A DNA stretch of 63,843 bases, the filler included, from Asterionella formosa (lineage: Eukaryota): NCBI GenBank assembly GCA_002256025.1. It is 5 parts of 5 records of this genome, joined end to end, with 100 filler letters (N's around TTAATTAATTAA, not from the genome) between each part and the next. Parts side by side here need not be neighbours in the genome. Positions count along the whole stretch, not along the records: positions 25,601 to 38,282 come from NKIB01007279.1; 4 more parts are not named here. The stretch is one strand, 5' to 3'. Below, in pieces: positions 1 to 63,843 of the stretch. Under the pieces are notes generated by a model. That model ran no database searches and was not told the origin of the DNA. It saw only the letters and a program-made list of their open reading frames with translations. Made by a program: the position numbers and the translations under genes. Positions within the stretch are counted from its first letter, which is position 1, and each line of letters opens with the position of its first letter.

Positions 1-537
1 ATCAATATCTTCGAGTACCTGCCCGGCAATGGTGCGTAGTTGTAGCAATGACATTGCTGGTATGGTCATATAGCGTCACAAGCACTCCGACTAAGTTGGT
101 ATCACCACTGTCATTGTTGTCTGTATCCTCCTTGACACAGCCGGAAATTGAGCCAAGTTTCTGTGCACTAGGAGCAGGACTGATGACGGGCTGAAGACCT
201 GGACGTCCTGGAGGGGCGTAAAAATGAACTTTCCAGCACTGTCCTTTAACGTCGTCATTGCAGGGTTGTTGTGCTGTTGACTTCTTTGTGGCATGCCATC
301 GCCTGTGATGCGAAGCAAGTCAGCTGCCAGCGCTTTGGTCCGATGAGATTGACCCACCAGCAGCATGTGCAAATCATTAGCAGAAATAATTTCCGTTCGG
401 AAAATATTTCTGCTGCCAGTTCCATCATGTTTGCAAGTGTCATGGAGGAGTCAACTAAGATTCGTGTGGCAAAAAAGTATTGGTGGTTTATACGAAGATT
501 ATGTAGGCTAGTAGGGTTTAAGGAGTTATCAAAAAGA

Positions 538-573
538 GGGGGACGAAATATCGATATAGGGGGACGAAATATC
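538..573. repeat. 15-bp direct repeat GGGGGACGAAATATC x2, possibly a subterminal repeat of another TE
   Basis: Copies at 538-552 and 559-573. Confidence 0.6.
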
Positions 574-1045
574 TTTTTCCTAAAAATATAGAGTATAGGA
601 TATGTTTTTCCCCGGTTCCTGGTAGTAAGGAGAAATGGATCAGCTATACACAAGGCATACATGTGTTGAGTTCCTCGTAGCACTTAAAAACTGTAAGCCA
701 CCGTTATTTTACTCTATCTTTCGACTAAAAATATTTATGTAATTCAACGATCAAAACTTGACGCAAGTACAAAGCTTATGTTAGACAATGCTCTCTGCTA
801 TACAATAAAGGAATCATTTTTGATTCAGTGTATATAGCCATGAAGAAATAATTTTTCCAAAGTCACTAAGATTATTTCATAGCGGTGGCTTACAGTGCAT
901 ATTTTTCTATCTGTACATGTATATATTTTCCCCCCAAACCGTGGTTTATTTTTACTCCGTTAATACTACAAAAATTATTTTCTTATTACTTTACGTTTAA
1001 CAGTTTTGCAGGGCAGCATCATCGTTGGAGAATTCTTCTGTTGCA

Positions 1046-2340
1046 TTACATTAATCTCGAACTTCTTTGCATCCAATTACTTGCTTGCGGAGTCTCAAAC
1101 TTCATCACGGAATGGTGGATTGGCAGTAGCAGTTGCTTGTAGAAGGAGAGGGAATAGCAACAGGAGGAGGTGCAGTAACAACAACCACAGCAATAGGAGC
1201 GAGGTGCATGGAGAGGGAATGGCGGCTGCTGGTCACCACGGTGATTGGTGTCGTCGAATCTTGTAATCAGAGCTTGCCTTGTTTGTGGAACCGGCAAATC
1301 ACCTGATCGTCTGTACCAACGCACCATTAATTTCAATTCTGGCACAGACATCTGTTCTTTTGTTTTGTTCTGTTCCTTCAATGTAAGTACTTTTCCGCAA
1401 AGTGTATTGAATTCTTGTTGCCTTTTTGTTTCTTTTGTACTAATGACAATGTCTGAAATTCGCTTCAGTTCCAGTGTAGCAGCAAGAATATTTGGCCCAA
1501 GCAAGGGCAAAGGTTTGTGCAGAGGCCAGTAGTCCTGCTGTTATCCTCTTCTTGTGTCCCTCAATGTGTGAATCCGCTGTCTCCTTTCTCTTTCTAGCTT
1601 GGACCTCCCGGTCGATTCCATTTCGCAATTCTTCCAACAATTGTTCCAGCAAAGCCAGTTTGGAGGTTTAAATCATCAGGAGGGAGAGTGGCACCAGTCT
1701 CTGTAGGCGCATTGATGTTCTGTTGTGGTAGGTTTAGTTGAATCTCAGGGTGAAGCAAGACATTATAGTTCAGGGGATGCCATCCTCGTTCATAAATTGC
1801 TTTCTTGTTTGTGGCAATATTTGCAAAGGAATTGTCCCATGCCGTATTCACCAGTCCAGCAATGTCGACCTTGTTAATTGTAAGCTCTTGCCTGTGATCT
1901 GCTTTTAAGGTGAACATTTGCGTTTTGCTTTTGTGATGTTTATTTTGAAACAACTGTTTTGCTCACTACTGTCTCCAACCTGCCAGTAGCTTTTTCCATA
2001 AGGAACACCAATACAGACTGTCCAATTGTGTACTGGGTTGTTTATGTATTCAAGGAACAAAATGTCAAATCGAGACCCATGTCCATCAAGTATTAGGAAT
2101 GGTGGGGGCCCGTTGTTTCGAGGAAAGATGCCAGAGTCATCCATGTGCTTTAGCATGCCAACCAGAAGCTCTTCAGAGATTGAGCCGTTTTCCGACACAC
2201 AGCAGTATGTAGGCAACTGTTTCCCTTCCACATCACGGACTGGTCCTTGTGGATATCATTTTCCCTTTCCGCTGTTGCCATGTATGTTTTCATCTTCTCC
2301 TTCCCAAGCAGCAAACGGATCTAGGCCAAGCTTCTAGCTC
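1046..2340 (-). pseudogene. DDE_1 (pogo/CENP-B-like) transposase, frameshifted into several ORFs
   Basis: Collinear ORF pieces 2231-1905, 1953-1594, 1652-1440 and 1510-1046. Motifs FLILDGHGSRF, GVPYGKSYWQVGD and AWDNSF...AIYERGWHPLN match the DDE_1 core (LILDGHxSH ... QxxD ... AW ... GxxP). An in-frame stop lies near 2255. Confidence 0.75.
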
Positions 2341-2663
2341 CCTAATCACATTGTTAAGACAAATCTGAACACTGACCAACTCTTCAGGAGAAAATTTCTT
2401 TCGAGGCAAGGCATTGCCTTGTCGAGGCGCTTTCGAGGTCATGATGTCGGTATTCGAGGTCATGATGTTGGTATTGTGATGGGTGATGGGTGATTGTTGT
2501 GTTTGCATTTAATTTTTGTACTCATAAATCGGGCGCGCCAGGAATTCCTATTTGACGTTTTCCATTAGTGAATTTATCTCTTTATTATGGCGCACGAGCG
2601 AAAGCGCAATGACGTCGTAGCCATATTAAATATATTTTAGAGGAGATACTAAATTAGTTTTCT

Positions 2664-2749
2664 AGCGGAGGAATATTATTATAGCTGTATACATATATAA
2701 AAGGTGAGCGGAGGAATATTATTATAGCTGTATACATATATAAAAGGTG
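2664..2749. repeat. ~43-bp tandem duplication inside the pogo-like element
   Basis: AGCGGAGGAATATTATTATAGCTGTATACATATATAAAAGGTG occurs twice in tandem. Confidence 0.85.
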
Positions 2750-4594
2750 ATGCTTGCTCAATCGAGTAAACGTGAAAATATCCAATTTTCGCAATTTCAC
2801 GTCGACAGCAACCTTTGGGCGCCGATAATACCTAATAAACAATGTACACAATGCAACAGTACAAGTACGGAAGTATTTACTCGCTATTTAAATCTGAACA
2901 ACTCGTTCGTGATAATAAATAGCGTATCTTGTAAACTAAGTTCAAACCGTGCGTTTACTCCGTTTAGCGGTGGCTTACAGTTCAAAAGTCGCCGTAGCGG
3001 TGGGTTACAGTTTTTAAGTGGTACGGCGAGAGCAGAGTACCGGTACAGGTTGAAGTCATATGAGATGTACCTGGTTACGTACATAATATATGTACGAAGA
3101 TCTTTAGTATGATTATATTGACCAGTGGAGCTTAATATATAATCTCACATAAGTGGAATAATTCAATTATATACTCTTTGTCCAGCGACATACCGGTAGT
3201 TATGTCGTGATGTTAACAAGCTTCGTTTAATAATTACCCTTACTACCCCCCGGGGTAGGTATTCTAAGAAGTTCACCGTACTTCATAAAGAATACAAAAT
3301 ATGGAAAGGGTATTCTTTGGAATATACCGGTAGTACCAGTAGTCCTTCAACCATCAAAGCAAAATCAGGTAAAGAGTGTTACACGATTAATAATGTTGAA
3401 TCCACGAGGTGGAAACTGTCGTCAGTTGTGCCAAAAAAGACAGCAAAGACCAGAAAACAGTCCACAAGGGAGGAGGCTTTATCGATGTAAACCAGATTAT
3501 TAATAAAGAATGATCATGAGCATAGCACATGTCATTTGTGTGTTGCTTCCTACTTGTCTGGCCACGTAGATTCACCAGTCGATGTGGCATATTTCTTCTT
3601 CCTTCCTTGTACCGGTACTTTCATCCATCCTTTGTCAGGATCTGGTACGCTATCCTCTGCATTGTTCAACAATCACCAAGTGGCTGTCAAGTCCATTCTG
3701 GACTTTGTTCAACAATGAGCACAATGATGCCTTCTTGACTGTTTGATCATGCCTCCTCATCCTGTAAGCTCCTGCATGATGAGTTATTCAAAGCTCATTT
3801 TGATACAATTCCTCCAAGAAGGCAATGAATACAGAGAGTCTCATTGTGAGGAAGTCACTGTTAGTCAGCTGCTACTAGTTTTTTCATCGGTTGCTTGGCT
3901 CTTGAACTAGCAGTGTGGACAAGGACTTGTGCTTCTTCTATGGTCCTTCAGGTGATTTTGGTGCAATGCAAAGTTCATGATTGATGACCCAAACCATTTG
4001 TTGCTTGGGATGGCTATTGAGTATTATTGTTTGATTCAGAGCCATCGTGCCCTTCCACTTACCAGAATTAGAAAGCTGATACAGTGTGATGTTCCTGGTT
4101 TTAAAGATATTTGCTTGAAAAGACACTGAAGCATTGGTTCTTTTTGCCCTAAAATGGTGAAAAAGCATTGGTATTGTTGGTATAGAGGGACATTTGTAGG
4201 AAATACATCATTCGCCCAGACATTTTCAAAGCCTTTAGCTTAAGCCCAACAAAAGTAAAGTATGGCTCCATCAAAATGTCTACAGCCTGTCTGTCTATTT
4301 GCCTTCAGTCATTTTTGTTTTAGTCAGGGGACTAAAGCAATAGTTTGTAGAAGAAATGTAAAATTTTTGATTGTTCCTTCTTTGGCTGCATAAATCGACC
4401 AAAAGTACAAAGGCGAGCTCGTTGATATGACAGAACTCTATACTACAAGCTAGTGTGCGGTAGAAATAGAAGAGTATTTTAAAAACAAATAGGATTAACT
4501 TGAAATTTTATTATATATAGGGTATTTCATTATTTAGTATTGGAAACAAAAGGATATGTTTGGGCCATCATCATCAAGTGTTTTTGAAAAATAA

Positions 4595-5770
4595 CTAATA
4601 GGAAGTTCTTCCTCGGGAGCTGCGCACCCTTCGCTGACTTCCTCGTTGTCCCTTTTTAGCCCTTCCACCAGCACCTCCAGGAGGACTACTTCCACCTGAA
4701 CTGCCTGTGATAACAACTGACATCATACCTTGACTATCCGTGTACGCTACAGGAGCATACGTAGTTGACATCATTCCACCGCCACCTTGACTATCCGTGT
4801 ATGCTACAGGAGCGTACGTAATCGACATCATTCCACCACCCCCTTGCGAAGGAGGAGGATTTATTGTGAAAGAAACAGGATCCGAAGTCCCGGCATTCAC
4901 ATTTGGCGCCGGGACTACAGGAGCTGCAATAGGAGCAGGAATTGGTGCTTCGACAGGTACTTCGGCTGGCGAAGAAGTAACTGGGACTGGAGCAGGAGTA
5001 TCAGGGACTGTTGCCGCAACAGGTGCAGGGGTAAGAGGTACTGGTGCAGGAGTATCAGGGACTGTTGCCGCAACAGGTGCAGGGGTAAGAGGTACTGGTG
5101 CAGGAGTATCAGGGACTGTTGCAGCAACAGGTGCAGGGGTATTAGGGACTGGTGCAGGAGTAACAGGTACTGGAGCAGGAGTAAGAGGTACTGGAGCAGG
5201 GGTAAGAGGAACTGGAGCAGGGGTAAGAGGTACTGGTGCAGGAGTAAGAGGTACTGGTGCAGGAGTATTAGGGACTGGTGCAGGGGTAAGAGGTACTGGT
5301 GCAGGGGTAAGAGGTACTGGTGCAGGAGTAACAGGTACTGGTGCAGGGGTTGGAGGTACTGGTGCAGGGGTTCGAGGAACTGGCGAAGGAGTAACAGGAA
5401 CTGGAGCTGGGGTACGAGGAACTGGCGAAGGAGTAACAGGAACTGGAGCAGGAGTGACAAGAACTGGAGCAGGAGTGACAAGAACTGGAGCAGGGGTTGG
5501 AGGGACAGAAGCAGAAGTATCAACGGCACAGCCACATGTCGTCCCAATAAAGAGTGCAATAGAAGAGCAGTAGATTGCTTCAATGTACCCATTCAAGCCG
5601 GCATATTGGATAACTCCGCAAGTCTGATTCGCCTGGCCAGGAAACTGAACAATGGCGGATGGGATAGTAACGATCATTCCTTCGCCACATGCGTAGCAGG
5701 TTGGATAACCAGGACTTGTTTGCGCCGAAGCGAGCGCAAGAAATAAAGCGGCAAGAGCGAGTTGAAACAT
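4595..5770 (-). CDS. Secreted Pro/Thr-rich mucin/extensin-like protein with an N-terminal Cys-rich domain
   Basis: 391-aa intronless ORF. Signal peptide MFQLALAALFLALASA; 6-Cys domain (CYACG...TCG...YC...CGC); >20 T-P-[AS]-P-V repeats from 21-nt tandem units; Gly/Met-rich duplicated segment; basic Arg/Lys C-terminal tail. Confidence 0.85.
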   Translation of the reverse strand: MFQLALAALFLALASAQTSPGYPTCYACGEGMIVTIPSAIVQFPGQANQTCGVIQYAGLNGYIEAIYCSSIALFIGTTCGCAVDTSASVPPTPAPVLVTPAPVLVTPAPVPVTPSPVPRTPAPVPVTPSPVPRTPAPVPPTPAPVPVTPAPVPLTPAPVPLTPAPVPNTPAPVPLTPAPVPLTPAPVPLTPAPVPLTPAPVPVTPAPVPNTPAPVAATVPDTPAPVPLTPAPVAATVPDTPAPVPLTPAPVAATVPDTPAPVPVTSSPAEVPVEAPIPAPIAAPVVPAPNVNAGTSDPVSFTINPPPSQGGGGMMSITYAPVAYTDSQGGGGMMSTTYAPVAYTDSQGMMSVVITGSSGGSSPPGGAGGRAKKGQRGSQRRVRSSRGRTSY

Positions 5771-5903
5771 ATTGCCGATGATCTAGAGAATTAAGAAACA
5801 GTGAGTGAGTGAGCGGTGCAGTTCTTGGTGAGCAGTTGTCCATGAAGATGAGCGGATTCCTTGGCCTCGTCGCTTTCTTCGATATGGTTGTTAGTATTGT
5901 TTT

Positions 5904-5944
5904 GGTTGAGTTGAGTTGAGTTGAGTTAAGTTGCATTGCATTGC
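5904..5944. repeat. (GTTGA)n / (GCATT)n pentanucleotide microsatellite upstream of the mucin-like gene
   Basis: Direct reading: gttgagttgagttgagttgagttaagttgcattgcattgc. Confidence 0.8.
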
Positions 5945-7905
5945 TATCAGCCGTGCTTGGCTCCCTCGCATTCTCTCGTGCCGTTCGTTAGTCCACTTAC
6001 CTCTCTTGTTGATACCTGTGTGGTCGTCCAATCGCTTGAATTTATGGTATCTTAAGCAACGAGGTGTGCCTGATGGTACCTGGTACCTGGTACTGTTTAG
6101 ATTATCGTAACCAGTAGTAATTTTAAAGTGATTGCTTACCGGTATATTGTTTTACTTATCGACCATAAATTCGTTGCACATTCAATATAAATGATACAGT
6201 AACAATCACATCCAACTCCGCCAACCGAACCAACGGCACTATTTAGTCTTGTTTCTGGGTCATTGTATGTTTGCCTTTTGATTGTTAGAATGCCACATGT
6301 AGATAACCATATAACACATGGTCAGATCGTGCTATTGAAGTTAAATAGGATCCGTACTTTCATGCCTGTCACATGTTGTCCGCCTCGCGATAAATCCCTT
6401 AGGTAACGCTCATCCGCCGCTAGATGTAATTTATTGAAAGGGCAGTCCACTTCAAGTATCGCTTAGAAGCTTTGAATCGTGAATTATTTCGAAATGTGTC
6501 ACAGGATCGGTTCTATTCCCTTCTCCCTGAAATGGTGTTGGCTCCCTCTTGTTGAAATCAAGTGTTTCGTGTACAGTACGCAACGGTATGGATAATGGCA
6601 AGTAGAGTACCGGTACCCTGGTACGAGGTACCAGGTACCTAGTACCTGACATCCACTAAATATCATACTGCGAGTATATACCGGGTATATTAGTTAACAT
6701 GCAGCACTCGAAATCGGTGATCATGATTCAAATCAATTCATTCGATTCAAACCAAGATATACACACACAGTTCAAGATCCCTCCACGAAGAAAAGTTTCT
6801 TCGTATGTATGATGACAAAATGCAAAACGACCATACATCATCCTCTAGAAATAGGTCTACCGGAGGTCTACATTTAAGAGTATGTGTGGCACATGCTGTC
6901 CAAACTTGTGGATTTTTACTCTAGCTATAATCACGCATAATATGAACACATTTAATTTTAGACTACCGGGAGTACTCCGAGTACCAGGTACTTGTAGTCT
7001 AGTAGCTATGACATGATGGACGACTCCGACAGAAGAATAATAATTAGAACAGCAGGGTCACTCTTCCAGGATCCAGTTTGCCATCAAATTCTTGGCACTT
7101 GAGGTTGGCTGGTGCCTTCTTTTGTCAATATTGCTGATTCAAGGCAATGAAAGATAGTCTAGGACAATATGCACTGTGTCTATGTAATACCCTAACTTCT
7201 TGGAGGATTAGCGGCACCTTGCTATTATAAATGATTCTATTAGTATCAATGTATCCAATACATGGCTGCATGTGATTGTGGTTCTTGATTCCAATATCTG
7301 GCAGGAGTGTGCACAAATTCGAGTTGGAATGGCAGAGAAACAAAGTCATCAAGAAGATTTCTGGAACAACAGGTCCTCCTGGTTGTCAATTCCATGTATT
7401 TTACATGCATATACATACAACATTGCAACGCTAGGCTCATCCTTCAAGTGCATAACTAAATTACAGGCATTTGTTCTCAGTATGTAGTACAGTACTAGTA
7501 GCTAGTTATGAATGTGGGCTTTACTAGGAAATTTGTATTCAGGAGTGTTGCACCACTTGCTGCAACAACTGTTTGGTGGAAGATAATAAATAGTCAAGGG
7601 AGTCAATGATGGGGCAAGCAAATAAGGCAGGATGGGGGGGGGTCACAGCAGTGGTTGTTATCCCACACCTCGATCGACGCACTGTGATTGGACAAATATG
7701 GAGCGAACTCTCGCGCCAAATAATCTTCGTCGTATTCTTTTTACATACTCAATTTATTATATGGATACCGGTACCAGGTACCTGGTACTGTGGTTGAGCC
7801 AACATGATGAGTATAATCATGGTCCAAAATCATCAAGCTTGCTTCCGTGATGAAAACCAGACCAATCGCTGATCTCAATTCACAATTCCATGAACAACAA
7901 GCAAA

Positions 7906-9328
7906 ATGGGTATCAAAGGCCTCGCTAAGCTCTTGAGCGATGAAGCCCCTGACGTAAGTTACAAATCAAATAAATAAAGGCGCAATTGAATATAGTTTTT
8001 ACATGATATGGTATTTGTTGTTTTGGACTCGCCATTTCTATCCTCGTTACTTCTACTTACCTAATATCATATGGCCTTGTATTCACACATTACAGTGTGT
8101 GCGGGAGGTCCCCCTGTCATCTCTCCACGGTCGCAAGATTGCTATTGACGCATCCATGGCAATATATCAATTTCTAATTGCTGTTCGTTCTCAAAACGGC
8201 GCTGGCGGAACTGCTGTCATGCTGACCAATGCAGAAGGAGAAACCACATCTCACATTCAAGGCCTCTTCAACCGAACTATTCGATTCCTTACCGAGGGTA
8301 TTCGACCTGTTTATGTCTTTGACGGAAAGCCTCCTCAGATTAAGTCAGGAGAACTACTCAAGCGACGCGAAAAGAGAGAAAAAGCCCAGGCCGCTCTCAA
8401 GACAGCGCAAGAAGACGGAAACATAGAAGAGCAAGACAAGCACAGCAAGCGATTGGTCCGAGCAGGACAGAAGGAAAATGACGATTGCAAAAAACTACTG
8501 GAGCTAATGGGAATTCCTACCCTGACTGCGCCCTGTGAAGCGGAAGCACAAGCGTCGCATTTGGCCAAAACAGGCAAGGTGTATGCGACTGCTACTGAGG
8601 ATATGGATGCTCTGACCTTTCAAACACCTGTGTTGCTACGCAAAATGACGTTCGCGAACAACAGCAAAGCCATGATTCAGACGATGAATTACGAAAAAGC
8701 CATTTCTGGCTTGGGTTTGAATCATGATGAATTTGTCGACTTGTGCATTTTGTTGGGGTGTGACTATTGTGATACCATAAAAGGGATCGGACCTAAGACG
8801 GCCTTGAAGTTGGTTAGAGAATTCAAGTCGATTGAAAATATTTTGGCAAATATTGATCGGGAAAAATTTGCTGTTCCGGAGGAATGGGTGCCGAACGAAC
8901 CCAGGAAAAAAGCAAAGGTGGACTACAATACCGATGACGACGAAAAAGAAAACGACGAGCAGAAAGAAACCGACGACGACGATGAGGTCGAACCCATTTA
9001 TGTTTCCGCCCGTCGCCTCTTCAAGCAACATGAAGTTACGACGGATGTGGAACTCAAATGGAAGGATTGCCAGGTGGAGGAACTCACAAAATTCTTGGTC
9101 GATGAAATGGGCTTCAACGTTGAACGTGTCAAGTCCAACATTGACAAGTTGCAAAAGGCTTTTAAGGGCATGTCGAAACCTCAGGCCAGAATGGACTCGT
9201 TCTTCACGGTCAAATCAAATCCAAATCCCAACGCGAAGAAAATCGCAGACAAGAAGAAAGCTGCTATCATTAAGGAGAAGGAAGAGAAAAAGAAAAGGGG
9301 AGGACATTTTGGAAAGCGCAAGCATTAA
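7906..9328 (+). CDS. FEN1: Flap endonuclease 1 (2 exons: 7906-7953, 8096-9328)
   Basis: Exon 1 encodes MGIKGLAKLLSDEAPD; GT-AG intron 7954-8095. Motifs GRKIAIDASMAIYQF, TSHIQG, YVFDGKPP, APCEAEAQ, TEDMDAL, LLGCDY, GIGPKTALKL and C-terminal PIP box QARMDSFF. Confidence 0.97.
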
Positions 9329-9554
9329 AATATTGTGTTACAGTCCGCCGCCATTGTCTGCGTGAAAGAGAAGGTCTCGGAAATTGGGTCGTTGTTATTA
9401 CGAAAGGGAGAACATATATAGTGATACCCATTACTTCACGAAGTTATTACATATGTTGAGAGTGTTAATTCAACAAGCGGTTTCGCTGGCTTTAGTTGGG
9501 CAATAATATATTCAGCTTTTCATGAATTCCTGCAGCATTTCAAAAAGGATTCAT

Positions 9555-10998
9555 TCATGATGCCGGGTTGTAAACAATCGTAAAAGTACCCATAGAAAAC
9601 TGTTTAAAGTACCCGCCTACAATCCAATCACCTGCGAACCAATGTACAAATGGCAAGACGACCAAAACATTCAAAGTTGAAACAACAATCCTAGGTAGAT
9701 TCTTGGCCATCCACATGACAGGAGGCAAATGCCCAATTGGTTTTTCCAACAGCATAGTCAGACCACACCACAAGAAAAACATAGTTACCTTCAAACGAAG
9801 GTGGTCAAAGCAATCAATACAGTTTCCATAACTATCATAATCATGTACCGATTTGAAAAAAAGAATCGTCCAGCAAAGGTCGTGGAGCAAGCCAGATGCC
9901 AGGAAGCTCACTAGAATAGCCACAACTTTTGAGTATCCCAAGACTAACGCAGGTTTGTACGCACCTCGTTTCAAGGTATGATGAACTACCATGTTCCACC
10001 TGTATCCCCAAAAGTCAGAGGGTGATCGAGATGTGAAGAGAGGGTTCCGAAAAGTGGTGGCTGTCTTGTAGCCTTGTAGTTGGTTGCCCAAGGCTCCAAC
10101 ATTAAATGCAAGGCTCAGAACAAAAAACAACGTAACTGGAACAAACGACGAAGCGCAATTAAAGAGACAATATTTTCAAAGATGGGTATCATTCTATTGT
10201 GTACTTACTCGCATAAATGTAGTTATTCATCAATTGTCCTGGCTTTAGCAAGTCCAAACTCAAATGGTAGTCCTCCAATACTACATCGGAGGGAAACGGT
10301 TTATAATCAAATTGAAAGAGCGTCGACAACAGTGGAGACAATATTAGCATTTGAATAGTAATCTTCCAAAGATGCTGTAGAAGCTCCCTGGATGTAATCT
10401 TGATTCTTTCTCTACTCTTTTCATCCCACATAAAATCAACAACACTTGAATAGTAAATCAAATAGTTGGTTAGGGAGTCCTCTACGCAAACGGGTGATGT
10501 CCCATGCATGGCTTCAATACAGCGGAAGGTGACGTTGCAGGGCAGGGTTGTCAGGGACATGCGAAGAGCTCGATTGGTTAGTCCGAGATAGTTGATTAAT
10601 GGATGGGGCAGTTGCACTACCGATGGAATGATCACACCATAGCCAAGGAAAAATATCCATTGGGCGCCTCTATTTTTGATGATGACGGAATAAATAATGA
10701 CCGCGTAGATGCTAAGGAATGCAACTTGGATGATTAGGAGCTAAGTTGGATAGAATTGAAGGCAAAAGGGTGCAGCGATGAGGAACATGATTTAGAATGT
10801 GTCTGTCCAATACGCAATATGCTGACATCAAACGCTTACATAAGCCAACTGATACCAAAAAAGCATTCGAGGGGAATAGAAATCAAAACTGCCATCAAAC
10901 CCAGGAATCGATAAGCCTTTGATGAAGGGATCGCGATCGTCTATGACGAGTTTCTCATCAAAGAGCGAAGGTACATAGTTCATCAGGGCGCCTTGCAT
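9555..10998 (-). CDS. MBOAT family / wax-synthase-like membrane-bound O-acyltransferase (3 exons: 10998-10840, 10740-10209, 10135-9555)
   Basis: Two GT-AG introns keep the frame. Multiple TM segments. Motifs FRNPLFTSRSPSDFWGYRWN and SFLASGLLHD (catalytic His) are typical of MBOAT_2/wax synthase. Confidence 0.88.
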
Positions 10999-12701
10999 GG
11001 TGACAGTGTTTTGACAAGAAGGTTCTTACATTTGATTTGAGTAAAAAATAGCTACGGGTAATAAAGGTTCATTTTCTATGCTATGAATATTTATCAGACA
11101 TCACATAGACTACCTGGTACCAGGTATCCGTAACATAGAGTTGACCTGACATGTTCGACACACTCTTGTGGCAAAAAATCGTGTGCCCTCCATTTTCTTC
11201 AAAACGGCAATTTAAAGTCCGGAATCGATAGCTGACCCTTCGTGCAATCTAAAACTCCTTATTCACACCCTGAATTTTTGGTCAAACTGATACCTAAAAA
11301 ATGGTCGGGTCAAAATGTACACACGAGTACGACTTCTACCTCGGGCGGACCACACCCATCCAAACCTAATACAGAAAGTACTGATAGTAGTACGTTGCAT
11401 GGCGGAGCAGATGACAAAAAATATTGTAACTATACATAGTATGCACACAACATGTAAATTACGACTAAGTATCACTTCATTTCAACCTCAACCAAATGAT
11501 AGAATGTAGATGAAATTAATAGCTAGCTATGAGGAGTGTCAGTACTACTTGTTCTGTTGAAAATTGTTGACAACATTCAGCAATTGTGGCCTGGCTGATT
11601 CATCGGTTGACTGCTTGAACCAAATTATTTCCTTTGTTCATTTCAATAACTACTAGTAGCAATTCATTAGCATCAAAATTTCAAAATCAGAGTTTCGATG
11701 TTAACATTGTAATATTTAGTAGTAGATTTATCCATACTGCTAGCTAGTTTGAATAATCTTGCACATTGTGAGTTTAGCTTCATGCACTCCTTGCATCACT
11801 GATGAAGCCTCAATGAGAGGCTTATGGAGCGAGTTCAATCATCTCTTAAATCCATCAAAGAATCATGTTATTTGTGTGAATTTTAAACTAACCGACCTGC
11901 TTTATCAGCTTGCAACAAATGGTGGACCCTCAGTGACAAATTTGCATGACATGGTGATAGAGAATCCAGAAAGCTTGATTCAATTCAACAATCAAAAATG
12001 CGCCAGAGTTTAAAAACTTGAAATCGGAGAATAATAGACAAACAAGTTCGAGGGTTTTTTTAGCAATAAGAACAGGGTGGTTAATCGATGATAGCGGGCA
12101 ATCAATTGGGCTTGCATTGGCGACGAAAACGAAGAAGTATGTCTCTATACTAGTAGGCATGGATGGTTAACAGAATAAATCAGATGACTACATAATCAAA
12201 CGAACATTTTCATGGCTGTCATGATATCTAGTCATCAACATTCTATTTTAAAATCACATCCACAAATGCAACGACCTGTTAGAATTGTGGTCGCATTACC
12301 AACATGCAACTATCACAAGATACTACAACCCAAAGTTCACCTGCAATTTTGCTGCATACTAGTAGCTAGTATTTCAGAGATTGACGACACAGCATGGACT
12401 TCGGTTGATTGCTGCGATAATCGATTGTCGCCTTATACAAATGAGCACATCCGTAGCTAGCAATGACAAAGGTGAGCCGTGGCAAACTGTAGACCGATCA
12501 TATGATTTCGCAATATTTAATGACAAGGACAAAGAAAAGTTCATGCCGACAAGATTCTACAACACACCGGTACGTACTTACATGTATGTATGCGCATCCA
12601 TCAGGTACCAGGTACCTGGTACCTCGTACCGGTATTGGTACTTCATAATATCATAGTAAGTCATAAATACCATCCAGTATAATTCTCTATTTATTTACGG
12701 G

Positions 12702-12801
12702 NNNNNNNNNNNNNNNNNNNNNNNNNNNNNNNNNNNNNNNNNNNNTTAATTAATTAANNNNNNNNNNNNNNNNNNNNNNNNNNNNNNNNNNNNNNNNNNN
12801 N
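12702..12801. other. Artificial scaffold-joining spacer N44-TTAATTAATTAA-N44
   Basis: 100 nt, with stop codons in all six frames; identical to the three other spacers. Confidence 0.97.
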
Positions 12802-13590
12802 TGTTGATGAGGTTTTAATCCTATTGGATAATCCTACTACCTTGGATAACCATGGACGAGGTCCTTATTCTATTTATTCAAGTATATGCCAATGGTACAG
12901 TTACTTTTCAACAAACTATGCATACTACGGAACGAATTAATATCCATTACATCAAACCTTTTCAAAGGTAAAAGGTTTTCCCTTGGTGTGGGAGAGTGAG
13001 CGATCTTGCGCATCAATACAGATGTATATAGGGTTAGTGTTATATCATATATGAATAAGAACTCAATAATGAGAGAACTCGACTAACCCTCATTGTATAC
13101 TTTGGTGTCGACTTGGAGAACGAGTTACACACAAGGATTAACAAATAAGCTTATATATTCAACAAATACTACTACTTCTAGTTAGATACTTCACAAGGTA
13201 CCTGGTACTGGTACCTGGTGAGCGATCTTGTGCATCAATACAGATGTATATAGGGTTAGTGTTATGTCAGATACATCAGAACTCAATAATGAGAGAACTC
13301 GACTTACCCTTATTGTATACTTTGGTGTCGACTTAGAGAACGAGTTACACACAAGGATTAACAAAAAAGCTCATATATTCAACAAATACAACTACCGGTA
13401 CTTCTAGTTCGATAATTCACCTGGTACCTGGAACCACATAAAAACTGATCGAGAGTCAAACGTTTGGATACCTGGTGAGCGATATAGGGTTTGGGTTAAC
13501 TCGACTAACAACTACATTGAATACTTTAAGTGTCAACCAGGAGAACGAGTTGCAAATTAGAATTAACAATATTGATGCACTCTCAAGTCC
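12802..13590 (+). repeat. Dispersed repeat (possibly LTR-derived): one ~390-bp TG...CA unit plus two partial tandem copies
   Basis: Block GTGAGCGATCTTG...GAGAACTCGAC...GAGAACGAGTTACACACAAGGATTAAC...GATACTTCACA occurs at ~12996-13195 and ~13218-13420, with a degenerate copy at ~13475-13590. 12802-13195 starts TGTTGA and ends TTCACA. Another copy lies at ~32956-33125. Confidence 0.65.
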
Positions 13591-15953
13591 CAGTGGTCCC
13601 ATTGATAAAGGATTACAACATACTTAACATCAAGAAGGCTCAGACCTTTCTTTTACACCTAACAGTTCAACACTTGGAGTCTTTCAACCAAGATGTGATC
13701 AATGGATGCTCAGTGGAAGCTTTGTTTATTGGTTTCATAAAAACCTGTGATTTGGCTATGGCTAACACATGGTACCTTCAGTCCAGCAGATAACTTTGCT
13801 TACTACAAAAGATACCTTAAATTCGTTATTTTCGAACATTGTCAAGGCAGAGATGGCACGATGCAGGATTCTCCAGCTGCACACAAAAACTTCACTCTAC
13901 CGTTTTATATACAGAAAGAAATCGCAACATATAGGTTAAATAATTATATACTAGTGTCTAAAAGTGCTACCTTGGGTATCATGTACCCTGAAAATACATA
14001 CCGGTATCCTACTTAGCCATAGTATATAGTATGTGAAATGTGCTGGCCTAATTGGGAGTGCATCGAAACTGAGGCAGAAGGTGTGCATAAAACATGCGCT
14101 ATTGGACCTTCCTGATGATGGAGTGCCAGGTATCTGGTATACTCTCAGGACTACGACGTACTGGTGGTACCAGGAACCAAAAAATGAATTACCGGTGACC
14201 CATGACTGGGAAAAATTTCGAACCGGATTTGACCCATCTTTGGCATCAGTTGGCAGCATAAATTTTTGTTTTGTGATGAAAAATCAATTATTTTCTATTT
14301 CTCAAGCTCTAGAATGTATGTTTACCATATACCAGATTTTGTCATACTGATAGTTCTCATCCAATATGGTGTCGATCTGTCATGCCATTTCAGCTGATTT
14401 TTTCTTGCTGCTGAAATAATATAAGAATGTAAAATCTGGGGGAAAATTTTATTTTTGAAATAAATTAACTCATAGTATGAGTATTTCTGATGCAGGCCAC
14501 ATGATTAATCCTATTTAAGCAAGCTTTTTCCCACTCAAGAACTCTTTCTCTATTCATGTATTAGGTTTATTTAGCTAGATAGGAGGATGAGCAAGTGACA
14601 GCAATCGAATGCATACTTGAAGATACTTGCAATGAAAACTCAACAGAAGTCAATGCAAAAATCAAATCTGTTGATTGTTCAAGTCATTCATCTAGTACTT
14701 ACACCGGAAAAGCTGCTCTGATTCAACATGAGTTCTTCAAAGATGAGTCGCAATAAAAGCAGAAGTGATGAATACTACTAGTATGTGTTGAGTGAATTCT
14801 CAAAAAGTTTCTCAACTTCATAGAATGATGGCAAAGCCACTGACAGCAGTGGTGGTGCACAATAAATGAGACAATTATTTTGCGAGCATTTCAATGCATT
14901 AGCTTTTGGGATAAATAAAAAATGCGACAGCAGGAACAATGATTTACACAACAGGACAATGCGCAAACGGGAACAACAAATGCAGAGAAGAAGACGAGAG
15001 GAACAAGGACAGCGAACAATGCGAAGGCCGGCCGGTCAACAACTCCAAAGAACATGACCAGCACCACAGAAACATTGAGTGGGAATGCGCAAGCCGGAAA
15101 AAGACTGCAAGCAAGAAGCGAACAGAAACAAAGAGTGCAAATGCGTAAGCTTGAACAAAGACTGCATGGAATTTCTGGAGGGTCTGGGGGTTGTCTAGGT
15201 GCTGAATATTGGAAAATTTAAAGAGGGGAGGGGAGGGGAAGTTCGTGGCAGAATAAAAATGAGTAAGCTTCAAGAAAGCGCTGTGAGAAAATGAGATTTC
15301 TCAACAGAGAAATGGTGGATTTGGCTGATTCTTGCTGTGGAGGGACCAGAAGGTCTAGCGGAGCTTGTTGAGAGAAGAAGAGTGGAGGAGACTCATGCCA
15401 TAGATCAAACCCAGTGTGCCTGTTTAATAAATAGACTATGATAAGTATGTCATATACCAGTATATGGCATGAAAATACCCTCATGAGTTCCTGGTACCAG
15501 TACATGTATACTGGTATGATGGATGAAGCATCATGAATTTTGCATTTGTATGCTTTGAACCAAACAGGATAATCCATATTCACAAATGAATGTAAAAATA
15601 TTTTCAATTTCAAATTCTGCATTGACTCACTGAGACTGAATTTCATCTCTAGATGAATCTAAATATCTTCTGAGCCAGATGTTGGGTAGGAACATGATGG
15701 TAATATATCTTCATCTTCTGACATGAATCCTACCAAACATATTTCAGAGAGAAGCAAGTTAAGGTTTTGTTGAATGAGTCAAACAAATGGTAGGAATCAG
15801 TGGGTCAATGTAGTTTTTTACTGGTACCAAGTACCATAACACAACTCCATTAGTAGTACCAGCAGACTACCAGTAAAATGTACTAATAACAAGCAGACAA
15901 AACAAGTTGCTACCAACAACACATCCATACACCAAACATGTACTCATCAGATG

Positions 15954-16980
15954 CTAGCGAGCTTTCATTTCCTTTTTCTTTCTATCAGCCATGCTTGCAA
16001 AGAATTCATCAATCGTGAAAATAGTATAGGGAACAAAGATAATTCCCAACATACAGCTCATTAGTGTCACTGGAAGGGTGTCCCAGACAGAATCTGGGAC
16101 TGATTCTAGTAGCTTGAAGAGTTTGGAACCTGCTGTGTCGAGGTGAGCAAGGACAACTCCTGGAACTCGTTCCACCACCCAATCTTTCGCTTGATAACCA
16201 ATCTCGCCGCAACGGTCGGTAATTTCATCGTAGTTTTCCAATTCTGTAAAGTTTGTCCATGCCACAATAGCAGCCCAGGAAATTGCCACGAGAATGTACT
16301 GGGCCATAAGTGGAACAAGAATGAGAGTCAGGGCCCACTGTGCCATCACTCGAGTCAATACATTGGAACACAGGACAGTCATGACTTGAGTAAATTCTTC
16401 CCGGTCCAACGATCCGGAATTGTCAACATCCATCTTCACAAAAACAGCGTGTACACGTTCTCGGTCAACGGGCTGTGGAGAGTGAGACAGACATGAAATA
16501 TCATCAAACAGGACGGCAACAAAAGATGGAAATTCTTACTTTACAAGCAGCCGGACCCGCATAGGATCCTAGTTTAAGGTGAATTAATAGCAATCCACTG
16601 TATAACTCCTTTTCGTCGACGCTTCCACTCCCATCTTGATCGACTAGATCGAAGGCCTGAGCACTCATTTTCTGAAACCACTTGCTGCGCGATAAATACG
16701 ATTTCGTTGGCACAGGTTTGGAACGCTTGACCGCAATCGGAGAAGGAACATCTTCAAAGACATAGTTGTCCGTCGCATCATCCGACATTCCTGGAAGCAA
16801 AGCGGATTTATGGTTGACAGTGTTCGTGGTCATTTCTGACATTGCGCCAGGTGTATCCAGTAAATGTAATTTTTGGGGCGGTCGGTCTGGTGTTTGCGGA
16901 ACGACTGGAGCGGTTTCCTTCTTCTTTTTGAATGGATTGCGAAAGAGCTTCTTCTTCTTGTTAGCTACCGCCGACGTCAT
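15954..16980 (-). CDS. EF-hand calcium-binding membrane protein (2 exons: 16980-16540, 16472-15954)
   Basis: Two canonical EF loops, DQDGSGSVDEKE and DVDNSGSLDREE. GT-AG intron 16473-16539 joins ...AACK|PVDRE. Hydrophobic C-terminal segments. Confidence 0.88.
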
Positions 16981-18402
16981 GGTGATTGAGATGTAAAATT
17001 GACAATTGAATTCGATGCCCTGATTGAGATTTATATCTAATTTGCCGGTGTATTTCGCTTGGATTGACTTGGTTGATGTGTGTTCTCAAGTGTGAAATGG
17101 AATGGACTCAAGAACAAGTCAAGACCATCACTGGCAACAAGTTCAAAATCTTTCTTTACGCCACAACTTTGGCCTCACGACGGTCTCCTGCGGTTATCAT
17201 CATTTCGTTTTTGCCGCATGAAGATCAATCCTTCGATGTCGTAGTATATGTACTCCTACCGGTACTCCGGTATCGCTGTCCTGTATACGCCATGTTTCGT
17301 CCAGATCATGTCATGCCTGTACTTACAGTCATTTTGCTTCAATGAACAATTTAATATCGGATGAAGCTAGCTAAAATTTTAGCTTCAGCACAATTTAGTG
17401 TAACTTGCTCTGGTATCCTCTTCCAGTAAAAATGCCTTCACGACTCATTGAGCTGTGGAGAATATTAGTTCAAGTCATGAAGAGTCGAATCATGCATTTG
17501 CCATGCCAATCAGCTTTGTAACTGCCAGGAGATCAACAGATTGACGAATTCTATGGAAATCGAAATCCAGTTTTTTAAGTGGAAATTCGAAGAGCAGAGT
17601 CTTAGAATGACTACCGGTATGTGGGAAGCCAAGATAGATTCATGGAAAGGAAACATTTGGTTTAGCATATAATTTTAGAATTAGCAATTGAGGAATCATT
17701 GTGTAAATTGACAGGAAGGTCAATTATTTAATCTACCAGAAAAAAGGAAGTGGTATCAGGGAGTACTATTACCTAGCACATAAGAATGTATACAAAGAAG
17801 CAACATGGCCCATCGATGGGGGAAGGAGTACAAAGCTTTTAACATTGAGTTAGGGTAATTGTTTGACTCCTCCAACTTGACCAACTAGAGGTATATTATA
17901 TGCAATTTCAGACTCATTTGCTTGCTCAATACTGCAGTGTCAGAGGGGCATCAATCATGTTGGTTGTTGTTTTAAAATTCTGATTGAATGATTCATCAGA
18001 AGTTGAGATTTTAATATACAGGTAAAAGAGATCTAAATGTGTTAATGTTGTATATCCCAAATTTCTTCATAGATGAATAAAAATTTATTTATAGTTTTGA
18101 GAATGAATTAGGTTCATGTGTTAAAGCACTTGTGAAGCATGTCATTATTCATTTTTTGACTACCAGTACTGGTAACCATAATCATATGCATATGCATGAT
18201 GATGCCACATACCTAAATAATTTTGTCTCTTTGGAAAAAATATAGATTGTTACAAATGAGGTTAAGATTCAAATCAATCTCGAAATATTCATATTGATTA
18301 TCATATGACACATGACGAGGTGACTCCTAAACTAACCCTGACCCATGTTGACCCATGTTCTCCATTTTTTGGGTTGATCGGCTAATTCAGTCAACCAATG
18401 AC

Positions 18403-18744
18403 AAACTGAGTCTAAATTTCAAACTAATTACACAGCTCAGCTCCATGCTCAAGTAAGAAGCTAGAACGCACAACCACAGAATTTACATCCAAACATATCA
18501 AAACTGATGTTTTCTTTCATCAATATTGGAAATGTTGCCAGAAAGAAATTTGATTGCAGCAATTTATCATCGTCGGCTATTTCAGGCAGTCTATTGAGAC
18601 GAGAAACCGAGTCCAAATCTCAAACTAATATCATAGCTTTCAAGCTTAGCTACATGTTAAGTAAGGAGCCAGAACACCCACAGAATTTGCATCCAAAAAT
18701 TTCAAAACTGATGTTTCTTTCATCAAAGCTCGAAATGATGCCAG
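18403..18744. repeat. Degenerate ~140-bp direct repeat, two copies ~200 bp apart
   Basis: AAACTGAGTCTAAATTTCAAACTAAT...CCACAGAATTTACATCCAAA...TCAAAACTGATGTTT...GCCAG at 18403-18541 and a diverged copy at 18604-18744. Confidence 0.75.
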
Positions 18745-19650
18745 CAGGAAAATCTATTACAGAAATTTATTATTGATATAAGCTACAAATTCTGAATCTT
18801 CTTGTCATCAAGGCGGAGTCTGCTTTGACGCATTGGATGACAATGTCCTTGCAGACAAGCCAGTTTGTGATCCACTTTTCAATTGTCTTCAAAGACACAT
18901 TTTCATTGCCATCAAAATAGCCTCTTTAAATCCGGGAAATGTTTGTTCCCTCCACATGAAACCCCACCATTGCACCATCCAAAATAGACCTCCACATCCA
19001 GGTTTGATTTGGCTGAACAAAATATGCTCAGGCAGTTGGATTGATACTTTTAGACTTAATGTACTATTTTGGTTGTCATACTGTATGCAAAAAATGATTT
19101 GGTTAGCTATCCACAATTTTTAGCATGATACAAGTTGTAGAACCGACACAAACTATTTCAATCATAGAATTAGGTACCACATGGAGCAGTCCTCATGACG
19201 GATGGAAATTTTGCTCCGGTATGTCGTCAAAGGGAAAGTCAGGTAGACCAATGGTTATGAGGGATTTTTAGGATTTTTTTTTCACTTTTCTCTATGGTCA
19301 AATATATTAACTTTTCAACCCCCCCCCCCTCCTTTAATGGCGGAAACGCCAAAGTTGGTGGTACCATCACTGTGATTTGTGTGCCGGTTTGTTGCAGCAG
19401 ATTGATAGGTCCATTGTACAGCTACTGTTGTGAATCAAGGAGCAGTATATGCATTGATCAACTCTTTGAAGTCTATATTAGTTAATTCAATTTCTACGAA
19501 CATTTATATTCTTTTTTAAATTAAATTTTACAGTATGTTAAACCTATCCAATAATCGCACTCATGCCCATAATTTCAATGAAAACAAATAACAATTAAAA
19601 CCGGTTTTGTTCGTCCGTATGGTACAATGGGACTTGTCTTTTCTTCAGCC

Positions 19651-19752
19651 ACAACCCCCAGAACCCTTGGGACTACATGAAAAAGGCAGTTGGAGAATGC
19701 AGGAATCAAATCCACCACCACATGGGTGTGCTAACCACTAAGCCTTTTCTCC
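19651..19752 (-). mobile_element. Putative tRNA-derived SINE, copy 1
   Basis: Minus strand reads GGAGAA-AAGGCTTAGTGG (A-box-like)...GATTTGATTCC (B-box-like)-TGCA-TTCTCCA, with acceptor-stem complementarity GGAGAA/TTCTCC. The following body TGTAGTCCCAAGGGTTCTGGGGGT is shared with the copy at 32320-32427. Confidence 0.55.
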
Positions 19753-21590
19753 AATTTCTACCAACTTATAGAGTGAATATTTTGTCCTCTAAATGAATGG
19801 TGACATCAGAAGATTGTTGGACATGGCTGGTTGGACACCTCATGGGACAGCTAGAAAAATTACTTTCAAGTGTATCCACCTGCACCTAACAGCTTCCTTC
19901 AAATACAGCAATCCAGAATCGGCGCTCCAGTCTGCCTCTGAACCTGATGATGGATCAAAGATACAGCACTCAAGTCTCCATTGCCGAGATTTTCCTCTTC
20001 ATCATGCCTTCTGTACTATATCTTCATGATCTTCTGCTGTATGTCTTCATGTTGCAACTCGCACACTGTACCTACTTCAGGTGGTTTATGAAAGAATACA
20101 TGCATATCATTAGAAGAAATTCCAGCAATGACAGTTGACAATCAACAATTAAGGCGCCTGGGATTTTAATAACTCTGACATCAGTCACAAGGGGCTTACC
20201 TTCTCCTCCACAATCATTGCTTCTCTGACTACTAGCAGGCCTCAACCAAAGCTCTATCCTCGAAACAGATACTGTGAAGTATCAAAACTCTACCAGAAGA
20301 TTGGATTGAGTAGGCATGTTGGAATTAGCTAGATGCAGCAACGATTTTTGTTTTTGTTGCTTGATGCTGTTGATGCAGCAGTGATATTTACGAGTTGGTT
20401 GGTGTTTAACACCCATCCAAATGGCCGATCAGGCAAGAGTCTAATTGATGCCAGTGAATTTGAGTACAAAGGTGGTTTGCATATAAGCTTATAAAATAAT
20501 AAAATGAAATTACTTAACAGCAAAATATTGTCCCTCTTTGAAGACAACGTTTTCGAAATGATCCACCAGATGTACTAAGCAACTTTCGTAATAATGACTT
20601 TACTGGTAACCAATTTAGATATGAGGTCTGACAGGCACGAAGCGCAACCTCTAGGAATGGTTACCAGTTAATATCATTTTTGAGGAAGTCAAAATCGTGC
20701 AGTTGGCTACAGAGGGATAATTTTCCATTAGCATGATGGAGTAGGAGAGAAACTAGTTATTTAGCTAGGTATATCAAGTTATGTATGTCAACTTTTGTGA
20801 TACTATTGCCCTGGCATCCTATTCTTATCCAAAACGGCAAGTGCTCCATGTGACAAGAATGTTGAAGCCATGACAAATTTGGGCCTGCCAGAAAACAAAA
20901 ATGAAATTTCAATTTTTCATTGAAACTGGGAATTTGAGCTTGTAATTTCTTCATTTATGTTTTAGAGTATGGAGAAAATGGTGAAGTTGGTGTGCCCATA
21001 ATTGTTTGGTGATCAAAAAAGGCCCAGCATCATATACCTCCTCTAAGCAAGATTAATAGTGGCTGTGCACACTGGGGTACAGGATACCAGGTTTTATGGT
21101 AGCTGCACTGTACCTGGTAAGGATGATCAAATCAACTGTCTGGGGCTTTATTCCTATGTATTAACCACTTGGCTCAATAGCTATATTGATGATGTGATAA
21201 TAAACAAGAACTCAGTACACACCTGATGAATAGACACCACTACTGGTACAATAATGTGTCAAACTCTTTGATCTGGTGATAGCCATGCCTAAATGATAGT
21301 CAATGCAGTTGTTATCAAATAAATGTAGCCAGGTGAACCTTTGATGTATCATGCAGCAACTTTGGAACGGTTGGTGGTTTCCCTGTTTAACATGAATGAT
21401 GCTGCAAATGATGACACAAATATTCCCAATTTACTTCCAGGTCACATGAAAAATGCTTGTAATCTGCTAAATTTCATGGCTCAAAGGTATGACACATCGA
21501 ACAACAGAAGCAACCTGTGGCAGATGGCAGGATCACTCCAAAACAATTTGATGCACAAAGACTGAGTTCAATATAGCTTGCTCAATTCCA

Positions 21591-23374
21591 TTACAATGCT
21601 GCTAGCAAGTCGATACCCCAATTCAAGTAGGCTCGTAGATACCTTGCACTGGCTAATGGCAAATCTCGAGGAACTCCAGTGCGATCCCTAAGGTATGCCA
21701 AGCTGGAAATGACTCCTTCGGCTTGTCCCTTTGGCACTGCGCTGATTAATGTATCACCATGGGTATTGGCATCATCATCCAACAGTGCTAGACAGACCAC
21801 TCGTAATGCAGCGTCCACAAAGGGGCGGACAACGTCATCTGGGTCTGCATATGGATCCGCCAATTGCGCTCCAAAGGATTTTCGTGGGTTCTTTGCACCC
21901 TTGGGTCCACCGCGAGAAGCAAATCGAGAGACATTGACCCCATTACCTGCTAGTTTCCAAGCTGCCATATATCGACAAGCCTTCTCCATAATAACAGGAT
22001 CAGCATCATCATAGCTACCTTTGGCATTGGCTGCCAGGCCCATGGATTCCAAGACAGCCAAAGGGAGAGGAGGACCATTGTACAACGGTTGCAGAGGATC
22101 ATCGAAAGAGAGAGGCAGAGTCCAAGACCCATCCTGTGAAGGCAATGGGCAAGTGTTAAAAAGAAATGACTCACATAAATTGAAAATGTTTCCTTTACTC
22201 ACACGACCAATAATACTATTGGCAAACTTAATACGGTCCTCTTCAAATCCTCCATCATAACCAGGTCCATACTGCGGCGGGATATCCATGACATGTGTGA
22301 AGTAATCACTTTTAAAGGCCAGATAAGACTCGCGTCTTTCAAATGCTTCTAACCAGTCATTAATACCATTCAATCCCCACTTAGGATCTCGCATATCGAG
22401 TCCTTTCCAAAAGGCTACACTGGCTAACATGCGTTCGACGTGGGAAACGTAAATGAAATCAATCATTGTCGGGTGGTCCTTGTCACCAAAGAACCACGGA
22501 CCCGATTCCTTGTTGAGTTCGACATTGACCTTTTGAATACAATCGAAAAATCCCCGCATGGAAGAGCTCATTTCAGAGTTTTTGGCAAAAGGATTCATGA
22601 AACTGCTACTTTCTGGGCGAAAGACTAGGGTGCACCACCAGCTAAACAGTTCCCTTTCGAGTTTTGCCAACTGCGTGTATCGTTGATTCGCGGCAATGTC
22701 GTTTGTTCTTGGCATCATTTCTTTGTATCCTTCTTCTGCTGTATGCCACTTATCTAGCAGTTCCATGATTACGCCAGATTCCGTAATAATTTTGCCTTCG
22801 ACCTCAATGGCAGGCAAGAGGCCTGATGGCACCTTTTGGAGAAATTCCCTTGGTTTGTCTCCGTAGCTTCTCATGGGCACGAGTTCAATCTTCATTGGTA
22901 TTTCCTTTTCTTCGATCAAGAGCATTGTTTTTTGACAGTATGGACACCTGTGGTATTAGTTGGAATGTACCGGTATAGGTAGATCAAGATGCAAAGGTGT
23001 CGGAGACTACGATTAGCAACAGCTCACAGAAACAAGGCCCAGATTCCACTGCAATTTAAGTAGCAAGCTTACCACCCAGCATGATCACGAAAGAGCGTGA
23101 TATCCGGCTTACCCTTACCAAAAGTACGAAGAGTACTCTGCACATGAGCGCTCCCTTCTCCCTTCTTGCGGAGTGCCATTTGATCGTCGAGCGCCTTGCC
23201 CACTGGAGTCTTTGTGGCGGCACTTTTGAGGTCTGCCCATGATGGAATACTCGTTGTTGTACTTGACATTGTGAGGGCACGTCTAGTCACAGATGCGTAC
23301 ATGGGCACGAAGGCGACTGCACACGAAGCCAACAGAAAGGCGGTGAGAATCTTTATCATGGGTGCCAGCATCAT
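21591..23374 (-). CDS. Plastid-targeted glutathione S-transferase family protein, Cys-type (lambda/omega/DHAR-like) (exons 23374-23073, 22947-22203, 22133-21591)
   Basis: Signal peptide ending AVA-FVP (diatom ASAFAP-type motif). Splicing intron 22948-23072 creates DHAGWCPYCQK. Also KP..FLQKVPSGLLPAIE, ITESGVI and a GST C-terminal GPWFFG..PTMID. Second intron 22134-22202 is in frame. Confidence 0.9.
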
Positions 23375-23984
23375 TTTATAGGTGGTACCTGGTACCTTGT
23401 ACGAAACGACAATAATCATGCTGATTATAAGATATATGTGTATGATATTATGTAGGCACGATAATTGTCATCATTTGAAGAACCATTTGTTGAAACGACG
23501 TATGGTGACGGCGTGGACAGCTGGACAGGTGAATTTGATGACGCGACTATGACATCAGATAATTGCAGCTATGATACCGGTACCGGTACACGAAGAACGG
23601 TACCTGGTACAGTACATGTTACTGATCATAAATATATACGGGTACCTGGTATTGCTTATGATCATATTCACATGTCAAGCAGGACATGTACCGGTATACC
23701 GTATGTGGCTGCCTTTTATTTACATGCAGATACACATAGGACCAATCCAACAATCTCCAACAGGGTTACATGCATATTGTACAAGTCGTGTGATAGACCT
23801 ACCTACCGGTAGTCAACATGTATACAGGTATGTAGCTGCTTCATGCTGTGCAATCACAATCATTGTAATGATGGCACTCCCTCTACCATCAGATACTCCG
23901 TACTAGGTAGCTGATCATCCAGTGTAGGAATAGTTGATGCAATGGAATTTGAATTGCACCCATCAAATCAATTCTATCCTTCTC

Positions 23985-25085
23985 TCATTGAGTATTCCAA
24001 CCCACTACTTCCTTAATCAACGCTGGCACAATCAATATCGCAAACAATGGGTTCCTCATCCAGAAATCTCCAACACGAAAATGAAACAAACTAGCCCCTA
24101 TTGATACTGATGTACCGTTGTTGTAATCAACACGATGCCATGTCCACGTGGGTAAATAAAGAGCATCCCCTGCATGTGTTGTAAGGGTGATAGCCTCATA
24201 CCTTCCTTGTTGTAGTGCATTACTTTCCATGTTACTGTACACAAAGGCCCTGCCATCGGCTGCCAGAGAAGGACGTAATTTCCACCATTGCGTAGGATCT
24301 ATCAGCGTCCATACTTTAGTTCCTTCCAATTGGACTGCAATGTTCGCAATGGGTTCACAGTGCAACTCTGTTTTGACCACCACTTGAGAGGATGAGGGGT
24401 GATGGCCGCCAATGAATAATGGGACTGTTGTTAACCTAGTGGTAGTCAAGGAAAATGGAGTAAAGTAGTTTCCAAACAAAGGGGTCAAGATAGAAGTAGG
24501 GGCTACTTCTTTCAGTAGTTCTGGATATCGTTCCAAAAGCAACTGGGTAGCTATTTTGTGAGGGACTCCTTTGGTAATGTTCAAGAGTATCTCAGATAGT
24601 GGTGCAGTCGCATCAGGAGACAGAGCCTTTGGCAAAGCGGAATTTGTAAAGTACGGAATGGTCATGGATTCTTGAAGCAGTCCACGGAGGGAAAGACGGC
24701 GAGTCTGAGAGGAAAGGTCTTCTTGTGACCACAAATTCTTCAAGAGTAAAGGTCGGCGACGCCAGTCGTTGCCATGCTGATATTCAATAGCCTTTGATAG
24801 CTCCTCAGAGGATAGATACAGAGACACGTCAACGGTTGGTGTGTTGAGCAGTGAATGTGGCTTTGCCGCTGATTGTGTGTTCTCCTCTCGTTCCCATCGG
24901 TTCCAAGCAGCGCGAGTCAAGGTGTTATGTACTGAAGTCATCGGTATCCATTGCGCAACGGACCATAGCAGAGCATCTGCAATTGAGGCATTTGTGTGTA
25001 TCACCCATAGCGATACGTAAGCAGTTGCAACAGAGCAGCATGTGAGAGCTAGTGCCTTAACAGCGACAGCTACCGGGATCTGCAT
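23985..25085 (-). CDS. JmjC / cupin-like 2OG-Fe(II) oxygenase domain protein
   Basis: TELHCEPIANIAVQLEGTKVWTLIDP (HxE) and GDALYLPTWTWHRVDY (distal His) match the JmjC/Cupin_8 pattern. Probable start MQIPV at 25085. Hydrophobic N- and C-terminal segments. Confidence 0.85.
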   Translation of the reverse strand: MQIPVAVAVKALALTCCSVATAYVSLWVIHTNASIADALLWSVAQWIPMTSVHNTLTRAAWNRWEREENTQSAAKPHSLLNTPTVDVSLYLSSEELSKAIEYQHGNDWRRRPLLLKNLWSQEDLSSQTRRLSLRGLLQESMTIPYFTNSALPKALSPDATAPLSEILLNITKGVPHKIATQLLLERYPELLKEVAPTSILTPLFGNYFTPFSLTTTRLTTVPLFIGGHHPSSSQVVVKTELHCEPIANIAVQLEGTKVWTLIDPTQWWKLRPSLAADGRAFVYSNMESNALQQGRYEAITLTTHAGDALYLPTWTWHRVDYNNGTSVSIGASLFHFRVGDFWMRNPLFAILIVPALIKEVVGWNTQ

Positions 25086-25500
25086 TGTGTTGGTTCTCTG
25101 AGCTGATGATGATTTTGCACCATAACAAAATATGAGTGATATGAAATACAAAATTAAAATCTATGGAACATGTTCACACGTCTACTTATGGATTAAGTCT
25201 ATGGTTAGTCTACGTATGTACTTTTATTGCATTGCATTGCTTATTATATACTTGTTACCATCCATCCCGACCCTAACGGTACCCGGTACCAGTAAAAAAC
25301 TGCTGTGACCCACTAAAAAATATTTGGAACCGCTGTGACCCACTGAACAGGAGAAAAACACGGTTTGACCCTCCCAAATGCAGATTTGTTAATTTTAAAA
25401 CTTCGATCCCAATCTTGAGCATGTACGCTTTAAGGCTATGTCATTAGATATAAGTTTATAGCAATTGGTTTCTCCTAAAATATTGGTTGAAAAGTGCAAT

Positions 25501-25600
25501 NNNNNNNNNNNNNNNNNNNNNNNNNNNNNNNNNNNNNNNNNNNNTTAATTAATTAANNNNNNNNNNNNNNNNNNNNNNNNNNNNNNNNNNNNNNNNNNNN
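25501..25600. other. Artificial scaffold-joining spacer
   Basis: N44-TTAATTAATTAA-N44. Confidence 0.97.
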
Positions 25601-26985
25601 TCTTCTTGCTCGTAAAGCTGTGTAGTCTGCTGCTCTAGTCCTCTGTTTCATGGTAGGCTCTAGTACTATCTCTATCCCTCCAGCTGGAGCGATCCAATCC
25701 TAGTAGGTAGTGTGTTGACCAAATGGTCAGTTTTGAAGATATGACCAAAACGAGGCAGTGTTGAGTCTGCTGCGATTATCTTGGTAACTTTGACTAGATA
25801 AGGTTTTCTATGTTTTGTAGAAAAAGATAAGAAAACTTGAGCAACAGTATTCTTGGAGAGGGTATAACATTTCAAGATGCAAGAAATTCCTCTATGTCAA
25901 TTTTCTAGTGAGTTTCATGTACACACTAAATGTCGTACTTCATATTTCTATGCAATCTTGAGTAGGGGGTTAAATATGGTCATAAATGCAACATTTATGT
26001 TTACATGGAACGTAATGCAATAGTTTATCATGTACACAATTACTACTATATACCGGTAGTAGAGTAAATGATAATCATGAGTGCCTCCCAAACCCCCAAG
26101 CTGTCGTTGTCTGATCTGAACGAAGATGGAGACATTTCTCTGGAGACAAGTGATCTAGTTTCCGTATTGCCTGTAGGGTAGTTATGCTGGCGAAATTGGC
26201 CAGTTTATATGCTACACGAAGGCCAAAGCATTGGTCAATGTGTACAACAGGGTCTCCAATAAATCAGTTCTCGACCATGCCTGGAAGCCTTCCGAAATCA
26301 AGAAAATCGTTCCTTGGGACAATACTTCTCCTTACCTGAATACTTCGAATCCGTTTTGGAGGCTGGGGTCTGTATCAAGGTCAAGATTGATCAGATTGCC
26401 GCACAGTTTGTTGCTCATGGTCCAAATCACGAATCGCTTCTCGATTATTTTCGTGATTGTCTGTATGCCACACAACTTGAGTGTACAGAAGTAAGCGATT
26501 GCGCATTAGCCGCAACGCTTGCTTCAGACGAGCAGAATAGTAGTAACAATTATTAGTAACACTACTGTGGAATTGAATACCTCTTTTTTGTAGTCATTTT
26601 ATAATATTATCGAAACATTATATTATATTGGTAGGTAATGTATTTTTCAATACATTCTACTCACCCCAATAAAGAATATCTAACTCTAGCCGCACTCAGA
26701 TAATTTAATACCTATTGTCCTGTTACTGATGTTATCATATACATATAATATTACTGGTACCAGGGTATACCGGTATGTGTGTTCCTTGTAACAACTGTTT
26801 ATGGCCACATTAAACATTTTACTATTGTTTAATGTCGCAATTGCTTAGAATGCAATTGCTTATTGATTTGTGTATACCAGTGTGGCCAGCGGTGCAGAAC
26901 CGCTGGTTATAGTGATTTTGAATTCCATGTTCCTGCTCACCCACATACAACATATTCATACAACATTTTTTACCAAAAACCGACA

Positions 26986-28031
26986 ATGGTTGTCTCAAAA
27001 AGCTTTACTGCCACCCGACTTTGGAAAGACATCTCCATTGTTGCAGTCCCACTTCGTGAAAACGCCAATTGTTTTGTTATGAAGTGGAAACTTCGATTGT
27101 TGCTAGATAAAAATAAGGAGAACTCGGACCGTAAGTTACTTCGCTTTTCCTACAAGGTCACCTCGGAACCAACGAGAATGTAGCTTTGGATGTGGATAAA
27201 CTACTTCCCATCATGTTGGAAAGAGTGAAGACAATCAGGTCGTTATCAGTGATCAAAAAAATGTTCGGAAAGGAGCAAGGTGGGATGGCATGTACTAGTC
27301 ATTACACCTCGCAAACGTGAAGCGGCTATGAAGTTCTTCAAAGATGATTCCTGGCCCTCATTCAAATGTTGCCGCATCGATGATCTCCGCTTCATTCTTG
27401 AAAAGATTGCTGAAGCCATGAAAGCTGTGTCTTCTATCATGGAAGATGAAAATGTTGTCAATGGTCATTCCCGGTTCTGTCATGCTGCCCCCATTTGCAG
27501 CAGGTAATGCAACCAATGTCAGCAAAGATATGCCACATACCTGTACATTATTGCACACTAATGACAATTTGTCAACGGTTCATCAAGAGCCACATTTTGA
27601 CTACCAGCATACAGAACTGGTAATCAATGATGTTGACATGTGCCTTCCTTGGGGATTGGATATGTCCCTTGGTTCTGGTGGGTTCTCCATAAATGTATGG
27701 GATGGAGAGTCATTCGGATGTAACTTTGACTTAGATCGAAAAGGTAAAGCAGCGCGCAGAGAATCAACATGCGATGTTACTTCGCATTCCTTTCAAATAC
27801 ATATTTTTAACGAGGGGTGATACAGTTCATGCAGGTGCTATGGACAATCACCTCAACAATGGAGCTTTGAGACTTCATATGTACTTGTTGCCTGGTTCCA
27901 CTCCTGAGAAAAAGTCAGTTGCGATCAGGAAACAAGCCGGAAATGCCATCAAGACAAAGGCATATGGAAAGAATTGTATCCCTCCATCTCTAGTTTCATT
28001 TTTGCTTGTTTCTTATGGAAAAGGATGGTAA
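26986..28031 (+). pseudogene. 2OG-Fe(II) dioxygenase-like gene (PhyH-like DSBH fold), frameshifted; copy A
   Basis: ORF pieces 27446-27820 and 27774-28031 give HQEPHFDY (HxD), LPWG, RGDTVHAG (distal His) and LRLHMYL (2OG-binding Arg). Homologous to 38590-39402. The 5' boundary is uncertain. Confidence 0.65.
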
Positions 28032-28140
28032 ATTTATATTTAATAATCATTGGTTAATAGTAAGTTGTTTAATTAGTAAATCAGTACCAGTTGCATTACA
28101 ATCGAGAGAAAGCGTTGTCAAGATATCAAGACAGGAAATA

Positions 28141-28700
28141 CCTTCTTGAGAGCATCTCCAATTCAATTGGCGTCATCAACAGCAATTGAATTGGCATTGA
28201 CGTGAATTCAATTGCCTCAAAAATAAATTCAAGTCAGTCAATCCAGTATTGATCATGAGGGGGTAATGACCTTCGCATCATCATCACCAATTGAATTGGC
28301 ATTGAGATCAAGTGTAGTGATGACAGTATCGACTTTGAAGGCCTGTGTTGATATTGACCTGGATGGGGTGGTAATGGCCTTTGCATCAGCATCACCAATT
28401 GAATTGGCATTGAGATCAAGTGTAGTCACGACAGTATCGACCTTGAAGACCTTTGTCGACGGCCTCGGCGCCAACAAGACGAATAGAATTAAAATCGAAA
28501 GCAACTGTAGTCAATTCAGCATTGACCTTGACAGCCTATACAATAGCCTGGCGCCGACAACATCAATTGATTTCTTTGGTACATCAAGTTTCGTCGCAAC
28601 GCATGCCGTTTTTACGCAGTACCGGTATTTCGATTTGAATAACAACACCGGTCTATCACGCTCTTTTTCGCACAGAGCGAATCCATCAGCCGACATGGCT
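28141..28700 (-). pseudogene. Ribonuclease-inhibitor/NLRC3-like leucine-rich repeat gene fragment
   Basis: Repeats FKVDTVVTTLDLNANSIGDADAKAI and FKVDTVITTLDLNANSIGDDDAKVI (LxLxxNxIGDxGAxAL-like), plus degenerate flanking repeats with frameshifts. Confidence 0.7.
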
Positions 28701-28986
28701 GTACTTATGTTTGAATAGCAAAAAGGATGTCCCGTTATGGGTTTCGATACCGGTATCCGCATTGAGATTTGTCGTCGTGGGTAAATTGCGTGGAAATACT
28801 ACAGAGCATTTTCTACACATGCAGCGACATAAAACAATAGCAAAACAATAGCAAGGCGTGTTACCGTTATCAATTTATTTACTAGCGATATACCGGTACC
28901 CACATTAATACGCCGCCAAGCAAGGAATGTTGGTGTTGATATAGAGGAAAAAACAATATATTAACTTAAATAAACAACGCTCCTCC

Positions 28987-30203
28987 ATGTTGAGACGAAA
29001 CTTGTTTACATCCCGACCCGGTGGTTGGAAAACCACTGGGATGGAAGATATCTCAGAAGAAAGAGAAGAAGTGGCTGACAGTCACAGTCATAGTCATAGT
29101 GGCAGTGATAGTCTGACAGTTCTGGTATCGAAAAACAGCCTCAATTTGAAGAGAGTAACGAGGATGACTTCAACAACTGTGATATCGAAGAAATCGAAGG
29201 TTTAATGGGAACTGTCACACCAGAAGAGCCTGGTATCTTGGAAAGCGAGGTTATTTTAGCACTTGATGACGGTGTTCTCGTCAATCCACCAAATGAAAAA
29301 AAAGTCGAGGTATGGGTGAATAATTATTTTTCTATGGATGTCAAGACCAGGGAGGTTGAAGGTATCCTTTGTGATTTGGGACAACCGAATTTTGGAGGTG
29401 GCGGAAGTCTCATGTGGTTAGCAAAAGATCGTCCATACTTTTTAGAGCTGATGGCATTAGAGTTACAAAGAAAAGATGCACAATTTTTTCATTCTTGTAA
29501 GTGTCCCTTTGTAATTTGGGAGTTATTCAATACCAAAACAAATTTGACCACAATTGAGATTGGTGACTTAAAACACACACACACCATAATGTTGTCAAGG
29601 ATGGCATAAGAAAACTTATTCACAAATACTATCAGTCTGTTAATTACTTCCCCGAATACAGTGAACATGAGACCACCACGTTACATTGCTGAGGCTAGGG
29701 CAAAAGGAATTCCTGTTGATGAAAAATCGAAAAAGTGCATTAAACGACAACTCACTTACTACGCAATAAACCGGTTGGGCTAACAAGGTCAAGGCAATAA
29801 CTGGGGAGGAATCATCGCTGCTGTCCTTGAATCGTACAAGAAGGAAAATCTCTTTAATTTCACGCAACATTCGATGTACCTACTTGGCATAGGCTGTTGA
29901 CGAGAAGACAACTCTTTGGTAGCTGTACTAACAACCAAGAATTTGTTGCTGAATGCGTACAGACAGCAATTCTGGGACAATCCAATTTTCGTTTCTGCTG
30001 ATTCATATTACAGACTGACACAAGAAGGAAACAGCGTTTTTCTAGTGATTACAACCAACTGGGCTCAACAAAAGAAAACTATTGCGTATAGAGTGATAAG
30101 CCATGAACACCACAAAGCGCAAAGATTCATATTTGCGTCGATTAAATCTGCCTTGGAAGAGCTCATTAGATATAGGAAAACGAATGATATTCCTATTTAT
30201 TAA
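28987..30203 (+). pseudogene. MULE-like transposase N-terminal half (WRKY/GCM1-type Zn DNA-binding domain + first catalytic Asp), copy A
   Basis: SCKCP...KHTH zinc motif, then VSADSYYRLTQEGNSVFLVITTN...IAYRVISHEHHKAQRFIF. This matches MULE strands 1-3 (DxTYxL..GxP..V...IAYA...E). Ends RKTNDIPIY* at 30203. Several frameshifts. Confidence 0.7.
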
Positions 30204-30245
30204 TGACAACTATCATAGTCACAAATAGTTCTTTTCTAAATATAG

Positions 30246-31516
30246 TCATCCTTTAATATCTAAGTTACCTCCACGTTTCGCATGTTTGATTTGTCCAGAA
30301 CCTTTATTTTTAATACAAGGCTTCCACGGTCAAATGCAAAAGCACATGCATGTTTACACCATGTGTTTGCTAAATGTGTGTGACTATGGCAAGATATGAG
30401 GCCTTCATTGCCCATGGCTTTCAAGCTATTAGCTAATCATAATGGGTCCCAATCCACATGCTCCCAAAATTCCTAAAAAGTTAGTTAGAGCAACATCATC
30501 ATTTTCAATCTTGGACACAATAGGTTCAATAAGGTGAAACCTGCGGGTGAGGGAAAGGACATCATCAAATGTGTGGTTAGCAGAATACTGTTCAGGATTT
30601 TGGAGAAGGCGCTTGCACTCATCATGCATTTTGTTCTTCTTTATCAATTGCATAACAGTTAGTGCAGTAACTGATTCTGTGTTCCCGATATAAAGATATC
30701 TCTTTCGAGATTGGGATAGTTGGCTTTGCTGTGACAATGCAGTTGCAGTATTCTGGGACTGCATTGTTTTCATAGAGGGCATAATATATAGGTCCACAAA
30801 TGACGATGTCACAATCAACAATGAACCCTCTCCGATTCTAATTGCATACACTTGAAATCAAATGTCACTGTGAGAAATGTAGCTTCTCCATTTTGGCTTT
30901 TCTCAAGAAGCTTATGAATAGACTTGTAGAAATTTATCGAGTGTACCGATGAGTGTAAAGTGGAGCAAAATGATAGATCCCCTTTGCAACAATCCTCTAA
31001 CATGTAAGACATGTTATGAATGAAGTTACCCGTTAAAGGCTTCCTGTGGTCGAAGAATGATTTATCACCACTGTTGATGCCCTCTGAATTGTTGTTGTGT
31101 GCAGGCAAACCACCACGAAGCAGATTGGAACTATTCAATTCAATTCGGGTGTGAATGGTGGGACCCCATTGTTTCAACCATGCAGTTGCAACTTCCTTTT
31201 CCTTGCATGTGTTGATCCACTCGAAAATCATCAGATCGCAAAGGATTAGAACCAGCTGTATCCCGGGACTTCTTTTATACGCCTCAAAGTCTTCACCCAT
31301 TCTCTTCTTGTTTTTGTCGTATTTCTTGAACTTTCCTCTATGCTTCTTTACCAGTGCATTCCAGGCATGATAAGAGCACATACCAAATGTAAATTCGGCA
31401 TTATAATCAGTCATTGTCTGTATGATGAATGAAGGTGAGTCCGGTTCCCAGCACCAAGGAGTGTCGCCAAGGGGAAGAGGAAAATTGTCAGTGACCAACA
31501 GATACCAATGCCACAT
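30246..31516 (-). pseudogene. MULE-like transposase C-terminal half (second Asp, CxxH, Glu, SWIM-like finger), copy A
   Basis: QTMTDY, FGMCSYHAW (CxxH), WLKQWG, HNNNSEGIN (NNxxE) and C-terminal SCHSHTHLANTWCKHACAF (SWIM-like). Ends GGNLDIKG* at 30246, tail-to-tail with the N-half. Confidence 0.72.
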
Positions 31517-31607
31517 TGTTGTACGACTATGTGATATTGCGTACCCTCAATCACCTTTAGATACCGCTACTATATCAAAGTCACTCCCTAACCCTATTCC
31601 TATCATG

Positions 31608-32090
31608 GGCATGATTCAAATTCAAATCAATCATACACGTAGTACATTTAAATACAAATATCTGTGCAACATACCGGTGTATAGGTGTCACTATGCTGGA
31701 CATGATTTGAATTCAAATTAATCGTATGCATACTGGAATGTACGTTTACATGCAAAATATGTGTGCTACATATATACCGGTAGGTATCCCGATGATGGCA
31801 TGATTAAAATTCAAATCAATCGTGTACATACGTTTTTATACAAAAATATCTGTGTAACATATTGGTACTACCAGGTACCAGGGTACCAGGTAGTACAATA
31901 GATGATACAATAGACAGTAGTATCTGGTACCTGGTACCAGTACTCACACACAAATAGAATCGAACATGCATATGCATATATGCATATCTATCATGTCTTC
32001 TAAACTATAGATTGCTACAGCAGATATGTACATATACCCATGTACGACTGTCCTACTCATGCAACACAAATGATTCAAATTCAGATTGAG
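31608..32090. repeat. Scattered ~25-bp repeats (GGCATGATTCAAATTCAAATCAATC) upstream of the MULE C-half
   Basis: Copies near 31608, 31798 and 32070, with a related variant near 31700. Confidence 0.55.
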
Positions 32091-32319
32091 CGGTTGTTGA
32101 TGTTGCAGCCAGTGATGGTATACATACAAAAAAAACTTGTATCGATATATATATATACATACATACAATATTCTACAGGAAAATAAATACTATTCATATT
32201 AGATGATAAATCGAATTTATGTGATCATATGATTGCCATTACAAGATGCATCACACGAATTAGATGTTTTCTATTTGCAGAGGCCCTAGAGGGCCTTAGA
32301 CCTGTTTGTTATCTGCCTC

Positions 32320-32427
32320 ACCCCCTGGAACCCAAGGGACTACATAAAGAAAGAAGCAAGTGGAGACTGCGGGAATCAAACCTGCCACCTCGGAAGGTAG
32401 GCTACCTGACGAACAAGTTTTTTCCCC
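32320..32427 (-). mobile_element. Putative tRNA-derived SINE, copy 2
   Basis: Minus strand GGGGAA...GCAGGTTTGATTCCCGCAGTCTCCA (T-arm/B-box-like), followed by TGTAGTCCCTTGGGTTCCAGGGGGT; homologous to 19651-19752. Confidence 0.55.
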
Positions 32428-32955
32428 AAGCTAACAATGTAAATGTTTATATAAAGCAATACATACTAGCTAAATACTAGCGGCAATAGCAAGCGCACAA
32501 GCAAGAAGAATGGCTAAAATTGTTTCTATATTACATGTTATTGAATGGAGCCAATGCAACTGTTACAATTCGCGTTCACCAAACAGGTTGCTGCAGTTTA
32601 AATAGGCCTCAACTTTGTTCATGCTCCAAAATTTGAGCAAACGAGAGCAATTATTAATTCTAGTGCTATCATTGGAAACTGTGTTTGTTTGCTTCTGTCT
32701 GCTTCCCAAACCCACCATGCTTTAATTTTGCAAATTACAAATATATATCTATACTTCTTATGATCTGTATATTCAATATTATTTGATGTACAAAGAAGGC
32801 CCTGTAGAGCATGCCAGTATATGCTCCTACACATTGAAATTTCATACATATATATAGCAGGCACATATATGTAGCTATATGGATCTTTTTGCCAGCTGAC
32901 TAAGCAATCATGCTCAACACATCAATCCCACTCAACTACCATACACATAGTACCT

Positions 32956-33180
32956 ATAGGGTTAGGGTTAAATAGATTATATCAGAACTCTATCAGGAGA
33001 GAACTTGACAAACACCTATTGAATACTTTTGTGTCAACCTAGGAGAACAAGTTACACACAAGGAGGATTAACTAATAAGCTCATATATTCAACAAATGCT
33101 ACTACTTCTAGTTAGATACTTCACATTGAATTCAAAAAGAGTCAAATCAGAATTAACAGTTTCAATGTATTTTCAAGTTT
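32956..33180 (+). repeat. Second-locus copy of the 12802-13590 dispersed repeat
   Basis: TATAGGGTTAG...GAGAACAAGTTACACACAAGG...CATATATTCAACAAAT.CTACTACTTCTAGTTAGATACTTCACA matches ~13027-13195. Confidence 0.8.
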
Positions 33181-33229
33181 TAATCCAACTGTTATTGGCC
33201 AGAGGGAGTACCAGGTACCAGGTAATACA

Positions 33230-34275
33230 CTATGGTGGCAGACGCAGAGCTCCATCCAATCGAATAACTTCTCCATTCAGCATCGGATTTTTAATAATAC
33301 TAACCACCAACTCACCATATTCATCAGGCTTTCCCAATCGCGAGGGAAGTGGAACCATTCGACCAAGGTCATCCTTGACTTTTTGGGGCAAACCGTCCAG
33401 CAAGGGAGTTTGAAACAAACCAGGTGCCTTTGGTCACCAACAATAGTGGAGAAGAATAGCAATGATGCAAGCAAAAATAAGGTTAGAAGATACACTACTA
33501 GATACTTGACAAAATTGTTCTAAAGAGGGCGCAATAACCATCTCCGTTCTTCTTGTCTGATCTGCCTGATGAGACTTACAATGGTCATGACTCTAATTCC
33601 AAACGGAGCCAGGTCCCGAGCCATAGGAAGGGTCATGGCCACAATGGCTCCCTTCGAAGCAGCATATGCAACTTGCCCAACCTGCCCTTCGTATGCTGCC
33701 ACACTCGCCGTGTTGATGATGCACCCACGTACCCCTTCTTCATCAACATCTCGCCTACACATTCGTTCAGCAGCCAGCCTCGCCACATTAAAGCTGCCAA
33801 CTGCATTGATCATCATGGTGTTCCTAAATATGTCCAAGGGGTGGGAAGTTATACTTCCTTCTCTCTTTCTGGAAAGTGTTTTTTTGGCCGAAGCTATTCC
33901 AGCGCAATTGACTAAAGCATTTACTGTTTCCGCAACGATTACAGTCAGTGTTGCGCTCGGTTACAACAACTGGCAATCAACCATCAAACACAGCTTACAT
34001 GGCTCGCCAAACTCCTTCTCAACTAGATCCAAGGCTTTACTAATCTGATCTTCATTCATGACATCCATATCTGCAAATGCTAACACTATTCCTTCGTGAA
34101 GGTTCAACTTCGCGGCATCTGCACAACAAGTCACCGCCAGTCTGTGGAAGTGTTCTTGTTGATGCGGAAGGTCTGCCACTATAACTCGCGCGCCGTGCCG
34201 AACCAGACACGCCGCAGTTGCTGCTCCGAGGCCCGAGGCACCACCGGAAACCAAGGAAACTATGTGAGACAACAT
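33230..34275 (-). CDS. HSD17B10: 3-hydroxyacyl-CoA dehydrogenase type 2 (HSD17B10/scully-like SDR); exons 34275-33999, 33923-33580, 33427-33230
   Basis: Motifs [63 protein letters not shown] and [15 protein letters not shown]. Two GT-AG introns restore the frame. Confidence 0.92.
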
Positions 34276-34616
34276 GCCGCTGCAGTAAGGCGGGAGGCAC
34301 ACAAATCGAAAATGCCACGAATGTACCCGATAAATAATTAACTCTCACCGCAACCTTTTATTGCCACATCTGTATTTTGCAGCTATTATTATGTACTCCC
34401 ACTGCTACTTAACTACCGGTACTCCCTCAGCTGGACGGGCGAAAACAATTGGGTCAATTCTTAAAATTTATCCTTTGAGCTCCTACGATTTTCTCAGCAT
34501 CAATTGCCCTACTATAGAGCGCCATCACATAAGCTACAGATCCATGTATAATACGATTGGTATACGATATATGCATGTAGTAAATGTGAAATTGGCAACT
34601 ACCGGTTCCTGATAAA

Positions 34617-36557
34617 AGGTGCTGAAAACACGTCATCATGGCTGGAAAAGAGGAATCTATCTGAAAGGAATCTTAGCCTATCTCTCCCCCACCTTGGTCG
34701 TTTTTCGATATTTCTTGTGATGTATTATACAATATATGCATTTATAACAATTCATAAATTACCTTGCCGGCATTTTACTGAGAATCAAATTCATATATTA
34801 CCTTGCCGGCGTTTTACTTAGAATCAAATTCATATATTACCTTGCCGGCATTCCATTCCACGATTTTCAGCAAATACGGTACCATGTAGTTGTCTCAAAT
34901 GCATAAAAAGTAAATGCTCAATGCTGGACCACTGCCACATTGCTTTGTTCACCATGATCATGGTTCATCCTCTCATTTCCCCCAATGAAGACACACGTGA
35001 TTCTTGTAATGAGGACGCTCAGCAACAGCACCAATGACCCTCAGTCCAGTCGGGTATGTTGATGTGTCAGATCGCTCGGGTGTGGCTTTTGATAGCAAAA
35101 TAGACGTCAAGCATTGTGGCAGTGAGAACAAGAAGATGATTGGAGATTTCATTGGTGATGAGCCTTTGCATAAGATCAGTGAACAGGTGCTTGAAGATAC
35201 CAATAATGACAACGGCGGCGATGTTGAGATTGATGGCGCTACTGTACAACTGAAAGATCCCAATGGTACAGTTGTCATGCCAACCATGACTGACTGCAAT
35301 GGTAACTTCAGGTTGAATGCTTCTCCACGCATGTACACAATTGTCAAACAGACACCTCCTGGATTCGTCAATGTTGGCAGCAGCCCAATTTCTGTAAATA
35401 CAAGAGCTGCAAATGTTTTGAACATTCGTTTCGATGACCAGCACCCCATCAGTGCTCCAAGTGTGAGTGGCTGCCTCTCCAGTTACTTTTTGCTTGGATC
35501 AATTTCCAGAAGTGTCAAGGAAGATACCGACAACAATGATAGTGAAGACACTAACTTGGTGGGTGTAACTGTTATTCTATAGGGTCCAAGTGGGAATGGC
35601 CCTATTCTATATACTACTGTTACTGACTTTAATGGCGACTTTGTGTTTGTGAATTTGCCCAATGGCAATTATTTTGTTAAGAAGATCATCATCCCAGCAT
35701 TTGCACCACTGCATCGTCCTTGTGACCCAACATGGAGCAGACCACTTCAGAAACATCTACTCCTTCCTTTTTTACTAACGTGATAGCATCATGATGTCTG
35801 TCTTGAATGAATCCATCACCCTCATTTTAAGCTGTTTATTATCCTCTGATTCCTCTGTATATCTCAATGCTGTCTTTAGTGAAGCTAAATATTTATTTCA
35901 AGCAAGTTTACCAGACTTTCCGTTGCATCTTATCTTGACATTCATATCATAACAGAAAAATTAAAGCAACTTGTTCGATTTTACAGATATCTGGTGCTAG
36001 CTAGCTAGCTAGCTACGTGTCAGGCTACATAGTACAGTAGCTACGAGGAGTCGGATTTGATATTGCGGAGACAAACCGATACATACAGGCGTTTCCACTT
36101 ATACCGGTGTTCTAGACTCTACACTATATACTGTTACCAGGTACTGGGTTATCTGTTATTACATCAAATCTGATGAAACCCAAGTCCCTGGTACCGTAGG
36201 TAAAATCTGCTGGATCGACGTGACTTGATGGATGTTAGAGATGTATCTGAAGCTAAAGGTAGTAGAGTACGATACCCAGTTTCAGGGGACCACAGTTTGA
36301 ACCACAGTTTACAAAGCGTCGGGCATGTGTATTGAGGCGGCTAGGCGCAGGTACGAAACTACTCTGTACCAAGACCAGTGTTTGAACCAGTATATACAGA
36401 ATTGTGCGTGCGTATTAGACGGGCAGGCGCAGGTCTGAACACTCATCTTCGCATTGTTTGATCAAAATTCCGTTCCCTCATGTGCTTCCACCTGGAATCT
36501 TTTTTTCTACGTGGAAAATATACTAATGACCTAGGTGATGACGTGTTTTCAGCACCT
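34617..36557. mobile_element. Putative non-autonomous TIR element (22-bp perfect inverted repeats) carrying a gene fragment
   Basis: AGGTGCTGAAAACACGTCATCA (34617-34638) is the exact reverse complement of TGATGACGTGTTTTCAGCACCT (36536-36557). Internal ~39-bp tandem repeats at 34758-34852. No clear TSD. Confidence 0.6.
35034..35700 (+). pseudogene. SdrD-B / Cna-B-like (adhesin stalk) repeat fragment
   Basis: Repeats ISEQVLEDTNNDNGGDVEIDGATVQLKDPNGTVV..TMTDCNGNF and ISRSVKEDTDNNDSEDTNLVGVTVIL*GPSG...TTVTDFNGDFVFVNLPNGNY match the SdrD_B pattern. In-frame stop at 35580. Confidence 0.7.
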
Positions 36558-36630
36558 ATTATAACGATCCTATCAAAAAGGTTTTGGGCTTTTTCGATTT
36601 TCACCTTTAGTGATCTATCTCAATAATTAA

Positions 36631-37424
36631 GGTTGCTGCATTTGAAACCCTAGGCAAAAATCTAAATATTGCTTATCGCTTTCTCAGTCTCCTTCTCCTC
36701 TGCTCTTCTTTTCATCCTAGTCATATCGTCCAGTGCTTCCATTCCCAGCTTAAAGCGTCCAGCCGCCACAAGAAGTCCTGCTGTATACCTTTTATTTTGC
36801 GCGATTGCCCATAGCGCCGATTCCTTCCATTGGCGACCAATCTGATCGAGATTGATGCAATTCCTTGAATCCTCTTTGTTCCTGAATTCAATAACTTTGT
36901 CAAGAAGGGTGCCGGTGATACCTTACTTTAGATTCAGTCCTGCTGGTATTATGGTCGAGATAGCGGCATTCAATTCTGTCTGGGTTGCTGAAACTGCTGT
37001 CAGTTGTATTTCATCATGAAGAAGTGTGGTCAGAGTATGTATATTTACGGCACCACCGGTAAATTGCGGGGAAAACTAACTAATTCCCAAATAGGAATCA
37101 TAATATTTCATTTATAAAAGTTGTCTAATAGAAATATTTTACTTTTTTATAATGGTTTTGTCATCCTGTGTCACAGTACCGGTAGACGGGTGGTTGACAA
37201 CATTTAGGATTTCCCAAAAACCGATAGCATCGTTTTTGCGTCAGTTGACCAAAACCAAAACCAATCCAATAATAAGTTTTTGGGATTTGGTTTGGGTCAA
37301 CGGTTAGCAAGCAACGGCCTTATACATATCTATTTTATACGTGAAAATTAGTACTATTTGATTAGTCTGAATCAATATTGTTTTATTAACCCTACCTCGA
37401 GCTAGGGGTTCAAATGCAGCAACC
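36631..37424. mobile_element. MITE/non-autonomous DNA transposon with 23-bp TIRs flanked by TTAA
   Basis: GGTTGCTGCATTTGAAACCCTAG (36631-36653) versus CTAGGGGTTCAAATGCAGCAACC (37402-37424). TTAA at 36627-36630 and 37425-37428. A related TIR starts again at 37431. Confidence 0.75.
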
Positions 37425-37628
37425 TTAAAAGGTTGCTGCATTTCAACCCTAGATTAGAGATAAGGTTTAAAAAATAATATTTAGTCAGAGTAGTCAAACA
37501 CACACTTCTTACGAGTAAAATATAAATGTATTTCACTAAACAGATGAGCTTTCACCCATGTACACCCTTTCCATATGCTTAGATACAGTGATTGATCAAT
37601 GTAGGGGTATAGGTCAAATCAAGGATCT

Positions 37629-37754
37629 GGCGAGAAACTGCACAAAGGAACTTCGGGTAGTATTTAAACTATGCTATTAACACTAGGAGATTCGTGGCAA
37701 ATCACTGTATTTAGCATAGTAAAAAACCGAAGCTCCTTTCTGCAGTTTCTCGCC
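37629..37754. repeat. Imperfect ~45-bp inverted repeat (hairpin)
   Basis: GGCGAGAAACTGCACAAAGGAACTTCGG...ACTATGCTA versus TAGCATAGT...CCGAAGCTCCTTTCTGCAGTTTCTCGCC. Confidence 0.8.
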
Positions 37755-38155
37755 GAAAGTTAACTTCTGAGGCTATATGAAGGTTATTTATGTTTTTAAA
37801 TCTCCTTCAGAACCAGCCAACATTGAGCAATCGTCGTCCAAAAGTCTCCAAAACATCGGAATCAGAACCACTGATCGCGGAAATGTCATCATCGTGATTC
37901 AATTTTTCGTCGTACAATCTCCTGTACGAAAAATTCCATTGTAAGGGCCCGCATCAGTATCATCTAAGCCGCGTATTACGTGAAGTGACCATCACGTAAA
38001 TAAGCCTAGTTGATTTTGAATGGATCACATGAATTAGTTGAATACATCAAAATGCTTACTTGAATATATCTATATATTATCTGAGTACATCACGTTAATT
38101 ATTTGATCAGAGTATCATGCATGCATTCCTGATCATCACTATATTACGTGATCAC

Positions 38156-38248
38156 CTTCACATAATTATTTGAAATACTTCACATAATTATTTGAAATAC
38201 TTCACATAATTATTTGAAATACTTCACATAATTATTTGAAATACTTCA
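38156..38248. repeat. 22-bp minisatellite x4 (CTTCACATAATTATTTGAAATA)
   Basis: Four exact tandem units plus a partial unit near the scaffold end. Confidence 0.92.
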
Positions 38249-38282
38249 ATTAATTCTGTAATTCAGTTCACATTGCCTTAAA

Positions 38283-38382
38283 NNNNNNNNNNNNNNNNNN
38301 NNNNNNNNNNNNNNNNNNNNNNNNNNTTAATTAATTAANNNNNNNNNNNNNNNNNNNNNNNNNNNNNNNNNNNNNNNNNNNN
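38283..38382. other. Artificial scaffold-joining spacer
   Basis: N44-TTAATTAATTAA-N44. Confidence 0.97.
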
Positions 38383-38589
38383 TTGGCTTTGAAGAAGAGG
38401 ATGAGAAACTTGGCGATAGTAGTTGGCGGCCATTCAAATATTTCACAAAATAAAAAGATGTTGTCTTATAAATAGTAATTAATAGCGTTCAATTACATAT
38501 AAAACATTCCTTATCTGAACATTCAATCACAAATTTCATAAATTAGTCCATACTTCCTTTATGTTATCGACGGAATTGAACAAGAGCGT

Positions 38590-39402
38590 GTGTCTTTCCT
38601 TAATTTATCTTTCCTTCCAGATGAGTTTTTTGGAATGGAAGAAAAAGACAATCCATTTTTACATGTGGCGAAATCTTTTTGTACTTCTGCGAAAATCTAT
38701 AACCCTCCTATTCGTTTGTTGAAACAAATATTCAAAACAACTGCAACATATAAAGCACTTGCAAATACCATGGAAGGAAAAGCCATGTTAGTGTTTCCTT
38801 TCAAGAATTATACTGACAGCTTAAAATATTCAAAGCTGGATCTGCCAAATGTGAAAACATTTGGCATATGATAAAGTGCTTGTTAATACCAGGTTCCGAT
38901 GATGTCTCCGTCAATAGCAACAGAGTTATACCACACACTGCCATTATGTTGTTCACCAATTCTGGAAAGAATGGCTACCCAAAACCTCAGAAACCACACC
39001 AAGAATATACACCAACAGAATGCGAAAGGGAAACTCCTATGCCTTGGGGAATGATAACGTCCTTGTCTTTAGGAGGGAACTGTTTAAATATATTGGATAA
39101 TTATGCGGATGAGAAGCATGCAATACATTTGTCCATACCATTCAAATTCGTCTTTCTCATGCGTGGAGAAATATTCCATGGAGGAGCTTTGGATAATAGT
39201 TTAAAAAATGATGCTTAACGGATTCATTTCTATTTGTCGCCAGCTACAAAGCAAAGAAATGGACACTCTGTCGCCAAACCGAAACGACAGGATAACAACA
39301 TACGCACTGATGGATCAATATGTGGTCGTTACCAGAAATTCTCGTCTTTCTTATTGCAACATGACTGAACAGGGTGGTCTAACTTATGATCTAATTTTAT
39401 AA
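38590..39402 (+). pseudogene. 2OG-Fe(II) dioxygenase-like gene, disrupted; copy B
   Basis: IPGS...IPHT...PQKPHQEY (HxE)...MPWG...IPFKFVFLMRGEIFHGGALDNSLKNDA*RIHFYL aligns by eye with copy A (IPGS...MPHT...HQEPHFDY...LPWG...IPFKYIFLTRGDTVHAGAMDNHLNNGALRLHMYL). Confidence 0.65.
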
Positions 39403-39497
39403 AAACCAATCCAAAAAAAGTTTTTGTGTTTTGTTTGGGTCAACGGTCAGTAGCGGCCGTAAAGTAACCGTCAAAAACGCAAGAAATTCATCAATGG

Positions 39498-39726
39498 CAT
39501 GAGGAATACCGCAATACTGGTAGGGCAAACCTACTGTTCGAGAGTACCGACAAAGTATATATAGTATTCTAACATGAGGAATGCCGCAATACTGGTAGTA
39601 GGGCCAACCTACCGTTCGAGAGTGCCGACAAAGTATATATAGTATTCTAACATGAGGAATACCGCAATACTGGTAGAGCAAACCTACTGTTCGAGAGTAC
39701 TACCGACAAAGTATACAGTATTCTAA
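39498..39726. repeat. ~75-78-bp tandem repeat x3
   Basis: CATGAGGAATACCGCAATACTGGTAG...ACCTACTGTTCGAGAGTACCGACAAAGTATA...GTATTCTAA occurs three times. Confidence 0.9.
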
Positions 39727-39825
39727 TATGAATGTTTAGTTGGTACCAATGCATATCATCACGAAACTTAGTTGCAAGTGAAGATGAGGTCATTTCATTC
39801 GATGACTGATGGTATTGGTTGACAA

Positions 39826-41790
39826 ATGTTATCAGGTGCTACACGAAGGATCTATAACTGGTGTCCACTATGTGGCTACAAAGTGAGGAAAAATCGGAAA
39901 CCATCTAGATCGCATCATAATATTTGCTCGAATCGTTCTTTCGTATCATTTGGTTGGTGTCGTGTTTGTTATCAAGAACACCAGCTAGATCCCTCGATCG
40001 TTGCATCGTCGGAATTCTGTTTCAAAACTCCCTCTGAACACCTTATCACGAGCAGACAAACATTGGAAGGCATTCAGCAACCAGCCTGTGATGTTTCTTT
40101 CCCCGAAGGAAATAATAGTTTCCAAGATGATGATGATATTATCTCGACAGAGGACCAAGAAGAGACTATACAGTTTGAATCGATTTCCGGAACAACATAC
40201 AGTATTTTGAAAACAATGAACAAAGAAAGACTTTTATTAGACCAATCAAAGCATATTCCTCTGCCATACAACTTGTCCATTCCCAGTCGAGAAACAGTAG
40301 CAATTGACCCAATCAAGTTAGAGTTAATGTTATTTATTAACAAAAGAATTCTTGCCACCATAATACTTTGATCATATAATGAATTGGGCTTTCAAGGCTC
40401 GTGATGATGGCTATTTCCAGAAAAAGCAACGTGCACCATCCCATTAGACATTTTAAAAATTTTGAATATATCGTTTCCTCCATTTGTTGGTAAAACCATG
40501 GCAAAGTGAACTTAATTTAGGATTTCAACTACCCTGTACTCCGCATTATTTCGATCCTGTTGGGTTACTGGGCTCCATGCTACGAGATCCTGACGTGATG
40601 CAACATTTTGTGCACTACCCACAAGAGAAATTCACCTTTTGCGGAAAACGCATCTACGATAAAACTACTTCTGCAGAATAGTTTCACTCAGCTTTTAATG
40701 AATCCCACGCTTCAGAGGATGGGAAACTAAAAGCCGGCCACCTGTTTGTAGGAATTGGATTTTCAGTGATGGATCCGCAATTGACAAAATGCAGAAACAT
40801 TATGAACATCCATTGTTAATAGCAATGTTCAATTTGTCTATCGAGTGTAGGAAAAAGGTGGAAGCATGGCAATTGGTGTCGTGTTACCTGACGTAGAAGT
40901 TAGTGACTTAGAAAAAATTCAAATATATCAGATTTGAGTAAGGAACGGTTAGCTCAATATCATCGGTCTACGGGATTTTTATTGGAACCATTTCGTGATC
41001 CAAACAAGTGTTGTGAATTGTTTGTTCATGGATTGGTTAAAACGAAAGGTTTCTTTCAAATTGGCATGATCATTGGTGATACAGATGAACACAACAAAAT
41101 ATGCGGTTTTCGCGGAGGGAATGGAAAATACAGACTACATACCTGTAGAGACTGTACACTTACTACTCCGAACCCTGATAATCCATACGCAAAATGCGAA
41201 CCACGCCTTGTGAGCTACACTAAACCATATCTGGAATGGGTTTTGAAAAACATTCATCATTCAGATGGAAAGTTACCAAGTTTACCTGATTCCTTTGATA
41301 TAAAGCAAAGTCGCAGATATGCAACCAAAGATGAATGGTGTCGACAAATATCACAAAACACGATTATTCCAGCCCTTTTCTACCCCTATTTCGGTGGTGA
41401 TAAGCAGGGAGTCCATGCTGCTACCCCTTTCGAAACTCTACACCAATTTCTCATAGGAATGTTGCCATACATTCTAGAATCTCTGTACAATTACAGAGCA
41501 GTCACTGAAGTTTGGAAACAATTTTTGAACAAACGAACATATTCCAGATGTACCTGAACCAAAAAAAATAGAAAAGGAGTTATCCAAGAAGAAAAAACAT
41601 GAAGAGAGTGGTGGGGAGGAACTACCAATTACTGATGATGGTAGACGTTCTGAACAACAACGGTATCTACTAAATTGGCAACAATCTAGACCGAAGTTGG
41701 AAAATCAAAATCGTAATTTATTTTCAAAAATATCTTTTGAAATGATTGCGAGATTCATCAATGCGCATCTAGAAAGACAAAGTGATCGTT
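39826..41790 (+). pseudogene. Plavaka-like transposase with N-terminal Cys/His zinc-finger region, truncated and frameshifted
   Basis: Ordered motifs HYFDPVGLLGSMLRDP, RIY, SDGSAIDK..HPL..MFNLSIECRK..AW..LP, QYHRSTGFLLEP, MIIGDTDEHNKICG, CRDC, PFETLHQFLIG and RQSDR follow the Plavaka-family layout. N-terminal CPLC...HHNIC and CRVC. Confidence 0.65.
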
Positions 41791-42579
41791 AGAGGTGGCG
41801 GGTCTCTTTCCTGGTTATCAAAGAATCGCCCATATGTCAGAGGTGATGGCATCCGAGTAACGAAAAAGATATGTACTTTTTATCATTCCTGTAAATGCCC
41901 AATTCTAATTCGGGAATTGTTCAATACAAAAACCAATTTGACAACTATTGAAATTGGGTATTTAAAACATAATACTCACAACCATGTCAAAGATGGGCTT
42001 TCGCGACATAACAACAAATACTACCAGTCAGTGTTGATAACTTTGCCAAGTAAATTGAACATGAAACCTGCCCGTTTTGTTGCTGATCCCAGAGCGAAAG
42101 GAGTTCCTGTTAACAAAGCCTTGAAGAAGTCCCTCAAACTTCATCCTACTCGTCTTTGGAATAAGTTGAATGGATTAGTCAATGGCGAAGCGAATAACTT
42201 GGGTGGAATCTCTTCTCTACTTGAATCTTAAAAGAGGGAATGTATTGTCAACTTTACTGAACATTCGAGGTTCCTACTTGGCATAGATTGTCAGCCAGAG
42301 GATGACTCTTTGGTGGCTGTGTTATCGACAGAGAATTTGTTGCTGAATGCGTACAGACAGAGATTCTGGGGAAATCTAATCTTCCTTGCTGCTGATGCAT
42401 CATATAGACTTATGCAAGAGGGAAATGGTGCATTTCCGGTGATCAAAACAAAGGAAAGCAATCGCCTATGGAGTGATTAGTCATGAACACCACAAGGCAC
42501 AAAACTAATATTTTCGTCTATTGAGCCATCATTGGAAGAACTGGTTAGGTGTAGGAAAACTGATAATATTCCAATCTAA
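41790..42579 (+). pseudogene. MULE-like transposase N-terminal half, copy B (5'-truncated)
   Basis: GGGSLSWLSKNRPY, CTFYHSCKCP...HNH, NLLLNAYRQ, AADASYRLMQEGNG and IAYGVISHEHHKAQ. Ends RKTDNIPI* at 42579, the same endpoint as copy A. Confidence 0.7.
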
Positions 42580-42671
42580 AAACACAGCAGATTAGATATA
42601 GGTAAACTAAAATATTCGCAAAGAATTACAACTATAATAAAATGGAACTTTCCGTAGTATGATTCAAAAAA

Positions 42672-44203
42672 TTATTCATGAATATCCAAGTTTCCTCCAC
42701 GTTTTGAATGTTTGTTCCGTCCGGAACTTCTATTCTTAATACTTGGCTTTGGATGAATTGTCTTATGAAATGTGGTAATTATCTCCCTATCAAATGCAAA
42801 TGCACATGCTTGTTTACACCACGCATTTGCTAAATACGTGTTCCAATGGCGACATACAAGGCCTTCATGGCCCATCTTTTTCAAGTTTTTTAAATGTAAA
42901 TTGGACCCAATCCACACTTTCCCAAAACTCCTAAAATGCACGTTTGTGAGGGCAATATCATCAGTGGCGTTTTTCGATACCATATGTTCAATAATATGAA
43001 ACCTGCATGTGGGAGATAGTACATCATCAAATGTGTGGTTAGCACAACAGTGTTTGGGATTCCAGAGAAGTTGCTTGTATTCATCATGCATGTTGTTTCG
43101 CTTCATCATATGCATGACAGTAGCAGCGCTAATAGATTCCGTCATACCCATGTAATGAAGCCTTTGTCGAGATTGTGAGAGCTGTGATGCTTGACTGTAC
43201 TGGGACAATGCAACAGCATTTTCGGACTGTATGGTTGCATTGCATACATTATGTTTAGGTCAACAAATGATGATGTGGCTGGCGATCAACAACGAACCCT
43301 CTGCTAATCCTAATTGCCTCACACTTGAAATCAAACATAACAGCGAGAAATGTAGCATCTCCTTTTCGGCTATTCTCAAGGACCTTATAAATGGACTTGT
43401 AGATATTGATGGAGGGTACTGATGAGTGCAAAGTGGAGCAAAACTCTAAGTCACCCTTGGATCTGTCCTTCAACATGTAGGACATGATGTGGAGAAAATT
43501 TGCTGTTAAAGGTTTCCTGTGATCGAAGAAAGATTTGTCTCCGCTATTTGTTCCTTCTGAATTATTGTTGTATGCAGGTAATCCACCTCGAAGTAAATTA
43601 GAATCGGTCAGTATAACTCTCGTATTAATGGTTGGACCCCAATCTTTCAGCCATGCAGTTGCGACTTTCTTTTCTTTGTAAGTGTTGATCCATTTAAAAA
43701 TCATTAACTCCCAACGGAAAGGAGGAAATAAATGAATCCAGGGACTTCTCTTATAAGCTTCGAAGTCCTCATCCATTCTCTCCTTGTACTTGTCATATTT
43801 CTTGAACTGCCCTCTATTCTTCTTTACCCAGGCGTTCCAGGCATGATATGAACACATTCCAAACTTAAATTCAGCAGTTGGCCAAACCTTTTTGACAGCT
43901 GTGCGACAGGCTAAAGTATAATCTGCCATTGTTTGTATAACATTCAAAGGTGGTTCCGGTTCCTAGCTCCATGGACTGTCACCAATGGGAATGAGGAAAA
44001 AGTCAGCTTGTGCTAGTGTTTGTGCCTGCAGGTGACAAGGTTGTGAGTTCTATGTTTCTATCCTCAACCATTTCCTTGTCCGAACTGGAATCACTCTCAT
44101 CGGAAGAAATTTCTACAGAGTTATTTTCAGATGACTCCTCCTCCAAGGAGCCTTGATCTGAGGAGCTCGAAGAACTAGATATTAACAAAAGAATTCTTCC
44201 CAT
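42672..44203 (-). pseudogene. MULE-like transposase C-terminal half, copy B, with acidic Ser-rich leader
   Basis: QTMADYTLACRTAVKKVWP..FGMCSYHAW, WLKDWG, YNNNSEGTN and VCRHWNTYLANAWCKQACAF. Ends GGNLDIHE* at 42672. Upstream Ser/Glu-rich ORF 44203-44003 may be its N-terminus. Confidence 0.72.
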
Positions 44204-45048
44204 GCAACAGAAAGTTATCGAAACATGATGTATTCCTGGCTTATGTGCATGAATAATCTAAATACAAAATGATTAGACAAGATAAAAAAGAGCCGCACCA
44301 CCAGCCAGAGTTAGCACGACAACTTGAGTACATCACCTAAGAGTTACCATCTACCTTTAGAACTAATAAGGGAAAATCTCTATTGTTAGTACTATCAGGT
44401 CGTATAAAAATATATAAACTAGCCTGCTATATCACACGTATGGCTGGTCTGCTATGTATGGTTGGCATTTGGGATACATACTTCTAGGTACTACCAGTAG
44501 TTGCATGTGTGAATGTACTGCTGCCTATGGTATGGGGATGATGAGACAGAAAATCCTTCTTGACCATGACGAAATTATTGGACTCAATATCTCCACTAAT
44601 ATTGAAAAAGAACAATTCCTATCTCGCATGTAGATGTAGAATAGCATAGACAAAAAAATCGCTTAAGAGTAGATTTTTTGCAGTATTATTGACAACAAAG
44701 ATTTGAAATCGCCGCTAGAAGTTATTTCTGGTCGTCATTTGCTCAGTAAACAAGGCATTGTTGAGTCCGCGGTGATTAGCTTGATAACTTCTATTAGATA
44801 ATAATTTTATTTACTGTACAAATGTATGAGAAAACTTGAGCAATAGAAATCTTGGAGGGAGCACAACATCTCGAAATCCAAGAAAATTGCATAAGGTTGA
44901 ATTATGTACTGACTATCATGTACATACTAATTATCGTGGTTCATTTTTCTATGGAATCTTGCTTGATAAGGTCATTTTCCAGTTTAATATAGACAAGCAT
45001 ATAGACATTCAACAATACCTGCTTGTTCTTTTGGAAACTAGATATTTC

Positions 45049-45431
45049 NNNNNNNNNNNNNNNNNNNNNNNNNNNNNNNNNNNNNNNNNNNNNNNNNNNN
45101 NNNNNNNNNNNNNNNNNNNNNNNNNNNNNNNNNNNNNNNNNNNNNNNNNNNNNNNNNNNNNNNNNNNNNNNNNNNNNNNNNNNNNNNNNNNNNNNNNNNN
45201 NNNNNNNNNNNNNNNNNNNNNNNNNNNNNNNNNNNNNNNNNNNNNNNNNNNNNNNNNNNNNNNNNNNNNNNNNNNNNNNNNNNNNNNNNNNNNNNNNNNN
45301 NNNNNNNNNNNNNNNNNNNNNNNNNNNNNNNNNNNNNNNNNNNNNNNNNNNNNNNNNNNNNNNNNNNNNNNNNNNNNNNNNNNNNNNNNNNNNNNNNNNN
45401 NNNNNNNNNNNNNNNNNNNNNNNNNNNNNNN
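45049..45431. other. Within-scaffold assembly gap (383 N)
   Basis: Plain N run without the spacer motif. Confidence 0.95.
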
Positions 45432-45729
45432 CCCGACAGGTAGGGCAGACCGCGTACTGGTCTAGACTGGGGCTGCACACAGGTTTTTAGTGAGTGAAAG
45501 TCTCACACTACCTCGCCCAGGTGATGGGGGGTTGGTGCCTCACCGGACACCAGGTCATTTATGGATGACGGGATGCCTCAGAAATATCCCCGAATATGTG
45601 AACTGGTGGGAGGAGTTCGAATCCTGCCATGATGCCCCCCAAGCACCCCGCATCGATGGGGCAGGCGGGCAAAGCGGCCGGATAGGTTTTCTCCTGGCGC
45701 CTTGGAACAGCCAAAAAAAAACCAAAAAA

Positions 45730-47280
45730 AGGTCCTGGGCGGATTTGTGGGGTCCCGGTTGGATGAGGGTGGCCCTGGCAAGAGCGGTGAGGGAGCTGTA
45801 TGCAGGAGGACAGGAGCACCAAGGCGGCGGAGGTATGCCAGCAGGCGGGCTGCAGGGTGGGGGATGTGATGGACATTGGGATGGAGATTGCTACAACCCC
45901 GATGGGTGCAAACAAAAGCCGTCCATCTGATGTTTGTCAATTCCGCAGAAAATTGCAATGCTAACTTAGCAATTGACAAGCTAGTGTGCGAGGCCACACC
46001 AGGAGGGGGAGGCAAAGGCGGTGCCGAGAATAGGAATAGGGATGACGCATGGTAAGGGGTGGGGAGGGTTGGAAAGGGACAGAAGGGGAATTGGGAGGCG
46101 TTGTCCAGGAGGATGTTTGGTGGCTTCACCGGAGGAAGAACAGGGTCCGGCTTGCCCTATGACAGGCAGGGGTGCTGCTGGTGGTGGAATTGGTCAGCGC
46201 AGGCAGCAGGGAAGCAAGAGTGAAGGCACTTGTACTGACGGTGTCATCAGAGCTCCTGTTGCTGGTGCGGGGGGCAACCAATGTTTTGCCACCAGGGAGT
46301 GGGGGAGGGATAAAGGTCTTTAAAAGGACAGAGCTAATGAGGTCATCCAGATCATGAAGGGATACTGTGCCGGGGCGTGGAGCAATGTAGACTTTGCTGA
46401 AATAGAGGTGAAGACGGAGTTGCACCCGGCGCAACAGTTGGGCCGGAAACATGGTGTTTCCATGTTGCTTCCATGTTGCTCCGACGCATATTACATTATC
46501 GTGAGATCACGTGTGCGGAGTAGAGCAATGAGGTGTTGGTAGGTGGTGGTGGTGAGCTGGTGATGCGAGCCCAAAGTCTTGGCAGGGATTACCAAAAAGG
46601 ATTTCAAGGTGAAGAGGGCATGCCATGTTGTGGTGGGCTTTGGGATCTTGGAAGCATTGATGAGGGCAACAATTTGGGCAGTGAGAATGGGAATTTGGGC
46701 ATACTCCACTGCCTTGTATGTTGCTCCCAAGGTAAAACGGCGTTGAATGACTTGGGCTTGTTTTTGTGTTTGAAACAGTTTGCTGAATCATGAGCGATAC
46801 AATGGTGGCAAGGAGTTCTCCATATCCACTTCACAGATCTTGAGGAAGAGGGGCATGGTGCCACGGAACCGTGAGGAGGGCAGTTTTTCCACAGAGGTGA
46901 GAATTTCCTCTGGGAGTTGCTGTCCTGGAAGGGCTTTTAGGACAGCTGACATGGCGGCTGCAAAGGACTCAGGGGAGAGATGAAATTTTAATACCATTGT
47001 CAATTAGCATAGCAACCTCAAATGAAAGGTGTGACATTTCCCCACTAGTACTCACAGTCCGGTTTGCTACCTGGGCCCCATCCTCAATGATTGCTGGTCC
47101 TTCAGTTTGTATGAACTCACAATTGCGGTGGCATTCGCCATGGAATGAATCTAGTGTGGCATCATAAAGGCGAGCAATGTAGGTGGTGAAAGCAGGAGCT
47201 ATAGCGGCTAAGCAACGTGGTACAAGGGGGATTTGCGGTCCTGGATAATGTGAGTGTGTACCTCGGGATAAATACATACT
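45730..47280 (-). mobile_element. Remnant of a DIRS/Ngaro-like (tyrosine-recombinase) retrotransposon: gag-like ORF and start of the RT ORF
   Basis: GC-richer than its flanks. HPAARLLAYLRRLGAPVLLHT...RGPHKSA resembles the region just upstream of the RT domain in algal/stramenopile DIRS-like elements. Broken upstream ORFs 47277-46126 are gag-like only by position. The RT core is not seen. Confidence 0.45.
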
Positions 47281-50200
47281 AGTTGTATTATGTGTATTGT
47301 GCAGTGTTCGGCAGACCAGTCTTCAGTTTCGATCAGGTATAGATTTTGAGGTCAGCGAGTTTGACAAAACAATGGTGAGTTTATTCTTTTCAACTGCCGG
47401 GGCGGGCTGTACAGCGTTTTACAGGTTTGAGAATGGGTTGATCCGTCGCTCAAGTCCCAAGCTACAGTTAAAATTTCTCCGGGACTGTCAGGTACATACG
47501 GTATGTTGCCATGTAGCCGTTAGGAGACAGCAATGGATGTACACGATAAGATAAACTCTTTGACTTTGGCCGAGTATGGGGCCCTCCTGTGGTGCTGAAA
47601 AGCATCCTTAGAGCGGTGAGTATGTAGCCCCTTCCAGGTTACTGCTCATTGGGTAGACCACAGGGATAGCATAATTACACTAGTTGCAGTGGGACAACTT
47701 TTGTATTGGTTCCATGCACTGAAGGGCCTAACGAATCTGGAGGTAAGATTGGCTACAGATATGCAGACATGGACCAAACAAATCACTACTTTAGAGGCGT
47801 GGAGAGTTAGCTAGCAGCACCAATGTCTTGCTCTTTAGAGGTGTTGTTGGATATGATCTCACATCATGACAATAAATAGCAATTCAGATCGAAATTTTTT
47901 GGCCTGCTAAAATTTAACTGGCACCAACTAGTAAAAAAGTACAAATTTACTGTGTAATTAGGTGATCATGAAGAGCAACTTGTATGAACAAGGACCATTT
48001 GTAGGATAAATTCATCGTCATGATGAAGTTTATTAATTCATGAATTTGAATCGAGATACAGTGTTGGTCCACTGACAGCCAGTTCAACTCGAGAAATGTA
48101 ATACAGTTTGAGTTGCATCCACTTATTAAAACGAAAACCAACATAGCTGGTATTAAGTTGTTGAGTCTATAATCATAATAAAGGATATTAACTCATGTGG
48201 AAAGTGAAAATGTATTCGGGTTTGCTGACAGATTCATTAAAAATCAAATTCTAATTGAGTGGAGTTTTGTTCAAAGAAGGGAAGGTTGGAGCGATAAGCT
48301 GTCAAACATTAAGCATCGTTCTGCAATGTACAGCCAAGTTCTGTGGGCATGATGGAGGGAAGTGAAAGATTTGTGACGAAAGGAAATTATATAGTTGGAG
48401 CAAATCAAAAAATAAAAGATGTTTGCAATCTTAGCTGACTGTGGATGGTGTTGAGTATGTGCTGATGGTTACCAAATTTCTTAATTGGAAAAAGTTTGAT
48501 GCCATCTCATCAGACCCTATGAACCGATATTCCTTAAATGCAATTCCATGGACCCAAGGTGCTTTTCCAATTATCATCAATTTGGTCCATTTACAAGCAA
48601 CCCCTAAATTTTCTGGAGTAAAAATGAGGTCGCCCAAGGAAGTGCATCCATCTGTGTTTCCTTCTGCGCCCAATACTCTTTCCAGAATAATGTCATCAAG
48701 AATTCCGGTGACACAGAAAATCGCATGGTGAGTCCGCAAGTCCAACTCAGCTGCAACTGATGCTGAAATGCAGCCAAAACAGTGCAATCACATTAGAATA
48801 TCACCCCATTTGATCCTTTATAAATACGATTTTCTAGTTGCAGTTCACCCTCTTGAACATATTCCCAGTTTGAACACTCTGCAGCTCCTGTGCACATCTT
48901 TTAGCTACATTATTGCAAGATACTTCCTACATTGGTGATCCAGGTCAATCTCACTATGTACCTTATGCCATCGATGATGAAATCTACCTCAACCCTCCTC
49001 CTCCCCGCCATGTTCATGATGATGGCTTTACTTCAAATCAGCTTGTTTGTAGTAATGGAGCTATCAGTTCATACATACCTCGTGTTAGCACATTGGTCCA
49101 TATGATGATTTATCTGCTACCATGGCGGTCAATTCGACTTAGGTCAGGTTGTCTCCTTATTTTATTACTATAATAGTGCAGAAAATGGATGACTGTAAAC
49201 TGAGCCTCTGCATGATTTGCAACTTCCAAATCAATGAAGTTGCCTACACCAAAACAATGATGCTAACAATCACAGCAAATGTTCATCAATGTCATTCTGG
49301 ATATTGCTACTTACTTACAATGTCACGACATCTCGCATCATAACATGCACCATGTCGTCCCATCAGTCTCCAGTTTCTATACCAATCACCTTACGACAAT
49401 GATGTTTGGTATCCAGATTTTAGTATGGAACATCCTATTTGGTTTATTATCCAAATTGTTTGTGCACATCCTCCACTGGAAGATTGCTGGCGTTTCACAA
49501 TGAAATCTTTGCAAGATCTCCTGGTTTTGGAAATGTTTAGGCATTTTATTGGCGAGGGATTTACAGAGTCAAATGCGTTTTCCTGTTTGATTCTCATTGG
49601 AAGGTTCATACCGTGGCAATTGTACCTCACATAAAAAGATTGCTCAGATTTTTGGATTGGAAATCCTACTTTGATTGATGTTGGTGTTCACCTCCATTGT
49701 TTAATGCTTTCTATTTACAAGATTGAACTGGATGCATCTATTCTTACTTTTTCTGGAAATTTACTTTGGTTTCTAATTACTACATCTCTCATCAGCAAGT
49801 GCATGTTCGTTCATCCTCCTGAGGACTGCATTGGAACTGTTACAGAATTCTTTGCTCTATTAGAACCAACAATAAAATCCAATGAATTCTGTCTATACCT
49901 TTTGCAACCGCTTTCACTTGGGATCCCATCTATTCAGGAAATCAATTCTGTTCCATTTTCGATGCACATCCCTCCTTGTGTCACCTTCATTTGATTCCAT
50001 GTTCCCATATTCTACTCAGCCAACACTACTCAGCCACTGTCATCCCTATGATTTAAAAAAAAGACAAACTGGAATATGCTCTTAGTGGCCTTGCAGTTCT
50101 ACTGAATCAAAAAAGTTAATTAAATTTTCATAGTCCTGTTACTTTTCTTCCAGATATCTCATTATTTCATGAGATGGGGAAGATGTTATGAATCACTGTC

Positions 50201-50489
50201 CTGTCATGACATAGATTCATGAGCCTGTCTGTTTGTCTGTGAGCGCCGGTCTCGTGTTCTCGCTCTACTCTACATCTCTACAAAGTCTACTTTCAATATA
50301 CTCTAATCACTCATTTGACATACCACCGTCCAAACTCCTATTGAGCTTGTCAGGTTGGTTAATCGACTCACACTACGCTCCTCCTCATCCTTCGTCCTAG
50401 TCTTCGTTCACTATCGTCCCCTCTTTCACTACAAATATTGGTCTCGCAACAGCACTTAAAAATGGATTTTTTGAATATGAGATTGCAAC

Positions 50490-50990
50490 AAGTTTCCTTT
50501 CTGGAGGTATGAAGAACTCGTCTTGGCGCCATATAGATATTCGGTGTAGCCTTTGAAACAAAAAAGTACTTCTCATCTATGTGAAAATAACGATAAAATT
50601 TATCGAAGAAACCAAATTTACCGGCAGGGTCGAGTAGTTCATAATTTTTCTCATCTGGATGGTTCAGTTGCATTAAAGGATTGATGCCATAAAACACGCA
50701 AGAACTTAAAAGCATTGTAAGGCGTTAGCAATGGTTTAATAGCATTTGGATGAGGCTGGATCACTTCTATTTCTTCTGAATTGTCATTATTAAATACAGT
50801 AATAAAAAGCAAGAATACCAAGCTTCTGAGCCATCATGCGATAAGTTCTATGCTGATGGAGAGGTATCAACTTGACAGCTACTATAATATCAGTTGGTGC
50901 TCTCCCACTCTTATATTTCTGGGACTGGGCATGGTAGAATTCAATATCTCCAATTGTGAATGATTCTTTGAGCGTGCGCTTCCAGATACA
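50490..50990 (-). pseudogene. Mariner-like (plant/stramenopile DD39D-type) transposase fragment
   Basis: HPNAIKPLLT followed by FDKFYRYFHIDEKYFFV..YMAP resembles the 'HSNAIKPxLT...F..Y..VHIDEKWF' region around the first catalytic Asp. Confidence 0.65.
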
Positions 50991-51063
50991 AAAATGTTTG
51001 ACTTCTCACATGACTTTTTCCGCCAAATGAAGGCGAACCCTCCTCGGATTTACAACAAGCCAG

Positions 51064-51163
51064 NNNNNNNNNNNNNNNNNNNNNNNNNNNNNNNNNNNNN
51101 NNNNNNNTTAATTAATTAANNNNNNNNNNNNNNNNNNNNNNNNNNNNNNNNNNNNNNNNNNNN
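51064..51163. other. Artificial scaffold-joining spacer
   Basis: N44-TTAATTAATTAA-N44. Confidence 0.97.
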
Positions 51164-51431
51164 TAATTAATATAGACAGAAATAATAAATGCTAAATCTT
51201 TGTCACACATCATCCACATTGGACATGTGGAACTCGAGTTAGTTCGTTGTTTGCTTTCCTGCGGCTCCACCTTCCAATATCCACCTTCTCTACATTGGGC
51301 CTTTCATCTTCGACATTGCCTTGCTTATCTCGATATCGCGTTATTCCAAAATTCTTCTATCGGTTTCGGCGAGGCAAAGAGACGTAGAGATCTTTATATT
51401 CGCCTGACTGACTGGGAAAATGTTGTCCGTC

Positions 51432-52496
51432 ATGAAAGGCAAATGCAACGTTTTTATCGGAATCATTGCTGGAATTTATGTTCTATTAATATTTCATCTA
51501 GACTTGCTCCCAAATCAGCAGATTTTCTCTTCTGTCAATACAAAACCAGGTCTAATTCCCAGACGTGATGATAGACCATTTGTGGATTTGCTTGTCGTAA
51601 TTGGTTCTGGCTCCACAGCGCAGAATGAAGATTTGCGCCTAGCAGCACGAGAAACCTTTCTCAAAGACCTAGTCAATCACAGCAAATTCCGAGCTGCATA
51701 TCGGTTCTTTGTGGATGCGAATGCATCGAGACCCGACAAGGCTTACAACGGCACGACAGGCGACACAGTAGAAATGGATGTCCCTGCCGGGTATGCACAC
51801 TTTGCCGATCGTGCCTTTTGGCAAATGGAGTATGCAGCTAATTATTTTGACTTCCAGTACCTGCTTCGAATCGACGATGACGGGTATATCTGTACTGATC
51901 AACTGATTTATCATCTGATGCATCAAGCGCCCAAGACACGCTTTTTCTGGGGTAAATATTGGTGTGGTGATGGACAGCAACTAGCCGATGAAAATTTTAT
52001 GTTGTTTTCTCGGGATATTCTTGACATTTTCTTTTCCCTCAAGAAACATGCTATTCAAGGGGAAAATGCAACATTTGCGGCATTATTTGGATTTTGGAAC
52101 CGTCTCCTGAATCTTACAATCTGGGATGATCGAGATCGCATTGATGCTCAACAAGAGTACACGACTACGTACATGCACTCAACAACAACAACGGAAATTT
52201 CCGTCGACGACACTGTACTGAAAGATTTTTGTAAGCGTCACATATTCGCTCACCATGTAAGGCTACCAAGTCTGATTCGGAGGGTTCATAGCTTGTTACC
52301 ACCTGAAACAAGGCATCCTGATGCCTTGTCATCTCTGCTTAAGTCACCAACTCCAGGTGTTATATGCAGGGGCGAAAGAAATTTCAGCAATATTTTGAAT
52401 CCTGAACGAACAAGTTTGAAAGGATTAGACTATCCAGCAATGTCATGGTCAGAGATTGAGAATGAAAAACAAATGATGCCTCAATTCCTCCAGTAG
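51432..52496 (+). CDS. GT31-like (beta-1,3-galactosyltransferase-type) type II membrane glycosyltransferase
   Basis: N-terminal TM (VFIGIIAGIYVLLIF); LLVVIGS...LRLAARETF; YRFFV; FQYLLRIDDDGYI (DDD motif); FFWG. Confidence 0.8.
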   Translation: MKGKCNVFIGIIAGIYVLLIFHLDLLPNQQIFSSVNTKPGLIPRRDDRPFVDLLVVIGSGSTAQNEDLRLAARETFLKDLVNHSKFRAAYRFFVDANASRPDKAYNGTTGDTVEMDVPAGYAHFADRAFWQMEYAANYFDFQYLLRIDDDGYICTDQLIYHLMHQAPKTRFFWGKYWCGDGQQLADENFMLFSRDILDIFFSLKKHAIQGENATFAALFGFWNRLLNLTIWDDRDRIDAQQEYTTTYMHSTTTTEISVDDTVLKDFCKRHIFAHHVRLPSLIRRVHSLLPPETRHPDALSSLLKSPTPGVICRGERNFSNILNPERTSLKGLDYPAMSWSEIENEKQMMPQFLQ

Positions 52497-52931
52497 GCAA
52501 AGGATTACGAATATACACTTACTGTACATTTATCAGCCGACACTATACGTGCAGAATGGTCAAGTGAATGAACTACTAAGAAGCATGTCCAAAATCTACG
52601 TCCAAATAAGGAGGTGCTAACCAACAAACACTCTCAACCTCCCAAGTACCTACAGGACAATGGAGGGCCCAGACAAAATATGGAGCGATTTGATGACTCT
52701 GAATAAACTTTTCCAACCAATCTGTAGAGGCACTTTTAACCTGAAACATTGTACTGAATTCTATAGTATAAATCAGTCATTGTGTGGGAACATGATGTTA
52801 ATACATGTCATAAAATTACTAGAACATCGAAGAATTATTTTTCAATTTTAAAGCCTGTAATCTGGAGTAAAATGTTTGTACAGCAAAACAAAAAATTTCA
52901 TTATACTCCATGACAAATAAATATTCATTTG

Positions 52932-54155
52932 TTAATTGGACAGATACTCCAGTCTGAGATACTCATGTGCCTCCAAGTAGCAACCAGCATGGGCCTCAAG
53001 AATTGGCTCCCACGGTTCACCTGTCTTCGGATATCCCCCGCCCATGGTGATGACAAGCGGTAGATTGTTTTGCTGGCAAAAGTCATATACCAAACGGTTT
53101 CGTCGCCGAACTCCAGTTGGACTTACTGACATCCTTCCCAGCCGATCCTGTGCCAGTATGTCTACCCCAGCTTGAAAGAAAACAAGTTGGAAGGGACCCC
53201 CTTTGCCTTCAATCTGTTTCAACCAATGCCTGAGTGTTGCAAGATACGTTTCATCTGTACAACCTGCAGGAAGCTCAATATCCAGGTCAGAATTTTGTTT
53301 TTCCGAAAAGTAGTTGGCAGCACAGTGCAAACTAAAGGTGACCACATCCGACCGATTGTTAAATAGCGCGGCATTCCCGTTTCCTTGATGTGTGTCCAAG
53401 TCAATAATGAGAATCCTTTGGATGTGTTCTGGATATCTCTCAAGCACCACATTTGCAGCAACCGCAATATCACTAAATACACAAAAGCCTTCACCTCGGT
53501 CATAAAACGCATGATGTGTTCCTCCTGCCAAATGTGCTGCCCACAAGGGCATTCTGGATGTCGATGCCACAAGAGCCTCACAAATAGCACATGCTGCTGC
53601 CACTGTACCTCCAGTTGAACTCAAAGCTCTTCTGACTCCATCATGACTCCAAGGAAATCCAACATTCCGTCGTTCCTGTTCTGCTTGGTCCCCCGTCAGG
53701 AATCGGTGCAGGTACGAAGGCGAGTGGGTGGTGGTGATTTCGTCCCATGTGGCCAATGGCGACACTCGAAAGTCGCAATGAATCGTTTCTGTGTCATTCA
53801 GCGCAGCAATGGACGTTTGCACAATGTCTCGGACTCGAGCGTATTTTTGCATGGGAAAACGGTGATGGGGTGGAAGGTTGAACTCGTACACGTCGTTGTA
53901 AAACATTGGAAAGAATGGCTTGGATCGATCAGGGTTTGGATAGTCGGTGCGAACGCCTGGATGATTTTGGAATGGCTCCATGGCATTATTTTTCGGTGCC
54001 AACGTTGAACATTGCACAGCCCACTTAAACAGCCTCGAGTGTCGCTGTGCCAACAACGGTAAGGCGCGAGTATATCGAATTCCTCTTCGTAGTAGTGAGC
54101 ACATCATTGTAGCGATAATTATGGAGGCCCCAAATCTTGTGCTTGCTCTAAACAT
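52932..54155 (-). CDS. Histone deacetylase family (Zn-dependent, HDAC11/AcuC-like) protein
   Basis: Motifs LPPHHRFPMQKY, AGGTHHA, GEGFCVFSD, IDLDTHQGNG, AGVD..DRLG and MGGGY. Arg-rich N-terminal extension. The exact start Met is uncertain. Confidence 0.92.
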   Translation of the reverse strand: MFRASTRFGASIIIATMMCSLLRRGIRYTRALPLLAQRHSRLFKWAVQCSTLAPKNNAMEPFQNHPGVRTDYPNPDRSKPFFPMFYNDVYEFNLPPHHRFPMQKYARVRDIVQTSIAALNDTETIHCDFRVSPLATWDEITTTHSPSYLHRFLTGDQAEQERRNVGFPWSHDGVRRALSSTGGTVAAACAICEALVASTSRMPLWAAHLAGGTHHAFYDRGEGFCVFSDIAVAANVVLERYPEHIQRILIIDLDTHQGNGNAALFNNRSDVVTFSLHCAANYFSEKQNSDLDIELPAGCTDETYLATLRHWLKQIEGKGGPFQLVFFQAGVDILAQDRLGRMSVSPTGVRRRNRLVYDFCQQNNLPLVITMGGGYPKTGEPWEPILEAHAGCYLEAHEYLRLEYLSN

Positions 54156-54959
54156 GCTTCATTAATAACATGCATGGTATTGCGTTCATGGAGAACAAGT
54201 TGAGCAAGGCTAATTTCTGTGATTGGTGACTTCAGCCGGTGTCGCCGGGACGATGATGCATTACATTCAGCACCAATACGGTCTGGTGTACCTTGTAGTC
54301 GATGAAGAAGCAAACAAGCAAGGGGCGATTTGCTTCACGTACTAATATGCTAATATGTGTGCAACATTTATATCCTCATATATGTATATCATATATTTAT
54401 AACGGTTGATGTGGGGCGTTTCCGAGCCATGTAGTACTATGTACGATACCGGATATGATACCAGTAGCGGAATATCCTGTAGATCGTTCGAAATTGTGTG
54501 CTTCATGTATCATGGATACGCATATAATACCTTTAACGGTATGTATGATTTTGAACACAAGGCCGTGCAGTAGAACAATATTTATATATAATAAGAACCA
54601 TGTATATACCGGTACTTACTATATACGGTATGATAGACGGTATATATATGCACCCATATGTTTTGCATTTTCCCTACCGGTACCCCGGTAGTCGTCAGAT
54701 GACAGGTGTAACTATTAGCACATTTTTTGGCGCGGCTGCCGTCAATCAATATACCGACATAAACAAATGATTTCTGATCTTCACCATTTCCAAGCCATCA
54801 AATGACGACCACATCAATTGAAAACGAAAGGATCCTTCCTGATGATGGTACTGATGCAAAGAGAGTGACTTTTCTTCTCGTGATGTGTGCTGTGTAGTGA
54901 CGTGTTGCTTTCATATCGTCACTCTTGCTTGGGTCAACTGAACCGACAACAATACTTAA

Positions 54960-57608
54960 ATGGCTCCTATTTCGCAGAGAAAGCTGCCCCCGTTGTTACC
55001 CAAAGCCAGAGATGGTATTGCACGTCCTCACAACATAATTGGACCATCAATTGATAATATACCACGCGGAAAATCTCGCAAGTCCCCAACAACTTTCCCA
55101 TTATGGGCAAAGCTAGTGACTGGATCCATGGTTGCCTATTTCGTCGTCATTTTGTACTTTATCGGTGGCATTAGCTTCCATACCCAAAATCGTCCAGGCA
55201 AAACAAACTCACGCCCGGTCACTGCTGAAAAAACGAGAAAAATATACCGTAAAGGGAGCCGCCGCACTCCCTACATGGTACCCTCGTTTTCGTTTGATAG
55301 AGACAAAGCTGAGCTGTTCTTGACATGGCAGGGGCCGTCGTCCATTCGCAAGGTAATTTCTGCCTTTGTGGAGCCACCCATGATTGACACAGTGCCTGGA
55401 ACGGGGTCGCAAGGAGACGTCGATAACGATAAAGATTACGGATTTCCTCCAGATTTCGTGGTGCCCTTGCCATTGCGAACAAATACTCCTGCCGACTTGA
55501 AACTCTACGAATACACGCAATTTAAAACTTGCGCCGACATGCCTGGGAAGCTCCCTGTTGATCGTGGCCTTGAATATGACGCGAACGGCAATCAAGTCGT
55601 GAGGAATGTTGGCAACACGCCCACATCAGACGACTTTCCTTGGACAGAGGCTCCTTTCTGCCCAGTGGAGGCTGACCCATTTTTACCATGGATTCACGAT
55701 ATGTTCCCCTCCATTGACGGATCCAAAATTGAGTTTGTGGCTCAGAACAAGCGACGTTGCAAAACAGGAAAGTTGTTTCTGAAGGATATAAAACGACTAG
55801 AACCACAAGTAGCTCTGCTACAACATGTCAGTGTCGATAGAATAGATGAAAGGACAGCTAGAGAACTTGCTCCTGAATTGTGGCACTCGGACGATTTGGT
55901 GGACTTGCCTCGCTACAGACTAGCACCCTTCAATGAATCTGCTCCTGATGGTCAAGAGACTCGATTTATATGTCGATTCTATGGAACAGACTTCTCCTCT
56001 GGGACGCCGCGATCAATTATTATTGGAGAGACCTTGTCAGAGTATCCGTTCAACTACGAGTTTGTTTCGTACCGCAAAATGAGACCAACCATGATCACTC
56101 CAAAAGGAAAAGATGCCAAGTACTTCTGGACATCAAATCTTCGGTTTGAGTGCCCAGTTCCTGATATCCCAGGTTTAAGGGACCAAATTGCCTCGTCGTC
56201 TACCATTTTAAGCGACGGATCTCCAACAATGCACCTCGATCTAATTCCGATTAGGACTTCGCCGAGATTTGGACTTCAAGAGATTTACTTTACCGAAGAT
56301 ATGGCAGGACCAAAGAATCAATGGGGAATCGGCGGCGGAAAGCACAAATTGGGAGAGGAGCCTACAAAACCTGTAGAGGGATTCAATGCAATGACTCGCT
56401 GGGGCTATCGACACGTACTGCCTCGAGTAGAAGCTAGTGGCAGATGGATAAATCTCCCCATTTGTCATCCTCCGAAGCTCTTAGTCAACCATGAAAGCAG
56501 CAACGTGGGGGCAGTCATTTCGAAGGAGGAAAAGGGGAAGTCAATAAAACCTCATCTTCTTTCCGCCTGTTTGTGGGCTTCAGCGTCTTTCAAAACTCGG
56601 GGGAAACACCGTGATCCAGTATTAGACACAGCACAGAGGTTGGTGGAGTGGATTGAGTTTCATCTTTTAGTTGGATTCGACCATATTTACGTGTATGATA
56701 ACAGTGGTGCACACACAAACGCAACTTCATTGGCACCTGTTCTAGAAAGGTTTCCGAAATCACATGTCACTCACATTGATTGGCCCAGCATTGTCTGCAA
56801 TAACAACATTCCTGCTCACGATAACACTGGAGAGAGATCAAGTCAATATGCAGCTGAAAATTCCTGTCGGACACGACATGCACCCTTCACTGAATGGATT
56901 GCAGCATTCGATACTGATGAATATCTTGTTCCCGTGGGAAAACACACGAGTCTCCGCGAAGTTGTGATTGATGCAGCCAAGAGCAAGACAAACATCCTTT
57001 CTTTTCGAAGTACACGGTCAAAGCTGTTACTCCGAGAGTCAGAGGAAGTTGGAGGCGATCGCCGTCAGAAGAAAGTAAATTCTACTTTCCTCGAAGCCTA
57101 CAACTGCGATGGGTCCTCGAACCCAAAGCCTGATTGGGCTGACCGGGCCAGGAAGCAAGTTTATCGATCCGATTATGTTTTGTATCATTTTGTTCATTAT
57201 TCCACTGTAACACAAGGTATCACAAGAACTTTCAAAGACCAAAGTGGGTGGACCCGATCCTATCACGAGTCATCTCAGTCAGAACGTATCACTGATGAAG
57301 TTAATGAGGCAGTGATGCTGCATACTAAGACAACGAGCACGGAGCAAACCTCACGGTGGAAGATGCGATGTCATCACGATTTTGAAAAGAAGTGGAGAGG
57401 TTGCAATGTTGGTTTTCCATGGCCAGATGGGGTCGAGGAGCAAGGCGACCTCAGTCACGACGAAGATGGGATGAAATACAATTGCTTTCAGAACAAGAGA
57501 ATCACTGACTACTGGGTACCAAAGTTGCGTGAAGCGATGGTTGCGAGGGATATGTCTGTAAAACAATCAGTCCTTTCCAAGTTGGATTTCGATATACCAA
57601 AAGTCTAG
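54960..57608 (+). CDS. Glycosyltransferase family 92 (DUF23)-domain type II membrane protein
   Basis: 882-aa intronless ORF with an N-terminal TM. Motifs LSACLW, LVEWIEFHLLVGFDHIYVYDN and WIAAFDTDEYLVP (DxD). Confidence 0.85.
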   Translation: MAPISQRKLPPLLPKARDGIARPHNIIGPSIDNIPRGKSRKSPTTFPLWAKLVTGSMVAYFVVILYFIGGISFHTQNRPGKTNSRPVTAEKTRKIYRKGSRRTPYMVPSFSFDRDKAELFLTWQGPSSIRKVISAFVEPPMIDTVPGTGSQGDVDNDKDYGFPPDFVVPLPLRTNTPADLKLYEYTQFKTCADMPGKLPVDRGLEYDANGNQVVRNVGNTPTSDDFPWTEAPFCPVEADPFLPWIHDMFPSIDGSKIEFVAQNKRRCKTGKLFLKDIKRLEPQVALLQHVSVDRIDERTARELAPELWHSDDLVDLPRYRLAPFNESAPDGQETRFICRFYGTDFSSGTPRSIIIGETLSEYPFNYEFVSYRKMRPTMITPKGKDAKYFWTSNLRFECPVPDIPGLRDQIASSSTILSDGSPTMHLDLIPIRTSPRFGLQEIYFTEDMAGPKNQWGIGGGKHKLGEEPTKPVEGFNAMTRWGYRHVLPRVEASGRWINLPICHPPKLLVNHESSNVGAVISKEEKGKSIKPHLLSACLWASASFKTRGKHRDPVLDTAQRLVEWIEFHLLVGFDHIYVYDNSGAHTNATSLAPVLERFPKSHVTHIDWPSIVCNNNIPAHDNTGERSSQYAAENSCRTRHAPFTEWIAAFDTDEYLVPVGKHTSLREVVIDAAKSKTNILSFRSTRSKLLLRESEEVGGDRRQKKVNSTFLEAYNCDGSSNPKPDWADRARKQVYRSDYVLYHFVHYSTVTQGITRTFKDQSGWTRSYHESSQSERITDEVNEAVMLHTKTTSTEQTSRWKMRCHHDFEKKWRGCNVGFPWPDGVEEQGDLSHDEDGMKYNCFQNKRITDYWVPKLREAMVARDMSVKQSVLSKLDFDIPKV

Positions 57609-57932
57609 GGCATCACTTAAAACGTCGATTGGTTCCATCTGGGTGGTTTCGGTTTTTATTTTTCTTTATATAGATCGGTTGCGAACTTCTTCACATTTTG
57701 TGTATCAAGCCACAGCCGAGTCGTAAAGAAGTACATACTGACGGAGAGAGCAAATCCAAGGAACTGAAACTAGTTTTCTAAGCGTGTGTTCTGCTCTTCA
57801 CTATTTGATATGGGTTCATGATGACCATAGTTAGTTGGTAACAAATATAATAAGATACATTAAAGCGTCGACGGCAATCTATTGTGGATATTGAGATCTG
57901 ATGAATTTATGTCTATTCGTATAATGAAGTAT

Positions 57933-58568
57933 TTACATGGATTGCAGGTGCTCGATGATGCCCTTTCCATCTGCAAGTTCTTGTGCGAGGAAACCGGCAG
58001 CAGCGAGCATTGCAAGGCGTCCGTTTTGAAGCTCCTTGGTAACCATGAGGTTGAACTCAGCGGGGTCTGTTGGCTTCAGCCCCAATGGATCGAAACCGAT
58101 ATCACCGGGGTAGTAAGCATCACGGAGAAGACCGGCCTTTCCAACAGGAACCTTCTCGGGTTCAACCCATCCAACTTCAGCGCGCTTGACTTCGGATGCA
58201 CCAATGGCAATGGTGAGCAAGACCCAGAAAGGAGCAGGAACCTGGGCCAAGTGGGTTATGGCAGGTCCCTTGATGGAGGCATCAAAGAGGAAGGAACTTC
58301 CTTCAACAGCCTCCCCAACGAGGAAACCTATGGTTGCGAGCATAGCTACACGTCCGTGGGTGACCTCCGCTTCGCGGTATCGACGAAGGGTGGCTTCGTC
58401 GGCCTTCTCAGCGAACCCAAGCGGATCGAAGAATCCCATAGGTGCGAGGGACCCAGGAAGATCAGCGACGGTAAAGGCAAGGGACGATGAGGTCTTCTTG
58501 GCAGGAGAAGGAGCGAATGCGGCAGCGGAGCCAGCAAGAATGGCGGTGAAAGCAATAATGAACTGCAT
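57933..58568 (-). CDS. LHCX: Light-harvesting complex protein of the LHCX/LI818 photoprotective family
   Basis: Signal peptide + AAA-FAP. Motifs FFDPLG, REAEVTHGRVAML, GEAVEGSSFLFDASIKGPAITHL, GWVEP, YYPGDIGFDPLG and KELQNGRLAML. Confidence 0.95.
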   Translation of the reverse strand: MQFIIAFTAILAGSAAAFAPSPAKKTSSSLAFTVADLPGSLAPMGFFDPLGFAEKADEATLRRYREAEVTHGRVAMLATIGFLVGEAVEGSSFLFDASIKGPAITHLAQVPAPFWVLLTIAIGASEVKRAEVGWVEPEKVPVGKAGLLRDAYYPGDIGFDPLGLKPTDPAEFNLMVTKELQNGRLAMLAAAGFLAQELADGKGIIEHLQSM

Positions 58569-58637
58569 TTTTGAAGAATGTATTGATGAGTTTGTAGCTG
58601 TAAGAAAATTGTGGGAGAACTGTTGGAGAAAAGCAAA

Positions 58638-58714
58638 GCCCTATGATCCTGCTGGTTCGTCAGCTGTGAGTGCTGGCCCTATGATCCTGCTGGTTGAAAC
58701 AGTTGTGAGTGCTG
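58638..58714 (-). promoter_or_regulatory. 38/39-bp tandem duplication in the LHCX proximal promoter/5'UTR
   Basis: GCCCTATGATCCTGCTGGTT...TGTGAGTGCTG x2, 70-146 nt upstream of the ATG. A regulatory role is inferred from position only. Confidence 0.5.
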
Positions 58715-60185
58715 ATGTGGCTTCTTGTGAATCAGTCGTAACTGTATATACTGGTACGATGATTCAAGCCAATCCATAACCTTGGTTTGACTAGCAGACG
58801 CTTTGCTAGGCGACATGTGAGTTGTTTAGTGATGTGTCGCTTTCTGCCACCACGATTTTGTGAGCTCGAAATGCTGGTTTCTTTCTACACACTTCCGTCA
58901 GTCCCTAATTCAGAGCACTAATGGCGGGACTGGCGGATGCGATTGAGGATAAACTTTCAAACAATGCATTACTACGTACTGTCCCATTCCCGCGCATAAA
59001 ATATTAGCTCGTGAACAATGACCGGCCGATGATCTACACTGGCGCAACGCATATACATGTAGCAGCAAGTTGCAGTCATTTTGCTGAAAGGACAACATGG
59101 CGTCGAATAGGCGCTTATGTTAATCTTATTGCTATAGATGATTCCGGTATGTATATGAAGGGAGTCTTAAATTAAATGAAGGGTGCCATGCCCCTCATCT
59201 ACAGAATTCGAGGTCTGCATTTTACCAAAATATTCGGTTTTTTCCTCTGTACCTACGTGTTACACCCACGCACAGTGAACAGCACAGAACATAAGGTTAC
59301 CGGTAGTTACATAATTCAAAACTAGTTGAAGGTAAAACTACCTTTCACAATTGTCAGCAATTTGCATACCCGGTATGCTTTGATACATGTCTGATCAAAG
59401 AAATGCTATCTTCAGAAATGGTGGGACTTCATTTCTGGAGAGAAGTTGCTGTTATTCCCTGGAATCTTTTACTAGTATGCCAAAAAATGGGGCCATCATG
59501 TATAGTAAAATTCTCTATAAACCTTAACTGCCACTACTCACCAGAAGGACACTCCTGAAGTTATAGGGATAACGCCTAAATATCTTTATCTGCAAATACG
59601 GTAAAATAACGCCGCTAGCATTTGAGCAGTCCTCATCCAAAATGACAACCCATGAGATGTTTTGTAGTGACAGAAATATTGGAATTGGAATCTTTACTGT
59701 GTACACAAGCATAATAATCCGCAAATGTATCTTGTGATTGAAAGTTATGTCAAATGATTTTCTGTTAAAGATTATATATTTCTAAACTGAAAGATAATTC
59801 TTGGTAGCAAGGGAAATGATCAGGATAGTGCACTTATCCATTGAACATTGCACTGTTATGACACATTCCTTGAACCAGATAATTTGTAAAGTGTATCCTA
59901 TATTATGACAATTTATATAAGTGTAATCAATGATAGTCCCTTCACATGAGTCAGCTGAAGGATTCTGTCTTATAAGAATATATGCTCCTTTGCCTGTAGG
60001 TAGTCTGTAATAATGGATCTAGAAATTCTTGTGTGTCTGTTTTTCCTTCATCACTTGGGAATGAACACCAAGAAATTCCCTGTTCCACATACCAATTTCA
60101 CAGCTTTGGCGATATTTTGCTCCAAACTAGGCACGAAGCGGCAAAGAAGAGTGAAATTCCAGCTATAATAAACACAGCATTCGCC

Positions 60186-61415
60186 TTAGATACTCAAATT
60201 GTTTAGCTTGGTGACCTTTTGCTTCAACGAATCTGGCCATTGAAGTACCTCAGTAAGAAATTTTTCATTCTTAAATTTGCTGCAGCTGACCTCAAAGACT
60301 CCAGGTTGGTCATCGATGCTAAACTTTAGCTTCGAAGGTTCCGGCGTTACTAAACCCTTTCGGTTCGCATTCCGTGCTTGAGCATCTTGCTCTAGTTGTT
60401 CCAACCGAAGGCATCCGTCACCAAAGTACTTTTCAGCGACTCCTAGTTCTCCACTCTCCCACAATATACTGGAGAGTGCCAATCGCCCTTCTCCTTCCTT
60501 TGCCACCACTCGCTGAAGCAGTTCAATATCTCTCCCTTCAATGGAAACAGTTTTCTTAATTCCCGTTTTCAAAAGGGGGATCGCATCATCGACCATTCCG
60601 CCAGCTGCCAAGTCAATTCCAGAATCGATCAATGAAATAACAGATCTAGCCCGATCTCCAATTTCCAAGAACGCAACGGAAGCTAGAACGTGAATGTCGG
60701 CGGCTTCAGTATATCTTCCAGCAGCTCGGAGACTCGATCCCCATTCCCAGGTAGCATAGGGATTTCTGGATGCCCCGTCTTCAAGCAGTTCTTGCTCTGT
60801 GTCCCAATCTTCGCGCGAGGAAAGTTTGATTGAGTTCTTGTAGTCTTCTGCCGCCTGTACCGCTTCTGCCTTAGTGACCAGAGCCCCCTTACCACGAATG
60901 GCCCGAGCGCGTCCCAAGTAAGCAGCCGGCAGGTCCGAGGGGTCAGCATTTTGTCCGCCAGGGCCTTGCAAAAGCTTGATGGATCTTGAAAAATCTTGTA
61001 TCGCGTCATCAGGTTTGAGTAGCGACATGTAGCAATCAGCTCTGATTCTATAGAGACCGGCAAGTTCGTCCACCGGCTGTGACTGCCACGCTTGGATTGC
61101 CTGAGTTAGCAATCCCTCTGCCTTGCTGACGTCTCTGTCCTGCTGGTTGTAGTATGCAGCCATGGCCTGTCGAAGCAAGTCAATGTCACCTGCCGAAGGC
61201 GTTACAACATCAGCGGCTCCAGCTGGGGGGAATAGCCATTGGCGTATGTGCTCCCCCAACAGATTGACAGGGTTGATCTGAATCCGCTTTTGATGGGTTG
61301 ACCAAACAATTTGGGGAGGAGGAACTGATAAATAAGTAGTTGGCAAGTTGCGAGTAAACATGCCGTCACGGTCATTTGAAACGAAGGAAAGGACAGTCCA
61401 AGGAAGGAGCTTCAT
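60186..61415 (-). CDS. Tetratricopeptide-repeat (TPR) protein
   Basis: Helical repeats LYRIRADCYMSLLKPDDAIQDFSRSI, AYLGRARA and WGSSLRAAGRYTEA. Probable start MKLLPW at 61415; the upstream ORF extension runs through intergenic-type GGTACC repeats. Confidence 0.75.
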   Translation of the reverse strand: MKLLPWTVLSFVSNDRDGMFTRNLPTTYLSVPPPQIVWSTHQKRIQINPVNLLGEHIRQWLFPPAGAADVVTPSAGDIDLLRQAMAAYYNQQDRDVSKAEGLLTQAIQAWQSQPVDELAGLYRIRADCYMSLLKPDDAIQDFSRSIKLLQGPGGQNADPSDLPAAYLGRARAIRGKGALVTKAEAVQAAEDYKNSIKLSSREDWDTEQELLEDGASRNPYATWEWGSSLRAAGRYTEAADIHVLASVAFLEIGDRARSVISLIDSGIDLAAGGMVDDAIPLLKTGIKKTVSIEGRDIELLQRVVAKEGEGRLALSSILWESGELGVAEKYFGDGCLRLEQLEQDAQARNANRKGLVTPEPSKLKFSIDDQPGVFEVSCSKFKNEKFLTEVLQWPDSLKQKVTKLNNLSI

Positions 61416-62131
61416 ATTGGTATCAATGCTCAGTCTAGTAGCGCGCTCGTCGTCAGAAAGAATACTATACCATATGTGGAAGATCAAGGAAACATCATTC
61501 ATACAATTCAATGACGAAGAAGGATGTGACCGAGCGATGCATGCAATCCATGGTGTGATATAAAATCGGTCATCAAGCAATTCATGGGATGACTCAAGAA
61601 TGAAATATGTCGTACATGCATACGTAGGGATAAATACTGTATATCCTTCACCCGGTACTCCAGTACCTGGTACCAGGTAGTCTACACGTCTGCCGAACAC
61701 CATCACATGCTACATAAGAAAGGGAATGCATACGGACTACTGTACAGTACAATATGCTGGAGCACCGGTAGGATGTATGGGCTGCATGGCTGATGCACTT
61801 AATATGCTGCTGGAGGACATGAAAATCAACAATTGCTATGTACCGGTACATCATATGTCACCAGTATTTCTATACTTACCGGCATGTGTGTCTGATATCA
61901 CTGCAAAAATGAGTTATTTAGCTATGTTTTCCTAATAGTACTCTTTTACCGCAACTCCCTGGTACAGTACCTGATACCTAGCACGTACTCCATACTGGGA
62001 ATCTGGTCGGGTATAACATTTAGGATTACCAGGGTGGAAAAGAGAGCAAGAAACAAGCAAAGCAACATCCATCACATATGGTATTATAATGGTATATAAC
62101 GATATATCATATCGTCACTGCATGGCTCTGA

Positions 62132-63457
62132 ATGACTGACTCACACTGGATTTCTCCATTGAAACCACGAACACCTCGCTCTCAACAGACAGAAGCATCG
62201 AGAACGAGTGAATCGACGCCAGCCCCGAACAAGAAGAAGGTTATGCGAAGGAGGACAACGTACAATCGTTGCTATTTTGGCGTCTTGGCTGTAGTAATTT
62301 CAGCTATTCCAGTCATGGTGTTCTCCTTCCTCTCTGGTGCAAAGCCCACCACAGCTGTAGCTAGTTCAGCGCTTCAAGTAAATATGGAGGCAAGACTCAG
62401 GGGTTCCCTATGGGGATTCTTCGCAGGAGATGCTCTTGCTGCGCCCACTCATTGGTACTATGGTGGGGCTGCCCAAGTCAGGCGAGATTATGGCAGCAGT
62501 GGGATCACTGATTATGTCAAGCCAAAGACGAATCTAGAAGGCTCCATTCTGAATAAATCAAATATCAACGGAGGAGGTCGTGGCAGCTTTAGCAAGACTT
62601 CAGAGGGAATCTCCATTATTGGTGACGTTATCAATCATGGAAAACGAGACTATTGGGATCCCTCAAAACAGATACATTATCATGCGACTCTACAAAAGGG
62701 GGAAAACACTTTAGAAGCACAATTGGCGCGAGTATTGATGAAATCAATTGTCGCCTGCGGGGGCGAATTTGACGCTGACCACTTCCGAGAGGCATATATT
62801 GCATTCATGACTACTCCAGGCTCCCACAATGATACTTATGCATCTACGTGCCATCGAATGTTCTTCGCGAATCTGAAGCTCCGAAAGTTAGACCCCAAGG
62901 ACTGCCCTGACAATGATATGCACAATGTTGATACTATTGATGGACTTGTTTTACCAACAATTAGTGCATTGGCAATGACAGCTCAAGGACAATCTGACCA
63001 AAAGATTGCTCAAGTGGCTGCACAGACTGCTGCTGTGACTAGACGATCTGATACGCTAGAAAAGATGTCTAGACTTTGGTCACAAATTGTCAGTGCATCC
63101 CTCAGGGACGAATCCGAAGAGGCGCTGATGGAAGACTTAACATCTACTTCTAAACAACTAGGACTTCGTCGGCCTAATGGTCGTGGATCTGATGAAATGA
63201 CTGCATGCTATATTTCACAGTCCTTTCCACCAACAATCAATATGATTGCAAAGTACCATGACAGGTGCTGGGATGGTTTGTTGGCCAATGCCAACATTGG
63301 AGGTGAAAATGTTCATCGTGGGTCCATTTTGGGTGCTGTGCTGGGAGCTAGAGCTGGCCTTCCCAACCTACCACAGATGTTGTCAGAAGGGCTGCATGAT
63401 AAAATATTACTTGAACAAGAAATTGATGCCTTTGTAAAGGCTGTAATGAAGAAGTAG
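62132..63457 (+). CDS. ADP-ribosylglycohydrolase (ARH/DraG/crystallin J1) family protein
   Basis: RLRGSLWGFFAGDALAAPTHWYY and NANIGGENVHRGSILGAVLGA. The start Met is uncertain (several candidates upstream of MEARLRG). Confidence 0.85.
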   Translation: MTDSHWISPLKPRTPRSQQTEASRTSESTPAPNKKKVMRRRTTYNRCYFGVLAVVISAIPVMVFSFLSGAKPTTAVASSALQVNMEARLRGSLWGFFAGDALAAPTHWYYGGAAQVRRDYGSSGITDYVKPKTNLEGSILNKSNINGGGRGSFSKTSEGISIIGDVINHGKRDYWDPSKQIHYHATLQKGENTLEAQLARVLMKSIVACGGEFDADHFREAYIAFMTTPGSHNDTYASTCHRMFFANLKLRKLDPKDCPDNDMHNVDTIDGLVLPTISALAMTAQGQSDQKIAQVAAQTAAVTRRSDTLEKMSRLWSQIVSASLRDESEEALMEDLTSTSKQLGLRRPNGRGSDEMTACYISQSFPPTINMIAKYHDRCWDGLLANANIGGENVHRGSILGAVLGARAGLPNLPQMLSEGLHDKILLEQEIDAFVKAVMKK

Positions 63458-63843
63458 TGGGTGCACTCTGATAATGAAAAATTATAATATTATGTGTGTA
63501 ACAACACAAATCATAGTACCCATAACCCCAAAATTTGTGTTTGTGTTGACCAAATGTGGTAAACCTGGTAAGAACCTAAATAACAGTACAATATATAAGA
63601 AGATGTTTAGGCATGAATGACTATATACAACTTCCTGGAATATTTCAACACTTGCTTGCTCATCCTCAAAATGGGCAGCTCTTGCCAGAATAGATATGCA
63701 TATACATATGCATATCATTACATATCAATCAACCTCCTCAATAAATTAATCATCATTGCTTTTAGATTTCGACCATGTCTTCATCTTCTTCTGGTCAAAG
63801 GAGATCAGCCAGGGAGGGCTTCCCTTCCTCTCCAAGGCTGCTT

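Follow-up and report, generated by a model that had tools for sequence, protein, structure and literature searches.

The question raised by this locus is what a set of broken open reading frames in a diatom genome assembly once encoded, and which kind of mobile element, if any, carried the gene. The window, that is, the whole stretch of DNA analysed (63,843 nucleotides of Asterionella formosa, GenBank assembly GCA_002256025.1, filler included), consists of five chunks of about 12.7 kb with blocks of N between them; scaffold 3 occupies positions 25601–38282 and scaffold 4 positions 38383–51063. The initial annotation described homologous ORFs with the motifs of Fe(II)/2-oxoglutarate (2OG) dioxygenases on both scaffolds, and regarded them as cargo of one large composite transposon that also contained a split MULE transposase. 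Positions refer to the window unless another contig is named, and residues are numbered after the intact protein encoded by an ORF of the metagenome contig L001, which served as the reference. One chlorophyll-binding antenna gene was noticed elsewhere in the window.

Two pseudogenes of one family

The scaffold-3 copy (26986–28031, plus strand), as delimited from the ORF list and the sequence, is an oxygenase-like pseudogene broken into five pieces in shifting frames (26986–27180, 27186–27296, 27253–27504, 27422–27817, and 27735–28028). In tblastn the L001 protein aligns with it over residues 29–182 at 36% identity, 288–407 at 61%, and 399–487 at 82%, and the nucleotide sequence is 65–88% identical to L001, L002, L003, and L004 in blastn searches. 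At 27447–27449 the match jumps from position 4268 to 4584 of L001 and from 350 to 664 of L003, revealing a deletion junction at which about 315 nt (approximately 105 codons, L001 residues ~183–287) are missing and the frame changes. Nine contigs of run X1, the probable source run of the assembly, continue past 27449 into other sequence, the consensus of which is the undeleted segment. Apart from the deletion, the frame of this copy changes at least three more times. In 23 contigs of run X1 an additional T follows 27144, the point at which the window copy loses its frame. The motif residues of the family can nevertheless be located: the HxD codons (His-Phe-Asp) at 27593–27601 correspond to the family-invariant H334 and D336, and the segment 27828–27878 contains the distal His of 'RGDTVHAG' (27828–27830) and the Arg (27870–27872) and His (27876–27878) of 'RLH', corresponding to H421, R435, and H437.

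The scaffold-4 copy (38542–39377, plus strand) covers L001 residues ~179–480. It reads from 38542–38868 into 38817–39215, with one frame change near 38817–38868, then meets an in-frame TAA at 39216–39218 and continues to about 39377. Its motifs are HQE at 38997–39005 (HxE in place of HxD), 'RGEIFHGG' with the His at 39177–39179, and 'RIH' right behind the stop. The nearest database relative of this copy is the protein P0001, with 82% identity (E 4e-54).

The proposed homology of the ORFs on the two scaffolds was borne out. Pieces 27735–28028 and 39105–39377 are 41% identical over 97 amino acids in tblastn (E 3e-16), pieces 27422–27817 and 38880–39098 are 33% identical over 76 amino acids (E 6e-7), and both copies share the motif string Q.PH.D/EY ... 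PW ... RGD.VH.G ... R.H. Both are pseudogenes, relics of a formerly intact gene, and therefore neither encodes an enzyme.

Mapping of run X1 on 25700–32000 yielded 12,552 contigs at an identity of at least 85%, only 2,657 of which reached at least 99%; this run is labelled 'algae metagenome', so that contig counts do not equal copy numbers. Variant letters inside the scaffold-3 gene were each found in 11–33 run-X1 contigs. This divergence, together with the variant letters, therefore indicates the existence of many diverged copies. A joint of position 26759 to position 31918 in one run-X1 contig was discounted, since only 21 letters supported one of its sides, at 85% likeness.

The family is very small. 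A phmmer search with a 133-aa piece of the scaffold-4 copy against 1.84 billion representative sequences returned 12 matches at E≤1e-3, mostly fragments, three further word-indexed searches added 6, 5, and 3 proteins, and a scan of metagenomes found eight loci. No relatives were detected in viral contigs, in contigs of prokaryote genomes, or, by tblastn at E≤10, in phage records. Many of the database matches of the family are frameshifted fragments; intact members are P0013, P0015, P0017, and the L001 ORF, an open frame of 488 codons (457 aa from the first Met) on a marine metagenome contig. These four form a long branch of 470–503 aa, the intact protein being put at about 457–503 aa, while a short branch of about 284–354 aa includes P0012, P0019, L006, and L007. 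The profiles of the two branches match in hhalign with a probability of 98% (E 7.9e-14), and the branches are truly related. An alignment of 11 sequences, 18–75% identical to one another, contains 17 invariant columns, among them Q331, P333, H334, D336, Y337, P352, W353, G417, D418, H421, and H437; R416 and R435 are nearly invariant. The N-terminal part of about 280 residues is without recognisable relatives.

Mobile-element neighbours of the family

The clearest genomic context is that of L001, where a 1006-aa ORF on the same strand ends 384 nt before the oxygenase-like gene. It was recognised as a Plavaka transposase by PF18759 with an E-value of 1.2e-10 and 41.6 bits against a cut-off of 26.3. 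Members of the short branch have other neighbours. At the single locus represented by L005 and L006, a Helitron-type protein of 2056 aa, comprising the domains Helitron_like_N, PIF1, GIY-YIG, and Ulp1, is encoded 25 nt from the gene in tail-to-tail orientation, and in L007 a divergently oriented Viral_Rep ORF (E 2.3e-8) lies at a distance of 327 nt.

On scaffold 4, a remnant of a Plavaka/EnSpm-like transposase core was found at 40907–41554 (plus strand), about 1.5 kb downstream of the oxygenase-like gene and on the same strand. In BLASTP it aligns with residues 433–562 of the L001 transposase (E 1e-8, 25% identity), including the CxxC and E.LH stretches, which are described as motifs of this clade in Kojima 2025 (PMC12730594). 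The remnant ORF had no Pfam match, a search of the window at E<5 with the residues of the L001 transposase beyond 562 yielded nothing, and the ORFs 39823–40368 and 41529–41789 did not align with the L001 transposase. The order of genes differs between the two loci, the transposase coming first in L001 and the oxygenase-like gene on scaffold 4.

Upstream of the scaffold-3 copy, the segment 26135–26316 (plus strand) is 91.8% identical in blastn to positions 3536–3710 of L001, which belong to the intergenic stretch separating the Plavaka transposase gene from the oxygenase-like one. The Plavaka transposase itself is absent at the scaffold-3 copy, although the L001 spacer matches there at 92%. The scaffold-3 gene is enclosed by a pair of 22-nt inverted repeats (26817–26838 and 28824–28845, delimiting a span of 26817–28845) that are complementary at 20 of 22 positions and occur window-wide only at these two sites, with none expected from 100 shuffles. 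The pair may delimit a small non-autonomous unit around the gene, although this is unproven. A search for terminal repeats or target-site duplications that would define an element containing the gene revealed none in L001 and on scaffold 3 only the 22-nt pair. The end of the L001 contig carries an 82-nt direct repeat, which may be an assembly effect.

In all five contexts with a flank of at least 1.4 kb on at least one side, namely L001, L005/L006, L007, scaffold 4, and scaffold 3 (with the L001 spacer and the MULE-like segment described below), a transposase or Rep gene is located within 2.5 kb. The Plavaka transposase in L001, the Helitron and Rep neighbours, the scaffold-4 remnant, and the thousands of diverged contigs together support well a reading of the gene as transposon cargo, which agrees with the original suggestion of a gene family travelling with mobile elements. 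The differing gene order and the lack of repeats or duplications that would delimit an element weigh against this reading.

The element to which this cargo had been assigned is a different matter. A repeat segment is present on scaffold 3 at 29392–31400 and on scaffold 4 at 41789–43876, and these two segments are 70.55% identical at the DNA level. The scaffold-3 segment is associated with ORFs proposed to be the N-half (29112–29609 and 29901–30203, plus strand) and the C-half (30429–31546, minus strand) of a MULE transposase. The MULE profile PF10551 matched the ORF at 29901–30200 with an E-value of 0.06 and only 14.2 bits, below its cut-off of 27.6. No other ORF of the segment was matched, and hhalign comparisons of the MULE-like ORFs with 23 bacterial IS256 transposases scored 9.3–10.7, the same as controls. 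The MULE label also relies on the motifs D..Y, C..H, and NNSE. The oxygenase-like genes do lie upstream of the segment, by 1.36 kb on scaffold 3 and 2.4 kb on scaffold 4, with the first ORFs of the segment likewise on the plus strand; the upstream location and co-orientation given in the initial annotation were thus accurate, while the MULE identity of the neighbour is weak. On scaffold 4 the MULE-like homology starts at 41789, where the open frame 41529–41792 downstream of the Plavaka-like remnant ends. On the simplest reading, the MULE-like segment is a repeat in its own right, younger than the Plavaka-type remains next to which, or within which, it is located, and the carrier of the gene is likely to be of the Plavaka type rather than the MULE-like segment.

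Probable relationship to 2-oxoglutarate oxygenases

Standard domain libraries did not recognise the family. None of 22 members matched the 2OG families of Pfam, including TET/JBP (PF12851), and PhyH (PF05721) did not appear in the Pfam listing of any of the 22 even at E≤10; Pfam searches with the window pieces, three members, and 22 members gave scattered chance matches only. None of 11 members matched NCBIfam or PHROGs, and three profile searches of PDB sequences with family alignments likewise produced only chance matches. AlphaFold2 models of P0006 (alignment of 18 rows) and P0019 (22 rows) had mean pLDDT values of 43.6 and 40.7, which are too low to read a fold.

More distant similarity was assessed with hhalign, using calibration sets of 42 PhyH, 34 AlkB-type, 25 TauD, 29 2OG-FeII_Oxy_3, and 25 SDR sequences from bacterial genomes; HalD, represented by one locus only, and Cupin_1 loci were kept out of the calibration. 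The conserved core of the family matched the 42-sequence PhyH alignment with a score of 26.29 (E 0.0027, probability 11%), and the short and long branches taken alone scored 28.88 and 20.96, respectively. Scores between true 2OG families ranged from 9.9 to 24.3: the three pairs involving PhyH reached 23.65–24.26, AlkB and TauD 19.6, and the remaining two pairs 9.9 and 11.9. By comparison, the family core scored 12.6 against AlkB, 12.8 against TauD, and 13.7 against 2OG-FeII_Oxy_3, which is within the range of 10.7–16.2 obtained against SDR and against the reversed alignments of four control families (10.45–16.59 for the full-length family alignment and the same controls). When the columns of the family core were shuffled 120 times, no shuffle reached 26.29 against PhyH, the maximum being 17.9. 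Towards PhyH, and among these profiles only towards PhyH, the family thus behaves as real 2OG families do. The matches are short (27–32 columns), and since their hhalign probability is only 11–16%, this similarity is supportive and falls short of proof.

All three family–PhyH alignments are in one register, with 'IP.K..FLMRGD.VH.G' of the family placed on 'Gd.l.f....Hgs..N.s' of PhyH, His on His. The part of the family containing HxD, when compared alone with PhyH, had its best match at 'HqD', with a score of 13.7 versus 8.5–11.3 for five other targets, which is not significant; the distal-His match and the HxD match are thus collinear. The consensus His and HqD of PhyH are taken by us to be the iron ligands. 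In the family, a 2-His-1-carboxylate pattern is made up by H334, D336, and H421, none of which varies among the 11 aligned sequences, while the scaffold-4 copy has HxE; this is a pattern read from the sequence only. R435 sits 14 residues after H421, within the range of about 10–20 residues for the basic residue binding the C5 carboxylate of 2OG, and may have this role.

Language-model (Atlas) neighbours of P0006 and of the C-terminal part of L001 were PhyH, 2OG-Fe(II) oxygenase, HalD, WelO5, and 2OG-FeII_Oxy_3, with scores of 0.88–0.94, and the nearest named clusters were PhyH. Scores of 0.9 are also reached by 4–10% of shuffled proteins; these neighbours are to be considered as leads. The view that the motif spacing is PhyH-like rather than TET-like is in line both with these neighbours and with the hhalign comparison, in which only PhyH was matched. 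Its 'not TET-like' part draws on the absence of a TET/JBP match in Pfam and on the similarity to PhyH, the set of compared profiles being one without TET/JBP: a search for TET/JBP sequences in 807 bacterial genomes (5 + 401 + 401) matched none. Altogether, the sequence patterns make an oxygenase likely, if unproven, and support for the fold is moderate.

Proposed explanation and comparison with known systems

We consider it probable that the window ORFs are decayed passenger genes of algal DNA transposons, belonging to a PhyH-like Fe(II)/2OG oxygenase family that rides with Plavaka-type elements. According to this model, the C-terminal ~200 residues of the intact protein would most likely be a PhyH-like Fe(II)/2-oxoglutarate oxygenase domain, with H334, D336, and H421 as predicted iron ligands and R435 as the predicted contact to 2-oxoglutarate. 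The long-form gene would ride with Plavaka-type (EnSpm-like) transposons, and the distantly related short form (about 300 aa) would accompany Helitron and Rep genes. The enzyme would benefit its element, perhaps through oxidation of a nucleic-acid or chromatin mark on which silencing depends. This has been proposed for the TET/JBP genes of fungal transposons, and the anti-silencing role suggested here is no more than an analogy. A bolder version, in which a new branch of PhyH-like enzymes was recruited independently by at least three kinds of algal element (Plavaka, Helitron, and Rep-encoding ones) as a counter-silencing enzyme that acts on marks of DNA, RNA, or chromatin and is a convergent, non-TET counterpart of the fungal TET/JBP genes, can be put forward only tentatively and is rather doubtful.

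The original proposal, in which a single large composite transposon based on a MULE carries the gene on both scaffolds, would explain why the gene is found upstream of the repeat segment, and on the strand of its first ORFs, in both places. However, it is difficult to reconcile with the unequal divergence of the parts: the segments retain 70.55% DNA identity over 2.1 kb, whereas the two oxygenase-like genes have no DNA match and are only 33–41% identical as proteins, which points to different histories. In addition, the stretches separating gene from segment are unrelated between the scaffolds, and the one on scaffold 4 contains the Plavaka-like remnant, the gene in L001 is partnered by a Plavaka transposase, none of the eight metagenome loci has a MULE-like segment beside the gene, and the assignment of the segment to MULE is itself weak. 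We therefore regard the composite element as very unlikely. We attach equally little weight to the idea of an ordinary host gene family residing in repeat-rich DNA, with transposases as coincidental neighbours. Such a family could be expected to have the intact members that do exist. As for the gene itself, contigs of the RNA library X24, made from the same sample as X1, and of the metatranscriptome X21 cover portions of it; this overlap is not proof of transcription, and some parts of the gene are without cover in X24. Against coincidence stand the transposase or Rep genes in five of five usable contexts, the dozens of variant contigs over the gene in run X1, the large share of frameshifted fragments among the database matches, and the comparison of L001 with L002, in which a 98% identical gene is preceded by different upstream DNA.

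A somewhat less improbable alternative, though still an unlikely one, concerns the protein rather than its carrier. TnpA of EnSpm elements is a DNA-binding partner of the transposase, and the family could similarly be a non-enzymatic transposon accessory, such as a DNA-binding partner, with its conserved His, Asp, and Arg having a structural or metal-binding function. Its location in L001 as the second ORF directly behind the Plavaka transposase would suit such a protein, as would the absence of significant enzyme-family matches in Pfam, NCBIfam, or PDB and of a visible DSBH in the low-confidence AlphaFold2 models. On the other hand, the same core is found beside Helitron and Rep genes, and since these elements are unrelated, a transposase-specific partner would not be expected in both. 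The invariant residues are also ordered and spaced as in the 2-His-1-carboxylate and Arg pattern, and the sole profile match is to the iron-binding strand of PhyH; both observations favour the PhyH-like oxygenase as passenger of Plavaka-type elements.

If this explanation is true, transposons would have adopted the carrying of an oxidising enzyme repeatedly, here with a family that looks unrelated and that accompanies Plavaka and Helitron elements of algae. It would also provide a new enzyme family that could be assayed with methylated DNA or chromatin as substrate, and this in organisms whose methylation-based transposon silencing is being studied. Of practical use are the intact homologues (the L001 ORF, P0013, P0015, and P0017) rather than the dead copies of the window.

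The known enzyme family closest to the proposed domain is PhyH (PF05721); HxD, H, and R follow one another in the same order and at similar distances in both, the two His being separated by 87 residues here and by about 90 in the PhyH profile. Unlike PhyH, the family has only 2 residues between GD and His in 'GD.VH', compared to about 8 in the PhyH consensus of this alignment, an Arg located 14 rather than about 10 residues after the His, and similarity below every Pfam threshold. The substrates of the PhyH enzymes known to us are small molecules or proteins rather than DNA. The likeness to Plavaka (PF18759; CMCT/EnSpm-like clade) consists of the L001 neighbour, which exceeds the Pfam cut-off, and of the scaffold-4 remnant, which aligns at CxxC and E.LH.

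In the literature searched, Plavaka is described from fungi, with only incidental mentions of it in connection with diatoms or stramenopiles; searches for a diatom DNA transposon or MULE with a dioxygenase returned incidental matches or none. The closest precedent is the capture of TET/JBP genes by Plavaka, Helitron, EnSpm, hAT, and other fungal transposons (Kojima 2025, PMC12730594), for which the proposed benefit is escape from methylation-based silencing (PMC12730594; Iyer et al. 2014 cited there). According to the part of this article consulted, transposons with a 2OG dioxygenase of their own are documented so far only in fungi and only with TET/JBP; the article mentions neither diatoms nor stramenopiles, and the supplements may list non-fungal elements. 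Within the same limits, the family described here resembles fungal TET/JBP in that an oxygenase-type gene is found beside transposases of several unrelated lineages (Plavaka and Helitron) in many copies, many of them decayed, and it differs in its algal host, in an N-terminal extra part of about 280 aa belonging to no known family, and in not being detectably TET/JBP (PF12851, 0 of 22 members). The layout is the same as in the fungal case, while the enzyme family and the host group are different.

Repeats flanking the scaffold-3 gene and the MULE-like segment

The scaffold-3 oxygenase-like gene (26986–28031) is flanked on both sides by the arms of a 22-nt inverted repeat (26817–26838 and 28824–28845; 20/22 complementary), which has no further occurrence in the window, and 'ATACCGGTA' motifs are repeated close to both arms and close to 31770. 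The inverted repeat may delimit a small non-autonomous element. In the MULE-like segment, found at 29112–31546 on scaffold 3 and at 41773–43962 on scaffold 4, putative N-half ORFs are on the plus strand and putative C-half ORFs on the minus strand; this arrangement is identical between the two scaffolds, and therefore the inverted layout was copied as such.

An intact JmjC-type oxygenase ORF of 391 aa (23988–25160, minus strand; Pfam Cupin_8, E 1.3e-13, and JmjC_2, E 4.2e-5) sits on a different chunk from both oxygenase-like copies. It is an ordinary JmjC-type oxygenase gene of the host, unrelated to the family of the 26986–28031 gene.

Genomic context of family members on metagenome contigs

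On contig L001, the final 46 nt of the family gene together with 36 nt downstream (5145–5226) recur with 99% identity at 8471–8552, at the extreme end of the contig. Relative to L001, contig L004 lacks 724 nt, position 5698 being joined to 6423; an intron could account for this, as could a deletion or an artefact of assembly. The gene region on L002 (157–1629) carries a family gene 98% identical to that of L001, in which the Met codon of the L001 gene is replaced by a Thr codon and the reading frame extends upstream as a long open frame of unrelated sequence; the gene here is either fused to other sequence or inserted in a different context.

Beside the short-form members, contig L006 carries a Helitron-type ORF of 2056 aa (3899–10066, minus strand), additionally bearing GIY-YIG nuclease and Ulp1 (C48) protease domains. 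On L007 (36% GC) a Viral_Rep ORF (PF02407, E 2.3e-8; 1572–2648, minus strand) is divergent to the family member. The latter ORF and its neighbourhood may constitute an integrated or free Rep-encoding element.

Repeat units downstream of the scaffold-3 gene, shared with an expressed gene family

Repeat units of about 105–108 nt each, with 97-nt copies 89% alike, occupy 28145–28500. The summed depth of the polyA RNA run X24 was by far the highest in this bin (12,123, against 443 or less in other bins), which indicates that an expressed gene family has this repeat in common. Read on the minus strand, the units give 'LDLNANSIGD.DAKAI' repeats, which we take to resemble leucine-rich repeats.

Follow-up and report, generated by a model that had tools for sequence, protein, structure and literature searches.

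A Mutator-type transposase family in DNA of Asterionella formosa, probably encoded in two halves by convergent genes

A window of 63,843 nucleotides of DNA from the freshwater alga Asterionella formosa (assembly GCA_002256025.1; the window is the whole stretch that was analysed, and positions are counted along it) contains what are probably two decayed copies of a high-copy MULE/IS256-type family, in which the transposase would consist of two polypeptides from convergent genes that share one active site in trans. We slightly favour the stricter reading of an obligate two-chain DDE transposase, with the first Asp on one chain, the second Asp and the Glu on the other, and convergent 3' ends 42-92 nt apart. 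The arrangement is conserved, the catalytic residues have been kept and stand-alone halves occur in intact form. In the window itself both copies are pseudogenes, and a working pair is seen at neither locus; we infer that the products of such a pair would assemble physically, catalyse and confer mobility. An earlier note on this DNA had proposed an element family with a MULE transposase split inside its DDE domain into convergent genes, a proposal that the present analysis supports; none of the refuting outcomes that the note had named was fully borne out.

The two copies and their junction

The two copies comprise the following features.

28987..30203, + strand: N-half pseudogene of copy A (ORFs and read-through translation; ends matched to the intact protein P0204)
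30204..30245, no strand: 42-nt spacer between the two stop codons of copy A, tail-to-tail (sequence; bridged by contigs from DNA and RNA libraries)
31493 down to 30246, - strand: 5'-truncated C-half remnant of copy A, a pseudogene (ORF pieces in three frames)
31494..31900, no strand: unrelated repeat of higher abundance, in place of the 5' end of the copy A C-half gene
41789..42579, + strand: N-half remnant of copy B, a pseudogene (same zinc finger and first-Asp region)
42580-42671, no strand: 92-nt spacer of copy B, the equivalent of the 42-nt spacer of copy A
42672..44257, - strand: C-half pseudogene of copy B (compared with P0002 and P0230)

The + strand gene of copy A agrees in its start and end with P0204, an intact protein of 404 aa. 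In the frame 29112-30203 it encodes C-x-C-P...H-x-H (about 29496-29585) followed by ADSYYRL...IAY..ISHE, so that the zinc motif, the first catalytic strands and the stop at 30203 read here before were all recovered. The N-terminus is acidic and is followed by a zinc finger of WRKY-like type (C-x5-C...H-x-H) and then by the first strands and helix of a DDE/RNase H fold, with the codon of the first Asp at 30000-30002 (+) and the stop codon at 30201-30203 (+). The gene has a frameshift near 29113 relative to P0204, shifts of +2 at 29573 and -2 at 29637 that most family contigs lack and that enclose a TAA at 29607, and a TAA at 29781 and a TGA at 29898 where copy B and P0204 have sense codons.

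On the opposite strand, ORF pieces in three frames (30815-31546, 30429-30857 and 30260-30436), 88% identical to the intact protein P0230 (which has its own Met and a Ser/Asp tail), encode in this order an FPLP..WxWEP lead-in, TMTD, CSYH, NNNSEG, a helical region and a SWIM-like CxC..CxH motif. The second Asp, in TMTD, is encoded at 31408-31406 (-) with C-x2-H after it, the catalytic Glu, in NNNSEG, at 31084-31082 (-), and the SWIM-like motif with its CKH-type residues at about 30340-30395 (-); the ancestral TGA stop is at 30246-30248, read in the frame of the conserved tail RGGNLDIKG-stop. The missing remainder of the transposase, which the earlier note had placed on this strand (TMxD, CxYH, NNNSEG, CKH, stop at 30246), is present. 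The two stops are 42 nt apart and tail-to-tail, and the 3' ends of both transcripts must overlap or abut in the spacer. Compared with copy B and with most contigs of the family, the C-half gene of copy A has a 34-nt deletion at 30322/3, a frameshift near 30431, a missing C at 30847 and a 39-nt deletion at 31402 by which TLACRKAVKKIWP was lost. Family homology stops at 31493/31494 and the real gene start is absent; the ATG at 31516, the end of the interval given in the earlier note, is fortuitous and lies inside the repeat at 31494..31900. This repeat contains short direct and inverted 'ATTCAAATTCAAATCA' repeats, the alignment of copies A and B fails within it, contigs of four runs (X1, X2, X23 and X24) cease to follow the window at 31493/31494, coming from either side, and its summed depth in X1 exceeds that of most bins of the two genes by a factor of roughly two to four.

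Copy B (about 41789-44257) has its genes on the same strands and is collinear with copy A across the junction (blastn, 70.6% identity over 2119 nt, copy B span 41789-43876), in agreement with the second copy with the same breakpoint that had been reported. Its N half is interrupted by a stop in frame at 42229-42231 and has lost 14 nt past 'QEGNGAFPVIK'; its ancestral-frame stop is at 42577-42579. Its C half, unlike that of copy A, retains a Ser/Asp/Glu-rich N-terminal region (ORF 44003-44257); it has a complete TLACRTAVKKVWPT segment, the SWIM-like motif, the conserved tail ...KRGGNLDIHE and a stop at 42672-42674 (-), with a TAG at 43963-43965 and a frameshift near 43255. The idea of two intact genes had to be given up, as both copies carry stops, frameshifts and deletions (copy A has frameshifts, three stops in frame and three deletions, and its 5' end is truncated).

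A highly repeated family invites misjoins, and the inverted orientation could in principle be an artefact peculiar to the window assembly. The chance of this is negligible, as the same junction is found in two diverged copies on different pieces, independent protein predictions begin and end at the same places, and the junction is spanned both by a DNA contig of another study (X2 record 14, 30103-30316) and by an RNA-run contig (X23 record 21, 30075-30323), which shows that the junction in the window is no misassembly.

Members of the family are transcribed. PolyA RNA contigs (X24) cover the bins 29128-31588 and are absent from the flanks 28700-29127 and 31589-31900, which are covered by the DNA run of the same sample (X1). 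In X1, 5,427 contig pieces map to the 3.2 kb at a likeness of at least 85%. An internal-deletion derivative (L001), in which 42423 is joined to 44641, was also found. No strand-change joint was listed for the RNA runs; contigs cannot show absence, and this observation has no bearing on trans-splicing.

Intact stand-alone halves and selection

Intact stand-alone halves were found in public data at 37-97% identity. The N halves (P0204, P0198, P0155, P0156, P0153 and P0154) are 340-404 aa long and 47-97% identical to P0204. All seven rows that reach the C-terminus, the window read-through counted, end within one alignment column, the first Asp is present in 7 of 7, and C-x5-C...H-x-H is conserved in the alignment. 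Each of the intact C halves (about 430-660 aa) opens with its own Met, and the low-complexity acidic tail that comes next is variable; D89, C112, H115, N206, N207 and E210 are the same in all 23 C-half proteins (23-52% identity), and SCxCxxYLxxxWCxH is present in their alignment. As the intact relatives end at the same places, neither gene becomes a full transposase through missed exons, a refuting outcome named in the earlier note. The N-half HMM matches 2 of the 150 C-half profile representatives listed; among the long ones listed (at least 380 aa), 46 of 48 have no N half and the other two are collinear single proteins, and in 45 of 48 at most 165 residues precede the C-half match. The C-half proteins P0054, P0049 and P0114 have an N-terminal Cys-rich region of their own.

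Between copies A and B, dN/dS is 0.19 for the N half (bootstrap 95% 0.11-0.31; 186 codons) and 0.165 for the C half (bootstrap 95% 0.11-0.22; 379 codons). The codon alignments were taken from tblastn HSPs, which favour conserved stretches, and with a dS of about 1.3-1.4, near saturation, the omega values are approximate. On these sequence comparisons the split is old, with both halves under purifying selection since. A one-off inversion that killed the transposase, followed by passive copying of the broken element through an intact relative acting in trans or a segmental duplication, would fit the two pseudogenes in the window and the existence of collinear relatives, and the earlier note had indeed named collinear single-ORF relatives as a sign of an old inversion copied in this way. 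Such relatives do exist (P0065 and P0131, the 2 of 48 above), but low dN/dS in both halves across some 30% DNA divergence since the split, intact halves with conserved ends and catalytic residues down to 23-47% identity, and the lack of an N half in nearly all long C-half representatives listed oppose passive copying, which we hold to be extremely improbable.

The tail-to-tail orientation is documented only for the window's own family. A metagenome scan with the N-half alignment gave 4 loci from 279 pattern matches, on contigs of 1.1-1.8 kb that are too short for a partner gene, and in one locus (L003, P0156 family) the C-half tail was absent from the 164 nt past the N-half stop. We also weighed a DNA-inversion switch able to restore a collinear gene and dropped it because of the conserved stop of the N half, the own Met and tail of the C half and the lack of inverted repeats around the C-half segment.

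Relation to Mutator-type transposases

The MULE signature consists of a first D, a second D with CxxH about 20 residues later and an E in N-x(2-3)-E after a helical insertion, and all of these residues are present here, the E as part of NNxxE. Every match to the Pfam MULE profile PF10551 falls below its gathering score of 27.6 bits: the ORF pieces of the window gave only a weak match (N3, E 0.06, profile 2-61), and 7 of 28 family members matched at E up to 0.1 (best 0.0019). The sub-threshold matches are complementary, in that N halves match positions 2-61 and the C half P0009 positions 56-96 (E 0.028); first-half matches were obtained with P0131 (E 0.012) and P0153 (E 0.061). SWIM (PF04434) was matched by 6 of 28 family members, again below threshold (best E 0.00069; P0004 scored 15.4 bits against a cut-off of 19.6), and the Pfam families FAR1, WRKY and FLYWCH were matched by none of the window pieces and family members scanned. 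Scores below the gathering score suggest that the split family is a lineage distant from the canonical MULEs and, together with the fragment-like halves, imply that profile-based transposon pipelines looking for one-ORF MULEs would miss or mislabel it.

For the zinc finger, the best Foldseek row was the DNA-binding domain of AtWRKY18 (E 0.19, prob 0.94, TM 0.52 on target) and the VIA structure matches were AFT2 and WRKY33 (Z 4.5); Foldseek against PDB returned nothing at E 0.001 or better, and a profile search of PDB sequences nothing at E up to 1. In a fold comparison with residues 435-623 of the P0065 model, the ISCth4 transposase (PDB 6xg8) of the IS256 family, a bacterial relative of Mutator, ranked first of 48,161 chains, a weak match (Z 6.1, under 8; rmsd 5.7 A; 158 aligned residues) that covers part of the domain only; ISCth4 is a single-chain bacterial enzyme, unlike the two-gene family. 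Protein-language-model features grouped the collinear relative with MULE/SWIM clusters (0.95). The MULE origin assumed in the earlier note is favoured by the complementary PF10551 matches, this grouping and the ISCth4 match, whereas the Pfam profiles themselves did not reach threshold.

Public assemblies contain collinear single-chain relatives, P0065 (859 aa) and P0131/P0189 (782/794 aa), which the N-half HMM matches at E 1e-30 and 6e-33 and the C half at E 3e-20. The two halves occupy adjacent, non-overlapping stretches of P0065, residues 69-395 of P0204 aligning with 75-414 (E 4e-23) and residues 62-319 of P0230 with 430-700 (E 3e-20). These relatives share the lead-in (...REDNDLF..W.YEP...) with the split family; they differ from it in being one polypeptide, in a junction without acidic tail and in an identity of 25-26% to the halves. 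A search for longer relatives found no fused form of P0204, which is weak evidence. In the C-half tree, the collinear forms make up one clade (support 99) inside rows that have the C half only, under a midpoint root and with no canonical MULE outgroup included; the split form may derive from the fused one or the reverse.

A complex was predicted from residues 125-404 of P0204 and 50-399 of P0230, with no alignments used. The halves, whose joint modelling the earlier note had suggested, were predicted to pair, with a score of 0.76 against 0.45 for the best of three controls, a mark that 51 of 78 solved complexes and 2 of 108 mismatched pairs had reached. A test of this kind tends to be passed by the halves of any split fold through their likeness to solved RNase H-fold structures, so this result speaks for complementarity and not for binding. 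The runs share at least 63% of contacts, with a partner pLDDT of 44-49 that makes the partner fold uncertain, and the confident interface includes residues 333-339 (PIFFAAD, containing the first Asp) and 364-370 on the N-half side, and residues 84-89 (IQTMTD, containing the second Asp) and 212-245 on the C-half side. AlphaFold2 gave a mean pLDDT of 42 for the N half alone and values under 50 for residues 284-429 of P0065, at which the rebuilt sheet is visible in neither model.

Members of the Mutator/MULE superfamily have TIRs and TSDs of 8-11 bp. No convincing TIRs or TSDs were found around either copy by a repeat search and minus-strand blastn of left against right flanks, which gave chance-sized matches only, so that the element ends which the earlier note had hoped to identify were not recovered. 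As copy A is cut at 31493, the left side of copy B differs and an N gap lies at 45049, the true ends may be located outside the window.

The absence of TIRs and TSDs would also fit the possibility that both genes are selected for but form no joint transposase, the C half, the N half or both acting instead, for example, as a DNA-binding repressor of the element or a host-domesticated regulator (FAR1/FHY3, ZSWIM-like) while collinear elements elsewhere supply mobility; collinear relatives do exist (P0065, P0131). The Cys-rich regions of P0054, P0049 and P0114 would make function without the N half possible, and in L003 the partner is not immediately adjacent. We nevertheless regard this role as unlikely, because the invariance of D, CxxH and NNxxE in all 23 C halves and of the first Asp in all seven N halves is unexpected for non-catalytic proteins, very high copy number, many variants and a deletion derivative are what a mobile element, rather than a host gene, typically shows, and collinear forms so dissimilar to the halves are unlikely to recognise the ends of this family.

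A proposed two-chain enzyme and its implications

In the proposed two-chain transposase, the product of gene 1 (about 340-404 aa) would contribute an acidic tail, the WRKY-like zinc finger and RNase H strands 1-3 plus the first helix, with the first Asp. The product of gene 2 (about 430-660 aa) would have its own Met, an acidic/Ser-rich tail and the (A)PRxDxFPLP..WxWEP lead-in, followed by strand 4, which bears the second Asp along with CxxH, then the helical insertion, the Glu of NNxxE and a C-terminal SWIM-like finger. Strand 4 of the second product would pair with strand 1 of the first to give a single active site in trans, and transposition would need both genes because the site is completed only in trans. 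The arrangement may have originated by a single inversion, one breakpoint falling in the loop that precedes the lead-in and the other directly after the stop codon.

The active enzyme might still be one chain if the halves were joined after transcription or translation, by mRNA trans-splicing or a split intein, and their exact abutment on the collinear relative is in line with this. With a split intein, an intein-N of about 100 aa ends the first product, and an intein-C ending in HN, then C/S/T, opens the second. The N half, however, has a conserved stop about 20 residues past the helix and no intein-N-sized block, the C half begins with Met and a variable low-complexity tail and has no intein-C motif, intein families were absent from the Pfam scans, and contigs about as long as one gene with its flanks carry a single half (e.g. 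L003). The trans-splicing that the earlier note had offered as an option is unlikely for the same conserved stop and own Met with its variable acidic tail, and we consider joining of either kind very improbable. Split-intein 'fractured genes' are the subject of PMC2677866.

The two-chain reading departs from the known systems in the division of the fold itself. To our knowledge, the RNase H-like core of DDE transposases and integrases has always been described on one chain. Like the proposed enzyme, Tn7 (TnsA+TnsB), RAG1+RAG2 and ProtoRAG depend on the products of at least two genes, and RAG1/RAG2-like genes also lie convergently; we know of no case among the Tn7 and RAG systems in which subunits share an RNase H fold, each being a complete fold. 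The mudrA and mudrB genes of MuDR are likewise convergent, but MURB lies outside the catalytic fold. Read in series, the halves have the domain order of canonical MULEs (maize MuDR MURA, Jittery, Muta1; PF10551 + PF04434), namely a WRKY/FAR1-type finger, D, D-x(~20)-CxxH, the helical insertion, NNxxE and SWIM-like CxC..CxH. The DDE domain of canonical MULEs is on one polypeptide, whereas here it is broken between helix 1 and strand 4; the single-polypeptide catalytic domain, a usual MULE trait, is not found in the split family, with its genes on opposite strands, a conserved stop in the N half and an own Met in the C half.

For MuDR two ORFs, mudrA and mudrB, are given in PMC6446971, where 'MULE-Diatoms' is group 37 (Dupeyron et al. 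2019), and a Phaeodactylum tricornutum MULE has an E3-ligase-like gene as second ORF according to bioRxiv 10.1101/2023.01.02.522487. In these two sources, the described diatom MULEs are stramenopile/algal elements with a SWIM finger, like the split family; they differ in having one MULE + SWIM transposase ORF, where the transposase itself is two genes here, and in their TIRs, about 120-200 bp long, and 9-bp TSD. No split MULE transposase was found described in the full-text literature searched, though the Additional files of PMC6446971 could still list some.

If the two-chain reading is correct, the RNase H fold would tolerate a natural interruption after helix 1 and before strand 4, and a core divided in this way would have been kept under purifying selection and still have reached a very high copy number. 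The family would offer a ready-made two-component tool for inducible or intersectional transposition, as an alternative to engineered split enzymes. It would also serve as a model for how inversions create gene pairs and for how element activity is gated by co-expression of convergent genes. The nesting of collinear forms among split ones, under the midpoint root, would mean that the split and fused states have been interconverted by inversion. The element would move only if both strands were transcribed and the two products came together, and the overlapping convergent transcripts could be a built-in double-stranded RNA trigger of silencing for the host or the element.

Two convergent genes and their junction

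The earlier note had described a MULE transposase cut within its DDE domain into two convergent genes, and translation of both strands bears out the motifs and the tail-to-tail stops in copy A (28987-31493):

29112-30203, + strand: N-half frame (zinc finger and first Asp), ...FFHSCKCPFVIWELFNTKTNLTTIEIGDLKHTH...LVAVLTTKNLLLNAYRQQFWDNPIFVSADSYYRL...KTIAYRVISHEHHKAQRFIFASIKSALEELIRYRKTNDIPIY, then the stop at 30201-30203
31493 down to 30246, - strand: C half (second Asp/CxxH, NNxxE, SWIM-like finger) as three ORF pieces, in order ...FPLPLGDTPWCWEPDSPSFIIQTMTDYNAEFTFGMCSYHAWNA...LRGGLPAHNNNSEGINSGDK..., a helical region, ...GLISCHSHTHLANTWCKHACAFAFDR...

Read in the frame that encodes the conserved tail RGGNLDIKG, the minus strand stops at 30246-30248, 42 nt from the plus-strand stop. 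The claimed second copy with the same breakpoint was also found: copy B is collinear with copy A through the junction (41789-43876, blastn, 70.6% over 2119 nt). Copies A and B lie in pieces 3 and 4 of the five pieces of the window (~12.7 kb each, spacers N44-TTAATTAATTAA-N44 at 12702, 25501, 38283 and 51064), and other ORFs of the window match ordinary eukaryotic/algal families (XPG-type nuclease, histone deacetylase, chlorophyll a/b-binding protein, glycosyltransferases and ADP-ribosylglycohydrolase).

When contigs of four public sequencing runs were aligned to 28700-31900 at a likeness of at least 85%, the junction was spanned by a contig from an independent DNA study (run X2, record 14, 30103-30316) and by one from a metatranscriptome library (run X23, record 21, 30075-30323). 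The junction is no assembly artefact, and misassembly is an unlikely source of the convergent order. Run X1 gave 5,427 contig pieces on this stretch (1409 at >=99%, 1841 at 95-99%, 1787 at 90-95% and 390 below 90%); the element family is very abundant. Most of the public runs that match the copy A stretch carry a freshwater or algal metagenome label.

Neither window copy is functional; both are pseudogenes. The lesions of copy A were called against copy B, the intact public relatives P0204 (N half) and P0230 (C half) and the majority of the family contigs.

Lesions of the two window copies
Copy A, near 29113, +: frameshift
Copy A, 29573-29637, +: +2 at 29573 and -2 at 29637, with TAA 29607 in between
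Copy A, 29781, +: TAA
Copy A, 29898, +: TGA
Copy A, 30322/3, -: 34-nt deletion, conserved tail destroyed
Copy A, near 30431, -: frameshift
Copy A, 30847, -: C missing
Copy A, 31402, -: 39-nt deletion, TLACRKAVKKIWP lost
Copy B, 42229, N half: in-frame stop
Copy B, N half: 14-nt deletion
Copy B, 43963, C half: TAG
Copy B, near 43255, C half: frameshift

The right-hand end and start proposed earlier, ATG 31516, had to be dropped, since family homology of copy A ends at 31493/31494 and the ATG falls in a different, more abundant repeat to the right. The C half of copy B retains its Ser/Asp/Glu-rich 5' coding region (ORF 44003-44257).

Metagenome contig L001 (1-1368) matches the copy B N half (90%) until 42423 and then the sequence at 44641-44936 (86%); it is an internal-deletion derivative without the junction or any of the C half, which suggests that the element extends to 44936 or beyond. 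Piece 3 also has a 75%-alike stretch at 25748-25960. Upstream of copy A, ~1.2-1.5 kb before the N-half start, lies a coding-like segment (27491-27748, +; MPHTCTLLHT...QEPH[F/Y]DYQH.EL..NDV..C.PWGLDM...GGF..N.WDGES) for which no Pfam family was found. Metagenome contig L004 has a counterpart at 109-364, about as far upstream of its N-half gene and conserved at the protein level (three in-frame tblastx matches of 50-63% identity); the segment could represent a third element gene. A 216-aa ORF immediately left of copy B (40907-41557, +; …KICGFRGGNGKYRLHTCRDCTLTTPNPDNP…), without a Pfam family and absent from the left flank of copy A, may be part of another mobile element that copy B sits in or next to.

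Several repeats were also observed. Left of copy A (28145-28459) a 97-nt unit is repeated in tandem (28255-28351 and 28363-28459, 89%). To its right, ATTCAAATTCAAATCA occurs in direct and inverted copies (31614-31629, 31703-31718 and 31803-31818) together with 79-nt direct repeats (31595-31673 and 31785-31861), and the region 31595-31861 is the most abundant section of the copy A stretch in run X1. A repeat of ~190-220 nt, present as a tandem pair at 12996-13434 (12996-13208 and 13218-13434, 89%) and again in another piece at 32941-33125 (80-82%), is probably an unrelated short repeat family.

Stand-alone halves and collinear relatives

Intact versions of both halves were found among public proteins. 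Searching with P0151, the read-through N half, yielded 11 proteins among 1936 candidates. The matches and their cluster members include P0204 (404 aa), which shares the copy A start MLRQNLFTSRPGG and the end ...TNDIPI, as well as P0198, P0155, P0156, P0153 and P0154. In alignment A3 seven N-half rows extend to the C-terminus; all seven end within a single column and retain the first Asp. The C halves of both window copies were combined into a profile, which gave 166 matches at E <=0.001, 87 at 1e-10 and 26 at 1e-30 among 1.84 billion representatives. P0230, 88% identical to copy A, begins with Met, followed by a Ser/Asp-rich tail, and runs in a single frame through the sites of the copy A frameshifts. 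In 23 C-half proteins (23-52% identity to P0230) D89, C112, H115, N206, N207 and E210 are invariant, and most start with Met-Ser/Asp and an acidic tail followed by the conserved (A)PRxDxFPLP..WxWEP lead-in. In P0054, P0049, P0114 and P0065 the C half or the whole collinear protein is preceded by additional N-terminal sequence rich in Cys (e.g. CxxC...CxxC), a hint that some lineages have one more zinc-binding domain.

Among the matches listed, 45 of the 48 C-half representatives of at least 380 aa have at most 165 residues upstream of the match, too short to accommodate both the zinc finger and the initial portion of the fold (~280 in all). The three exceptions are P0065 (425 residues), P0114 (286) and P0131 (232); only P0065 and P0131 contain the N half, and these are also the only two of the 150 C-half representatives listed that the N-half HMM matches (E 1e-30 and 6e-33, respectively). 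Protein data carry no gene orientation, and tail-to-tail linkage was seen only in the family of the window copies; in metagenome contig L003 (P0156 family) no C-half tail was found in the 164 nt past the N-half stop.

In a quick, unrooted IQ-TREE analysis of 43 C halves (SH-aLRT support), the collinear P0065 and P0131 form one clade (99) nested among C-half-only rows (P0141, P0066 and P0075, then P0029 and P0031) in a grouping with good support. One state change suffices for this tree: with a midpoint root the collinear forms would be a re-fusion, and with a root on the collinear branch there would have been one single split.

A proposed single fold from two chains

The two halves adjoin without overlap or real gap in P0065, as P0204 69-395 aligns to its residues 75-414 (E 4e-23) and P0230 62-319 to residues 430-700 (E 3e-20). 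The Pfam MULE matches are likewise complementary (N halves at profile positions 2-61, C half P0009 at 56-96), all below the gathering score, and MULE (7) and SWIM (6) are the commonest Pfam families over 28 family members. Language-model features group P0065 with MULE/SWIM clusters (top score 0.95, 196 shared features), and nine of its ten best Pfam-bearing matches have a family or clan in common with the best one. The AlphaFold2 model of P0065 is confident for residues 440-840 only. Its best match among 48,161 solved chains, weak by the standard of the tool, is the transposase ISCth4, a member of the IS256 family (158 residues aligned at an rmsd of 5.7 A, Z 6.1); IS256 and Mutator are kin. 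The N-terminal sheet gave weak structural matches to WRKY-type DNA-binding domains, and no relative was found among PDB sequences at E up to 1.

The two-half modelling that had been proposed, performed with P0204 125-404 and P0230 50-399 and without alignments, gave a complex score of 0.76 versus 0.45 for the best of three controls; 51 of 78 solved complexes and 2 of 108 mismatched pairs reached the mark used. Contact agreement between runs was at least 63% and partner pLDDT at least 44. The confident interface comprises PIFFAAD (333-339, first Asp), KTIAYGV (364-370) and the next helix of the N half, and IQTMTD (84-89, second Asp) and the helix past the catalytic Glu (212-245) of the C half, as would be expected of a rebuilt RNase H sheet. 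Since resemblance to known structures is often enough for the halves of a split fold to pass such a test, the outcome shows complementarity and does not demonstrate binding. The main rival reading, in which one or both halves serve another role, we consider rather improbable.

Selection, transcription and the nature of the family

Copies A and B were compared by the Nei-Gojobori method on codon alignments guided by tblastn:

N half: 186 codons, dN/dS 0.19 (bootstrap 95% 0.11-0.31)
C half: 379 codons, dN/dS 0.165 (bootstrap 95% 0.11-0.22)

These ratios come from HSP-based alignments, which are biased to conserved stretches, and from a dS (~1.3-1.4) close to saturation. As the arrangement is common to both copies, most of the divergence followed the split, under purifying selection on both halves; the split is old and selected. 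A dead inversion copied passively is in keeping with two dead copies, but is unlikely given selection on both halves.

PolyA RNA contigs (X24, from the same sample as X1) covered the bins of 29128-31588 and left the flanks 28700-29127 and 31589-31900 bare, although a DNA run of that sample covered both flanks and was deepest in the right one. The pattern points to family members being transcribed across both genes and speaks against carry-over of DNA, the contigs being without strand or transcript-end information. Post-transcriptional joining of the halves is unlikely; the N halves end at a conserved stop and the C halves have a Met of their own.

The layout may have arisen by a single inversion, with breaks in the loop ahead of the FPLP..WxWEP lead-in and immediately past the stop codon, by which the N half would have acquired a nearby stop and the C half a new start with a low-complexity tail. 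Convergent pairs are known from mudrA/mudrB and RAG1/RAG2. We found no split MULE transposase in the full-text literature searched. 'MULE-Diatoms' are listed as having one ORF with SWIM and MuDR carries mudrA and mudrB (PMC6446971), a Phaeodactylum MULE combines one transposase ORF (MULE and SWIM) with another that resembles an E3 ligase and has ~200-bp TIRs and 9-bp TSDs (bioRxiv 10.1101/2023.01.02.522487), WRKY-GCM1 fingers occur in MULE transposases (PMC1702500) and fractured genes with split inteins are described (PMC2677866).

The view of the earlier note that the transposase itself is split is supported at the level of the family, while the two window copies are themselves pseudogenes. 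A transposase of two chains is the most likely reading, and one that we hold with reasonable confidence; the observation is real.
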